Shown here: one piece after another, positions 1 through 64,000 of the stretch
Position numbering within the stretch: the stretch's first letter is position 1
How the letters are laid out: the number at the start of each line of letters is the position of its first letter
Assembly: GCF_000497125.1 (NCBI RefSeq)
Contig: NC_090596.1
Span: 1,426,001-1,490,000, forward strand
Length of the DNA: 64,000 bases
Source: Spironucleus salmonicida
Lineage: Eukaryota
Reading direction: 5' to 3'
Program-made: the position numbers and the translations under genes
The notes under the pieces: model-generated
What the model was told of the DNA's origin: nothing
The model's database searches: none
The model's input: only the letters and a program-made list of their open reading frames with translations

Positions 1-437
1 TATGCTTAATACTGTATTTGGTTTATTTTCTAATTTTTCTACAAGATATTTTAAGTCCGAAAGTCAAATAATTTACGTTGGTAGAAAAATTAAAGATTAA
101 TAACTGTAATTGACAGAAAAATAATGTTATGCTTACTTATTCACTATAAGTTTCGTTTTCAGCATCTGATAATTTAAACATATGTATTCACTATTAATAA
201 CTCTCATACTATTTAATATATCTTTCCTTATCTATTAAAGTATGTAACTTTATATATTATATAATACTAAAATACGAAGTCACCGCTCTAATGGATCTGT
301 CGCTTTCCTAATCATGGAGGTCAAAAAGAAATGAATAAAACGTTACTTAATCAAATGACTAGTTATTAAAAGCATTAAATTAAGCAAATTTAGAAATTCA
401 GAGTCTTATATAGCAAATAGATGCATTAGAACATAAA

Positions 438-2573
438 ATGGCTCAACCTGTCGGCATTAGGGCTGAAGAAGCAGAAAGAAAACTATTTTTAGCTCAGAAA
501 CGTAGTAAAAGATAAGAAGGAGATATTATAGCGCTAACTTAATCTCACGATCGCTTGCGTTCTGAATTTCTTAAATTATTAGAACTAAAAAACCAGCTGT
601 AAAAATAGCTGGCAGATGGTCAGATAGATGTTATTTCAGTATAAAAGAAAACAGAATATCTAGGTTAAATTGAAAATTAACTAGTTGTTTTAAAATAGGA
701 GAATAACTATTTAGTTGCAGGAAAATATCAGCTAGAAGTGCAAATTCCTCCTTTGAATAAATAAATTTATTAGTTAACTTAAGAGAAAGCATAGCTTACA
801 GAGGAAGTTATTTAGTTAGAGGAAAGAGTCGGGGTTAGATAAGTTGAAATTTTGCAATTAAAAAGCTAGGTTAGTAATTTAACAAGCAAAAACACCATTT
901 TAGAGTAAGAATTGTTAACATCTACTACATAACTAAACAAACTATAAGATAATGAATAAAAAATTTACTTCTAGTTGAATTAATAAAATGAGCATATAGA
1001 GTAATCTGAAGCTAAATTAGTTTAGCAAAGCGAAGAAATACTTCGCTTAAGAGGATTACTAACCGAAAAAGAAAGTTTATACAATATGAAAGAAAAATAA
1101 ATAGGAATGGTTAGAGATCATGTGAAAGAGTTAAAAGGAGAAGTTTAAAAATACAAAGAAGAAATCAAAAATGTTAAAAGTAATAATTTAGAATTATAAG
1201 GTGTATTATAGACTTAATAGGTTACTAACAAAAATCACTTAGAGACTTTATAGATGAGTAAAATGATGTTAACGGAATATAGTGTTGGAATATAGTATTT
1301 AGAAAGTGATTTAGGAAAGTAAAAATAATATATCAAAAGTTTAGAACTCGAGATTAATAAAACTTCAAGTGCCCCTATCACTGCTGTTAATGATACAAAT
1401 ATAGTAGAGTAATAAACTATTCCACTGTAAAATTCTCAAAATGAAAACCTATCTGTTTTATAGTTAAGTATAGATTAAGATATTGGTAATGAATTGGAAA
1501 TAGTATCTTTGTCAGCACCTGAAATGATAATGTAACTAGCTATAAATGATGAGTTAGATATATAACCCAAGATGGAGGTGGAACCAGTAGCTGAACCCCA
1601 GATGGAGGTGGAACCAGTAGCTGAACCCCAGATGGAGGTGGAACCCGTGGTTGAACCCCAGATGGAGGTGGAACCAGTAGCTGAACCCCAGATGGAGGTG
1701 GAACCAGTAGCTGAACCCCAGATGGAGGTGGAACCCGTGGTTGAACCCCAGATGGAGGTGGAACCCGTGGTTGAACCCCAGATGGAGGTGGAACCCGTGG
1801 TTGAACCCCAGATGGAGGTGGAACCAGTAGCTGAACCCCAGATGGAGGTGGAACCAGTAGCTGAACCCCAGATGGAGGTGGAACCAGTAGCTGAACCCCA
1901 GATGGAGGTGGAACCCGTGGTTGAACCCCAGATGGAGGTGGAACCAGTAGCTGAACCCCAGATAGAGGTGGAACCAGTAGCTGAACCACAGATGGAGGTG
2001 GAACCCGTGGTTGAACCCCAGATGGAGGTGGAACCAGTAGCTGAACCCCAGATGGAGGTGGAACCAGTAGCTGAACCCCAGATGGAGGTGGAACCAGTAG
2101 CTGAACCCCAGATGGAGGTGGAACCCGTGGTTGAACCCCAGATGGAGGTGGAACCAGTAGCTGAACCCCAGATGGAGGTGGAACCAGTAGCTGAACCCCA
2201 GATGGAGGTGGAACCCGTGGTTGAACCCCAGATGGAGGTGGAACCCGTAGCTGAACCCCAGATGGAGGTGGAACCAGTAGCTGAACCCCAGATAGAGGTG
2301 GAACCAGTAGCTGAACCACAGATGGAGGTGGAACCCGTGGTTGAACCCCAGATAGAGGTGGAATTTTCAATTGAACCGCATATCAGTCTTATTCCATTAA
2401 TTATCAGCACTGACGACTAGCCGATACCGGATGCTGAATTTCTACAACGCAGCTCACCTCAGTCGATTCCTTCAATTCTAAATGATTTTTCAAACGTGTC
2501 TGATAGAAAGTCTACAATCTCATAAATACCGCTTTCGTCCAATAACTCGATCGTCTAGGATGATTTTAAGTGA
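438..2573 (+). CDS. Coiled-coil protein with acidic 10-aa tandem repeat
   Basis: ATG 438 is in frame with the 1572-2420 repeat ORF when TAA/TAG=Gln. Ends AAG TGA at 2571-2573. N-terminal half is Q/E/K/L-rich and heptad-like. Confidence 0.8.
1572..2351 (+). repeat. Coding 30-nt tandem repeat, 26 units, (M/I)EVEPV(A/V)EPQ
   Basis: Unit ATGGAGGTGGAACC(AGTAGC/CGTGGT)TGAACCCCAG is repeated head-to-tail and directly visible. Confidence 0.97.
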
Positions 2574-2592
2574 ACTATTGATATTTCCACTG

Positions 2593-3045
2593 TCACTCAT
2601 CAGCCGGTAAATCTGGGAAGTTCAAAAATTCAGGATCCTTCCCAGTTGCAGCCTTGAGCTTTGCCTAAACAAAATTACGAGATTTACCATTTTTGATGTC
2701 AGTAAAATATGAGGCATATACAGGGTCTTCTGAACGGGGCCCCGTAAAATTAGAACTTACTGTTTACTGCGTCATAACCTAAACTGCAAATTTTGGAACT
2801 GGTGATTTAACCTAGGAAAATTGAGCAGGCTACTCTTGCTCTACTATATTTTTAGGTAGAAAATCGTAAACAGGGTATTCAAATTGATATCCAAATATTA
2901 AATATGGCCAAAAAACATTTTCGTTTTTAAGTAGTAAGTTTACAAAATGTTGTTAATCTTTAGGATTTATCAATTATATTAGGGAATCTGGTTTAACTAC
3001 TTTAAGTTAAGAGATACTTTCTTGGATTTCCTCAATGGTAATCAT
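2593..3045 (-). CDS. Small protein with WASH complex subunit 3 (CCDC53)-like C-terminal motif
   Basis: MITIEEIQESISQLK...EDPVYASYFTDIKNGKSRNFVQAKLKAATGKDPEFLNFPDLP fits the DPxYxxY...G...K...GxDPxxLxxPD pattern of CCDC53. Confidence 0.6.
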
Positions 3046-3104
3046 TTTCAATCTACAAACTAATAATTATGATAATCATATATACTATAATTTATTTTAT
3101 AAAA

Positions 3105-3254
3105 ATGATGAATTAGCTCAAACCATAAGAGTGCGTAAAAAGCTTGCAGCAACTCCGCGAGGAAGTTGTTCAGGCAATCAAAGAAGGTGAGGAGAGCTAA
3201 ATTGATAATTTTAGGGCGAAATTTCATGAAATTACTGGGAAAATCCCAAAGTGA
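3105..3254 (+). CDS. Hypothetical 49-aa protein
   Basis: MMNQLKPQECVKSLQQLREEVVQAIKEGEESQIDNFRAKFHEITGKIPK. AT-rich upstream region; ends AAG TGA. Confidence 0.5.
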
Positions 3255-3264
3255 TAACTTACCC

Positions 3265-4002
3265 TCATTTCAGTTTCGAGACAATAAACTTACCTCCGAT
3301 AATCCTCTCAATAGCAGCGTAGCCAACCCAAATACCGAACATGCTCGTCATCACGGCATAGCTGGGCAGGCTCATTTTGACACCGTCTGCGTCCTTCGGG
3401 TGAGGCGCTGGCTTCTCAAGACTCAGCACGCAAACAGCATCCTTGCAGTCCCTTCCATCCAGCTCGATTTTGGACTTCACGCGCTTCGCAAGCGCACAGC
3501 AGCGGATTTGGTCGAGCTGCACTACGTTTATTTTGCTCGGGTCGTGCTTCCTGGCGGCGCCCATGCTGGAGACGATGGGCATCTTAGCGTCTAGGCAGGC
3601 CTGGATTATCTCAGTTTTCTGCACGAACAGGTCAATGCAGTCCACAACGATCTGGATCTCATGCTACTTGATGAGCTCAAGGACGCGGGCGCCGTTGACT
3701 TTCTCGTTAACGGCGACGCATTTCGCATCCGGGTTGATCGATTCTACGCGGAGCCTCGCGACCTCTGCCTTTTACTAACCCATTGTTTCCTGCGTAGCTA
3801 GCACCTGGCGGTTCGTGTTCGACGGTTCGAAGCGGTCAAAATCTACCAGAACGAAGAACTGAACTCCCGAGCGGGCGAGTGTTTCCAGCGCCATACCGCC
3901 GACAGCGCCACATCCCAGGAGCAGAAGTTTCGTTGATTACATAAGTTTCAGGGCTTCTGGCGATTTTGCGAGCTCAAAGCGCTGGAATAGCGGGTGGGAC
4001 AT
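3265..4002 (-). CDS. tcdA: ThiF-family tRNA threonylcarbamoyladenosine dehydratase (TcdA/CsdL-like)
   Basis: Motifs LLLGCGAVGG, LARSGV, LVDFDRFEPSNTNRQ, VVDCID, IVSSMGAARKHDPSKI. Confidence 0.85.
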
Positions 4003-4117
4003 TTGGGTAGAGGGGTATTGAACGGGATATCTTAAATTATGAATAATAATGTTAAGCGGATTGAAACATTACGTTTAGTGTATTATATATCTATATATAA
4101 TAATATATAGTGTTCAG

Positions 4118-5281
4118 ATGGTGAGTAAAGCAGTTAATATATCTGTTAGCGTTTTGCTATTGCTTGGCGGTGCACTGTGTTCGGGCTTAAATTTAGGTAT
4201 GTTATCAATTGATCCAATTAAGTTAAAAGACCAGTTAGAAACTGGAAATCAGAGATAAACGCGATAGGCAAAACTGCTTATCCCCTTAGTTAATGACAGG
4301 CATATGATCATTGTAGTTATACTACTTGGAAATGCTCTGTGTATGGAGCTCATGCCTATACTATTAGAAAGAATTATTGGATTTACTGGGACAATTATCA
4401 TATCAACTATTGTTGTTGTTATTTTTTGTGAAATAATACCACAGGGTCTTATGACAAAGTATAAAATGGAATTATGTGGTATTTTTGCTCCTTTTGTATG
4501 GTTTATAATATTTTAAACTTTCATACTTAGCTATCCTCTCGCAAGAATTTTGGATCTAATCCTAGGGAAAGAAGATCATGAAAAATACTCCCGTGAGGAG
4601 TTAGTTCAATTAATAGCTATCCATTCTATGGAAGAATTTCATGAAGGAACACATTAACCATAAATTGCATCCAGAGATGAAGATAAAGATCTTTTTATTT
4701 GCCAAGCAGCTCGCAGTTCAATTAATAGAGTATCATTTATAGAATAATAATTGTAAAAAGAACTTTAGTAGGCTGAATAATAATAAGAGAAATTAACTTA
4801 TGATGAGGTCTCTGTTGTGTGTGGAATATTAAAAATACATGAAAAGGTAGCCAAAGATATATATACACCTTTAGACTAAATGTATATGCTAGATTATAAC
4901 AAAATAATAGAATCTAGTACCTTTTCTGAGATTTACGAAAATGGATATTCTCGAGTTCCTATTTATTTAAGAGATAGAAACAATATAGTTGGAGTTTTAT
5001 TAACTAAATAACTTATTAAGTATTCCCCTTTAGTTTCAATTGACCTTAGAAGTCTAGATATACGATCGTAAGTCCCTTTACTACCTGAATAATTATCATT
5101 AATAGATGTTTTACATGAATTTCAGAAAGGATCTGCTCATATGGGAGCAGTTGTTTCAGACAAAGAATTTAAAGTTATTGGATTTATCACATTAGAATAA
5201 GTATTAGAATAAATTTTATAGGAAGAAATTTTTGATGAATATGATGTATTAAGGGAAACTAGGAAATAAAATTAAAAATGA
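4118..5281 (+). CDS. CNNM/DUF21-CBS domain metal transporter
   Basis: CSGLNLGMLSID, ILLGNALCMELMPI, FCEIIPQ; CBS pair GYSRVPIY, EFQKGSAHMGAVV, GFITLEQVLEQILQEEIFDE. Confidence 0.9.
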
Positions 5282-5282
5282 C

Positions 5283-5480
5283 TCATCTTCTATTACTTGT
5301 TGATTATTTCAAATATTATTTAATTTCAGCTAAAATCTCTGGATTAATCAACACATTCTTCTCGTCAATTATATTAATATTTTAATCATCTCTTCTATCT
5401 TCTAATAGAACAATCTGATACTCTGGAAGTGTCAACAATACCCATTCTGCACCTCCTTATGAAGTCAATTTAATGTTCAT
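5283..5480 (-). CDS. Hypothetical 65-aa protein
   Basis: MNIKLTSQGGAEWVLLTLPEYQIVLLEDRRDD..., open to TGA, convergent with the CNNM gene. Confidence 0.5.
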
Positions 5481-5582
5481 TATTAATATTAATTATATTT
5501 TTATATAATAAGTCCAATACTATAGACACACCTAGTTTTAAAAAGCCTTATCTAAAATTAAATTATAAATATAAATTCTTAC

Positions 5583-5951
5583 TCACTCTCTCCATAAAAA
5601 ATTAAAAAAGTCATCCTTTACGTCTTAACCACCCTATATCATCAACTAAGTAATTGCTCGCATCTTTTGAATTTTGTCTATCTGTTATCGTATTATCGAA
5701 TTTTCCTGCTCTAAATTTGCAATATTTTATCTCACAGGTATCAATTCCAGCTATAATATCTAGCTTTTCGCCTATAATATCTCCGATTCTAATTTTAATT
5801 TTTTAGACTCTTTTTATGTCATTGATACAAGTTCCTAACACTCTTTAAGTGATTATGATTAAATTTCAGAGAATTCTTCATATGCTTTAGGATGATATTT
5901 AAGTACAGATCCTAGTTCCTGAAGAATAGTAATCAATTCATTAAATGACAT
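5583..5951 (-). CDS. Hypothetical coiled-coil protein (122 aa)
   Basis: MSFNELITILQELGSVLK...NIANLEQENSIIRQQIDKIQK...FFNFLWRE; ends GAG TGA. Confidence 0.65.
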
Positions 5952-6037
5952 TTATAATTATATAAATATTATATGATAAAATATTGTATAATAAAAACAG
6001 GCTTAATAAAGTTTATATACCTTAATAATAAAAATCA

Positions 6038-6523
6038 TCATTATTTATGCTTAGCAATATCAATATGGCAATATCCAGATGGATTATTTTTTAAATAGTT
6101 TTAATGATAATCTTCTGCGATAAAGTAATTTTCCAATTTCATGACTTCAACAACAATCTTGGCTTCTGAATAATCTTCTTGGACAGAATTAATTTTTTGC
6201 TCGATTGTTTTAGCGTCATCTTCAGTCACCCAGTAAATACCAGTTCTGTACTAAGTTCCTCTATCATTTCCCTATCTGTTTAAGATTGTAGGATCAATAA
6301 TGGTAAAATATACATCTAAAATTTGTTGTAATGAAACAATAGATGGGTTATAATTGATTTGTATGGCTTCTGATGCCCCAGTAGTACCTTAACAAACCTG
6401 CTTATACTTCGGATTATCAATATTAGAGTTAGCATAGCCTGTACTTGTTGATGTGACGCCTTTCATTTCTCTAAAAACCTCTTGGACCCCCCAAAAGCAT
6501 CCACCTGCAAGATAAATAGTCAT
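6038..6523 (-). CDS. msrA: Peptide methionine sulfoxide reductase A
   Basis: IYLAGGCFWGVQ active site; [40 protein letters not shown]. Confidence 0.95.
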
Positions 6524-6577
6524 TTTGATTTGTTTATTTTTAAACCTTATTTACTATTATAAAAGATATATAAACTT

Positions 6578-7123
6578 TCACTAATCCCAATTTCTTATAT
6601 TGTGTTGATTTCGATACTATTCGCTCATATCTCTGAAAATTTTATCAGCCGACACAATTACCTATTCTTTTCTGCTAATTTAGTTTCTACAAGGACTTTG
6701 CTTAATTTAAAAAGGTTTAAAGCCTGTATATGACTAAATATACTAGTTTTTGAATTGATTGTTGTTATCTTTATTATAAGGAGGGCGTAACTTTTAAGCA
6801 ATCTCTACCTATTACTCCTACTTACTTTCATAGTTTGCATAATTAAGATTACTAAAAGATGATTATTGCTTTAACGAATTAGCTGAGAAACCACGATATT
6901 TACCTCTTAATAAAGGTGATTAAGTTAATTTTTATGCATTTTTCTATCGTTGCTCCTTTTATTTCATAATGGATTATCGCTAATGCCGCTCTAAGTAATC
7001 TGTATGCAAGAAATCTAGCATTTAATTAAGTTATTCTTATTATATACTAAATTAATCAGATTTCTATGTTCGAACTTGCTATTCACGCCCAACTATATGA
7101 GTGATAGAATGCATGCGATTCAT
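6578..7123 (-). CDS. Hypothetical protein (181 aa)
   Basis: Open from ATG 7123 (MNRMHSITHIVGREQQ) to TAG TGA at 6578. Confidence 0.55.
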
Positions 7124-7164
7124 TATTTTTTATGTTGCTTTATATAATATATGCATAATTTAAA

Positions 7165-7374
7165 ATGGGAATATGCTCATGTCAAATTAACAGATAATAA
7201 AAATAACCATAATCTTACAGTAATTCAATATAGGAGACAGAATAATCTAATATATCGTAGAATCACTCAATCCACGAAGATTCATTTAATATTTAATAAC
7301 TTTCTTAAATAAATCTAGATGAACTAATGCTTGATTTCAAGAAAAAAGTATCTATCTAAGATAATCACTTTTGA
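7165..7374 (+). CDS. Small protein with N-terminal MGICSC acylation-like motif
   Basis: MGICSCQINRQQKQPQSYS...; Gly2 plus nearby Cys suggests myristoylation/palmitoylation. Confidence 0.5.
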
Positions 7375-7387
7375 TTCTGATTAAATA

Positions 7388-8149
7388 TCAAATATCATCT
7401 TCTTCAGCTAAAAATGCTACTAAAAAAGCATCATAATTCGAGAACTCTCTAAAATTTATCTCACTTACCTTATCTTTGAGTGGTTAAATAATATTTCCAG
7501 TTAGTACACAATATCCTGGAAATTAGTTTCCTATTAAATCAACAAATTCAGACACTGACTAATCGAGTTCAGACCCAATTTTATCTATTTCTTCTTGAAT
7601 ATCTTTGTCTATGCTAGATATTAAATATTACTATACTTCCTCAAGCTTACGATTTTTAGAAAAGCAAGCTGATGCACAAATATTCATTTAATATTATTTA
7701 AACTAGCTAGATGCGAATAGTTTAGAACTAGTAAGCGTAATAGATTGATTTCTTGACAAGTTTATTGTATTAATAATTCCAAAATTAATTTGCCTATTAC
7801 TCTGTAGTAGACAATTATCAGAATGCAACTCAATAATTTTATTATTTTATACAGGTCTCAAGATAAAACTTGAGGATCCATTCTAACTATTAATAATAAA
7901 AAGTTTTTCATCTATATAGGATTTAGCAAAGTGTCTACTATTGTGTAGCATTATATGCAAATCTTAAGGTATTAGTAGCTAAAAATAAATTTAATCATAT
8001 GATAATTTTATATAATCTAAAGCGTCTCTAAATTCTATATTTTAAACTTCGGAATACATCGAAAGTATATTTCTTATGGATGAATTTTACTGTAATGATC
8101 CCTAAGTTATCTGTGATAAAATAACTTATGGACAGATGATTGTTTACAT
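7388..8149 (-). CDS. Hypothetical protein (253 aa)
   Basis: Continuous frame MQTIICPQVILSQIT...FLVAFLAEEDDI to TGA. Confidence 0.6.
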
Positions 8150-8200
8150 TTGACTTGCCGAATTACGAATTATTAAATATATAGTACATATATATTGAAA

Positions 8201-9874
8201 ATGCCTCCTTGTCTTATTTGCTACGAAAACTGCAAATACATAGCATACACCGACTGCCAGCATTCTTGCTGCGTAAAATGTTACGAAATAGAGAATAATT
8301 TGTCAAAAAAGAATAAGTGTCTCATTTGTTCGTAGGTTAATCCTCAAGTCTGCCTGTGCCCAGCCCCACTACCGGTAGAAGACTTCACCAAGCTGAAACA
8401 CCTTAAAAATATTAAATTTGACTCTACACTTTCCGCCTTTATCCACAGCTCAGTGACTCCTTATCTAGCATCGCTAAGCCTACCAAAATGCCCGAAATGC
8501 GACTTCTAGCCAGCCTCGTAAGCCGAACTTCTAAATCATGTGACATAAACTCATAATCTCAGTTTCTGCAAAATATGCATCAAATTTAGACCTATGTTCC
8601 TAATTGACCAACCGTTGTTTGCGCGTCCCTAATTGGGGAAGCACATAGCCAGCCACCCGAAATGTATTCTATGTGGTGAGACTTTTTATGACAGCGAAGC
8701 ATTAAAATCACACTATCAAACTATCCACTACCGTTGCGACCTCTGCAGAAACTACTAGGTGGACGACTCTTACTGGGCTGGAATGCAGGATCTCGTAGAG
8801 CATATTAGCAGTGCGCACATCAGCTGCCCCTTCAAGTAGTGCTAACTTGAAGGGTTCGGGTTTGTGAGCGAAAAGCAGCAGATTGAGCACATATTAGAGG
8901 TGCACCAGGAGCAAATTGGTGCCAAAATTGACACTTATAAGCAAAAATTAAACAGCCTCAAGAAGCAGAAAAATATCGTAAATTTAGCAGATTTGGATGA
9001 ATTTAAGTAAAATTATTCAATTAATAACCGTAAACTTGATCGTACCCACAAAGTTAAGATCACAGAACAGCCTAGTGTTGTGAACGAACAGTTTGTGATT
9101 CAGTATTTTAACAACGTAAGAAAGGTGAAAAAAGTGCCCAGCAAGCAGCCTTAATACGAAGAATTCGTAGAGTAGAAATCACTCAACCAGCCGCACCAAA
9201 AACCGTTAAAAGCATAGACCCAAAAAGACGATTTACCGTTCTTTGCAGAGTCGAATTTCTTCCAAATCAAGCTCTAGAAGCAGTAAAAGAAGCAGAAATT
9301 GCAACTGATATAACAGAATCTGCAACAGTCTGAAAACATGTTTGATGAGATTCTGCAGTAGAAACCGCCGCGAAATTCCAGTAAGCCGGCAGCAAAACGA
9401 GCAGCACCTGAGAGCGCCAGAAACACACAATTCGACAACGTCGTCACGTGCTGCATCCTATTCGATTCTCGCGGACAGCCTTCCCAAATTGCGCTCTCGC
9501 GACTCGTTTCTGGCTCCGTCTCGGCGACGCTTTTCCTGGTTTTCAACGCAGATGACCCACTGAGTTTCGTGGTCCCGAGCGCTGCCGAATTCGGAAAATT
9601 CGGCTGCCTGCTCCGTAGCTTCTGCTACGCCAGCGCGGTCCAGCTCAGATGCCTGGGCGAGGTGAACGAGCGGATCCAAATGTGCGTTTCTGGTGTTTTC
9701 GGACGTGGCGAAGAAGTGAATTTCTACTGCATCAGCGAAGTAGCGGCATCAAAAGCTGCGATTTAGGACCTTTTTGGGTTCAAGTGTGTGGTGAGCGAGG
9801 AGCAGATAAGCACAATAGCGGGAAACGGCTTGTCTGCGCTAGAAATAGTCATCTAGAGTAATTCCAAAAAATGA
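8201..9874 (+). CDS. ZNF598/Hel2-like RING + C2H2 zinc-finger protein, paralog 1
   Basis: N-terminal RING CLIC...CQHSCCVKC...CLIC. Then CPKC..LLNHVTQTH, FCKIC, HPKCILCGETFYDSEALKSHYQTIHYRCDLC and HISSAHISCP, matching the ZNF598 finger array. Confidence 0.8.
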
Positions 9875-9914
9875 TTTTATTGGTTTCAATATATAATATA
9901 TCGTTAATCCAAAT

Positions 9915-10700
9915 ATGGCTGAGTCGATTACCGACTACGAACTCCTACTTTTGACCTATACCCAGAATGCAGCCCCTGTGAAACCTTCTAAAGACGATGA
10001 AAATTCGTCGTACAGCAGATTTGCAAAGCTAGCTAACTCGGTTTCTCATGGCGACACACCCATATCGTTCGTGCAGCCATCTGTTGAGACAGTAAAATAA
10101 CTGAAACAGACATCATACAATATTAACGATTTATCCATGTTTCTTGAGGATCGTGAAGCATACGTGACCGAGGGTAACCGGTTAAAACAGAAAATTCTTC
10201 TAAATGATGACAGAACTGCACTACGGCAGCGTAAAATACTGTAAAACTTTATCACAGAGCAGTCGGTATTATCTGCAAATCAACGTTCGAAACTAGTGCT
10301 TCAGCGTGAAAAAGAGGCGCTTCAGAGCGCTAAAAATACTTTTTTATTCTACGAAGAGCAGTTTATTTCTATGACAAGATGGTCAGCATTCTAATAATTG
10401 AGATTTTTAGGAGAAGACTAGCGTAAGCAAGAAGGTAAGGTCTTAGCTAAACGATAAGCACTGTTGCAGAAAAGTATTAACCTGCAGCTTAGCTTTATCG
10501 AACAATATGAAACCGACAGCCTAAAATTTTTGAGTGGCCTGCAAAAGTTTAGGTAAGAGTAAGCCAAAGTAAATAGTGGTTGCGATGATATTATTGCATC
10601 AGAAGCATTTATAGCTTAGGTTGATGGAGAGCGGGACCTACAGCATATTTTCAATGTGAAGATACAAAGTGTAGAAGGTATTTTTGACGATTTTGAGTGA
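9915..10700 (+). CDS. Hypothetical helical/coiled-coil protein (261 aa)
   Basis: Extends ORF 9915-10100 through TAA/TAG to GAG TGA. Confidence 0.7.
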
Positions 10701-10799
10701 GTGTAGGTATAAAGTTCTTAATATAAAAATATTTTGATTTATTAATTTCTAGAACTATATAAATATGCCATATCTGATTTATTTAAATCATTATATTGC

Positions 10800-11700
10800 T
10801 CATTTGTCTTCTAATATTTCGCAGCTTTCAACGTCTTTCTATTAGAATTATACATTCGTATCAACTTCTCTAGTATAACACTCAATTTATACTATGTCCA
10901 GGAACTGCGCGTGCGCCTCGGCCCGGGTGGCGACGCTGCGGCCGCGGAGCCGCGCTGCCTGGAGGGCGAAGTAGTCCTCGCGGAAGGCGCAGTACTCCGC
11001 CACGTTGTCGTTGCCGGGTGCCTCCACCTCCATGCGGATGATGTCCAGCTCAGCGCCCTGCAGCGCCAGCCCGGGCAGCAGCACCTGCGCGTTGGTGGTG
11101 TAGAGCCTCACGCTCCCCGGGCGGTAGAAGGCGTCCAGCTGCGCCTGGGTGAGTGCCGCCTCGGTCGTCTCCGCGACGGCGCGCACCACCGGCACGAGCT
11201 GGCAGGGCTGCAGCTCGAAGGAGAGCAGGCGCACCTGGTCGGTTGCGAACGCCTGTGCGAGCTGCACCTGGTACGGCGGGAGGGTGGCGAGCCGCTGGCC
11301 CAGCAGGAACTTGGAGATGTACTGGTACAGGGACAGCTCCGGAAGCACCACCACATCCCGGAAGCCCAGACCGTCCAGGTATGGGTAGTCCGCGGGCCTG
11401 ACCAGGATGGTCTCGGCGACGGGGCAGGTGAGCCTCAGCTAAACGCAGCGGAGGAACACACTCTGCAAGAGCACTTAATTATAGTCACCTAATATTTAAG
11501 TTTATTCTTGATATAGGTTAATTATACCCGTATTGAGCAAACTAAATATAAAATCTTTAATCGGTTTAGAAGTAATTACCAATCTCATCCTTTATTAATG
11601 AAGAATCTAAGAGATTGATGTTCTTCATTGGAAACCTACATAAAGATAGGGATCTCTATAATAGACCTGATAAATAATAGTTAGTTCAATAAAGTTTTAT
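10800..11700 (-). pseudogene. Copy 1 of GC-core Arp-like family, disrupted 5' end
   Basis: 5' part DEIGNYFQTDQRF is homologous to copy 3 AEVGNYFVEEKGF but frameshifted relative to the core near 11545. Upstream TGA and no intact ATG. Has its own C-terminus (...FLDIVQIECYTREVD...EDK*). 5' boundary approximate. Confidence 0.7.
10894..11459 (-). repeat. GC-rich core repeat, copy 1 (566 bp)
   Basis: Near-identical to the GC-rich blocks at ~18.0-18.6 kb (inverted) and ~30.1-30.66 kb (direct). Confidence 0.95.
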
Positions 11701-11939
11701 ATAATTATTATTTTTCTTCTGACTACAATATATCAAAAATTGTTATAACGTTATAAATATAAAGCATAGATAAAGATTTATAAAAAGATATCATTAAATT
11801 TCTCTAAAATAAAATTTAGTAACCATTAACATGTATTATTAATGATAAATTTTGAAATACTCACGCTAGGACTTTCATTAAAAATAATATTATCTTTTAT
11901 TTCTTAATACCATAGATATTTAAAAAAAATATTTTTGTT

Positions 11940-14267
11940 TCACTCCACTTTGTAGCATAATTTAAACTATTCTCTGAGTTCCTTGCAATTCAGTTTTTTA
12001 ATTTCTGCAATTTTGAATAAAAACTCACAAATTGGTCCAGCTATGAAAAAGTCAAATCCAGAAGTTTATAGTTTGAAATCAACTTAAGTTGTCTCGATTT
12101 CTTAGCCACAAATTACACCCAATAAAACTTAACTAATGAAATATTTGAATGTAATACTAACATAAATAATATCTAATTTCATTAAATCTACTAGATAGCT
12201 TATAATTGGCTCTGATTTTACCGTAATTTCATTGAAACAGGTACGAATAATACAGGTAGTAAATGTTGCTAATAAGCCGAATTAGGTTCCAATATATTTT
12301 CCTACTTCTGGTACGAAAAGTTGACTAAAACTCTGACCGAATTCGCTTGAAAATTTACAAATATCATATTTTTGAAGGCTTTTAATAGGTTGTTTCGGTT
12401 TTTCTGCATTAAAAATGGGAATATTTACTTATTAAGTAAAAGTTTTATTTTCATAAAAATAAAGGCTGCTTTAACTCACAATTTCGTTATTTTAACTAAA
12501 AATTATAGTACCTGCATTTGGGCTGGTTCCCATTTCGTTGCCACAAACTCCTTCAAATAGTAAATTCGGTTTTTGTAGTTAATTTTTCGATGCAAAAATA
12601 AAGTTATAAGTAGATAGAATGGAATCTGAAAATATGCGAGAATAGGACAGCTAAAACGAAGATTTTGATTCTAACAATCTTGCTGCACCATAAGGGTTTG
12701 CTGCATTAATCAATGCATCAAAAGAATTATTGGCGATCTCATAACATTATTCTGATTTGTATAAACAGGCGCCGATAATCAATTATGGGAAATCGACTAT
12801 TGATTATTCATCAGTGTGGTTGATTAAATAAGTAGGCTTAAAAACTAACTGAGATAGTTTCTACGAATTGTTAAAAACTGATGTAAAAATTGTATCATAA
12901 ACATGTGGCGCGGACGTTAAATATAAATTGTGCGCTACTTGAATTTGTGCCAAATAATTTTGAGCTAATTTGTATTACGTTTCTTTATAAAATATCTAAT
13001 AAGCTACTTTTAAGCTAAATGCATTATGAGAATAATTTTCCTATAATTATTAGATTATTACCTCAATTTTATCTGCTTTATCTCTTAATAATTCTATTTT
13101 TCCAGTAGTTGAGTAATTAAGTAAAATTGCCGACTTCAAAAGTGAATCTACTTCTTAAAAATGATTATTTTATCTATCTAAAACTTCGATAATTTCCTCC
13201 ACAGTTAATATACTAAAAATTTTGGTAAATAAACAAATATCAATAGGTACAGTTATAGTGCTTTTAATGATAAAGTTGTATACTGCTTGCAACTATTCTA
13301 TAGAAGTAGAAGCACTTGTTATAATAGATAAGATATCAGATTATTATGGATTTTTTGTCAAGACAAAAGTAATAAATTTACCCCAAAAACTAATTTTGCT
13401 AATTAGTTTGACTGTCACTTCTTCATATGTCGCTGAAAAATTAATGATTGGGTCTACAAAGTCGATAAATCCAGTTTTATTAAATGCGACAATAAGATTT
13501 TCTAAAATAAGTTTTCTGTGTTCTTGTGGATTTTAAATAAAGCAAGTTAATAATAAATGCAGTCTAGGTGTCGTTTGTGCTATGCTTTTAGTCACAAACT
13601 CCTTATCGAACATTTCTTTAACAAATCTTACAATTTAACCAGGCTCGACTGATTTATTGCACAATATCATACCTAAAAACATGAAAATATTATTAAGAAT
13701 TTGAATCCCATGATCGCGATGAATCCGGTCGCCTATTTGCCCATTAATGTTCACGTTTTTCATGTCAGCATTTTAAATATTTTACCTCACCAAAAGCTCT
13801 ATAAATATCTTACTTTCGTTGAGAATAGCATCGATTTGAGCACTCTGGCGTTTACACATCTTTATAAAATTTTAGCTGAAACATATGCTTAAATTCTCCC
13901 TAATGGAAACCGCCTCATTTTTAGATTTAGTTTTATAACTATTTATAGATTTTTCGATAGGTTCAAGTTTTTGGCTGTCAAAATTTGCGAATTAAAGAGT
14001 TTAGTCAAAGTTGATTAGGTAAAGAAAATTGAGCTATGGAAGCGTCAAAATATCAAGTTGGGAAGATACTGTTTAAAGAGCGAACTTCTATGGGTCGATG
14101 CATTGGCGCGCATATGCGTACTGGCCAAGGTTAACATGCGCATATGCCTTTAGGGAGTTAAATTATGCTTTTTGACCTTCATTTTTAGCTGATAGAACTA
14201 ATTTTTCGATTAACATCAACGAATTTTCGTATTCCTTTGCGTCGAATGCTCTAAAGATTTTATCCAT
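11940..14267 (-). CDS. Large TPR/helical protein, possibly NatB auxiliary subunit NAA25/MDM20-like
   Basis: MDKIFRAFDAKEYENSLMLIEKLV...SLKAYAHVNLGQ...TLPQLNFLY resembles the NAA25 N-terminal TPR. 775 aa, ends GAG TGA. Family call tentative. Confidence 0.55.
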
Positions 14268-14339
14268 GAGATAAAAGAAGTGGTATGCCTTATACTTTAA
14301 TATCAATATAAAAATATATCTTAAGTTTCCATTTCTTTA

Positions 14340-15608
14340 ATGCCTCCCCCAGAACGCCTTGAGTCTGCTGATATTGACCCTTAAATATAACAAATACAAT
14401 AATTTATTAACGAAAATATAACTATTTATATGGTGAATTTTCCAGGAGCTGCCCTTGTAAATTTTCATATTCCCGAACTTGTAGCAGCACTTTAGTCTAC
14501 TAACTCATAAATTCTGTATCCTTATATATCCCCAATAGCATTTTTCACCACAACTGAACCTGACCTGAGAATAACCACCTTACTTTCCTCAATGTCCCTC
14601 ACCAAGCATTTTGGCAAAGTTTGCGCTATCTCAAATACACCTGAAGACTGTGTTTTGTAGTAAACAAAGTAAATTGTAGAATCTACCTATTACAAACAAG
14701 TAGAAGAACTAACCTTCAAGATGGTTGCGAACTTCATCGGAGATACTGACCAGGATATAGCGTAAAAAATTTAAATCCAAGAAGCTATTTACAATAAAGC
14801 GCAGTTTATGGCCCCAAAAGTCAACCTGAAAAGCTCAGATTTAAACTTCAACATCATCTACGACTACATCTCGGCGCCAACCAGATTTGTCTTCTCTATT
14901 TCGCGTAATGTGCCATTAAAACGAACGCAAATACAATCCAAGCTGGCACTCACCCGGAGGGCCTACCTGGGCCCCACCTCCATGGACGCCGAGCTCGCTG
15001 GCATCATGACGACGCTCGCAAACGTTAAAGCCGGTGATTTCGTCTGCGACCCCTTCTGTGGTACCTGCAGTATTTTGACCGCCTGTGCCAGTATAGGTGC
15101 AATCTGTATCGGAGGTGATTTCGACTACAAGGTCATCCGCGGTCGCAAGATGAAGAGCTACGTGGATAACTACCGGTAATACGGCTACAATCTGCCAGAA
15201 ATTTGCCAGCAGGATATTTTCCATCCCACCTTCAAGCCTGCCATTTTCGATGCCATCATTTGCGACCCACCGTACTGCATTCGTGCAACGGGTGGGAACG
15301 AGGCCATGAGCGATATCTATTTGGAGCTCATCAAATTCGCATCAAAAGGCCTTCAAATAGGCGGAAAACTCGTTTTTTGGATGCCAGTGCCGGTCGGGTT
15401 CGATCAGGGGAGGGAAATCTTCCTGGGTTGTGGATTCAAGTAAATTGGCGTATATCTATAGGAATTGACCCGAAAATACGGTAGAATTCTGGTCGAAATG
15501 GTCAAAACTGGAGATCTGGAATAGCATTTTGGGTTCAACGGTGTGTCGCATTTGGACTAACTGAGGGAACTCTTGGGTTTGAATAAGAGGAAGGTAGACG
15601 AGGTGTGA
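14340..15608 (+). CDS. TRM11: tRNA (guanine10-N2)-methyltransferase TRM11
   Basis: RAYLGPTSMDAELAGIM, DFVCDPFCGTCSIL, FDAIICDPPYCIRA. Confidence 0.9.
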
Positions 15609-16745
15609 CAGATTTATTTGTTGTATGAAGATTATAAATTATTTATTTAAGAGCACAATTTGGTTAAACCTTGCTAGAAATAATAGATATTGTAACTTAC
15701 ATTACTTAGGACTGATCTGATATTGAACCAAGTACTTATAGTAAGTAAAACAAGATTGCTTTTTTAATGTATAAAATAAGACTGTAGTATGATGTAAACA
15801 GTTTTCGTATAGATATTTTACTCTTGACCTAATTAATTGCAGTTAATGAAATTAATTTAATTTTTATAACATAAGGAAAAAGACAATTAACATTACTATA
15901 TTTACACGGAATAATATTTTTTTTCATATAAGTTGTCAGTCTTCTGAAAATAGTTAATTTTTTATAAAGTGATTACTGTTACTAAAATTAAAATATTTAA
16001 ATAAGATAATATAAATAAATGCTAACTTCTTGTTAATTAATCTGTATGTATATATTGTTCCTATTGATAAGATATCAAGCATATCATTACAGATTAAAAA
16101 TAAATTTTATTTTACAATATATAATATCTGAAAATTCTGATTTTTAAGATGTTGTATCAGATTAATTTATATATAAAAATACTACTACTACGCAATTACT
16201 AGTAGAGTATAGTTAAAGTAGATCATACTCATTGGTATTCTATTACTAGAATCTATATAATTTATTAATAATTTATATAAATAGGATTTCTAATCAGTAT
16301 CAACCATATAAGAGTAAATAATTCCTATATATACTATATCCTGTATAGTATTACGTAAAAAATAAGATGCAACGATTTTAAAGATATCTATAAATATTAA
16401 AATATTTCAAATTATAATAGTTCTTTAGTATTATATAAAAAATATTTTGAAACTAAAACGGATACGAATTCTAATAGTTTAAGCTACAATTAGTTAATAA
16501 ATATCAACTATAATCTTATTTAAGTAAATCTTATGTTAAATTAATATATTCCCAATAAAATATGCAGCTAAATGATACTAAAAGAATAAGTATTATAATT
16601 GAATTTTACAGATTTATTATTATTTGAATAAACCATTAGAATACTATTAACTAAACTTACATTATATTTCGGATGTCATCAGAAACTCTTAATAAGTATA
16701 TCCATAATATATAGTATATACTCAAGAATTATATTAAATTCTAAA

Positions 16746-17681
16746 ATGGGAAAGCAGAAGCCATCTTAGAAACCATATGAAGTGATGTTTATTGGAGTGG
16801 ATAATGCTGGAAAATCCACGATTATTAAATAAGCATGCGGTGATGAATCATTACTAGCATGTCATCCAACAATGGGCTGTGACTCTCGGATGTTTTGTCA
16901 CGAAATTGAGTCTAAGAAATGCAAACCAGTTTTTTAAAAGTTTTATCTAGTAGATTTAGGTGGACATAGCAGAATTAGAGATATCTGGTCCAGATATTAC
17001 CAAACATCAGTTGGTGTTGTTTTTGTTTTTGACGCAGCAGATGAGTCACGATTTAATGAGGTTCGAGAGACTTTTAACAATATCATAATGTAAAAAGAGT
17101 TAGAAAAAACTCCAATTTTAGTAATTGCTAATAAGTAAGACTTGGATGCCAAAATAAAAGATGAATTTGATTTTTTCAATACTTTTAAATTCAAATTAAA
17201 GGGAAAATACAAATTTGTTAGCGGAAGTGCAACTGATATTAATGATAAATCCATAAGAGCCGGTGTGCATTGGCTTTTTGATTAATGTATGGCAAATTCT
17301 TAGTTAATTTAGAATGCATAGAAAGCAGTAAAGGACCTTTAAAATGGAAATAAGTTTGCTGGTTTAACAGTAGAATAAAAGTTTGCATTGTAAGATCAAA
17401 TTGCTGCAAAAAATGACTAAATAGATATGGAAAAGAAGTTAGAGACTCAGAGATCAGAAGGTCTATTAGCAACATAATTGGATGTCACGCATTCAGGGAT
17501 TGAATTCCAAGAAGATCGTGTAAAAACACCTCATATTGGGGAAAAAAGTTATGTACAAACTCCAGATAAGTTAATTGGCCCTGACAGTAGTAGAGATAAC
17601 AAGATTAAGGACTTGGCTTCAAAAGTAGATGGTGAAACAAAACCTGTAAAAATTAAAAAATTATTACCAGGAGAGTTCTGA
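16746..17681 (+). CDS. ARL13B-like ciliary Arf-like GTPase
   Basis: GVDNAGKST; DLGGHSRIRDIW (no catalytic Gln, as in ARL13); ANKQD; C-terminal helical extension. Confidence 0.8.
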
Positions 17682-17759
17682 ACGAATAGGATTGTTATAA
17701 GAAATATTTATACTATATATTTATATTAAAGTATAATAATACAGTTACATAAATTGAGA

Positions 17760-18668
17760 ATGATTGTAATATATCATGATCAATAAATATCAATTCTAGA
17801 AAATGGATATTATAAGACTAATACCTCAGTATATAAATTTGTATTAAAATGTAAAGATTTAACCGAAGAATGTTTGTTATCTTCAGAAGTTTGAAATTAT
17901 TTCTAGGTTGATAGAACGTATCATGTATTAGATATTTTTGGTCCAGTCAATAATTAAATAAAAGTGTTATATAACTCTAAGTATATAGAAAACGATTATA
18001 CTTAGGAGTTCCTGCAGCGGGTGTTCCTCCGCTGCGTTTAGCTGAGGCTCACCTGCCCCGCCGCCGAGACCATCCTGGTCAGGCCCGCGGACTACCCATA
18101 CCTGGACGGTCTGGGCTTCCGGGATGTGGTGGTGCTTCCGGAGCTGTCCCTGTACCAGTACATCTCCAAGTTCCTGCTGGGCCAGCGGCTCGCCACCCTC
18201 CCGCCGTACCAGGTGCAGCTCGCACAGGCGTTCGCAACCGACCAGGTGCGCCTGCTCTCCTTCGAGCTGCAGCCCTGCCAGCTCGTGCCGGTGGTGCGCG
18301 CCGTCGCGGAGACGACCGAGGCGGCACTCACCCAGGCGCAGCTGGACGCCTTCTACCGCCCGGGGAGCGTGAGGCTCTACACCACCAACGCGCAGGTGCT
18401 GCTGCCCGGGCTGGCGCTGCAGGGCGCTGAGCTGGACATCATCCGCATGGAGGTGGAGGCACCCGGCAACGACAACGTGGCGGAGTACTGCGCCTTCCGC
18501 GAGGACTACTTCGCCCTCCAGGCAGCGCGGCTCCGCGGCCGCAGCGTCGCCACCCGGGCCGAGGCGCACGCGCAGTTCCTGGACATCATGCAGACCGCGG
18601 TAGTGTAGGTGGCGCAGGAGCCAGAGCGCGGGGAGGAGCAGTTCGGTGGCGAGAAGTCGGCGGAGTGA
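17760..18668 (+). pseudogene. Copy 2 of GC-core Arp-like family, in-frame TGA at 17892
   Basis: MIVIYHDQQISILENGYYK...LLSSEV*NYFQ...FGPVNN...TQEFLQRVFLRC, collinear with copy 3. The TGA sits at a position that is Gly in copies 1 and 3. Confidence 0.7.
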
Positions 18669-18773
18669 GACTAATCTACATTCCATATGGAATACATATC
18701 ATTCGAAATTCTTGACGAAAGAAGTGGTTTGGGCTTACCATTTTGGTCATATATTAGGCATAGTGGGCAAACA
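17995..18773 (+). repeat. GC-rich core repeat plus 3' flank, copy 2 (779 bp)
   Basis: Inverted repeat of 29908-30686; only two substitutions seen. Confidence 0.95.
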
Positions 18774-18777
18774 TAGA

Positions 18778-20994
18778 ATGGACAAGGAATAGGATCGACT
18801 TTGGATAGGATATGAAAAGCAGATAGGGCATGGAACATCTAGTAATCTAGACCAGTTTCTTTTAACTATTGAATATATGTAAGGTTATCAAGCATATGCT
18901 TTGTTGCTAACGCTTACAGACATAATTGCATTTTTTGTTAATCATTAGTTTCCTTCTGACTATGATCCAGGTAGTAATTCAATAACCACAGTATTTTTTA
19001 TATGCATTTCTATTAGTCATGCCTTACTACAAACGTTAGACCTTATTACAGTGGCTTCATTTGGTATTAAAAATTAGGTTTAATGGTTCAATATTTCATT
19101 TCTTCTTTATTTTTTCTCTGTATTTAGCTATTATGTTGTGGGAATATATTATTTTCTAACCGATATTTCTTATTATTAAGTCATAAAGCTGAGGTTGGGA
19201 TTTCTAACCATATTTCGTGGTTATGTAAGAGCCATATCAAGACGAAATAAAATGAGATTCAGTAAAGCTATTATAAAGTAATGTAAATAACATGCATTTG
19301 TACTGAATACAGTTTTTATCTTTAAATCTATAGCAGTTGTTATTTAATGTATATATGGTCCTATTTGTTTCCTTGTTGTTTGTATGGGTTTAATATTTTT
19401 ACTTAATATTTACTAATAAGATGCAAAAACTTTTGTTGATAGCCTTTATTTTATTGTTGTAACTATAGCAACGGTTGGTTATGGGGATGTAGTATTAGAA
19501 GGTTAGATAGGTAGATTAATGAATGTTTGCATAATTTTATTTGCTATAGGATATGCACCTTATGCAATTTCATATATAGTTAATCGACTACGTACAGAAT
19601 TTTCTAAATTATTTTTACAAAGAGCTATATTTGGAGGAGTAGTTGTGATAGGGAAAAAAGATATGGATACTTTTAAATGTTTACGGATTGTTCTACCACC
19701 AAATCAATCAATATAATTTCTAATATAAACTTCAGAAACTACATTAGAAGAAAATGAAGATGTTAGATTATTTGGTTAAATAAATTAGAAAGTAAATTAT
19801 CATTTTAAGGAATAATTTGATAGATAAGATTTAGCTTATTTAGCTGTAAATCAATCCATTTTAACAATTGTATTTTCAAAAGAAAATCCAGATAGTACAA
19901 TTGAAGAAGATGGATAAACTATATTCAATGCAGTTCAGCTGGCATAGGTTTTAGAAGAAGGTAATATTATGCTAATATTTTTACAACATAATTAATCAAT
20001 AGAAATATGCAGAGATACAATAAAACAGTATATTAAGCCTTAATAATTTTATATATACTCCATTGGTAAAGTAATGAGCCATTTGATTGCTGTTTCATCT
20101 TATTATAAAGGATTTTCTACTTTTTTCTACAATATGTTATTGCCTAACAGATGCTAGATTAATAAATAACCAATGAGGTAATTAAATTTAGTATAAAAAA
20201 GACTTGACAATCTGGTAAATCATTTACATTCTGACGAATATAATAAAAATAATGAAAAATTAGAGTTATTTGAATTTTATAATAAGTCTTGTGGAATTTC
20301 TTCAGAGTTAAAACATTATATTTTTAATGCAAAAAGGAATAACCAAAATAAATTAAAAGTTGAAACTCCTATATCACAATATTATAAAGGCGAAAAAGCG
20401 AAAATTCTTATTGTAGTGATAGGTAATATAAATCAGTGTCTATTTGACTAAACCATGGACAAATTCAATTTGGACGAGTTGGAAGTATATTTATTATTAC
20501 ATTAAGCTAATATACTGAAATTTGATTCTGCAATATCATACGATGGGGATATATTTAATCCTTAAACTTATAGAAAGGCAGACGCATCAGTATTAATTTT
20601 TATGGATGATAACAATGGCAGAGAAGTAATGTTGCAACATATTTTGGAATAAGCATAGGTTAATTACACATTTTGCTGTCAAGAGAGTATGTTAGAAATA
20701 TAGGATAAACTGAGGTTATATTAATCATAAAATTATATGCCTTTTGGTATGTCATCATTAATTTCGATTGCTGCAAAATAACCATTAGTTTTTTAAAAAG
20801 CATATTAATTTCTTAAAAGCTTTCAGTGTATGTAATATCAAATTTTAAGTTATAAAACTATTGAAATGTGGGAAGCAGTTCATTCACAAGAGTTTATAAT
20901 ATATATAATTCGAGATAATTGTGTAATTAATAGGTATGATAAATAATTTGATTTGTATAAAGGAGATACCATCACAGCAGTACGCACATAGTGA
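18778..20994 (+). CDS. Potassium channel, BK/Slo-like (6TM plus cytoplasmic RCK-like region)
   Basis: Multiple TM segments, S4-like KLRLGFLTIFRGYVR, pore SLYFIVVTIATVGYGDV, long C-terminal domain. Confidence 0.85.
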
Positions 20995-21316
20995 AATATT
21001 ATATAATATAATTAAATTAAAATATTTAGCAAACCACAACTAAGCTCAAGATAAAAATATATTTATATAAATTTTATATTAAAATCTTAAGGTATTCTTT
21101 TTGTGGATTACACCCTTTACTTATTCTTGAATTAGATTACAAAATATCTAAAATTATCTATAGACGCAGACTGTAATTAGGTCTTTAAAAAATGTTTATA
21201 TCTATATAGTTAGTATATATACTAATATGATGAGATTTTTTGTTTTTATACTCCCACTCTATTACATACTGGATTTTCCACTTCAAAATCCCACTCCAAT
21301 TTTTACCTTTCCCTTA

Positions 21317-22738
21317 ATGCTGGACGATCGAGCCTCACACTCGATTCTCTGGTGTCTTTAGCAAATGTTACCTTTGAACGAATTAGAGGGAATAACACGT
21401 ATAGAATCATCTAAACTTCAAGAAGCTCGCTAACTAGTTACAAAAGCTAATTTACAAGGAGAATTGGCAGATTAAAGATTAATTTTTGCATACAAATTGC
21501 TGTTATGGAACATAGATTCTATTATACAGATACCTAGTTAAGAAATGATGAAATCTTGTGGATTTTGTTCAAATTGGGTTAACATAGAAGGTTTTAATTC
21601 TAAAATTATTAACAGTTGTTAGTACATAGAATTTGTAGACTATTTTATTAATAATTTTCATATTATATTCCCACAAACTAAATTGGAACTACACAACTTG
21701 AAAAGTGTTTTAAAAAGTAGCGGAAAGTTCTATAAAGAGGTTTTGGATCGTCATGTTACGTTAGTTCTATTTTAGTTGTACCGAGAGAAACACTAGTCAT
21801 AATTTCTTATACATGATTTGAGCTCACGAATTAGTGAAAGCCTTATTCAGTTAAGTTATTCTAAATCACTTGATGATGTAAAAGAGAATTCTAATGATCT
21901 ATAGTAGCTACTTTTTGTAACAAAATAGTTTCTTGGTTTTATTAATAGAGCCAATGAAAGTAAAATAAATGTTGCTAGTATTGATTTTCAAGCTATAATA
22001 TAACTTTTACTTGAAAATATGTCAACAATTGTTTTATTTCCAGTAGAAAATTAACTATAGTAACACGATGAGATAGTCAATAGCTTTTTAACTATTACTG
22101 AAATGTTGATGGATATATTATATTCGGCCGCGTAAATGTAAAATTCATCATTTATGCCATGCTAAATGGAAAAAGATACTCCACAAGATTCGCAAATTAA
22201 TTACTTTTATTGCAGAAAGTCTGTCTTAGTATAAGTCCTTGATACATTTTCTGTTGTCATTTAATAATTTAAAGGAGATATCTATATACAAGATATCATC
22301 GTATTACTTTCTTCAAATTTTTAGGTGCTTGTCCATTAAATGTATTTAAGTCAATGGGCACACGTATCTAAATAGGACAAAGAAGTAGTAAAAGAGCTTT
22401 ATTGTGGATAATGCAAATTTATCCTCAAATTAGTTCAATAAAATAATTTAAATAATTATTTTATTATCATTTCATTCTTAGATCTTGCTTTATGTTTATT
22501 CTCATCTAAAGTAGTGTTCCTAGATAAGTTATTTATGGAAATTCTCATAAATATAATTATTTAGACAAAATAATCAGGCCTCATTTAGAAGTCTATTTCG
22601 ATTATAACTTTACTATTTAAATAGAAATGTGTAGTTTAGTATACACGCTCACATTTCAAATAATTTTAAGGTCAAATTAATTGCCCTTAGTCTGTTACAG
22701 ACATGATATGCGCAATCTAGTAGGTTGTGTTTATCTGA
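21317..22738 (+). CDS. Hypothetical helical-repeat protein
   Basis: Long open frame MLDDRASHSILWCLQQM...; alternative in-frame ATG at 21227. Confidence 0.65.
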
Positions 22739-22821
22739 TAACCTATATAAAAAAATGAATTTATTAATTTTATTAGCTTCTGTATATTTATTATTATATT
22801 TCCGCCCGCTTCATCCAAAAA

Positions 22822-23592
22822 ATGAAAAGAATATACTATAAAAAACCCATTGAAACGTTTGAAGTTGACACGGAGATTATACCTAAAACTCCAAAAAATC
22901 TTTTATATATACTACCTGATTCATCTTTATCTTTGTCATTAGACTTATATCGTGGAACACCATCTGATGTCCCATAAATTGCAGCATTTGAATTTATATT
23001 AAAAGATGTTAACTATTTTTTCGAAAAACCAGATGACTTATAAGTCCAATTAATTCATAAAAATAGACCTATAGCCTTTTAAACCCGGGATGTCTTCAAA
23101 GACAACGTATATTTGAAGACTTTCGCTATGGAGAAAATTGGAGTGGAAGAAGGTCCACAGAGATTAATTTTTGTGAGTGCATAGAATAATTATTAACTGA
23201 ACTAGGTAGTTTTCTAACTTTAGTACGCACGGTTTGATAAAATTGTTCTTTCAACATCCAGCAAAATTAGAATGGGAAAGAAAATTAATGTGTAAAAAGT
23301 AAAAAACGAGGCAGAAATTTACGGAATATCGCGATTTAGAGGTGGGGTAATCAAGTTCAATAGAGGTTTTACAGTTGATATTCTAAGTCCAAACCTAGAT
23401 CGGATTGTTGGTCAAGCCACATTTTTTGCCCGAAAATTCCAAATAGATGAATCTGTAGATCCATATTGCATGCATAAAGTCATGCCATGGAGTCCAGATC
23501 CGAGAATGACACTAGTTAGTGGACGACTTAGAGAAGCCCAGGTTTAGACATATGATTTTGTGGATGCGGACGGGGCAATTGTAGAGCTTTGA
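22822..23592 (+). CDS. Hypothetical protein (256 aa); N-terminal signal anchor possibly out of frame
   Basis: MKRIYYKKPIETFEVD...DADGAIVEL*. Confidence 0.65.
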
Positions 23593-23632
23593 GGAAAGTT
23601 CGTAAATTTTGCATCCAGCGAGATCGTAGAAA

Positions 23633-24310
23633 ATGGTACTGATTAATGATTGGATATTCTATGTTGCTATTATTAGCTATGTTTCAATATTGTATATTTT
23701 ACCTTGTTTTGTATACTATATTATTATAAGGAGAAATGAAAAATAGTTAATAAAGTTTCTCAGTTTTTTAGGTTTCCTCATCCTTTATATAATAACTAAT
23801 TATTAACATGGTGATATAAATTGTATAGTATTCTAAGCAATATAAGCTTAAATAATTATTATCGAACTCTGTTTATTTCTTCCTGCAAATACTGAGATAG
23901 AACATTTTAGTTTTACAATGGTTGTTAGTATAATGAGTATAAGTTTGAATATTCTGATTACAGGATATTCAAGAATAAAACGAGGATAATTCTCAGTAAC
24001 GGCTTTAGGATACTACACTGTTATAATAATAGCTATGTATGCGAGTTTACCATTTATTGAATACCATAACTACTAATTATAGTTTATTCATATGAATGGC
24101 TTCACTAAAATAAAATTATCTTTATAATTATTCCTTATGATACTTCGAATGTTAATACTTGTTTAGTTTAAACTATTTAACTGGAAAGATAAAAACGCAA
24201 AAAAATTTTTCGAAACTATACCTAAGGAAGCACCAGATTTTGAATAATTTGCCAACGATGATTAGATTGTGATTAGATATAATCAGGACCAAGCAAATTT
24301 TAGATCTTGA
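23633..24310 (+). CDS. Multi-pass transmembrane hypothetical protein
   Basis: MVLINDWIFYVAIISYVSILYILPCFVYYIII...; several hydrophobic segments. Confidence 0.6.
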
Positions 24311-24403
24311 TTTTATGAATCAAAAAATCATTTTAATTTTTAATCATTAATTTATATATTAATTTAATTTGCATTATAACTTTAAGTAAATTAATATTTA
24401 AAA

Positions 24404-24739
24404 ATGTCACTAAACTATGTTATTAAAAATTCTACCTAAAATGAAATAGTAAAGAACCTTAACTAGCTAGTGAGACAATTAAGTAATGAAAATTTGATTC
24501 GTTTCGATCGATCTAAATTTAACGACTTATTTTATTTTTTGTAACTTTTTTTCGAGGAAAAGTTCCACACCAAATTCACAATATCAGGCCCCTTTACTGA
24601 TAAAAAATTCATAAGAAATTTCACTAAGGAACTCAAGGCGGTCTCCAAATAACTCAACTTTAACACGTCTTGGGATGAGGAGAAAATAAACGAATACGAG
24701 GAGTCATTTCTATTGTTTCTAGAGGGAATCAACCAGTGA
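24404..24739 (+). CDS. Hypothetical protein (111 aa)
   Basis: MSLNYVIKNSTQNEIVKNLNQLVRQ...FLEGINQ; ends CAG TGA. Confidence 0.6.
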
Positions 24740-26425
24740 TCATTTTCTGCACCCACAACCATACTCAGTAACGTGATGTACTGGGTTAAACCTGTAAGTT
24801 TTCATGTCCTACCAACTGTCCTTCCGATCCTAATTTAGCAATGCTGACCGAAGCCGAATGTCCTCATCGTACGCATTCTATAGCATCTGCCTACCCTGCT
24901 ATTTGACCATATCATTTTTCTACTTTCCTATCAAATCCTGCCTCACACGCTCTTTCGCTTGCTCCCTTTGTACTACTCGCGACTACTGACACGAGGTCGC
25001 CCTCGCTGTCCTACTGAGCTACGCCTAATACTCATTAGCTTTCGATGCAATTTTGCAGTTACGATCGAACTATGAAATCACTTTTTCCTGTGATGCATGC
25101 TGAGCTACAGAGCCATTCTGACCGCATTTAGGAATCGGCAAAATTTATGATTTTTCGAGGTGCTCGTTCAGGAAATTACCCAATACACGCTACTATACTC
25201 TCTTAAAGCGCTCGTCTGTGATTTTCTCACGCGCAACCGACTCTTCCAAGTGCTTACGGTTGATATAGTCTTCCTAAAACTCCTGTTTCTGGTCAATTTT
25301 CATGTTTTTTTGCTCACAGTCATCCAGCTGCTCTTTTAGCAGCTGCTCAGCCCGTTTTCGCATTGTTTCACGCAATTATGGCTTGTCAGTTAACACTGCC
25401 ACGTTGTCTACGTACTTTTTTTCACCAAAACGCTTTGACTTGCATTTTTACGAAGCAACTTACTCGTTGTACTAGCGCACGAGCATCTGTTGCTCACGGT
25501 ATCTGTTTTAGTCAGAGCTCTCCCGCTGCTTGTACCAATAGAAGTCCTTCTCATGCTGCTGGTTGAAATCACACTGTTCGCTGCGTTTGCTATGCACTTT
25601 CTGATATGCTTTTTCCTTTATATCACGAGCATAAAAGCAACCATCGCACTCAGTTTTCGTAGCGACGAACTTACCACTTTCCATTAAACTCTGCTTATTA
25701 GCACTTAATGTTTGGTCTTTGAGAGACTGCAGGGAGCCGTTTCTGACAGAGGTGGCAATTTGGTCAAACTCAAAATCGCACTATCGGAGCTGCTAGAGTG
25801 TGTTGACATAGCATTTTTAGGGAGTATCAGTTATAGTAACTTCAAATTTTGGACATATTTTCTACATTTTGCTGGACTGTGTTTGGAGGTTCTAGCGATT
25901 GATCGTACAGCTAAGTGCGCGTTTTGGAGTGTTTTACGGCTAGTAATTGGTTGAAAAGTATTATTTTTCATATTTTGTGTTGAAGAGTTCTTCGTCTTTT
26001 TTGTGTTACAAATGTACTTGTTTTTCAAGTTTCTGTGTACCTTAAATATGGGCAGACTAAGCTCGCTATTGTTGAGATGTGTACTCAAAGCCGTATGTAT
26101 GAGAAGTTCTGTTGATCCAAAGCTTCCCGACAGTTCCAAATTTCAGTTCAATATTGAATTTTAACGATGCCTACTAAATCACTTAAAATACATTATTTGG
26201 CATTTATACCATTACCGTTTAAGATGATGGTAAACCTGAACGATTTGAAGAGTGGTTTTTTAGGAGTAAAAGTGTAAAATTCGGGGAATTGAAAATACCA
26301 AAGCCTGGAACTAGAACAGGGAATGATTTTAATGTTGATTATAGCTACTAAATGAATTTACTAAATATAGCCATCGGAATATGCTTTAAAGTGAAATCTT
26401 GCTGGAGCTAATTGTTAGTGTACAT
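24740..26425 (-). CDS. CCDC81-like protein (HU-like N-terminal domains + coiled coil), paralog A
   Basis: PVLVPGFGIF and NIELKFGTVGKLWIN are HU-CCDC81-like motifs. Coiled coil RKRAEQLLKEQL...EDYINRKHLEE is shared with the 27008 gene. Confidence 0.65.
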
Positions 26426-27007
26426 TTTATAAATTCAACGCGGATGAAATAATTAAACCATAATTATATAAGATATAGACTAAATAAATTTTCGTGCCTA
26501 AGACTATAGAGACTATAATGCTTAAAAAACATAGATTTTGTTAACTAATAGAGAGTTTCTAACTATTAAAATATAAATATTATACCACCCGTAAATTTGT
26601 GACATTAAAATAAATTAGTTATTGTTTACCTACTTATTATATTAGTTAATTTTGAATGTTTTAAACTCCCATGTAACATATATGTAACAATCTCTACTTA
26701 TTATAATAATATTTAACTATTCCTATAGTGCTAAAGCGCGATTTTTATTAGCAGTTACTCTATGTACTGTAAATAATAATAAAAACTTATTAGTTTTTAA
26801 CTTTAACCTTAATCAATTATTTTTACTTAATTACTTCAATGTATTGTAGTTCAGGTTTACTATCTTATATATATATTCTGCTAAATCTTTATAAATATAT
26901 GCGCGATTTTATTATGTTATTTACAATTATTAATACTTTTTTCAAAACAATGATATATCTATAAACATATATTACATCTATTTTATGACCGCCTCTTTCT
27001 CTCCAAA

Positions 27008-29068
27008 ATGTCCATTTATACAAATGAATAACTTTACACCTACATTTCTTCCTTAAAATATCTCAAGACAACGTATAATGACGTTAAAGAAATAATACGT
27101 CAAATCTCATAATAACTTATAGATTCACTAGCTACATCTTAACCTGTAGAATTACGTTATTTTGCAAAGTTTGGATTCAATAAAAACGGTCGCCCAAATG
27201 CTATTTGCACATAAGAATTTTTGAAATCTGGATACTAACGATTCAATACTGATCAGAACCTTGACAAAGACTAGATTTTCAAGTAGTTTTCGTTCTCTAA
27301 TATTGATAATGGTCGTACAATATTACCTTACATCTTTACAGAAATATCGAACCAGATACTATTTAGGTCTTAAAAAGTGCGTATTACCTTCCCATAATTT
27401 TGCGAATTCACATTCGATAAAAGAAGTAGGGCTTATACCTTCAATTTTGTTTAAAATAACGAATTCAAGGCTCCTGAGGCAATATAAAAACAAATAACCC
27501 GATCTAAATCTTGTTCATAAGCCAGCAAAGCCAGATCAGAAGTATCGCAACAGAGTAACAAAAAGTAGTAATAGTATTACTAAGAGCACAATAGCAGCTG
27601 TGCACCAATACCACAAAAACGGAACAAATAACTGTCTTCTTAACAGTCAACAGTCTCCAGGGCTAGCTCATGCAGCCAAGTTTCGAGAGTATCATCTGCA
27701 AAATCTACATATTAATCGCAGCACAAGCTGTCGCAGCTAACTCCATCTATGCCTTCACAGCTAACATCATCGCTCAAGATATAGTATACACAACCTCCAA
27801 AAGCATATGAGCGTACCGGAAGACTCGACTTCGACTGCGGAGACCTACAGGATTTCGATGAATTCGACATTGAAAAGTACAAGGATCTACCAGCAGTACC
27901 ATAGGATGTCTACAGATATAAGCCAGTGCTTTTTGAACGAGCAGTGGCTGAAAAGAGCAGGCACTAGTTGCTTCCCGGGGACCAGGCCTACGCTAGTGAG
28001 CTTAACTCAACTTTCTAACGAACTAGACAATTAGTAGACTAATCAAAAGCACGAAAGCACGAACTGGAACGATCTCGATCTATGCCCCGCCAGTAGTGCA
28101 GAAAGTGTCACTACGACGATGATACTATGAACAAAAAGCTAAAAAGTTAAAGGTAGAAAAAGTCTGATTAGGAGGAGTATCAAAACTGGGCTAACAATAC
28201 TAACGTATATCAGGTTCAGCGTGAAATAGAAAATGCCAATCACTACTATGAGGTACAGAAATAGTGCCACGACGAAAATTTACTTGACGCGACGTCCAAA
28301 TACGACTAGAAGCATAACTACTTTTTAACCGGCCGATACAACCCGGAAAATTACTTATAGGAGTAAAAGGCCGTGTTATGGAACGATGATAGCCTGCAAG
28401 CTAAGAAGCGTAAGAGTGCTGAGTAGACACTGTAAGAGCAGCTCATCGATAAGCAGAATAAGGACATCGAAAAACAGCGAATTCCTGAGAAGCAAGAGGA
28501 CTTTATCAACCGAAAACTACTCGAAGACGATGTAGCTCAGCAAAAAATAAGAGATCAAAAGTTCAAATTCACATAGTAGGAAACGCTGAAGAACTTCCTT
28601 GATACCCAATCTGCCGGAGGAAAGCTCTGTGATATTCAGTCGAAATACGATATGACGTGCTGCATGGATGACTCTTACAAACGGAACGCTCGCTACGACG
28701 AGGTTTTTGATGCTAATAACCATATCCGAGCCTTGGATAACAAGAATGCAGCAGAGTATAGGAAGCAAAAATTGGAACTCAACAGGAAGCGGAGCATGCT
28801 GGAAACTAGATGCAACGATCAGCATGCTTTAGAGCATTTATATGATGAGAATATTCGCAGTTTAGCCAAAAAGTTCGACGTAAGAGATGATTTGTAGGAA
28901 ACTTACAACAAGGATATCATTCAAAAGGCCAAAAAATAGCTTTACGAGAAGACTAGTTCCTGGTAAGATATGGACGAATTCAGGTTTTAAAATGAAAAAA
29001 TCGCCAATTTGTAGTGTGACTGCTGCAAGCAGGTTTACCGATACGATAATGTTTTTAATTAAGAGTGA
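27008..29068 (+). CDS. CCDC81-like protein, paralog B
   Basis: DVKEIIRQISQQLIDSLATSQPVELRYFAKFGF and KVRITFPQFCEFTF; coiled coil RKSAEQTLQEQL...EDFINRKLLED. Confidence 0.7.
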
Positions 29069-29096
29069 TATTATGTATTAATATTAGTATATAAAA

Positions 29097-29729
29097 ATGA
29101 GAGGTATTCCAGTAAGTTTAGTAAAGCCCAAACTTCCAAAGTATGTCAGTGCTAAACCAAAGTAGACATTTGAGTCAGATTACTAATCTTATTAGCAAAT
29201 AGTAGTTAGGTCGTGGTAAAACTAGCTGCATGAGTTACTTGAAAAAAAATCAAAATTTGATAAACCGGCAGAAAAGCAAATTTGCTGGCATTCCAATTAA
29301 TTTTTTAGCAATATAAAAGAAACCAATAGCTTTTAGCTGAAACGGACCTTTTATTACATTAATATTGCGGTTAATTGCTAAAAACCTTCTATCTAAGTTA
29401 TTATATAGCGCACTCATCGATTTTTGGTATTAAAACCTCCAATTAAGTAGGTATTTACCCCTTAAACTGACGTTCTGAGAAGTTTCGATTCGATTTTGTG
29501 TGCCTCAGCTGTTGAGAAAATACAGTCTATTTACATTGGGTTGTTAAAAGCAGATGCCACTTTTATGTAGTATATTTCTAGTCTTTATTAATATAACTAT
29601 TTAGTTGATCGAAACTAATTATATAATTTCCTTTCAAGTTTTAAATAGTCATACAACGTTCTAACAAAACATTTAGAAGAATGCATATTAGATATTAAAA
29701 TATATGAAAGATTAAAGCTTATTGTTTGA
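29097..29729 (+). CDS. Hypothetical protein (210 aa)
   Basis: MRGIPVSLVKPKLPKYVSAK..., open to TGA. Confidence 0.6.
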
Positions 29730-29907
29730 AATTGTATCCTGGAATACTTTTATAGACAATAAATCGTACAATTATTGCTTTGCTTGTAAATCTTAATATG
29801 ATACTGTGATATATTTATATTCACTATAAGTAAATATTATCTGATTAGAATAATTTATTAAAGTTTGTTCATACTTATAAACATACGCTAAGACTAATCA
29901 TTTTCTG

Positions 29908-30686
29908 TGTTTGCCCACTATGCCTAATATATGACCAAAATGGTAAGCCCAAACCACTTCTTTCGTCAAGAATTTCGAATGATATGTATTCCATATGGAA
30001 TGTAGATTAGTCTCACTCCGCCGACTTCTCGCCACCGAACTGCTCCTCCCCGCGCTCTGGCTCCTGCGCCACCTACACTACCGCGGTCTGCATGATGTCC
30101 AGGAACTGCGCGTGCGCCTCGGCCCGGGTGGCGACGCTGCGGCCGCGGAGCCGCGCTGCCTGGAGGGCGAAGTAGTCCTCGCGGAAGGCGCAGTACTCCG
30201 CCACGTTGTCGTTGCCGGGTGCCTCCACCTCCATGCGGATGATGTCCAGCTCAGCGCCCTGCAGCGCCAGCCCGGGCAGCAGCACCTGCGCGTTGGTGGT
30301 GTAGAGCCTCACGCTCCCCGGGCGGTAGAAGGCGTCCAGCTGCGCCTGGGTGAGTGCCGCCTCGGTCGTCTCCGCGACGGCGCGCACCACCGGCACGAGC
30401 TGGCAGGGCTGCAGCTCGAAGGAGAGCAGGCGCACCTGGTCGGTTGCGAACGCCTGTACGAGCTGCACCTGGTACGGCGGGAGGGTGGCGAGCCGCTGGC
30501 CCAGCAGGAACTTGGAGATGTACTGGTACAGGGACAGCTCCGGAAGCACCACCACATCCCGGAAGCCCAGACCGTCCAGGTATGGGTAGTCCGCGGGCCT
30601 GACCAGGATGGTCTCGGCGACGGGGCAGGTGAGCCTCAGCTAAACGCAGCGGAGGAACACCCGCTGCAGGAACTCCTAAGTATAAT
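29908..30686 (-). repeat. GC-rich core repeat plus 3' flank, copy 3 (779 bp)
   Basis: Reverse complement of 17995-18773; direct repeat of 10894-11459. Confidence 0.95.
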
Positions 30687-30921
30687 TACCTTAAATATAA
30701 TTGAATTTATGCATTAACTAAATACCAATTGCTACTGGACCAAAGATATATAGAATCTCAAAGCCTTTCTCTTCTACAAAGTAGTTACCAACTTCTGCAG
30801 CTAAAAGGTCTTCTTCAGAAAATCCACTACATTTTATTTCAAATTTATACAAGGATAACCTTTCTTTATAGTGACCTTAATCTAAAATAGAGATATTCTA
30901 ATTTGAATAAATTGCTATCAT
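30013..30921 (-). CDS. Copy 3 (intact) of GC-core family; putative highly divergent actin-related protein, 302 aa
   Basis: Uninterrupted MIAIYSNQNISILDQG...EKSAE*. The actin/Arp-like motif order was noted by eye only. Confidence 0.7.
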
Positions 30922-31131
30922 TTCAGTATTATAAAATTATTAAAGTATAATAATAAGTTTACTGAATGATTTGTGATTTTTGAAATATGTAGATAAACTT
31001 ATCTGAGCCAAAAATATATAATAATACTAATAATATTATTTTTGAGTATTTTTTAATACAATAGTATAGTATAATAATAGGTAATAATCTATATATTATT
31101 AAATGTTATTAAATTATTAATTTTTATAGAA

Positions 31132-32627
31132 ATGACTATCTAGCCTACTTATGAAGAAAGTGCATGTATGTTATGCTTTAAGTTTAGAGGTAATATTTTA
31201 TTAACATCAGTAACTTAAGTTTTTAAACCTTCATCAACTTATTAAATTTTTGACTACTAGTATGCAGTGTATGAAGACCTTAAATATGGCTCGTATTAGG
31301 TACAATATTAGAATAAAGATATTTCTATTGATGTAGAAAATTTAGTTTATGGTATTGATTTCACATCAGATAAATTAAATGAGTATAAATATTCTATAGG
31401 CGATGACGTGGTTATTATAGAAGGTAATTCAACTTAAGAAGGACCATTTTTACCATGTAAGCATGATATTTATTTATAGTTTAACAATATTTTACCTCCT
31501 TAAAAGTTAGTTTCTGGATATATGAAACTTTATCCGAATTAAAATATTATTCAGCTCTTATCTGGTACTAGTTAATTAATTTCCACATTAAATCATATTA
31601 AATAATCATACTAATAAGATTATATTTTTCATTACAATAATGAGTAAATTGCTATTCAAGCATTTTGGTGGTGCCATGGCAAAATTATACCTAATTAACA
31701 TACTTCTTGTGTTAAGTCAGTTGAGATAAATCCTTCTGATAGAGAGTATAAGTCATAGGCTACATCATCTACTTTGTAGACTTATTTAAAAATTGGGCAT
31801 AGAGGCTGTGGTATGAACAAAGCTTTTGCATCTGGTCGCGTAAAAATTGCTGAAAATACGGTAGAATCTTTTAATAAAGCATATGAATTTGGTATGGATA
31901 TGATAGAAACTGATGTAATAATAACAAAGGATAAAATTCCAATTATCAATCATGATTTTAAAGTTTAGTACCATGGATTAAATTTAGCAATAATTCACTT
32001 ACTCTGGAATAGTTTAAAAAAATAAAAATTGACAAATCTAATATCGATTTATTTTAAGATACCATGATATCTTCAGACTATATGCCAACATTAGATGATG
32101 TTTTATAAAATATTAATTAACACTGTGGAATAAATATTGAGATCAAATATCCTTCAAAGCATTGCTAAAATATTGGTCTTTAATATTTTTCACGTATTGA
32201 AGTTATTAGAATTATATTTGAGTCAATTAAAAAGTATTAGTCTAGAAATATATACTTTTCTTCTTTTGACCCTTATATTTGTTCAATATTAGCAGCAGTT
32301 TAAAATACTTATCCTGTTTTATTTTTACATTATGGTACAACAATTTATGAAAAAGATGAAGAAATAAATATGTCTTTTATTGAAGTGCTAGATGCTCGAT
32401 TTGGTCTGATCAGAGCTCAATAAATAGGTGTTCAGGGAATGGTACTTAGTAAAGAAGTATAATGCTGGGATAAAGACTTTATTTCTAAAGTTAAAAAAGC
32501 TGGTTTGAAGGTGTTTACTTATGGTACTGAATATGATGATATAGAATTTGTTAAAGATTAGTAGTAGAAAGGGGTAGATGGCATCATTTTTGATCTTGTT
32601 AATCATGATGGTAACCAAGGATGTTGA
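31132..32627 (+). pseudogene. Glycerophosphodiester phosphodiesterase (GPCPD1/Gde1-like) with 1-nt frameshift near 31992
   Basis: IGHRGCG, ENTVESF, IETDVIITKDKIPIINHDF lie in one frame. SLTLEQFK, PTLDDVL, INIEIKYP, FSSFDP, GVDGIIFD lie in another. May be a sequencing error rather than a pseudogene. Confidence 0.75.
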
Positions 32628-32688
32628 GTAAACTTTTTATATTAACAGTATTATATAATAATTTAATATATATTTAAACCATTCCTTT

Positions 32689-35295
32689 ATGTCTATCTGT
32701 GCTATTTGCTGTGACACATATGCATTCAAAGCTGTCACCGAATGTGGCCATGAAACATGTGCCAAATGTTGGCTTACTGAAAAACATCTTTGCTAACGGG
32801 GGAAATGCTTATTTTGTTCAAAAGAGAAAGCTTAGTCGATGATTCTTCCAAGTTCTTTAAAGTTAGAAGCATTTAGATATATGAAGGTTAAACCTTTTAT
32901 GAGTTTCAATTCTAAATATAAAGTTTATGTACATTCTTCTGCTGAGATTTATATATCGCAGTTAGAAAACCCTGCATGCCCAGTTTGCAATTAATAGTTT
33001 CTATAATTTTCAGAAATGTAGTTACATTTATAGAATAAGCATTCTTTGTAATATTGTAAAACATGTTCAAAATCTAAACCGGTTTTTAAAATTGACTAAT
33101 AGTTTTTTTCATCTAGTGATTTGAAGGCACATTTAAGTACTCATCCTACATGCAAACTGTGTAGTTTTAAATAGTATGATGATACATATCTGTAAGACCA
33201 TTATAAAATTTAGCATTTAAGGTGTGAAATTTGTAGAACTTTTGGTGTTAATGATTCATTTTGGGATACTTAGAAAGACCTTTAATCGCATATTAAGTCT
33301 GCTCACTTTTCATGTACATTTATTTAATGTAATAATGATGGATTTGGCTTCTGTAATGAAGAAGAATAATTGGATCATTTAATCGAAATTCATGCTAGCT
33401 AACTTACTTCAGGATAATTATCGGAATATAAAAATAAGCTAAGCTTAATTCGAAGAAGTAAAAAATTAGTCGATTTAAACTAATTGACAACTTTCTAAAA
33501 CTTATATTCTATTTCAAATAGAAAAATATCTTCAGATTAAAAAGGTATTATGACGACATAATATTAATAAGAAGCTGAAAATATGTATTTACAAGATTAT
33601 TTAGCATAAGCTTCTGTAGTACCTAAGTAAGCACATAAGTAAGCACAAGGTATACAATAATATATAGATTATGTAGAGCCTTAGATTCCATAGTAATAAT
33701 ATAAAGGCATTACTAAACAGTCTATTTAAGATATCAATTTTGGTATTAATTTACAACCTGCTACACCTGCTGGAATGTATAGTGAAATACGACCAACTCC
33801 TGTTTAATAAGAAGTTAATCCATTTTAGTCAACATTTGGATTTAAAATCAAGAAAGTTAAAACGAAAACCACTAAAACTAACGAGTAAGAGAAACAATAA
33901 AAGGCTATTACAAATATTTAAACAAATATGAATATCTTAGATAATGGACTATATGAAGAATTTACTATTAAAAATGAGGAAATCGAAGAAACTTAACCTT
34001 AGTAATTATTTGAAATAACAAAGTTAGAATAGGAATAGTTAAAAGATGAAGAGCCTATTTAAAAGACTAATTTGTTTGGAATTCCAATTAAAATTGTAAA
34101 AGCAAAGAAAAATTAATAATAACAGATCACTATTAATAATTCAGACGAAGTATTATTTAACCCATATGTGAATGTACCTTAAAAAATTTAATTATTTGCA
34201 CCAGTAGCAGTTAAAAAACAGACGACTATTGAAAATATTGGATCAATTAAATCAAATGATTTTATTTCCAGTATTAAAATTGTTAAATAAAAGCAAAAGA
34301 AACCATAAGAATAAATTTTTGAAGAAGATGTTGACTTTGACCCTATCATTAAAAAATAGACTCCAGTAGAACTTTTTAAAATTTAGTAGCCAAGAGTTAT
34401 GAATGATTTAACTAACAATTAAAATGAATAACTGGATTTAATATAAGTTACAAAAGTTAAACAGAAAAATACATAGTACTAACCGTAGTAAAAGATTAAT
34501 GTTATAACTGAAACAAAATCTTAAAACCAATCTTAACAAGGTAATCACATTATTATAACCTAAAAATAAAAGAAATAACCAAAGCATCAATCAATTTAAC
34601 AATAAGAGATTGTTGAAACTGTAGATTTAACATTAACAAAAGAAGAACTTAATATGATTCGCAACCCTCAACCCAAACTTGCTTAACCTGCTTTAATAAA
34701 GTAACAACCACCTTCCAAAAATCTATCCAATAATATTATTATGCAAATTAATAATATATTCCCATTAATGCCCTCTGAAATAGCACTTGCTCGTTATGTA
34801 GATAGCAAATTAGTTGCCACCCTATGTATAACTTTTGGATTTTCTATTGATTTAATCTCGAAATTAACTGATCAATTTCGTACGTTCAGTAGTGTTCAAA
34901 AATAAGCCATTAGTGATAAGCAACTTTAGTTTAGCGAAAATTATCTCTAAAATACTTATAAAATTGATCCAACTGATGTTGTTATCAACAAAATTTCAGA
35001 TTATCGTATTTTAAAATTTACGATATAATAGTTTTGTACAGAAAGCAGACTGAAAATTCTTGATATTTCTGCCATTAATTCAAAATGTCAAATTGAAGTT
35101 TTCGATAGTATTAGCAAAAATGAAGACTATAAACTACATTTGGTTAATTTATCAGATGATATAATTCTGACTAGAGTGTTGTCAGTTGATCACGAATTCA
35201 GTAATATTTTTGGATAAGTTTGTGAACATTCTAGAGGATGTAGAAAGCATAAAACTTGTGCACTAGACTCTGTAAAAGCGTAAAAATTATAGTGA
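32689..35295 (+). CDS. ZNF598/Hel2-like RING + C2H2 protein with C-terminal Maelstrom-like domain, paralog 2
   Basis: RING CAIC...CGHETCAKC...CLFC; fingers CPVC, YCKTC, HPTCKLC, HLRCEIC, HFSC; long Q/P/K linker; C-terminal PSEIALARY...CEHSRGCRKHKTCALDSV. Confidence 0.8.
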
Positions 35296-35296
35296 A

Positions 35297-36202
35297 TCAT
35301 TTCAGTTACTCGAAATATATTTTAAAAATCTATAACCTATTTTTGGCATATAGTTCATAACCAGCTTTGGATCCCCATAGGCTCCATAGACCCCAGACAA
35401 AAGGCTAGAAAATAGCTAAGATCTCTTCGCAAATAGTAATATCCACGTTTTCCGTGAAATATGTTTTATAAAATATAGTTCTCTGCTCTAATGTTGCGTA
35501 GTCTGCATAAATTGCGTCAATTCCTGTAAATTCAGCAAAAAAACAAGCTATATCATAAAAATTATATGAAACTGAAGCATATTCAAAATCTATGAAATAA
35601 GCCTGGTTATTATTGAAAATTATGTTTCCAGCATGTGCATCATTATGGCAAATACAAACTTTAAGAAGGTGAGGATACGCAGTTTTATAAAAATTTATTT
35701 ATTAAGTGATGAAATTGACGAAATTATCAAAAGTTTCCTTATCTTATTCGTAATACCATTAATGTTAATAAAATGCTGGAATATAGTCAAATAAGCTAGG
35801 TTTTTGCCCAATTTAATGTTAATGAAGCTTTTAAAATGCGGTTGCGATTTGAATAAGATTATCAGCTTGTCCTAATAAACTATCCTGTTCAAGTAATGAG
35901 CCCTCAATATATTTCGTAATAAAAAATGCATCAAAATGAATAAGTTCTTCAGTAACAACTTAACAATTCTAAGAAATTAAATATTATAAAATTTAAATTT
36001 CTTTATCCTGATCTCTCATAAATATTTCCTCTCTTTTTAAATATCTACGTAATAAATACTTTTAATCTAAAATTTATACAATAAAATTATCATTTGTACA
36101 GCCAGATACTCGTTCTAGTATCTTAATTTATTAAGATATGGATTTTTCGATCTATGCTATTTCTTCTTAGACATCTGCAAAGTCATTTTAGATTTAAAGC
36201 AT
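35297..36202 (-). CDS. Choline/ethanolamine kinase
   Basis: SGCTNDNF; Brenner motif ICHNDAHAGNII; FIDFEYAS...YDIACFFAEF. Confidence 0.9.
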
Positions 36203-36352
36203 TTTATGCTACAATACTTATCTATAATATTGTGGGTAAATATTTTATATAATTGTGAATTCAATTAAATCTATTGCAATATAGTATTATATAATAAATA
36301 GTAAGCAAAAATAATAAGAATAATATATAGTAAATACCTTTACTCGAAAATA

Positions 36353-37207
36353 ATGACAGACCAACTTTACACCTTTTTTAAGAAAAGTCATGCCGAGACA
36401 CTTCTTAAAAATCTGTAAGAAATACTTTAATCAACAACTTTAGATCTTTATACACCTGTTTTAGAAGATAATAAGCTTTAAACTATACACGAAGATTATC
36501 GTTCAAAAATTTAGCATCCAATGTCTCTTAAAAAAGTTAGAGAGCGTACTCTATCCTCAAATTCACCATATTACTTAGTAGGTCACTTTATTTATGATAT
36601 TCAACTCATAATTTCAAATGCCCGTTTATATAATTCTAACAAGCCAGAAGTTTTAAATATTATTAAATCTTTCGAAGATAAAATTTAATCCTATTTTCCA
36701 GAGATCTAAATATGTGCTATTGATTTTTAAGAACCAATTCCACCTCTTTTTCTATAAATGCTTTGTGGAAAATTATCTGTATTATCTAATTAAGAACTGA
36801 AAGACGCTCTTCAAGTTTCTTAAATTTAAGGGATAAAAATTGATTTTAAAACACTCTCTAAAAAACGATTTTGGCCATTTGTTCAATTGATTTTTGAGTT
36901 TAAAAATGATGATATTGACCTTTCGATTTATGCAAAAGCAAGTACTCCTAAGGTAAAAATGATGTAATAAAGTAGTTTTCCTGCTATTATATCACCTGAA
37001 GTTGTAAAAAGTAAATCAGTGGTATAGATTTTAAAGAAACGAATCGAACAAACAGGTGGAGGGTAAGAAGTCAAAATTGCATAGTTTGTGAAAAGCGAAA
37101 GTGTAACAGAGACACCAGTAGTTTTGACAAAAGTTAGTCCTTTAGAGCTTCTAAGGATGAAATAATAGAAAAAAAGAGAAGAACATGAAAATAATATAAT
37201 ATAATGA
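36353..37207 (+). CDS. Bromodomain protein
   Basis: DYRSKIQHPMSLKKV...FIYDIQLIISNARLYN. Confidence 0.85.
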
Positions 37208-37295
37208 GATTTTTGGTTCAATTGTAAAAGGAAGGATTATTTGATTATATACATAAATAATATGTTGAATAATAAATAGCTTGTAACTGAATCAA

Positions 37296-38573
37296 ATGAA
37301 CTCCAGTATGTTTTATTTATCATAGGCTGAGTCACTGGAAAGTAGCACATAATTTCCATAAACTAGAATATAAAGATCTAAATCAGCATATAAACAGAAA
37401 GCTATATTATTACTTACCTCAAATTCAAAAAACTCTATTTTTTCAAAAACCAAAAGGTAAACTTAAGTAAAGTCAAATTTTAGCTTTTAACTTAGCAATG
37501 CTATAGTTTAAAAAGATTTTTAGATTAAAAATACTATTAAATCTACATTTAATATTAGGTCTTTAGGAGATTTCGAATCAATATTATCAGAAGTTTAGGC
37601 AATTATGATGGTTATTTTAATTGATTATGATGATGAACTAGCTAATATTGTATCAAAAACTATATTTACAAATTCATAAAATCATATAATTAGTTATATG
37701 CCTTAGTCAGTATATTAAAAGAAATCAAAAGAGAGAATTTAGAATAAACCATTAGAATATACCATTCCATATTCTAGAGTGTATGATGATAGTATTAATT
37801 GGTAAAGATCAAAGTCTGTACAAATACCTAAGCACGAAACTTTTTCATTCTCTCCTAAAATTTCAAGAGGTCCTAAGGATGTTCCAAAAGTTAGATAATA
37901 TCATGTGGAAACATTATCATTTTAACCTAATTTAAATAAGTATTCGAATTTTTTAGCAATAAAGCAGCGTCTTACACATGATGGATCATTTAAAACCTAT
38001 GATTAGATTTTATAAGAAAGAAGAGATAAGGATAAAGTATAAAAAACATAAAACTTACGCATTTGTTCCTAAAAATTGTCAGCAGAGCTGTATTAACAAG
38101 AAAATAAGTAATGTACTTTCAAACCTGTTGTTACTGCAATGGCAAATGAATTAAATATTGAAGTTAAAGATGTCTTCAAACGTTAAGAACTATTATTATT
38201 AAAAGCTATGGACTAAAGAAGATTGAAGTTAGCATAAGCGAAGTCAAAAGAGTAGGTCCTTGAGAAGCAAAATGGAGACTCTTCAGTATTTGAAAGATTG
38301 AATGCTGACGCACATCTACGACAATTATAGCTTTAAATTCGTTAAAAGTTATACTAAAAATAAATTCTAGAGTAAGAGTAACTCAATATGAAAAAAGAGT
38401 AGCAACATGTCGAGAAAAATGGGATGTTTATGTGTCTTAATAAATTTGACTACAAGGATATGAAATAAAATATTAACATTTAAAAGAAGTAAATTATTAT
38501 TAACTCTATTGCTACCGAAAAAATATCAGTTTTGTAATAGGATCCTTTTTTATAGGAAATATTGAATGAATGA
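37296..38573 (+). CDS. Hypothetical protein with CTFKP-type repeats and coiled coil
   Basis: Motifs FSFSPKI, LSFQPNLN, CTFKPVV, SVFERL; open to TGA at 38571. Confidence 0.65.
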
Positions 38574-38627
38574 TTAACTTATATTGTATTATATAACTTT
38601 AGAATCATAAACATAAATCGTTTTATA

Positions 38628-38918
38628 ATGTAAACTTAAAGCTTGAAATAAACTTCTAAGGTCATTTCTTAAATAGATTATTTTCTGTCGTATTTATCTT
38701 AGAATAAGAAGGATTGGCCAAAGATCTCTCAACCTATTGTCTCAACATAGTCAAAGAAGTCATTTTATAGTAAACTGTATTAGGAAGGTTTAGACCATCG
38801 CAAAAATTAGTAGTAATACTTTGAAATCGGCGAAATAAATGCTGTATTATTATCAAATTCCATCCATACTAATAAGAAATCAGATATGATTCTTTCAAAA
38901 TTTCAAAAATTTGAATGA
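38628..38918 (+). CDS. Hypothetical protein (96 aa)
   Basis: MQTQSLKQTSK...FYSKLYQEGLDHRK..., open to TGA. Confidence 0.5.
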
Positions 38919-39105
38919 AAAATAATTTATTTTATGTGTATTTTCGTATACTTAACAGAAGCAATAATCAATTTAATAGTCTTAACAAGTATCTGGTTTT
39001 ATAAAAAATGTGTTTAGACTCAATATTAAACAAATTCAGTGTTAACGAAATAGTAGTTATTATATATATAGATACATTTATCTATTCATTTCTTTTCCTT
39101 TTACA

Positions 39106-40488
39106 ATGTCTGACTAAGAATCGTCATCGTCTTCATCCTCTGGATCATTTGGAATTCCTGAAGGAATATAAGATCTAGATTTTGGTCGCTCTCATACCAC
39201 TAAATCACTATGTACATCATGTGGTTAATAAGGTATTACAAGACTATTATTTGTAGATATTCCTAAATTTAGAGAAATAATAGTTTCATCTTTTAAATGT
39301 AAAAATTGTGGTTTATTTGGACGAGATGTGCAACAAGCTAGCGAAATTTAAGACAGATCTGTAGAAATTACGCTTCCTGTCAAATGTTCAAAAGATCTAT
39401 CTAGAGGTATTGTTAAATCATCATTCTGCTTAACTATGATTCCTGAATTGGGATTTGAAATCGCTGCTCGACCTATGTCAGGGGTTTATACAACTCTTGA
39501 GGGTCTTTTAAAACAAGTGGTTGATAACTTAGGGCTATTATAAGCAGAGAGGAGATAACATGATTCTGTATATGCAGCATAAATAGATGATTTCATTGAG
39601 AGATTAAACTAACTACTGGCTAAAACAGCTATTCAAGAGATTCCATCTTAAGAGCCATTATTCACAATTAAATTTACTGACCCATCAGGAAACTCACATG
39701 TTGAACCGTTTGAAGATCTTCCATATACAGAAAAATTCATTTATAGAACTAATGAGTAGGCAAAAGAAATCGGTCTAACAAAAATTCAAGAAAAATAAAT
39801 TTAGCAAGAGGCCAAGTCAATTAAAATAGACCCAATAAAGTTAGATGATATAACCATCCTATGCGATTAAAATGATGTAGTTGCTGAGCTCCCAATAGAC
39901 TGCCCAAACTGTGAAAAAAAGATTTTTAACAGATCAGTTATTATAAATATTCCTTATTTTAAATAATGCTTACTATAAGCTGCTAGTTGTGATGATTGTA
40001 GTTATAGAAGCGTTGAAATTAGCTCAGCTGGCGCTATTTCTCCAGTAGGCAGAAGAACTACTTTTAAAGTAACCGATGCTACTGATTTAAGTCGTGATGT
40101 TCTTAAAAGTGATACTTGTAGTATAGAAATTCCAGAACTTGGATTAGAACTATAGCCAGGTACATTAGGAGGAGTCTATACGACTCTAGAAGGTCTAATG
40201 ACAATGCTGAAAGATGAACTTACAAAACATAGTATGTACTGGGTTGGTGATGCTTATAGGGATCCGAGCCAATAGAATAATTTTAATGAGTTAGTCTACA
40301 AATTAAATGATTGTGTCGACGGTAAAATGAAATTTACTATTATAATTGATGATCCATTAGATGGTAGTTTCATCAAGAATATTTATGCTCCTGATCCTGA
40401 CCCAGAAATGCAAGTAGTTACTTATGAACGCACCCACGAGCAAAATGAGGAGTTTGGATTCAATGATATTGATGTTGGTGAAGACTGA
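39106..40488 (+). CDS. ZPR1: Zinc-finger protein ZPR1
   Basis: Two ZPR1 modules: SLCTSC...IPKFRE...CKNCG, and CPNC...IPYFK...CDDC...DLSRDVLKS; GGVYTTLEG; DDPLDGSFI. Confidence 0.95.
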
Positions 40489-41289
40489 TCAAATAAATTC
40501 ACTTAGTAATTATGGTTTTTGAAGCAGCTAACTCATTGAATCGTCAGATAAAGAGTAATTGATATATTATGATACTGTTAAATTTTGCTCATACATTGAT
40601 TCAGTCTAGTTTTTACTTTAGATATTTTACTGATCTTATTAATGCTAAGATAAACATAGAAGATCAATCTTTTGTTGGCTGTTTTACTATTTATAAGAAA
40701 TACGTATATCTAAATCTTTGATTTTACTTATATCTATATTATTTACTGAAAAATATCCCTCCAAGTACAAGAACATTCGAGCTAACTCTTTATCAATAGT
40801 TGTTGTAAATAATGTGTCTTTTTATAGTTAAATATATTCAGTTATTATTTTTTCAGTTAGTAACGTATCTTTTGGCCATTATAACATTATATATTCAGCC
40901 ATATTAGTAACATCATAAAAACCAACCTAATCATTATGTAGTAATTATAAACTACAAGCTAAAATTTAGATAATTTATAGTTTAGTGAATATTTATTAAT
41001 CCATCTATGTAAATCGTTATAAAAAATTTTTATTTATATTTTGTTACCTAATACTATGATAGATATATAGCACAACTTTTTCATCATCATGAGCACCGAA
41101 TAATTAATTAATATAAGACTCAACCAATTTGTTATTATGAAGTTAAACAGGAAATAAATTTATTTTCAATGATATCATTTTAATTAATAAATAATGATGC
41201 CTAATTTCGTTTAATGATAAAATTTGTATCCCAAATTCCTAAAATATAAAGCGTATTAGGAAATCATGAAGAAGCAATCGTCTTTGCAT
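40489..41289 (-). CDS. Hypothetical protein (266 aa)
   Basis: MQRRLLLHDFLIRFIFQEFG..., open to a TGA that abuts the ZPR1 stop. Start codon uncertain. Confidence 0.6.
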
Positions 41290-41396
41290 TATTTATAATT
41301 CCAGATACTTGCTATAGTATTAAACATATATTTTCTAGTATATAGTTTTATTACTAATCTATTTTGATTCATATATCTAAATATACAAAATTTTAA

Positions 41397-42224
41397 ATGA
41401 TGATTCTGTTGTAACTAGAAAATTAGACATACTCAAAAATACTAACTACTGGCAAACCATTATCAATAGAAGAATATAGGCAACTAACATAAGATTTTCT
41501 TATGTTTTAATATCCAAAGTTTCTTTATCCTCCTTTAGCTATTTATGGGGACACACATGGATCTGCTAAAGATATGAAACATGCCATCAATAATAAGTAG
41601 TTCAAATTATTGCTAGGTGATTATGTGGATCGTGGACCTGACGGAGTAATTTGTTTATAGCAAGCTATAGCTTTAACTGTTTTACAATTAGGATTGGCAA
41701 TTCGTGGTAATCATGAAGAGTTCAGAATCAACTAGAGATATGGATTTGACAAATAATTAATGGCTGCGTATAAAGAAAATTATTAGGAAGCTCTGGATTT
41801 AACTTTAAAAATTTACGAAAAGCTTAAATTATTTTAATTGATAAATAGTAAATTTGGAATAATTATGGCAGTACATGGAGGAGTTCCATTAAATCAGGAC
41901 TTAAACAGCTTGGTATTTTTAGGAGCTAATAAATTTAATAAAGAAGATATTTTATGGAGTGATCCAGGAACCTAGTATAGAGCGAATCAAAGAGGTGCTG
42001 GATTAGAATATGATAAAAAGCATTTTGAAAAATGGAGTTAGAAGAATGGCGTATGGGGAGTAGTTAGGGGTCACCAAGTTGTTCAAGAAGGATTTAGAGA
42101 TGATTTTGGTGACTAAAGACATTGGACTATATTTAGTAGCAGCTCCTATGTTGGAAGTAAAAATATCGGAGGTTGGATGTTGTTTGATAATTAAAAAGGG
42201 TTTTAACCTTAAAAAATTAACTGA
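41397..42224 (+). CDS. PPP-family Ser/Thr protein phosphatase
   Basis: GDTHG, GDYVDRG, RGNHE, VHGG, DILWSDP, RGHQ, TIFSSSSY. Confidence 0.92.
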
Positions 42225-42272
42225 ATAAATAATATTTATTGTATAAGTATCTATTATATTTAAATTTTCTAA

Positions 42273-42785
42273 ATGTCATTTCTAAATAGTTTAAAATATG
42301 TCATTTTTAAGCTAGATCCTCTCTATAAATGTTTCTTAATAATGTCATCTGAAATTAATACATTATCAATTAAGAAGCATGACCTTTAATTAGATGTAAC
42401 AATTGTAAAAAATAAATATCTAAAAGCACTTATTTCCCTATCAATGTTACAGTCTAAATATTAAGAGTAGATTTAATAAAAACCAGATTTCTTAAATCCG
42501 AAATAATAAGAAATTGATGAAGTTTGTGTCAAAGTTGAAGAAAAAATAGAGTTTTAAAGAATTGAGAATGACTTTTTACGAGAATAATTATTAGAAATTA
42601 AACGAAAGCACAGTGAAAATGAAAAAATTATTGTCGAAATTCCACCCAGTATTTAACCAGAAATCAATCTTCTGTAAGATAAAATTAACGACCTTAAAAA
42701 AAGAAATGAAATAGCTCAGAAAAGGCTTGAGCAAATGTTTAAAACGGAAAAACTAAATACTCCTAGTATCTTAGAAAATATATGA
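42273..42785 (+). CDS. Hypothetical coiled-coil protein
   Basis: Open frame of 170 aa, rich in E/K/Q/L. Confidence 0.6.
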
Positions 42786-42819
42786 TTATTTTTATTATCT
42801 ATTTATTTCCATTTTAAAA

Positions 42820-43284
42820 ATGAAAATATTTCACCCTGACTTCATTTTTAACCATAAAAAAATAATGCATTAACTAATTAGGAACCTTGAAGCAGAACTT
42901 ATATAGTTTGATAATTTTTTAGTCGGCTTTAACGACGAGCAGGAGCGTCTTGTAGAAAAAAATTCGAAATTTAAGCCAAACACATATATTAACTCCTATA
43001 TTAGTAATATTTCTACTCATTCAATCCCAAAAACGTAAAAATCGCTGTCTATAACAAACTTAAGCCTTTATGATAAGAATTTTATCTCCTAACTTAATTA
43101 TACCTAAATTATTGTTATGAAGTCAAGACATGCTTCGCTTCTCAAATTTACCGGGGTGATACAGCAAGATTTTGATGAACTTTTTAAGGTTAATCTTGAG
43201 GTAAATCGATTTATAGTAAAACTATATGCAGAAACGAATAGCCAAGGTGCGATGGTGCGAAAGCTATAGATATGGCTAAAGTGA
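42820..43284 (+). CDS. Hypothetical protein, possibly RNase P/MRP subunit p29 (POP4)-like
   Basis: LNYTQIIVMKSRHASLLKFTGVIQQDFDELFKV resembles the POP4 pattern I-x-V-x-KS-x-x-PS-x-x-G-x-x-G-I. Tentative. Confidence 0.45.
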
Positions 43285-43334
43285 GGCCCATCTAATCCTT
43301 CTTTCCCACTCGTCAACTATGTGATTTTTGAATT

Positions 43335-43940
43335 TCACTCGTAAATGAGCTCCGTAACGGCTTTTTGTAGCGCGAACACCTGGCTACAGTCCATTTTCTT
43401 GAAATCGAACCTATGTGCCTGCTTCAAAACCGTCCTCTACGCCTCCGATAGGGACGAGATCTGCTGTAACAAAATCGTTTCGTCCACGTCGATTTCCTAA
43501 ATCAGCACCTGCGGCCTGAAACTCGGCGTAATGCCCAAATGGAATATCTGCGAATTCGTCAGCTTAGTGAAAAATTGCTATTACAACATAACCAGAATGT
43601 AGTTCAATAGTTCGTCAGCTTGCTCTGCGATTCCGGTGGTCCCCGAAGCTTATGCGAATCGGGTGCAGTTAACGTGAATTTGCACAACATCCCGCACGAA
43701 ATCATACATGAGGCGGTGCTTCAGCTGCAAAAGGCTCTTTTTGATCATATCCAGCGAGACTGGGCGTTTTACAATGTCAGTGTATGTAGGTAGGTTTGAA
43801 CCTATGTAGTCCACGCAACCAAGAAATCCCTAGGAGAAAGATCTTTGTTTTGATGCCTATGTGATGATCTTAAAAAGCTTAATGCGCGACTCGTCGCCTA
43901 ACTATATAGAGCCAAATTTAACTTACTGGTCGGATAACAT
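43335..43940 (-). CDS. Divergent bromodomain protein
   Basis: FLGCVDYIGSNLPTYTDIVKRPVSLDMIKK...FVRDVVQIHVNCTRFA. Confidence 0.8.
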
Positions 43941-43990
43941 TAAATAAATAAGTTGTTATACTATATATAAATACTGTTAAAAATTTAAAA

Positions 43991-46267
43991 ATGATTTAGT
44001 AAAACTTGGACGATTATTTATGCATTAACAATGCATAGAGTTTAAAGCTGTCGAATATTTAGCGATACTGTTATATAGAGATCATTAGCATACTAAGTCT
44101 TTTGGATTTTAATATATTTTTCAGTTTAGTAGACTAGCCAGAATAGATTCTAGTTTAGTAAGGTTTGCGACTCAAATTTGCTTATAATCATGCATATAAT
44201 GTTGATAATTAACAAAAAATTTAATTTTCGTTATATTAATATGCTAAGTTGAAGTAAAAGGACGAGTTATTTGAAAAAAGTTATTTCAAAATAAGTAATT
44301 TTTTAGGGCTTGACAAATAAATAGTAAATTCAGAGTTTATTGTAGGGGATAATTAGATATAATTTAGTTTTTATATTGGTATATAATCTATTAGGAAAAT
44401 TATTGAGTGCCCATCGTTTGTTTTACAAAATACTAAAGAATAATAAATATTATTTTAATAGTAAAAATTAAATGACACATTACTTTTCCGTCAACTTATT
44501 GAGGAAAATTAACTCTTGACATAATAATACTCGTTGTAAAAGTCTATATTATCATGTTTGGAAATCATCTTTCCTGGTATGAAAAATGATTATGATAATG
44601 ATGATGAACAAATATAAGCTATAGCTATGTATGAAGAAATGCTATAAACTATTACACAAAATATTCTATAAAAAGAGTAAACAGATTAAGATATTAACAA
44701 GATTAAAGAACTAATAGATTCCATATTTCTAATGTAGTAAAATGATTTTCTTCAGAAATAGATTATTTTATTTCCTATATTTGCTGATAATTTATAAGTA
44801 GTATCATTAAGTTCACTTATTTTAGAATAATTTGAAAAATCATCGGAATTTAAATTTCTCCCTATATACTATAAGCATAAAGAGGAATTAAACCTAGTTG
44901 GAAGATTAACAATTTTACTAGGCCTTATTTACAACTTTTTTAAAGTATTTACTTTTAAGACCAATTCTGTTGTGTACAAAGATGGAGAAGTCTCTAATCT
45001 TTAATAATTTTTAGAAAATTGCTAAAATTAAACGGATATAGATCTTTACTCTTATGGGAATATTTAGTATTAAGTATGTATTAATAAATTGAAAGATGAA
45101 TTAGATATTAATGATTATTTAATTTAAAACTCATTTGTGACTATTCCATATCTTAAAATGTTAATTCTGGTAGATGACGACGATCACTACAGGTCAGAAT
45201 TATTTAGTATAATTTCATAATATAATTAACTATCAAAGGTAAACTCCTTATAATAGATAATAAATATTTTTAATTTACCAAACTCTGAAGAAAACGATAT
45301 CATCCAAAAGTCAATTAAAATAATGAGTTATTTATCATAAATTTGTTTAATACCTCCAACTACGATACCGCCTGCAGTATTGTATCCAATACCATAGTTA
45401 AATTAATAGTATGTATAAGACTTAAAAGAGTTTTAATAAAACAATAAAGAGGAAAATAAATATTTTTACTTACTGTATTGTAAAATGATTAAATAGGGAA
45501 ATATTTGTGATTAAATAGCTAATATTAGTACGAAATACCATTAGAAATTTATAAAATAGGAATGGTATGCTTTATTATTCAAACTTCAATATTGTAAATT
45601 CAGTTAAGATTTTTAAACATAATTATCAACCAATTTTATTTCTAGACTCTAAAATTATTTAATGTGCACAAGAGTAGGGTATTTAAATCCCATAATAGTA
45701 GATGCAAAATGTGTGGAGTTATATGAAAAAGAATCTATTAATAAAAAAGGAGTTACTATCAAATAGATTTGTTAATTATTAAAACTAGAAGCTTGGGAAA
45801 ATATATAAATTTAATCTGATTAAGATACTAAGCTTAAAGTATGCGTAGGAACTGAACATGATGATTTTGATATTACGAACAAAGGAAGTATCTATAATAA
45901 AATGACTTCTTTAGTAATAAATGATATTTAGACTAACAAAAATCAAGAAAATAATTATATTTAAAAACATACAAATCTTATTTCAGTTGAAAATACTAAG
46001 CCAAAATTTATATTAAAAGATTAATAATTTTATGATAATTAAGTTTCTATTGAAATTCCATAAAAATATGCGAAATACATATATTTTTATCATGATGAAG
46101 ATGTTAATGCCAAGAATTAACTTGAAACTGAAATTATAGAGTTTGCAAAGAAGCGAGATTAAGATGATGTATACATACTTATTGATGATACAAATTTATA
46201 TACAATTGAAGAATTTGTAATAACTAAATGCAAGACAACCAAATTTATTTTAGTCTCTATTATGTGA
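43991..46267 (+). CDS. Large hypothetical protein (758 aa)
   Basis: Long AT-rich frame, open in the alternative code; no motif recognised. Confidence 0.6.
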
Positions 46268-46304
46268 TATTAGATATTTATATATTATTAATAGAAATAT
46301 TTTA

Positions 46305-47915
46305 ATGTAGTCAAATGAATTAGTTAAGTCACTTATAAATGCAGAGAGATTTCTAATAATAAATGTTTAAGGTCCATCATAATCAGGTAAAACATCACTT
46401 ATTTCATTACTTTTAAATGATTAAATTTAAACTGGTCTTTATTAACCGATCCCATAAGTTTACTCGAAGATAATAAGATTGAAAGACTTTTCAATTTTCG
46501 TATAAATTTTAGACAACAGCTCATTAGCTTCTCATGTCACCCTTTCTACTGATGTATCAATATAAACACGTTGTGATGTGGATTAAATTTGTTCAGGGTT
46601 TTAATATTACTCATCGTTTGCATAGTAGTGGATTTGTTCAAAAGATTAGATATATCAACTTTTACATTTTTAAAAAGAGCTTAAAACTGATTGGAAAAAA
46701 GTTTATAAAGCCCAAAAGAAGAGATTTTATGCTAATAACTGTTGTACAAAATTTATTAGTGACAAATATAACAGTATATAATTTTTAGAAACCTTATTTT
46801 AAAACAAGTCTAAAATATAGTATTAAGAACAGGTAGAATATTCTATCATTAAATAAGAAGTATTTTCTATTAAGTTCGGGAATCCTTAGCTACGAATTTA
46901 ATAACAGGTTTACAATTAGAATAGTCCTTATATTATAGGATATAGCAAAATAGAACTTATGGATACTTTTAAACCACATGACTGGTTACAACCATACTAA
47001 GTTACTTTTTACGAGGAAATCAACAATAATAGTGTACTGAATATTGCAAAAGCGTTGTCATTTTCTGCCAATATATCATTAATAAAAACAAATTAGTGTA
47101 CTATAATCAAATCTTCAAATCTGGAGGACCTGGAGTACTACCTCTTCTTACTCCCACGAAAGATATAATTTTAGTCAAAAATTAATTGCTTTCATTACAC
47201 AATTTTGGGTCGCACACCTATATTATCTTTAACCTAAAGACTAGGTTTATTTAGTAATCTAGAGATTACATTTAAGTTCATTGTTGAACATAACACATGT
47301 CTGTCTGAATTCGATGCATATTGCTAGGCATTCAACAGAGACTCAATCAAAATTGTGAACTAGGTATTCGATAATCAAAATAATATCAAATATACGTTTA
47401 TTTCTATATTTGGTGATCTGATGGGGATACGTTTATTATAACAAACACATCATCTTTCAAATGTTCTAGTACGAATCATTGATTTTTAGTATACAGGAAA
47501 AATCCTAAATCCACTCAAAATAGAGAGCATTTTGGGTCTTGAATTCGTAGTATAACGTATATCTTCTGAATTTTTATCATAGTTGAAACCTTTTGTCTAA
47601 ATTTAAGAGACGGTTTCAGTATAGCAACTGCATCTAGAAGCAAAATTTGAATTCAAACTAAGACAGATTCTTGCTTAGAGACGTGGGCGGATTATAGGGA
47701 AGCAATCTAGTACCTTTGAGTTTTTGATGCCAATATTAGAAGAACCTGGGCTAATCACACAGCTGGATCGTTATTTTGCCAATTTTCAACTCCAAAGAGT
47801 GGGCCTCGACGTATAAATTGTCCCAACATCTGACGAATCTTGCGACAACGGTTATAAAAATTGTCAAATTTCATATCGCTAGCTTTCTAATGCAATACTG
47901 TCTTTTTTCGAATGA
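46305..47915 (+). CDS. Ras-like P-loop domain protein with C2-like and helical C-terminal regions
   Basis: NVQGPSQSGKTSLI P-loop; IFVQILDNS (degenerate G3); LRIQQQVY...IIGYSKIEL is C2-like. Confidence 0.6.
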
Positions 47916-47918
47916 AAC

Positions 47919-49361
47919 TCATTTAATCAGTTTCGCCATTAACTTCTTTGCTTGAAATCCACCAATTTATAGAGACTAGTAAAGTTCATTATAAGGTTCA
48001 ATATGTGTGGGTTCGCTTTTGCCAAGCAACACCCAATCAATTACTTTCATTGCCTTTATCTCTCGATTAGAGTCTGGGAGTTAGATCTATACTGGAGTTT
48101 TATATCTTAATAATGAGGCAATTGCCCTAAATTCTGCATATTAAAACACATCATTAGCGCTTAGAGGATCTGGCGATTGCACCTATAATGACAACTTCTT
48201 CTTTACTACCAAATTAAATAACTCACCGCATGACTTTTAAACAGTCTTTGATAAAATTTCGTACCTGTTTTTCATCAAACTGAAATCGTCAATTTTGAAT
48301 ATTTCTATTTCTATTACAATGCCTTATATCATTTTAATATGATGTAACATATTAGTATAAACATTATTACTTATAATTTTTTGCTAATGACAAGCTGCTT
48401 TTATGATACAAAAAGACGCAAACTAAGCGAAGTTTTCAAATAAACTTTTCGTATCGCAAAACTATAAGATAGAAACAAAGAAGTTAATTATCATATTAAT
48501 ATTTTTCAAGGAGCATGGTATGTTTGATTGAAAATTTTTGATTGACATATTTGCAGTTTAAATAGATAAATTTAAAGGCAACTTTCCTGTTCTAATGATA
48601 AAAATGATGATACTTTCTATTTTTGGTACAACATATAATATATAGAATTACTGGATTTTGGCTTTAATGATTTCTAAAACTGACGAAAATAGCGAAGCAG
48701 GGTCAAAATAAACCGAATTTTATATGAAACAGTTTAAGCTATTGAAAACAGGTATCAGCTATGTAAACAAGAAAAATGTATGAATTGTGTCTAAAAATGA
48801 TTTACATTATTTGAATTTTTCCTCAAAATACTATTGGATGCTCGTGAGATAAAATTCATTAATTCCTGTTAAAATTTCATAAAAATTAGTTTCTGAAAGG
48901 GTGGTTGGCATGTAGATATCTAAAAGAAGAACCTATTCAATAAATGGAGTTTTATATTGACCTTTATTAAGCCAAATAAAAATATAGTCAACATAATTCA
49001 TTAATATTTTTAGTAGATTTAATTAAAATTCGATAGAGCTTTTTTAGAAAATTCCTAGGTAATAGTCTACACTCGTTAACCATTACTAGTCTTCTAAGTT
49101 TATTTGGTGTGCAGAAAAAGAATTTTCAATAATCAGTAAAAATTACTTGCTGAAAAAGCTATTTAATCGTGATGTGAAAATATAAGTCCAGTATTAATTT
49201 ATATGCTTATTAACAGTATCGATACGATCTATTACATCATGTTAATGCGTTAGATCTAAAAACTATCTAAACGTATAAATATCATGTATCATTTCTTGTA
49301 ATACTTCCTAATCGTCATCAGACTAATACAGATATGGTGAATATTTTTAATATTTTGACAT
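47919..49361 (-). CDS. Hypothetical protein (480 aa)
   Basis: Open frame MSKYQKYSPYLYQSDDDQEVLQEM...AKKLMAKLIK*. Confidence 0.65.
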
Positions 49362-49470
49362 TTATATACAAAATTGTTGAATATTTTCTTAAAAGTTAAG
49401 TCTAAGTTATTATCTTTAACTCTGATTTAATAATTAAGTAAAATTTTAGCTAATACTAGTGTATCCAATT

Positions 49471-50220
49471 ATGCTTTAATATTAAGAAACCATATTACTG
49501 ACCTATGATTTATCTAATGATAATTTTAAAGAAATATACCATTTTGACTAAATACTTTCAATTAATTAATCTGTATACCCAAGGCTATCCGTAAAATTAT
49601 ACAGTTCATAGTAAAATGATCTAAAAAATTATATTTATCCAACTTTTTATTCTAATTAAGGTATACTTAAAGTTTTAGAAAAAGGAATGCAAAATTCTAT
49701 TAGTTATTCGCTGAAACTAGTATCCTTAATATTTAGAGATTAAATACATCGACCAATTTCTTCCTAAGATCGATATTTATTATCAATCTTGATATTTTTA
49801 GGTTAAAATAACTTCTCTCCTAATATTGGAATCTATTTCTTCAAGTGTTACAACCAGATCATAAACGATGGCTCAATAATTTAATTATATAATGCTAATT
49901 TATATTTTTTTAGCTAGTTCTATAATTTACTAACTACATTAATACCTAGGTTTTCTAACTTTATAAATTTATCATTTTCCAAATCTAGCACTAAGTTGAT
50001 TATTTCTCTTAATGGTAGTAAATTGATAGCTTATGTACTTGATCCTTAGCTAATATATTTAATATGTTATTGCATACCTTAAGCTATTTAATCTAATTAT
50101 TAGGTGCTATTTAAAACTAAAGAGTAAATAATCTACAATTCGGCTGTATTTTATAATTCTTCTTAATATTTAGTCAACTAATTTGCTTTCTAAAGAACAA
50201 TGCTTTAAAATTTTGCCTGA
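49471..50220 (+). CDS. Hypothetical protein (249 aa)
   Basis: Open frame only; very AT-rich. Confidence 0.4.
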
Positions 50221-50536
50221 GACACTATTTATTAATTTATTCTGTCTCTTTACCTGGTTATCTCTGTTTTCAGCTGATTAATAGAACTAGATAGCTGTAA
50301 AAATACTTCTGTATTGGTATTCTAATTTAAAATATTAGATTTTCTGACATTAATTAATTTGATTAGTTCTGCAACTGTCTAGACTTATTAGGACGCAGAA
50401 CTTATTTACTAGAAGCCTGAAATAAAATGGCCTTATTCAAGAAATTAAACTCCTCTAGACATATTTAAAACAATATTGCAAATTCTATATATAAATTATA
50501 ATTTCAGTTTGTAACAATATTTAATCATTTCTTTTA

Positions 50537-51046
50537 ATGAAAAAATGTACAAGCTGTGAAAAATAGTTTCCTAGTTAGGCTAAACTTTAAACACATTATA
50601 GAATTCATACAAATGAAAAACCATTTGAATGTGGTGACTGTGGTAAAGCATTCTCATAGACATCTAATTTAAATAAACACATACTTATTCATCGCCCGCG
50701 ATCATTCTCTTGCCAAGTTTGTGAAAAAGCATTTGCTACTAAATATCATCTTTAAAGGCATTCTAATATTCATTCAGATACAGTTTAATGTGAAAGCTGT
50801 GATACATCATTTAAAAATAACAATATTTACTAAAGACACTATAGAGAAGAGCATTAACCAATCAATAAAATAGAGTAACCTACAATATAGCAGGATATAT
50901 CATCAAATTCTATTTATTTGTCAGCAGGTTATACCTCGTTACTATTTGAAAAGGATCCATGCCTCTGCGCAGCTATATGTCATTGTGGAGAAGGTAGCTG
51001 TGGGTGTGGTGCTAATTGTGATTGTGATCATTCATAAAAATAGTGA
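50537..51046 (+). CDS. C2H2 zinc-finger protein with metallothionein-like Cys tail
   Basis: Four C2H2 fingers with an HTNEKPF linker; C-terminal CLCAAICHCGEGSCGCGANCDCDH. Confidence 0.88.
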
Positions 51047-51049
51047 TTT

Positions 51050-51376
51050 TCATTCAAGTTCGCTAAGTATTATTTTCCTATTTTCATTTAGCCGTTCAGA
51101 TTGAAGCATCAGCTTCAATAGCGAAACATTGCATAAAGCTTAAAAATTTTCTGATTTGTGTTGCTCATCTACTAGAAAATTAATCGTGAATATAGATTTT
51201 TATGTTGGAAATAAAGTTACTTAATTATCAATTTTTAGTTATTATATTTACAATAATTCTTGTTATGATTAAATCCTTTATTAATTTACGACTAACTTTA
51301 TTTATTCTTCTACAGCAGAAAAAGATAAATATTACTTGTTTGCAATACGAGTTTAAAGATCTATTAATGATATCAT
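51050..51376 (-). CDS. Hypothetical protein (108 aa)
   Basis: MISLIDLQTRIANKQYLSFSAVEEQ...ILSELE*. Confidence 0.5.
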
Positions 51377-51419
51377 TTTAGTATATATTTAATATACGAT
51401 AAAATAATATATAAATAAA

Positions 51420-52436
51420 ATGAAATTATTTTTTATTTTAGATGGACTGGGCGATACAGCAAGGCCATCACCTTTGAAGCAAGCTCAAACCCACTATTTT
51501 GATAAATATTAATAAAAATGTAACTTATTTAAATTTTAAGCAGTATTAGGTTAAGTACCAACTTCCGATGAAGCTTTTGCAAGCTTTCTTGATCTATAAA
51601 TACCAAAACGAGGCGTTTTAGAGGCTCTTGGTGATGGTCATAATATATCTGCTGGTCAAACTGCATTTAAATGTATTTTCGCTTCATAATCTGATAATAC
51701 TATAACTAATAGACATCCACATATTTCAAATGAAAATGGACTTTAATTAGTAAATGAAATCTCAAATATAGATAATATAAAAATTATTCATTAAAATCAA
51801 CATAGATTCTCTATTGTATGTGATGATTTTACAGAGTATGAAAATGATCCTTTAATAGATGGATAAAAAATAAAAGAAACATAAGATCAAAGGTTGCTCC
51901 TTATTTAGAACAAAATTGATAATATTCTATAAAAGTCATCGATAGCTATTTAACATAAAATAAACACTGTTTTATTTCGCGCACCAGGTCAGTTTTAACC
52001 TTAATTAATTAAGAACACCAAGTATATATTTTTTACCGATTCCTAAGTTATATACGGAATAGCATTAAGCCTTAATTGTGATGTTTTTTACTGGCATAAA
52101 ATAAATTTTTTAGAATTATTGCATTAATATGAGAATAGAACTGTAATATTCCACTTTGATAATACTGATAAAGCATCCCATTAAGGTAATATTGCATTAA
52201 AAATAAAAGAAATTGAAACTGCAGATAAAATATTTGGGAAAATTATGGATGAAGTTAAAGTTGAATAATTTTGTATTTTTGGAGACCATGCAACTCCTTG
52301 TAAAGATAAGGTTCACAGTTCTGATTTTGTACCTTTAATGATTAGTGGGGGGAGTGGATGTTTATTTTCTGATGAAGATTGTTTGTTTGAAAAATTAGTG
52401 TGTGGTAGAGAAATATTAGATAAAATGGATGTATGA
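51420..52436 (+). CDS. Cofactor-independent phosphoglycerate mutase, ApgM type
   Basis: ILDGLGD...SPLKQAQT, PTSDEA (phospho-Ser position), RGVLEALG, DKASHQG, GDHATP, HSSDFVP. Confidence 0.85.
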
Positions 52437-53341
52437 ATTTACTGATGTGAAAGATATATTATTGGTTGGAAATCTACTATAAACTTTAGTAAAATACTAT
52501 TATTAATATTTTAAGTTGAGTTGTAGAGACTCTGTACTTTTATCTTTCGTATCTAAAAAATTATCTACTATAAACAAACTAATATAAATATGAATAATTT
52601 ATTTATATAAAATAATTAAAAACTAATACAACCTATTGACCTTCAAAAATAAAGTTCTGCTATTTAAGCATCACTTTTTAATATAAAAGTGAATATTGCT
52701 AATAAGTGATTAGAAATAAGTAAAATTTAATAGAGTTTAAAATAAAAAGATAATTGACTTTGCCAAATAACACCATAAACTTGTTATTTTAAAATATTTT
52801 TATTTACTTATTTAGCTAAATCTATAATAAATGTACTTAATAATGGCAATCTCTTGCCTAAATTAATAAAAATCTACTATCTATTCATGAAAACAAAGAA
52901 ATAATTTTTACAACATGATTAAAACGATAAGTTGTTAACTCCTTAACTATTTCACCTAATTTTTTAATAACATTTTATTAATACTTAGAATATTTTCAGT
53001 TAACGCTGCGAGTGTATGTAAAATATTGGTTATAACTGAAACTAAATATGTTTTAAAAAGTAAATTGGGAAAATAATTTATATGAATTATTATCAAATTA
53101 TTACTAATTATTATTATTGTGCTTTATTAATATAATGGTGGCATGTAAGATATTTTTGATGATAAGCATTGCGAATCAAAGCTGAAACATAATTAGCTTC
53201 GTTTATGTTGAGTGGTTGCTAATTTATTTATTTTTAAAATTTTAAACAGTGCTAATTTCAATAAATATTACATATTTCTAATATTTAAATAAAGAATTAT
53301 AATATTAATAAAGCTTAATATAATTTTCACTAATTTACAAA

Positions 53342-53980
53342 TCATTGCAGAGATACAAATCCTGGCAACTCTTTATTTTATAAATCCTAAGTACTCTTAG
53401 GAGTTGGTAGTAAATTGTTAATAATACTATTAGTTGTTGGGCTAGCACATTAAGCTAATCTATAAAGTTCTTGGACTTATAATGTTTTTAGATCTTCATA
53501 GTCTTATTATTATACTGTCACGCAACTGATCCATGATACTTCGGTGTTTAAACTAATTAACTAATTTAATTTGTCACAATATAGTATTTCTAGCCCAATC
53601 AATATGTTTATAGCGTCATAAAAACGTCGACTGGTTTAGAATTTGATTGATAATGTCTTCATTGGTAACGGATAATTAATTAAAGTTCTAATAATACCTA
53701 AAGCGGTTTATTGCAACTAACTATCCTTACGACCCGTATCATAACAGTTTGTACAAATCATATGAAATCTATTTTAAAGCTCTTATTGAGGCGGAACACT
53801 ATATGTTTTAAAATCTAATTTATCAAACAGTTTTAACCCATCTATTATAGTAAAAACCTCCCCTATGCGCCTAGTGTCAATCATCAATTACTAATAAAGC
53901 ATTTTAACCGTCACCAGACTATACTTATTTTCTATAATCTTATAAATAATCTAATTGGCAATACTTTACAGCTTCTCCAT
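53342..53980 (-). CDS. Atypical E2F-family factor with two winged-helix DNA-binding domains
   Basis: TRRIGEVFTIIDGLKLF and SRRFYDAINILIGLEIL both resemble the E2F RRxYDxxNVLxGxxLI signature. Confidence 0.75.
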
Positions 53981-54039
53981 TTTCTATTAGTATATTTTTA
54001 TATATTAATATAATAAAAACATATTCATTTCATTACCTC

Positions 54040-55557
54040 TCATTTCAATCCAGAGCAATATTTTCCCAATTCTAGCATAAGACATCGAAGTCCCCTAATG
54101 ATCTTTCCATCATCAAATTCACATTGAATTTCAAATTTACCCATTTTCAGACATTTTTTGGCTTTTGGTAACATTGCTCGATCACCGAAAAACGGAACTG
54201 CAACATTGCAAATAGGCTCATTTTCACATATTATTAAGCAAAATGGGGGGCCATTTGCCTATGTAAAAGGTAACCGAAAAGCTATTTTCTAAAATGGAAA
54301 ATTACGGTTCAACTGCTTAAAATCTAGTAATATTTATGGCTATTTGAATGCATAATAGGAAAGTAAAGCATAAACTACATTTCTTTCGAAACAGGTGATC
54401 TATATAGATGAAAATACATTTTATATTTTATTGTACAAATCCATATGATCTCCAAAACGCAATATTTTAGAACCAAAAATAAGTTCTGGTTCGATAATTT
54501 CACCTTAAAATGACAAGTCCGAAGGAGTTGGATTTATAAAAGAAGGAGATAAAATTTTGATAACATCAGCACCTGAATTAAAGTTGGATTATGCATATTT
54601 GTTGAATAGATGCTTTTATTGCTAAATAAGTTTTTCTGGTAATTGTGAGCTTTTCTTTTTAATAAGTGAGGAATCATACTTTGGAGATGCGGTAGGCTTT
54701 TTTGAGCTCTAACGTATTGGGGGTGGACTTGGTTGCGGGTTTGAGCTGGATGAACTAGGAGAAATTTGATGAATTTAGAAGTCATTTTCATCAAAAAATG
54801 TTGTCTACAACGGATGCTTTTCAGGAGCATTATATTCATCTAAAAAAATATTTTTACTCTCCTATTTAGTGGATTCTCTCTACCCTGCTAATTTCTAGCA
54901 GTCCATAATTAAATTTTCATTCAGATACAGCTTATGTTTAATTTTAGCACGTTCTTCATAAGTGTTTACGTTAATCAATGCCTCTTGGAGTCTGATTTTC
55001 TCCTACTAAAGCCTAAAAAGCGTCTATTTAAAGTTAATTTTCATCTCATTTACTAAATTTTCATCTTCAAATTTTTCAAGCATTTTACGTTTGAAATCCA
55101 GTTGCTACTCTTATTATATTATCTCTATTCTGTCCTTAGATTTGCATGCATTACACACCCCACAACAACAAGTACAGACTGGGCATAAACATCCAATTCG
55201 CTTCGCCAATTAACATGTTCTGCAGTAGCACTCGCATCGGCATAGATGTAGCACTTTAAGACAGTGGAAACAGTTAAAATTTGACTTTTCGAAAGGCATA
55301 AATGGTGACGTATCCTAGTAAATGCAAGGTTTCTAGTAGGATTTAACACAGGATTCGCAATGCTAGCTTGGAGTTTACCGGTGTACCTGATGTAGACTTC
55401 GTATTTTTTCTCGTTCATATTCTCGCAGTTTCCAGTAGTTTTAAATATCTGAATTTTTATATGGACATTTTGCTTTAAATACACCTGGCCTAGAGCCGGC
55501 TCTTTCGTCTGCGTAAAATCTCCCTGCATATAGAACACCAGGTATAGCTTTTTACAT
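54040..55557 (-). CDS. Hypothetical protein with N-terminal Cys cluster and coiled coil (505 aa)
   Basis: MQKAIPGVLYAGRFY...CFHCLKVLHLCRCECYCRTC...CLCPVCTCCCGVCNAC..., continuous to TGA at 54040. Confidence 0.7.
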
Positions 55558-55662
55558 ATTTTAAAAATTTTTATTTGAAGTTATACTTAAAACTATATCA
55601 TAATTATATTACTTTCACTCCAATAATTTATGAATTAAATTATTGAGCTTTACAACCCCAAA

Positions 55663-56421
55663 ATGTTTAAGGCTGACGACGAAAAGGTTACTGAATCAAT
55701 CAAGGAATTAGTAAAAGTTATTGATGATTAATATTCCTCAGAATTTAGTAACTTGTTTAATGTAGCATTGAATTAAGCAAACGAAGATAAAGATGTTGAA
55801 CCTAAAGAAGAATATAAGAATTTACTAGCTATATTTCCTAAATAGTTGAGAAATGATACTTTTGACCTTTTAACAATAGCTTGTTATTCTAGTTTAGTTA
55901 ATTTGATACCCATAGAGTGGTAGCCATTATCAATTATTGATAAGGAGTTAGAATAAAATTTAGTTGATGGAGTATTAAAATATCTTAATAACTGGTTTGG
56001 ATAACGTATTGGAATGGTAGACTGCCGTACTAATTTTGAGAAATACATTAAGTTTATTAATAAGTATTTGAATACGAACACTTTAAGTGTATTTCGTATT
56101 TATCTCGCAATTTCTCGTATTGTGACTAAAGAAATCGAAATAGAATATCATTTTATCTAGGAAGTTATTAATTGTTGCTCGTTTGTGGATCCATCAGATA
56201 AAGAAGACAAACTATATAAAGCATCTTGTAATATCATTTGCGGATCTATTGGTAAGGTTTTATTAACTTTGAAAAAATTTGATGTAACTTTATTTAATGC
56301 TCAAGTAGTATTGGTTAAAAAAATGTTTCTACCTTTTGTTGACATGTAACTTCCATGTGTATAAGATCTTCAATAGTTGATTTCTTGGAAGTAAATTTAA
56401 GATGACTCTGATATGTATTGA
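55663..56421 (+). CDS. Hypothetical helical protein (252 aa)
   Basis: MFKADDEKVTESIKELVKVIDD..., open to TGA; C-rich motif just upstream of the ATG. Confidence 0.7.
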
Positions 56422-56432
56422 TTTTAAATGTA

Positions 56433-56876
56433 TCACTCGAATTAACACGTCATTTTCCATGCATCTTCACCATCAGCAAAATAACCTGCATCAATTTCTT
56501 TCTCTTTATATCCACATAAATCTTAATACAGATGAATAGCCACATTATTCGATTTTCTAACATGTAAAGTGCAGTGTTTTACTTTCCATGATTCTTTCAT
56601 AGCCCTATGAACATGAACCATCAGTCTATTAGCAACACCCATGCATCTATAGTCATTAAGTACAGCTACAGATGTTATATGGCCGTGACCATCTTCGCAT
56701 TTTCCCATAATGTATCCTATAACTTCATTATCAATCACTGCGACATAAGAGCATTCCGGCCAAAGAACTAAATGCTATAACCAGTATCTTAGACTGTAAT
56801 TTTCTGGTAAACATTATAGATTTATTTATTGCATCTGTGGAATATCTGAAGAATTAAATCTCCTAATCGAAAACAT
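56433..56876 (-). CDS. NAA10: N-terminal acetyltransferase catalytic subunit NAA10/ARD1
   Basis: MQQINLQCLPENY, LWPECSYVA, GHITSVAV, TLHVRKSN, YFADGEDAW. Confidence 0.92.
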
Positions 56877-56937
56877 TTCAGGAGTGAAAATATATTAATA
56901 TTGTATTATATTATTTTTATGAATTGCGATTAGTTAA

Positions 56938-58605
56938 ATGGAGAGACATCACTCTTTAATGAAGTAGCCAGGTATTTTATTAGATTCAGGGCAGCTTCTT
57001 ATTATCCCTACTTTTATATTTCTTTTATTAATAAACAGCCTTATTAATTAAAATAACTTCTTTGCACATAGTTTAATATTTTATTCAACTGTTGCGTTTA
57101 TAATCTAACAATCAAATGTTAATATTTTTGCACTTTCTCTTTTAAATCGATTCCTGATAGTTATGTTATTTTCTATGCTCTTATTTTCAATAATCCTTCC
57201 GATTAATTATTTCATTTTTGGGGTTAATTTTGAGTACTAGCTTTAAAATGGACCACCTTAGATTATTATAACATCTGGATTATTTCTTTTTCATTAGTTT
57301 CCAGGTACATAGAGTATAAATGAGACTATCATTATGTTTTAAATAATACTACTATAATTTATTTGTACAGAACATTTAACTATAAGGAAGCCAAAAATTG
57401 ATATATATTACTACAGTTTATTAGATCAAAAAATAGAGACTCTTTGTCTAAAATTTTCACTCAGATTTTTATTTTTTAGTATTAACTCAGCACTTTTTAT
57501 CATTCTTATTACTAAGGGAAACTTTACAGAGAAAGCGTCAAACTGGGTGAATAGATGTGAACAAATGGTTAAAATAGTTATTACTCTTAGTATCATCACG
57601 ATTATTTTTACAAGATAATTTATATTCACATATGATGATCAATTATCATTAATTACACTTATACAAAAAATAAATTAGGATGACTTCTTATTAAATAATT
57701 ACAAAATTATTAAAAATTATTTTATCATCATAATCATGTTTTGTTTAGTAAAATTTATTTTAGCGAAAATACCTAATATATAAGGGATTAATATTTATTA
57801 CAATCCATAACATAGAATGTTATGGTTAGCAGTTGAACGGAAATCATATCATTTACTATTATTTCTATTTTCCTATTCGAGCAAAAATAATATATATCTT
57901 ATGTTTATTGTATCTAGCATAACAATTGTATTTTTAGCCATTATAGAATCAATGAGAGGAAGTATTAATTTTCCTATCATTAAAATATTCCATAAATACT
58001 CGGAATAATTTGTTAGTGATCATAAGCACAAGGTTGCATTAAATCATATATAGTTAATTATTTCTGTATGCTTTTTCCCTGCATTAAATATTATTTTAAA
58101 TGAATAGGTTTCATACTTGGAGAATTCTTCCATTTATACAGTAGTTATAGCTGATGCTATGGCTTGCCTATTACCAGCTATATATTATTTAATGACCAAT
58201 GACATACCCCTTAAATGGATTGATACACTTTAAATGCAATTTATATCAATTCCAGTTTACAGAAATTGGACATTACCTTTTATAAATTCTGACAGTGCAT
58301 TTTAACACGATTTAAATATGAAATTAGATAATACAAATTACAATGAAAAGTAAAAAATAGTATAATTAGACTTATTTTAATCTTCAGACTTGAAATATTT
58401 AGTGAAAAACAGAACAATTCTAGGAACTTTTGCTTATATCGTTTCTGCAATGATAAGTATGAGCCTAATAAAGACAGAGGCGGTTGTTATTATTCTTTTC
58501 GGAATGATGAATGGTATTTTAGAAGCTCTGTGCGTTTAAGACAACATCTTACTGCCATTTTTATAAGGTAGTCTTGTTTTGCTTTTTAAATCCTCGTTCA
58601 AATGA
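56938..58605 (+). CDS. Multi-pass membrane protein, dolichol kinase (CTP-dependent lipid kinase)-like
   Basis: Many TM segments; IADAMACLL, KNRTILGTFAY and LEALCVQDNILLPF resemble dolichol-kinase C-terminal motifs. Confidence 0.6.
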
Positions 58606-58616
58606 GTTTTTCGACT

Positions 58617-60383
58617 TCAATCGTAAAATGTAGGTGGTATGATCTAAGCATTCAACTTTATCTGCTTCTCAACTTCAATTTTCGCCTTTGTCATCTTTTT
58701 GCTTTGCACAAACGTCTTATTGGCATATTTAACCAATGTCGTCTTATCAATTACCTTTTCGACGTACTATTTCTTGTCAGTTCCGAGAAATGACTACATT
58801 TTTGTGTCATGCAGCGCCTTCGCGTGGGCCTGCAGAATCTCGCGTCTGGCCACCGTCACGTACTACGGATTCTTATCATAGGCCTTGTTGAACTGGTCAA
58901 TCAGGCTGCTAATCTGGTCATCAATGGTTTTCAAGATAACCAAAACTGGCACCTCGACCTTTTTATTTTTATTTAAATTCAGGTGGTTATTTATCGCCTA
59001 CTGGATAATCAAAGCGCTCTGATTCGCGATTTCGTACTGGATCTGCTAGTTCGACACGCCCTCAAACTGCTGCAAAATGATGTACTGCGCATTTTTGGAG
59101 TCGATGAGCATTGGATCAGTGAACAACTTGATAGGCTGCGCGACGTACAACGTTTCCTAGGTCAGTTTGCTCAGCTGCTGCGCCATGTACTCAATCTTTT
59201 ACTCAAACTGGTCCTTGATCAGGTTCAGTTCGGCGGAGCGGAGCTAGAACTTCCCTTCAGACTCCTGGCTCTTGTACTGCAAATCTGTGCACTCGCGCTC
59301 GAATTCGTGCGCGCGGTCCACGTGCATTATTGACTCGTTCTGGATGTACTGCACGTACTTTTTTATCACGTCAAGGTCGTCGACGTCGAACTCTTTCTGT
59401 GAAAAATAGCTGGATTTAAGCTGTTACACACACGTATTTAACGTGCCCTTCGCAAGGTGGATTTTGGCGATTAGCTGGCTGACCGTCTGGCTTGAAAAAA
59501 TGGTTAATTCGTGTTGCGACATAATACGCTCTATAATCGGCATTCTAACTAGGTCGATATGATATTCGTCAAGGAACTGCTCCGCGAACTTGAAAATGCT
59601 CTAAAAAATTTTTCTAAACATTTCCATTTTTCTGACATTTTCAGTATTTTCAGCCTAAATAATCATATATATTTGGAGCAGCGGAGCACAGTTCGCGAAC
59701 GAGAAGTTCTCGTCAAAGAACTGACCGTAGGTGGTGATATGAAGCAGTGTTTTGAGTTTTTCTTTGTTAGGCTTAAGTTTAAAGAGCTGATTGAACTGGC
59801 GGATTTGCTGAGCGAAAACTCCTTACGAGAGAATCTTTTTGGACTTGTTGTGCACTTCAAAACAAAGCATTTCGAATCTTATTTGGTCGAATAAATTAGT
59901 AAATTCATCCGTTAGCTTCAGGGTGTGCTGTTGCTGGAGAGTTTCGTATTTCTGTACTGTAAAAGTCGGATTTTTAGTATCGTTCTCAACTTTTACCTCG
60001 ATATCGTTACAGACGATATCCAGTGAAGCAATATAGGCTTCTATTTGCTCGCAGTCATATTCTAGTTCGTGGACTTACTCCTAACGTTGAAGGCGCTGTT
60101 TCTTTAAACATATGATTTTTTCCAATTATGAGTCAGTAAGAACCCGTATATTTCTGATATTTTATTATAAATTATCCACTTCTTTATCTGTTAGTTTTTT
60201 CACTGAAAGAACATCGTGAATATCAGAAAGAGGATTTTTTTCTAAAAGATACTCGACTGCCTCTGATTTCATCATTTCACGTAATGTCGGCTAAGATTAA
60301 TTTTTAGGCCATATAGATTGTTTCTTAGACTTTTTAAGAGGTGAGCTTGTTCGTGATGTATTGATCTTCGGTAAATGCTTCAT
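58617..60383 (-). CDS. Coiled-coil hypothetical protein (588 aa)
   Basis: Continuous frame MKHLPKINTSRTSSPLKK...IIPPTFYD*. Confidence 0.7.
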
Positions 60384-60483
60384 TTTGAAATTTAGTGAAT
60401 ATTACGAAATAAAAGTATTGTGTGGTTATGTAAATAAAAATATACTATTATATTGTCATATTATATAATATTATTTTTAAAAT

Positions 60484-60690
60484 ATGAACGTTAAAGATAT
60501 TTTTGAATAGTAGATTAATAAATAGGTAGAGTGCTTACACGACGTCTATCAACAGATGGTTTAAATTACTGAAAACTATACTATAAATATAATTTAAGCC
60601 CTATAATTAAAAGCTCAAAATGGTGAATAACTTCCTTCTACAGATGCAATATCTGCTATTTTGGACAAATTATAGCTGAACTTACAGTGA
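60484..60690 (+). CDS. Hypothetical 68-aa protein
   Basis: MNVKDIFEQQINKQVECLHDVYQQM...; ends CAG TGA. Confidence 0.55.
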
Positions 60691-60776
60691 CATTATCTTG
60701 TTCATTTAATTTTCCCCCCAATTACCATTTACTTCAATATTTTATTTTGACATTTTCCCCATTTCTTAGAATTTAA

Positions 60777-61931
60777 ATGTTACCAAATTCTACCTTTGGG
60801 AAAACGACTACAATTTCATCATAACCAGCTGTCACATTCGGTTAATAGCCTTAATAACCTACTAATATGTTTGGTGCATAATCTTCTGCATTTGGAGCTC
60901 CACCAGCATTTGGTTCAAATTAACCAGCTAACACATTCGGGTAGTAATAATAACCTTCAGCATTTGGATAATCAGTCAATACTTTGGGATAGTAACCATA
61001 AACGGCCTTTTCTTAATAGCCAAATACAGGATTTGGTTAGCCAGCAGCCGCAGTAGCATTTGGTTAGTAACCAACATCTACTGGTTTAGGGTAGTAACCT
61101 ATAGCAGCATTTGGCTAACAACCATCGACAATGTTTGGTCAACCTAATACTGCGTTTGGTGGCCAATAAGGTACTTCAGGCTTTGGTCAGCCTGTTACGT
61201 CTGCATTTGGTGTCAAACCTGCAGCTTCAGCCTTCGGAACCAATTCAACCTTTAACTCCTTCAATAAGCCGTAGTCATCTATGAATGGTCAGAAAACATT
61301 AACAATTCAAGATATTGGAGCAGAGTATTTAAATGCATCTGCTACATATATCGCATAATAAAAATAATCATTAAAGCAACAAAATCATCCTCAATTATCT
61401 TTAGCTTTATCTAAATCATTAGTAACTGATTAATCTGGAAAATTCAAGCAATAAATAGGTATTTAAAAATAGAGTAGCAATACATAATCTGATTACTATA
61501 AAATGGCTATTTCCAATCGTCTTGACAAGTCAAAAAATTATAGTTCCCAAGCTGACGTTAAAGAGTCAGAGTATTTTAAAATTGAAGAATAAAAGACAGA
61601 ATAAATACTAAATTTAAGGCAACTTTCATTTTAAAACGAGTTTGGAAGAGTGGAATTAGTCGATTTAATTGAGCTACCATCATACTTTGAATTAAAAGAT
61701 CATTTAATTATTAGTCATAAGTCAGTTGCACTAATTGCAGAAAATTCATTTTTGTCTAATAAAAGAGCATAAATCACGCTATTCAATGTTTTTCCACCTG
61801 GGAGATCGATTTCGGATATTGATGAGTATAGAAGAAAAATTGTCAGCTAGACTGAAATGCTAGGTGGTGAATTGAAATTTTACTCTCCAGACACTGGAAT
61901 TTGGGAATTTGAGGTAAAGGAATTACTGTGA
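60777..61931 (+). CDS. Nup98-like FG nucleoporin with C-terminal autoproteolytic-like domain
   Basis: Repeated (A/T/M)FGQ motifs; FGRVEL...NKRAQITLFNVFP...FYSPDTGIWEFEV. Confidence 0.85.
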
Positions 61932-62035
61932 TAATAATGTAGTTTATTATTAATTATATTTTATACTAAAATTTCGCTATAAATTATTTATTTACTAAGT
62001 ATAATAAATGATTCAAATTAAAAAATTTAATTGCC

Positions 62036-64000
62036 TCACAATGCTAATGCTTGCAATTTTAAATTTGGCAGCACTATTTCGTCATCTTCAGGCATAACTT
62101 CTAAAATAATCTCGACATTCGCGTCAATTATATTGCCTTCTTTATTTCCAGCTCTAATCACCTCTCTGATCTTCATTAGTTTCTTTTCTGGTTTATCCAT
62201 AAAGCCCATAAATAGCGCTCTTGGACCAACAGTAATGGAGTCAATTTTAACTTAATGTTTGTTTTAAACGAAATCTAACACTTATTATATTGTTGGATCA
62301 CCTTCCATTATCATTTAATCCCAAACTGTTAAAAATTTACCGTTGCCAATGTCCATTTTTGTACAACATTCATTCTCAGCAATCTATAACAATGGTAGAG
62401 CAAAATTCATAAATATTTACTTATAGTCTTCTAGTTTATCAAATTTAAAGCATAATTTAAAATATTCTATTCCAATATGACCACAAATAGCTGCAGTGCT
62501 TGTAATCATAGCTGGAATAATATTCCCTGAAACTCTACGAATTTCGTGATTTGACACAGTTGGAATTGAGTACGATTCTGCTCTGAGATTAGCAAACCCT
62601 GATACAAACTCAACATGTCCGTTACTAGGATCATCTTTCTCGTATGTTACTGGTATTTAGAGATTTTTAGGTCTATGCTTAATTTAATTCTAAAGGAAAA
62701 CCTAAAGATCGGCAATTGACTTCAAGTCGTCTATTTGAGAGCTCTGAGTTGCAAACTAGTCTGCATTAGCTATATTACTATTGATTTATTTAAAATATAA
62801 TTCAATTTATTAAATAAGCATAGTTTAATCAATTTAAAATTTATAAATTTAACTTAATATCAATAATAGTCCCTAAATAAACTAAATATGAAATTTATTC
62901 TTGATATCAAAATTAATACATTTAGGAGGCCTCTTTTCGGCTAACCAGAATGCGGAGCCATCTTTATTTTTAGAATCTATTGGAAATTATTAAAGCAATG
63001 TTTCCGGACCCTCAAAAAAATACTTTCTAAATAAAGAAAATGCAAATTTAATACATTTATCTTAAGAGTTCATTTCTAATTATGTAAAAGTTAATATTTA
63101 TTATATACGTTTTTTCATAGAAGATTACTCTTTAAAAATATTTTCTGCGAATTCAGTCATTTAATCAGAATTTTTAGAGTTAAATAGTAACTACAAATCT
63201 TCTTATGCCTTCATAAATAAACCATTGAATTCGCTCATAACATAAACTATACAATGAGTAATGTTATTAGGGAAATTATGAATTGTGCATGCCGGAGCTT
63301 CAGAAGTTTATTAGTCCACTGTAGCTGAGTAAATTTGAGTAAGTCTCGGGACTACTATTTAAGTATTAGATTTCTATCCTAATGTACCTGATTCTAGTAA
63401 TGGTTTATTATATTCTACACATTTTCCATCAACAAATCTACGTGTTTCAGTATTATCTAAAGCATTACAAATAATAGTTTGACTGTTCCAAAAATCTGAT
63501 GATAATGGGTTAGATGAACCTACTCTAGCTGTCAGCGCCTCGATATTGATTCCAGGGTTCATTTCCTAAGCTTTTTCCGCAGCGACTGATGATTTCATCT
63601 TTCCAGAGTCTTTTTCCCTGAATAAAAATTATCTTGATAAATTAGAGTTTTCAATTGAATCTAAATCAGTGATAGTGAGCATGGTGTTCTCTTCAGTGCA
63701 AGCACCAGATAAAGCAAAAAGCTTAATAAGTTCACAACCTAATGCTCCAGCTCCAACCAAAAAAACAGATTAATTTTGAATCATCTATTATTTTTTAATA
63801 CCAAATGCAGCTATCTGACCATCATATCGGTTATTTCTTAGCTGAGCATCTTCTGGAAATTCCTTAATTAGTTCAAATGCATCAAAATAGAAGAATTGCT
63901 ATAATGGTGTGAATTTTCCAGATACAGCCTTTAACGCCTCTTACGCACCCCATGCAGCAATAATAGAAGAAACTGAAGCAATTTGTGCCATATTTTATCC
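62036..64000 (-). CDS. UBA1: Ubiquitin-activating enzyme E1 (5'-partial, runs off the window)
   Basis: FLVGAGALGCELIK, IENSNLSRQFLFR, NALDN, ESGTLG, active site PACTIHNFP, YEKDDPSNGH, GNIIPAMITSTA. Confidence 0.95.

Follow-up and report, generated by a model that had tools for sequence, protein, structure and literature searches.

A GC-rich tract shared by three diverged copies of an orphan gene of Spironucleus salmonicida: a probable case of GC-biased interlocus conversion

Organization of the locus

The locus carries three copies of one gene in the order minus, plus, minus (Table 1), so that copies 1 and 2, and likewise copies 2 and 3, are inverted pairs. The arms are separated by 6.5 kb (copies 1 and 2) and 11.1 kb (copies 2 and 3). 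The window is the whole 64-kb stretch of DNA that was analysed. Three homologous genes had been predicted; three copies are present, but copy 3 alone is intact. Copy 2 is interrupted by an in-frame TGA at 17892-17894 (codon 45), and copy 1 is frameshifted and lacks the shared start. Copy 3 ends in an AGTGA stop/polyadenylation motif. The gene whose ATG ends the copy 2 tail is potassium-channel-like (18778-20994).

Table 1. Features of the three-copy locus. Positions are those of the window; the elements are sorted by position.
Feature	Position	Strand	Characteristics
Copy 1	10800..11711	-	Decayed N-terminus: no homologous ATG, frameshifts, TGA
Copy 1 C-terminus	10800..10893	-	Its own, AT-rich; 30 codons, GC 0.29
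Copy 1 core	10894..11459	-	566 bp, no private difference
Copy 1-2 spacer	11460..17994	.	Single-copy, between inverted copies; both broken N-termini, a Trm11-like and an Arf-like gene
Copy 2	17760..18668	+	Colinear with copy 3; inverted relative to both other copies
Copy 2 tract arm	17995..18773	+	Three-way core 18021-18586; private base 18061
Copy 2 shared non-coding tail	18669..18778	+	35% GC; ends at the ATG of the next gene
Copy 2-3 spacer	18779..29902	.	Single-copy, between inverted copies 2 and 3
Copy 3 shared non-coding tail	29903..30012	-	3′ of the stop; twin of 18669-18778
Copy 3	30013..30921	-	Sole intact copy; 302-aa orphan protein P0001
Copy 3 tract arm	29908..30686	-	779-bp tract; three-way core 30095-30660; private base 30458
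Copy 3 AT-rich N-terminus	30687..30921	-	78 codons, GC3s 0.20

The core had been described as in frame with the AT-rich part. This holds fully for copy 3 only: copy 2 is in frame but interrupted by its TGA, and copy 1 is not in frame. The longest ORF in the core frame of copy 1 (11588-10800) encodes 262 aa (P0002). The peptide EIGNYFQTDQRF, quoted for copy 1 in the original prediction, is read in a frame other than that of the core and runs into a TGA.

Copies 2 and 3 have old, homologous N-termini that keep register up to the junction (59% nucleotide and 46% amino acid identity; pN 0.32, pS 0.75, zero indels across 78 codons), and that of copy 2 was under purifying selection over a long time. 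No alternative letter is listed at the copy 2 TGA in two DNA runs. Copy 2 is probably a recent pseudogene; copies 2 and 3 were probably once a working pair with differing N-termini, a product of ordinary mosaic evolution. DNA homology of the N-terminus of copy 3 with those of copies 1 and 2 lies above the shuffle maximum, whereas copies 1 and 2 score 60.5, under the shuffle maximum of 89. Copy 1 has, as predicted, a C-terminus of its own. Its homology with the C-termini of copies 2 and 3 looks plausible by eye but did not pass shuffle tests, the alignments being not significant (p 0.42 and 0.97).

Extent and identity of the tract

The predicted lengths of the core (in three copies) and of the longer tract (in copies 2 and 3), with one or two differences, proved exact. 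The copy 1 core differs from that of copy 2 at one position and from that of copy 3 at one position, and the copy 2-3 tract contains two differences; divergence within the tract is thus 0.18-0.26%. Past this tract, one further difference is followed by 4 matches, up to 18778/29903. No homology was found between the flanks beyond it (alignment score 29; shuffle mean 27, maximum 35) and the copies have no neighbouring genes in common, so that no larger segmental duplication is visible.

A tandem array is present at 1564-2363. Apart from it, the tract and core pairs are the sole matches of the whole 64-kb window to itself in BLASTN. Rfam gave no match within 10000-32000.

Base composition and codon usage

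The earlier description of the core as about 70% GC with near-total GC3 agrees with the measured values: GC 0.70, GC3s 0.94 (176/187) and fourfold-site GC 0.91 (106/116). The N-termini have a GC of 0.23-0.28 and a GC3s of 0.16-0.20. GC3s of the window ORFs (37, hand-picked, with 2/37 rows mis-entered) has a median of 0.23 and a maximum of 0.66. GARP residues reach 0.31 in the tract versus 0.14, and FYMINK residues 0.14 in the tract versus 0.35.

The predicted use of TAG as Gln persists in part but is nearly lost: the three-way core has 1 TAG for 14 CAG, and the whole tract has 3 TAG, each within 40 codons of an edge. TAR codons account for 3/8 of the Gln codons near the edges and 0/13 in the centre (p 0.04, in one of four tests of this kind). 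The excess of A/T-ending codons at the edge (9/80, versus 8/144 in the centre) is not significant (p 0.19).

At 4/6 junctions, no more than 15 bp separate the GC change point from the identity edge. The three copies share the homologous position of their 5′ step (offsets -83, -84, -84). The 3′ step of copies 2 and 3 is at the stop codon (18664, range 18662-18674), 105-110 bp before the identity edge, the last 110 shared bases being 35% GC (39/110). For an AT-to-GC skew, the 26-bp strip at the 5′ edge gives only 5 versus 2.

Sequencing reads and transcripts

Read evidence consists of assembled short-read contigs. Two DNA runs, X1 and X2, come from one sample, which may be the source of the assembly itself. 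At each of the six junctions the read graph forks, the contigs of both runs reaching 30 letters into the repeat before they end. X2 has a single 566-bp record for the core, at a depth of 33.9; the two-copy parts have depths of 23.9 and 24.6, and the long flanks 11.6-12.1; these ratios correspond to about 3x (core) and 2x (two-copy parts). In X1 the core depth is only about 1.5 times that of the flanks, not 3, and a contig breaks at the private base of copy 3 (11256/11258). The forks at the six junctions and the X2 depth make both a collapsed assembly and a hidden donor unlikely. Between 96 and 98% of the words sampled from the copy 3 region are contained in four DNA runs. No recombinant joint or alternative letter is listed among these short-read contigs, in which rare variants are lost and the two sides of the core cannot be phased.

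None of the runs containing the sampled words is on record as RNA; those resembling RNA are termed RNA-like. RNA-like contigs of a second study bridge the 5′ junction of copy 3 from N-terminus to core, and the transcript contigs seen carry the N-terminus and the private base of copy 3. In the rows listed for two RNA-like runs of one study (contigs only), bin 10790-11456 has no cover, and depth in the bin with the copy 2 N-terminus is about that expected from the Arf-like contig alone; neither result is evidence of silence.

Encoded protein

P0001 and P0002 match no Pfam family. P0001 matches no NCBIfam family, and the other three queries gave only two rows, both below the cut-off. Word-based searches and phmmer against 1.84 billion representatives returned only the ORF of copy 1. 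A single match of P0001 was obtained among PDB sequences (E 0.44). The AlphaFold model of P0001 has a pLDDT of 39.7 and is moderately confident only at residues 25-93; that of the ESM Atlas search, which gave no usable match, has a pLDDT of 0.31. Foldseek found no match at E <= 0.001, and the best VIA-align Z was 4.5. None of this shows a new fold. Inspection of the P0001 sequence found no CXXC repeats and no C-terminal membrane anchor.

Origin of the mosaic

The three copies are likely to be old paralogs, arranged in two inverted pairs around copy 2 and homogenised by repeated GC-biased interlocus conversion, which would have shifted the composition of the live protein too. An old triplication would have produced the order minus, plus, minus, in which copy 2 can pair inversely with both neighbours. 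The N-termini would long since have become too divergent to recombine. The middle would have remained alike enough to keep pairing and to be overwritten between copies repeatedly. If new mismatches were repaired more often to G or C, the tract would be brought to near-total GC3; as GC climbed, TAR codons for Gln would be almost lost and GC-coded amino acids gained, the flanks staying at the AT-rich background. Damage to the unconverted N-terminus would have affected copy 1 first and copy 2 later, with presumed loss of function in both. Continuing correction against copy 3 is proposed to have kept their cores open.

The repair bias needed is 0.62-0.72 if homogenisation acts across all copies of a tetraploid cell, and 0.87-0.98 with only two or three haploid copies. 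The AT-rich 3′ tail calls for an additional assumption, either a recent extension of the tract or constraint as 3′ UTR and promoter. Repeated ectopic GC-biased conversion had been the original interpretation. It stands as the best reading, an artefact being unlikely. A point against it is that its direction is presumed, sequence searches having found no ortholog by which changes could be polarised; nor can two private bases discriminate which pairs convert directly.

The core of one copy may instead have been GC-rich already, through regional mutation bias or coding selection, and one or a few recent unbiased conversions may have copied it to the other two. The coincidence of the 3′ step with the stop codon and the AT-rich shared tail are in line with such a history. 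One or two differences are equally compatible with a steady state and with one recent sweep, and GC-rich genes without a present twin occur in the window: the Trm11-like gene reaches a GC3 of 0.79 in one 40-codon block and lies in a single unbroken contig, so that GC enrichment exists here also without a twin. The 5′ step is less easily accommodated, being inside the reading frame, at an equal position in all copies and close to the identity edge. Highly expressed genes of the species centre on a GC3s of about 0.4, not 0.9 (PMC1805757). The GC richness itself would also be left unexplained. A pre-existing GC-rich core is accordingly considered improbable, though it is the strongest of the alternatives.

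The original prediction also saw a constant core with variable termini, that is, a cassette or inversion system in which the core is a recombination handle exchanging the ends of an expressed protein. In antigenic-variation cassettes, an expressed locus receives variable sequence kept in silent copies; the product is a surface antigen, and mixed recombinant forms occur in the population. Invertible segments that switch protein ends yield a different intact protein after inversion and have a dedicated site-specific recombinase nearby; none of the 14 window proteins scanned against Pfam was a recombinase. Here, two interlocked inverted pairs could flip the 6.5-kb and 11.1-kb spacers, the copy 2 N-terminus was long conserved, and the contigs do not phase across the core. 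However, neither protein would change if the sequence between copies 2 and 3 were flipped, and a flip between copies 1 and 2 exchanges two broken N-termini. The N-terminus of copy 3 could join the C-terminus of copy 1 only by a deletion of about 19 kb between direct repeats. Since no inversion provides the copy 3 N-terminus with a new C-terminus, two of the three N-termini are broken, and the transcript contigs seen belong to copy 3 by N-terminus and private base, this interpretation fails. The convertible part is moreover the invariant one (1-2 differences), the constant segment lying in the silent copies, opposite to known cassette systems, and inspection of the protein shows neither CXXC repeats nor a C-terminal membrane anchor. 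A functional system of this kind is very unlikely.

Equally little probability is given to a separate donor of the core to three places, whether a GC-rich master copy at another site in the genome or a GC-rich element of foreign or mobile origin. The composition of the core does look foreign, but the X2 depth fits about three copies, and none of the 20 of 30 loose ends that were listed continues the core into genomic sequence. The core takes the place of homologous sequence, in register and downstream of homologous flanks, retains in-frame TAG, has no terminal repeat among the longest repeats listed, and has no relative among the 1.84 billion representatives besides the ORF of copy 1. An assembly collapse or polishing artefact is the least credible explanation: the assembly may have been built from the sample of the DNA runs, the flank records stop one letter short of the bridging threshold and no record covers an entire core with both flanks, but the forks in both runs, the X1 break at a private base, the words recovered from four DNA runs and the bridging RNA-like contigs of the second study all oppose it.

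Comparison with known systems

GC-biased conversion, as preferred here, has parallels in several reports. In the mosaic concerted evolution of the mammalian gene pairs BMP8A/B, DDX19A/B and TUBG1/2 (Carson and Scherer 2009, PMC2720389), old paralogs are likewise homogenised beside diverged segments, with raised GC3. The present case differs in that there are three copies, the tract edges fall within a frame that has no introns, two partners are damaged and GC3s shifts from about 0.2 to 0.94. Primate X palindromes (Jackson et al. 2021, PMC8981503) also have inverted arms that are more than 99% identical and richer in GC than their flanks; the arms here are shorter than 1 kb and the effect is far larger (fourfold GC 0.91 versus 0.20, as compared with an equilibrium GC of 61% versus 40% in primates). 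The GC bias of conversion in primates is about 67-70% (PMC8981503; human non-allelic conversion, Harpak et al., 10.1101/135152), and the bias needed here under tetraploid homogenisation is near these 67% and 70% values. In Giardia, also a diplomonad, identical vsp genes occur only as inverted pairs whose identity extends into the flanks and ends abruptly, as here (Adam et al. 2010, PMC2996952). The Giardia pairs are complete surface-antigen ORFs at distances of 2-4 kb, whereas the tract is part of a non-VSP orphan gene; the term 'gene conversion' is absent from the main text of that paper.

Sharp GC islands of about 70% and genes with GC3s near 1 are described, unexplained, in the AT-rich genome of the fish parasite S. 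salmonicida (PMC1805757, PMC2874811), and its duplicated regions have 44.7% GC versus 30.7% elsewhere (2022, PMC9509377). In its available text, PMC9509377 raises gene conversion only for the expansion of surface proteins, and its 2-kb duplication cut-off would miss the tract. The available parts of the three papers neither map GC steps onto tract edges nor name biased conversion as a cause, and no paper on biased gene conversion in Spironucleus was found among the main texts of openly accessible articles. The present locus ties one such island to a conversion tract at near-base resolution. Its three copies, damaged partners and read support are new; the proposed process is a known one acting unusually strongly.

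Amplification by copy number

A more speculative extension, which is possible but doubtful, is that a modest repair bias is amplified exponentially by the number of mutually correcting copies (fixation odds r^(n-1)) in the two-nucleus tetraploid cell, so that any surviving duplicate, functional or not, would push its living partner to near-total GC3. Such amplification would strip reassigned TAR codons and rewrite amino acids, possibly to orphan status. It would explain the genes with GC3 near 1 left unexplained in 2007 and 2010, and tract GC would rise with copy number across the genome. The nested three-copy and two-copy parts constitute a direct test of this scaling: fourfold GC falls from 0.91 in the three-copy part to 0.77 where only two copies share the sequence, a difference in the expected direction but not significant (p 0.13), and GC3s does not differ significantly (p 0.39). 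The locus suggests that damaged paralogs can go on reshaping a working gene non-adaptively. GC-rich, seemingly foreign segments of this type could be mistaken for lateral transfer or cassette systems.

Organization of the three copies

The feature is genuine and is a strong three-copy instance of a known process: by comparison with the available text of earlier reports (PMC2720389, PMC8981503, 10.1101/135152), the locus appears to work like mosaic concerted evolution with GC-biased conversion. Both fully testable features of this process were found, i.e. a near-identical segment within old paralogs, and a raised GC with steps at the edges. As originally noted, 566 bp (core) are common to all copies and 779 bp (tract) to copies 2 and 3; the tract extends 105 bp beyond the stop codon. 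One private base is found in copy 2 (18061) and one in copy 3 (30458). In a self-BLASTN of the window, the three copies are the sole matches besides a tandem array.

Coordinates of the three copies and of other elements of the window
Feature	Position	Strand	5′ GC change point	3′ GC change point	Remarks
Copy 1	10800-11711	minus	11474	10895	
Copy 2	17760-18668	plus	18005	stop codon	
Copy 3	30013-30921	minus	30676	stop codon	
42-codon ORF	18687-18815	plus			
Spacer paralog	24740-26425	minus			
Spacer paralog	27008-29068	plus			
Tandem array	1564-2363	plus			30-bp period, codes for EPQMEVEPVA-like repeats
High-GC3s gene	3265-4002	minus			no twin in window
High-GC3s gene	43335-43937	minus			no twin in window
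High-GC3s gene	58617-60383	minus			no twin in window
High-GC3s gene (RING)	8201-9874	plus			no twin in window
RING paralog	32521-35295	plus			
Trm11-like gene	14340-15608	plus			
Glycerophosphodiester phosphodiesterase-like gene	31132-32627	plus			ORFs 31132-32067 and 32064-32627

The core has 70% GC, 0.91 at fourfold sites, and a GC3s (synonymous third positions) of 0.94 versus 0.16-0.20 in the N-termini. GARP and FYMINK residues amount to 0.31 and 0.14 of the core, against 0.14 and 0.35 in the background; this lean to GC-rich codons could partly reflect the domain.

Copy 3 (302 aa) is the sole whole gene. Copy 2 is colinear with it and carries a TGA at codon 45. In copy 1 the homologous ATG is missing, and the peptide previously quoted for it is in a frame that differs from the core frame; an ORF of 262 aa starting at a later ATG persists and is present in protein collections. 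The N-termini, first described as three variable ones, are thus one intact (copy 3) and two damaged (copies 1 and 2). The N-termini of copies 2 and 3 share identities of 0.60, 0.76 and 0.41 at codon positions 1, 2 and 3 (pN 0.32, pS 0.75); these values show that of copy 2 to have been under purifying selection for long, which suggests a recent inactivation. For the copy 3 protein, no family (Pfam, NCBIfam), no homolog and no fold match (Foldseek, AlphaFold model of pLDDT 39.7) were found.

GC steps and identity edges

The 5′ change points occupy one homologous position in all copies, 15 bp or less from each identity edge; the 3′ change point of copy 1 is on the identity edge. The shared tail of copies 2 and 3 stops at the ATG of the channel gene adjoining copy 2. 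Its GC (35%) exceeds that of the non-genic background (0.235, p 0.005) and is far under that of the core, which is the chief point against a simple reading; this AT-rich tail may be a recent extension or may have been kept AT-rich as UTR and promoter. TAA/TAG glutamine codons are confined to the edges (3/8 near edges versus 0/13 elsewhere; p 0.04, uncorrected). The 42-codon ORF begins in the shared tail and runs across the channel-gene start in a different frame; it may represent an upstream ORF or have arisen by chance.

Copy number and transcription

The read check included four of the eight listed runs, as contigs throughout, for positions 10790-30789. In both DNA runs (X1 and X2: one sample, perhaps the source of the assembly, whose contigs are unable to phase flanks across the core), flank records end 30 letters into the repeat at 6/6 junctions. 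This is the expected product of a fork in a 31-mer graph, and is one letter below the bridging bar of the tool. In X2, the core is a single 566-bp record of depth 33.9, compared with 23.9 and 24.6 for the two-copy parts and 11.6-12.1 for the long flanks, which indicates copy numbers of three, two and one. In X1, core records have depths of 286 and 276 (one short piece at 37) versus 170-194 for flanks, about 1.5 times, a low ratio possibly caused by GC drop-out; a contig of this run breaks at the private base of copy 3. The two other runs were guessed to be RNA (second study, contigs tracking ORF limits). In each, one record connects the copy 3 N-terminus with the core; that of X5, one of these runs, has 631 letters identical to copy 3 (0 differences, private base included). 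Copy 3 is therefore probably transcribed. Fork, depths and RNA-like joins together render both an assembly collapse of the copies and a fourth donor copy unlikely. X2 lacks one base at 15917 and one at 28347, both present in X1.

Proposed mechanism

The cassette system initially proposed fails on anatomy, since the exchangeable segment is the invariant one and flips give no new intact protein: inversion between copies 2 and 3 leaves both proteins unaltered, inversion between copies 1 and 2 exchanges two damaged N-termini only, and joining the intact N-terminus of copy 3 to the C-terminus of copy 1 needs the loss of ~19 kb and several genes. The locus is not a switching system.

Mosaic concerted evolution would involve repeated intrachromosomal conversion between inverted arms, with mismatch repair favouring G or C. 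Copy 2 has the opposite orientation to the copies on either side, and the arms are 6.5 and 11.1 kb apart; inverted arms are also known in Giardia, as identical gene pairs (PMC2996952, available text), and conversion with pseudogenes is already known (PMC3924837, available text). Tract divergence (0.18-0.26%) is near the allelic heterozygosity of the species (0.09-0.15% in the available text of PMC9509377), so that copies are almost as alike as alleles. The fourfold GC odds ratio over background is ~43. If fixation odds scale as r^(n-1), n being the number of mutually correcting copies, this ratio requires a bias of 0.98 with two or 0.87 with three haploid copies, and of 0.62-0.72 where mutual correction extends to every copy in a cell with two diploid nuclei, exchange being assumed among all alleles, including between nuclei. 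In a small simulation, the ratios were 4.0, 28 and 160 (theory: 4.3, 31 and 218). Estimates of this bias in primates are 67% and 70% (10.1101/135152, PMC8981503, available text).

In S. salmonicida, GC islands were reported and left unexplained (PMC1805757, PMC2874811) and duplicated regions were reported to be GC-rich (PMC9509377), as far as the available text goes. A literature search combining Spironucleus and biased gene conversion retrieved no paper; supplements might contain pertinent repeat or GC tables. The process itself is known; the three copies, the damaged partners and the read support are new at this locus.

The ORFs of the spacer between copies 2 and 3 are old divergent paralogs (29% over 359 aa), both with a GC3s of ~0.43; the N-terminus encoded by the plus-strand one has a weak, sub-cut-off HU-like match.

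Compositional background

The window, located on a 1.92-Mb contig, is gene-dense, uses genetic code 6 and has for the most part 22-35% GC. AGTGA, described as a stop and polyadenylation motif of the species (PMC3916229, available text), terminates 10 of 37 hand-picked ORFs (one row entered on the wrong strand). GC3s of the 37 ORFs has a median of 0.23, hardly affected by one wrong-strand and one out-of-frame row, and a maximum of 0.66. Four genes have a GC3s of 0.52-0.66 (ThiF-family, two unknown, one RING-finger gene). GC3 of the Trm11-like gene, which lies inside one continuous single-copy contig despite its high GC3, climbs from 0.18 to 0.79, then holds near 0.6; this rise may reflect a fading former tract or another cause. 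Within the tandem array, GC3 is ~0.5 versus ~0.2 upstream in the same gene, i.e. another link between repeat and GC. The RING paralogs (36% over 352 aa), which we take to be ZNF598/Hel2-like, flank the three copies on both sides and have GC3s of 0.52 (8201-9874) versus 0.19. The glycerophosphodiester phosphodiesterase-like gene is seemingly split into two overlapping ORFs, which may be due to a frameshift or a sequence error.

Follow-up and report, generated by a model that had tools for sequence, protein, structure and literature searches.

The locus raises the question of what kind of domain terminates a putative ZNF598/Hel2-like ubiquitin ligase of Spironucleus salmonicida. In the initial annotation of the window (the whole stretch of 64,000 nt of DNA that was analysed), a RING finger, a C2H2 zinc finger array and a long linker were proposed to be followed, in one polypeptide, by a ~190-aa domain related to Maelstrom (MAEL). 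Direct reading of the letters placed an ATG at 32689 and a TGA at 35293-35295. With translation table 11, the segment 34729-35295 was interrupted by eight TAA/TAG codons; with table 6, in which TAA and TAG code for Gln and TGA is the only stop, it stayed uninterrupted. Its table 6 translation started with NNIIMQINNIFPLMPSEIALARY and ended with GQVCEHSRGCRKHKTCALDSVKAQKLQ followed by the stop, so both terminal peptides quoted for the domain in the initial annotation were recovered. The alternative genetic code was also borne out, as table 6 gave a single ORF of 868 aa in which 81 TAA/TAG codons are translated as Gln, and the order RING, C2H2 array, long linker and folded C-terminal domain agreed with the patterns and composition of this product (Table 1). 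The identical 868-aa protein is already contained in public collections.

Table 1. Coordinates of the 868-aa gene, its paralogue and their features in the window.
Feature	Positions	Strand	Basis or remark
Whole gene	32689..35295	+	868 aa + TGA stop, TAA/TAG = Gln, intronless
C3HC4 RING finger, residues 4-43	32698..32817	+	RING pattern; 8/8 ligands invariant in the paralogue
Five C2H2-type zinc fingers, residues 97-235	32977..33393	+	pattern; all Cys/His invariant in the paralogue
Post-finger region, residues 236-330	33394..33678	+	within the 330-residue alignment to the paralogue (37% identity, E 7e-71)
Q/K/I-rich disorder-like linker, residues 261-680	33469..34728	+	composition; start lies within the conserved post-finger region
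Basic motif copy 1, F-G-F-K-I-K-K-V-K-T-K, from residue 383	33835..33873	+	
Basic motif copy 2, F-G-I-P-I-K-I-V-K-A-K-K, from residue 463	34075..34113	+	
Basic motif copy 3, F-I-S-S-I-K-I-V-K-Q-K-Q-K-K, from residue 525	34261..34299	+	
Folded C-terminal domain (C-domain; "Maelstrom-like" in the initial annotation), residues 681-868	34729..35292	+	translation, hydropathy
Glu17 of the C-domain (peptide P-S-E-I), proposed zinc ligand	34777..34779	+	Gln in the paralogue
Cys/His cluster C-x-H-x3-C-x2-H-x2-C, C-domain residues 165-177	35221..35259	+	paralogue keeps the first Cys only
Paralogue, 557 aa: RING + five C2H2 + short linker + shorter C-domain	8201..9874	+	GC3 0.47-0.63 vs 0.18-0.24
C-terminal domain of the paralogue, 153 aa	9413..9871	+	no His; four proposed ligands and ~40-aa helical segment absent

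Promoter-like sites occurred in the window at chance level (21 observed vs 21.9 expected) and neither tRNA genes nor Rfam families were found in it. Contig cover was absent from intergenic stretches and, in some runs, from 33221-33337, an observation that carries no weight; runs X5-X7 are only presumed to be RNA.

The five C2H2 patterns (defined as C-x2-4-C-x12-21-H-x3-5-H) directly following the RING were located at residues 97-118, 123-152, 155-176, 179-206 and 209-235, in identical positions in both paralogues. The top Pfam match of the 868-aa protein was the ZNF598-specific RING model, RING_ZNF598 (PF25447), which scored slightly below the curated cut-off of 27 both for the whole protein (E 3.8e-5, 24.4 bits) and for its N-terminal 330 aa (residues 3-84, E 1.2e-5, 26.0 bits). 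Neither PAH_ZNF598 nor the ZNF598-type C2H2 was matched in Pfam by the 868-aa protein, the post-finger region (residues 236-330) matched no Pfam family, and RING_ZNF598 was absent from the Pfam matches of the paralogue, which comprised generic RING models only. A profile search of the PDB gave generic C2H2 matches to CTCF chains. In the Atlas feature search, ZNF598-type families were listed at ranks 1, 2, 3, 6, 7, 15, 18 and 21 and generic RING families at ranks 19 and 20; the 10 best family-bearing matches all had a family or clan in common, with scores between 0.88 and 0.77, where any score below 0.9 counts as a lead only. Fornicata was the commonest group in the rank-2 neighbour cluster, so that the metamonad source assumed in the initial annotation is probably right. 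The structural TM over the full length was at most 0.33.

Concerning the ZNF598/Hel2-like N-terminus claimed in the initial annotation, the family proved to be the best-fitting one in Pfam and among the Atlas neighbours, but the Pfam score stayed under the cut-off and the assignment counts as a lead. The gene very probably encodes a ZNF598-like E3, whose RING could in principle recruit an E2. The protein shares with ZNF598 of mammals and Hel2 of yeast an N-terminal C3HC4 RING, the C2H2 array directly after it and a long low-complexity region. It differs from them in its Q/K/I-rich linker with a repeated basic motif, in its C-terminal folded domain of ~190 aa, which belongs to no recognised family, and in the presence of two paralogues in one window.

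The linker contains 16.7% Q, 11.2% K and 10.7% I and is placed under the Uversky order/disorder boundary (0.405 vs 0.418). The basic motif F-x-x-I-K-I-V-K-x-K is repeated in it three times and occurs once in the paralogue; three copies were matched in none of 2000 shuffles, for a pattern that was picked post hoc. Residues 681-868 are placed over the boundary (0.489 vs 0.415), with hydrophobic residues accounting for 40%.

The initial annotation knew of no such architecture from elsewhere, but the same window contains a second copy 24 kb upstream, and its protein is present in a public sequence collection. The two proteins could be aligned with 37% identity over 330 aa (E 7e-71). Among 721 six-frame segments, the two C-domains were reciprocal best matches (E 0.058 and 0.042), and their Smith-Waterman alignment reached z = 4.6 (equalled by 4 of 2000 shuffles) and, with cheap gap extension, z = 6.2 (0 of 1000 shuffles). 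A predicted folded C-terminal domain is common to both paralogues. The residues of the paralogue at the positions of E17, C171, H174 and C177 were Q, I, N and S, and A was found at the position of H155. The terminal Cys/His cluster is an addition of the 868-aa paralogue only and may form a small zinc knuckle, and the family of C-domains would be non-catalytic and not zinc-dependent, since the paralogue is devoid of the ligands and of any His. The present value of these data is a correct gene model and a family for two unnamed public proteins, as well as the second copy of the RING-C2H2-linker-C-domain architecture.

The C-domain could be assigned to no family of Pfam, NCBIfam, PHROGs or PADLOC, a DUF5626 match being at chance level, and exhaustive phmmer against 1.84 billion representatives returned the self-match only. 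The word-index search with the C-domain, the N-terminus and a full-length two-sequence profile returned the query only (509, 329 and 4329 candidates); these blank results are weak because the 37%-identical paralogue, present in the collection, was missed. At E<=10, no PDB chain was obtained for the domain, its two-sequence profile, domain residues 1-46 or residues 81-188, and the paralogue domain gave four weak and unrelated matches. Scans of viral contigs confirmed 0 of 153 stretches for the C-domain alignment and 0 of 35 for the N-terminal one. The sole locus of a metagenome scan was spurious, a pattern match antisense to a bacterial cupin-like ORF. AlphaFold2 models built from two-sequence alignments were unusable for both paralogues (mean pLDDT 30.5 with pTM 0.18 and 36.7 with pTM 0.28) and conflicted with each other, the P-S-E/Q-I-A-L element being a strand in one and a helix in the other. 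Crude methods (Chou-Fasman, hydrophobic periodicity) hinted at a strand-rich stretch in domain residues 105-140. The Atlas feature search with the C-domain yielded no usable match.

The Atlas structure search with residues 670-868 pointed to OTU or Peptidase_C65 clusters in 6 of 10 rows, with TM by query of 0.42-0.48 over 120-134 residues; in four rows the aligned part itself was OTU (rows 1, 7 and 8) or otubain (row 5). All rows were flagged under the family-naming bar, with TM below 0.5 and predicted models on both sides, and the lead comes from one search on the Atlas's own model, of whole-protein pLDDT 0.47 and pTM 0.30. In Pfam, neither OTU (PF02338) nor Peptidase_C65 (PF10275) was matched at E<=10 by seven queries or by the paralogue domain. 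OTU domains are described as having ~15% mutual identity and a variable helical content (PMC7396840), which fits both the failure of the profile searches and the 40-aa deletion in the paralogue. The catalytic motifs given in the same source are a Cys in the Cys-loop and a His followed by a large aromatic residue and then D/N/E (PMC7396840). No G-N-C or D-G-x-C Cys box occurred in any frame of the window, and the His motif was absent, as the four His residues of the domain (137, 155, 167 and 174) precede L-V, E-F, S-R and K-T. No ubiquitin motif was found within the 64-kb window.

The OTU/otubain group (OTU1/YOD1, OTUB1, OTUD3 and the inactive Drosophila Otu and CG3251) provides the nearest predicted-structure neighbours of the C-domain, and inactive OTUs are reported to be common (PMC4654579). 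Further points of likeness are the variable helical part, the size of the paralogue domain (~135 aa), near that of the minimal OTU of 122 aa (PMC4654579), and the pathway context, as OTU deubiquitinases reverse the marks set by ZNF598: OTUD3, a member of this family, is described as acting on ZNF598 marks (PMC7064338) and OTUD6 on the eS7 mark (PMC11316749). Among the matches listed, no paper combined ZNF598 with "OTU domain". In contrast to OTU enzymes, the C-domain lacks a catalytic Cys loop, the His-aromatic-acid motif and any profile match, and would be a pseudo-enzyme at best. Its OTU-like character, suggested by predicted structures, is a plausible and tentative assignment.

The best explanation of the locus, to which a probability of about 0.4 was given, is a divergent ZNF598/Hel2-type E3 whose C-terminal module is lineage-specific, non-catalytic and possibly OTU-like. 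By analogy with ZNF598/Hel2, the RING-finger module would ubiquitinate 40S proteins on collided ribosomes, and the basic linker may touch rRNA or mRNA; the C-terminal region of Hel2 is described as an RNA-binding region (PMC6362110). The C-domain would act as a non-catalytic interaction module and not as a Maelstrom nuclease-fold domain. Its likeliest fold, as far as the predicted models indicate, may be a stripped-down OTU/otubain-like papain fold from which both the catalytic Cys and the His-aromatic-acid motif were lost. A pseudo-deubiquitinase of this kind could keep hold of ubiquitin or E2~ubiquitin in the way reported for OTUB1, which does so without catalysis (PMC6254341). The ligase would then stay on 40S subunits that already bear marks, or the building of chains would be tuned.

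A more specific proposal, which draws on the same predicted models and is rather unlikely, is that the ligase is joined in cis, in both paralogues, to a degenerate and no longer catalytic domain of OTU/otubain fold, so that a collision-sensing E3 would contain its own pseudo-deubiquitinase. If true, the pseudo-deubiquitinase could recognise ubiquitin or capture E2~ubiquitin at the 40S subunit, and one chain would unite activities carried in animals and yeast by separate antagonistic proteins. If the C-domain turned out to derive from OTU (or, contrary to expectation, from MAEL), a deeply divergent eukaryote would link collision sensing in one polypeptide with the reading of ubiquitin or the handling of RNA, offering a compact model for the E3/DUB interplay in ribosome quality control. 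A20/TNFAIP3 combines an OTU domain and the E3 activity of zinc fingers in a single chain; its OTU is N-terminal and active, its fingers are of the A20 type and it belongs to NF-kB signalling. If the OTU lead is right, both proteins would have ubiquitin-ligase and OTU-fold modules in one polypeptide, but in the 868-aa protein the modules come in the opposite order, the OTU-like one is without catalytic residues and the RING would be the ligase part.

The C-domain could also represent a lineage-specific fold unrelated to OTU and MAEL, a diplomonad-specific module of ZNF598-like ligases that binds the ribosome, RNA or a partner, with the OTU neighbours being an artefact of a poor language-model structure. 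This is possible, if somewhat improbable. The blank family searches, the self-match as the only match among 1.84 billion representatives, the unusable Atlas features, TM values under 0.5 and the failure of AlphaFold2 to fold either paralogue are all consistent with it; in one sequenced hexamitid, 4799 of 8067 genes are reported to have no detectable homologues even in Giardia (PMC3916229). However, a single protease clan took 6 of 10 independent Atlas neighbour clusters, which is not expected of chance neighbours, and the blank searches weigh little in view of the paralogue missed by the word-index search in the same collection.

A true MAEL domain, with a DEDD-derived RNase H fold and an ECHC zinc site, would tie the sensing of collisions to the binding or cleavage of RNA; this identity, proposed in the initial annotation, is improbable. 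The residues named there, E17, C171, H174 and C177, were all present in the 188-aa domain. As in MAEL (PF13017; crystal structures from Bombyx and Drosophila), the Glu is situated in a hydrophobic strand-like element (P-x-E-I) and a C-x2-H...C-A-L segment follows ~154 residues on, here in the form C171-x2-H174-x2-C177 and then A-L. The zinc ligands reported for Bombyx MAEL are E137, C290, H293 and C302 (PMC4408791), which gives 153 residues from the Glu to the first Cys vs 154 in the C-domain and a Cys-to-His spacing of 3 in both. The pattern C..H.{2,10}C was scarce in the window (9 occurrences per 97,171 six-frame residues), and one low-confidence AlphaFold2 model paired the Glu element and the next element as a beta-hairpin, with helices after it. 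DEDD-type acidic motifs are absent from MAEL and the C-domain alike. The C-domain may resemble animal MAEL in a few additional short stretches, to be treated as a lead only.

The initial annotation had itself named the lack of profile similarity as evidence against its reading, and PF13017 gave no match at E<=10 in seven queries (the whole protein, the 188-aa domain and five overlapping fragments), in searches where the HMMER filters discard most matches above E ~0.1. The PDB, in a copy assumed to include MAEL structures, gave no chain for the domain, its profile or its halves, and the 10 Atlas structural neighbours, which were not RNase H-like, included no MAEL, DEDD or RNase H family. The spacing from the His to the last Cys is 3 here vs 9 in Bombyx MAEL (H293, C302; PMC4408791), with only 11 residues after the last Cys. 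The EHHCHC signature described for the MAEL family contains two further conserved His residues (PMC2628886); those of the C-domain are at 137, 155, 167 and 174. The zinc is considered of paramount structural importance in MAEL (PMC4408791), but the homologous domain of the paralogue, the sole homologue found, conserves none of the four ligands and has no His at all. In addition, the paralogue has a gap of ~40 residues after its third strand-like element, reaching to the next conserved block; in an RNase H fold this stretch would correspond to the crossover helix, a connection for which five residues would be too few. The C-terminal half of the C-domain appeared strand-rich and not helical, according to a weak hint from our own script. 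The loose Glu/Cys/His pattern was found in 2 of 721 segments, its Glu spacing being easily satisfied because the domain has seven Glu residues. In the literature, no paper combining the Maelstrom domain with ciliates was found, and none combining Maelstrom with diplomonads was among the matches listed. The C-domain is very probably not a bona fide MAEL domain, and the case cautions that a Glu and C-x2-H...C at the right distance are insufficient for a Maelstrom call when the genome is AT-rich and uses only one stop codon.

An active OTU deubiquitinase, employing for instance Cys33 and His155 and making the protein a self-editing E3-DUB, would share the same Atlas OTU neighbours and would have these two residues in the correct order, 122 residues apart. 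It is very improbable, however, as the paralogue has F and A in these positions, Cys33 is located within a hydrophobic strand-like stretch with no D/N-G-N-type loop before it, His155 is followed by E-F and not by an aromatic residue and then D/N/E as described for OTUs (PMC7396840), and both the canonical Cys box in the window and a Pfam OTU match are missing.

In each of the three regions (N-terminus, linker and C-domain), the annotated frame ranked first of the six by codon-usage score. The linker and the C-domain were contiguous, with 0 joints and 0 letter differences, in contigs of three runs of a second study. The notion that the C-domain is untranslated in the 868-aa protein, being a chance TGA-free read-through or a separate gene, is most improbable: a single stop codon makes random ORFs common (base-composition P = 0.033 for 188 TGA-free codons, compared with 1.5e-7 for 868 codons) and many overlapping ORFs are present in the ORF listings, but the codon score contradicts it, the composition of the C-domain is that of a folded protein, the homologous C-terminus of the paralogue has the same relative position, the contigs span the boundary between the linker and the C-domain unbroken, and there is no space for a separate gene because the stop of the convergent neighbour lies 2 nt beyond the stop of the 868-aa gene.

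The stretch between 34729 and 35295 contained eight in-frame TAA/TAG codons under the bacterial code. Translated with genetic code table 6 it was open as far as a TGA, and the peptides reported for its two ends in the initial annotation were reproduced exactly. The ORF starts with the ATG at 32689, ends with the TGA at 35293-35295 and encodes 868 aa, of which 81 are Gln specified by TAA/TAG. An identical protein is present in public collections as the sole member of its 90% cluster. For one sequenced hexamitid diplomonad, a single termination codon, three confirmed introns and a genome of ~12.9 Mbp are described (PMC3916229). The codon-usage score ranked the annotated frame first of six in the N-terminus, linker and C-terminal domain (C-domain) alike. 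In a second study (presumed RNA), the contigs of three runs spanned 33410-36026, 33474-35092 and 34292-35543 and showed neither a joint nor a differing letter, so that linker and C-domain form a single unbroken piece.

The window is AT-rich and gene-dense. The upstream glycerophosphodiester phosphodiesterase (GDPD) gene stops 62 nt 5' of the ATG, and a convergent choline-kinase gene has its stop codon 2 nt past that of the 868-aa gene. Contigs from two runs (X5 and X7) carried one additional A after 31991, merging the GDPD ORFs into a single 498-aa ORF; the difference probably reflects an indel in the assembly or an allele.

Features of the 868-aa protein and of the window (nucleotide positions unless residues are indicated)
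Feature	Position	Strand	Basis or remark
RING, canonical C3HC4 pattern	residues 4-43	+	pattern match
Five C2H2 patterns	residues 97-235	+	pattern match
Q/K/I-rich linker	residues 261-680	+	composition; disordered side of Uversky boundary
C-domain	residues 681-868	+	folded side of Uversky boundary; 40% hydrophobic residues
Paralogue, same architecture	8201-9874	+	557 aa; Pfam sweep of long ORFs in the window
GDPD gene	31132-32627	+	two overlapping ORFs
GC-rich core, copy 1	10894-11486	+
GC-rich core, copy 2	17971-18778	inverted
GC-rich core, copy 3	29903-30710	+
814-aa ORF	129-2570	+	N-terminal half coiled-coil-like
Repeats of 814-aa ORF	1414-2493	+	~27 tandem 30-nt units
Divergent pair, first gene	24743-26425	-
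Divergent pair, second gene	27008-29065	+
Small ThiF/TcdA-like ORF	3268-4002	-	GC 0.54; best NCBIfam TcdA, 2e-29, under cut-off
UBA1-type ubiquitin-activating E1	62039-64000	-	ThiF, SCCH, UFD domains; continues past window end
Bromodomain protein	35936-37204	+
Bromodomain protein	43338-44036	-
E2F/DP-type winged-helix protein	53345-54085	-
ZPR1 zinc-finger protein	39106-40485	+
CNNM+CBS, Arf-family GTPase, ion-channel and UPF0020 methyltransferase genes

The proposed order of a RING, a finger array, a long linker and an end domain of ~190 aa was recovered by patterns, composition and the Uversky boundary. The protein combines a RING-C2H2 ligase architecture with a basic, disorder-like linker and, at its C-terminus, a folded domain. 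The linker holds three copies of the basic motif F-G/S-x-x-I-K-I/K-V-K-x-K (residues 383, 463 and 525), a number reached in none of 2000 shuffles, the pattern having been picked post hoc after inspection.

The N-terminus had been likened to ZNF598/Hel2. The best Pfam family was indeed the ZNF598-specific RING model (E 3.8e-5 and 24.4 bits for the whole protein; 1.2e-5 and 26.0 bits for the N-terminal 330 aa), but both scores lie below its curated cut-off of 27 bits. A feature search of the ESM Atlas of predicted proteins placed ZNF598-type clusters at ranks 1, 2, 3, 6, 7, 15, 18 and 21 with scores of 0.88-0.77, which by the rule of the tool (<0.9) count as a lead only. Ranks 19 and 20 were generic RING clusters, all ten top family-bearing matches had a family or clan in common, and the rank-2 cluster was commonest in Fornicata, in line with the metamonad origin assumed in the initial annotation. 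PDB searches with the N-terminus returned generic RING and C2H2 chains only. Judged from sequence, the protein is probably a divergent ZNF598-type E3 (probability roughly 0.85).

The paralogue, whose protein is likewise in public collections, shares 37% identity (E 7e-71) with the first 330 residues of the 868-aa protein and identical RING and finger ligand positions; Pfam gave generic RING and C2H2 matches only, and the basic motif occurs once. A word-index homologue search missed it although the searched collection contains the exact protein, so blanks from that search call for caution in this divergent lineage. The last 153 residues of the paralogue are homologous to the C-domain. Out of 721 six-frame segments, each of the two domains had the other as its best match (E 0.058 and 0.042); a BLAST segment reached E 0.002, and shuffle tests gave z = 4.6 (equalled in 4 of 2000 shuffles) and z = 6.2 (in 0 of 1000). 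The blocks P-S-x-I-A-L-x-R-x-V, A-T-L, D-P, F-C, F-G-x-x-C and A-L-x-x-V were kept, and ~40 mostly helix-like residues between A-T-L and D-P were missing from the paralogue. The paralogues have a folded C-terminal domain in common, without common Cys/His ligands. GC3 was 0.47-0.63 in the paralogue versus 0.18-0.24 in the 868-aa gene, and canonical CAA/CAG made up 32 of 50 Gln codons versus 22 of 103 (mostly TAA/TAG); this contrast in codon style may reflect a different expression level or a different age.

The C-domain had been read as a Maelstrom (MAEL) domain, a family recognised by its Pfam profile and RNase H-like fold and having a zinc site. The structural zinc of Bombyx MAEL is bound by E137 (strand 2), C290, H293 and C302 (PMC4408791), part of a wider EHHCHC signature (PMC2628886). 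All four proposed ligands exist in the C-domain (E17, C171, H174, C177, numbered within it): as in MAEL, a Glu is followed by C-x2-H, the Glu-to-Cys distance is 154 versus 153 in Bombyx, and the window contains few matches to C-x2-H-x2-10-C (9 per 97,171 residues). However, His and Cys are 3 residues apart instead of 9, and the domain ends just 11 residues after the last Cys. Most telling is the paralogue: it carries Q, I, N and S at the four columns, and its C-domain lacks histidine altogether. Its 40-residue gap would remove the crossover helix of strands 3-4 in an RNase H fold, which five residues presumably could not bridge. Seven queries gave no PF13017 match at E<=10; the C-domain, the two-sequence profile and the first 46 and last 108 residues found no PDB chain at E<=10; and MAEL, DEDD and RNase H families were all absent from the ten structural neighbours nearest to the Atlas model. 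Animal MAEL sequences may resemble the C-domain in a few further short stretches, a lead that does not outweigh these failed tests. The Maelstrom fusion is not supported by the tests run, and such an identity is very unlikely.

The Atlas includes the 868-aa protein, and for residues 670-868 of its Atlas model, six of ten neighbours (rows 1, 2, 4, 5, 7 and 8) were OTU/otubain deubiquitinase clusters, with alignments of 120-134 residues at TM by query of 0.42-0.48; in rows 1, 7 and 8 the alignment fell on the OTU part proper, and in row 5 on otubain. All ten rows were flagged below the family-naming bar of the tool, and the whole-protein model was poor (pLDDT 0.47). These neighbours are the sole structural lead on the C-domain, whose Atlas feature search gave no match. 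The OTU catalytic motif is described as His, then an aromatic, then an acid/amide residue (PMC7396840); the C-domain showed neither this nor a Cys-loop motif, and its Cys33 and His155 are not retained in the paralogue. As OTU domains share ~15% mutual identity with variable helical content (PMC7396840) and often lose activity (PMC4654579), a pseudo-OTU would evade profiles and tolerate the deletion in the paralogue. AlphaFold2 with the two-sequence alignment gave mean pLDDT 30.5 and pTM 0.18 for the C-domain and 36.7 and 0.28 for that of the paralogue; the two models, too low in confidence to be used, give the conserved P-S-E/Q-I-A-L element different secondary structures.

The N-terminal module of the ZNF598-type ligase would work like ZNF598/Hel2, and its basic linker may aid RNA or ribosome binding, as reported for the Hel2 C-terminal region (PMC6362110). 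The C-domain could be a non-catalytic binding module, possibly OTU-derived, that retains ubiquitin or E2~Ub in the manner of the non-catalytic role of OTUB1 (PMC6254341). An OTU origin would fit the pathway, since ZNF598 marks are reversed by OTU enzymes (PMC7064338). The Cys/His cluster would be an addition in the 868-aa protein alone. The protein would belong to a known ligase family and end in a lineage-specific, unclassified domain.

Genes of the ubiquitin system are common in the window, which encodes two E3 paralogues and one E1; the E1 and the small TcdA-like ORF both encode ThiF folds. The GC-rich core (~0.6, ~570-800 nt) is present in three copies of 98-100% identity with AT-rich, unrelated flanks. 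Its ORFs had no Pfam, NCBIfam or PDB match, and it could be a conversion-homogenised gene family or a mobile segment. The divergent pair, a second set of diverged paralogues in the window, lying in divergent orientation (29% identity over 359 aa, E 2e-22), matched no Pfam family, and both members end in a conserved S-W-Q-D-M...F-R-F...C-x-C motif. The repeats of the 814-aa ORF encode the decapeptide P-Q-M-E-V-E-P-V-A/V-E.
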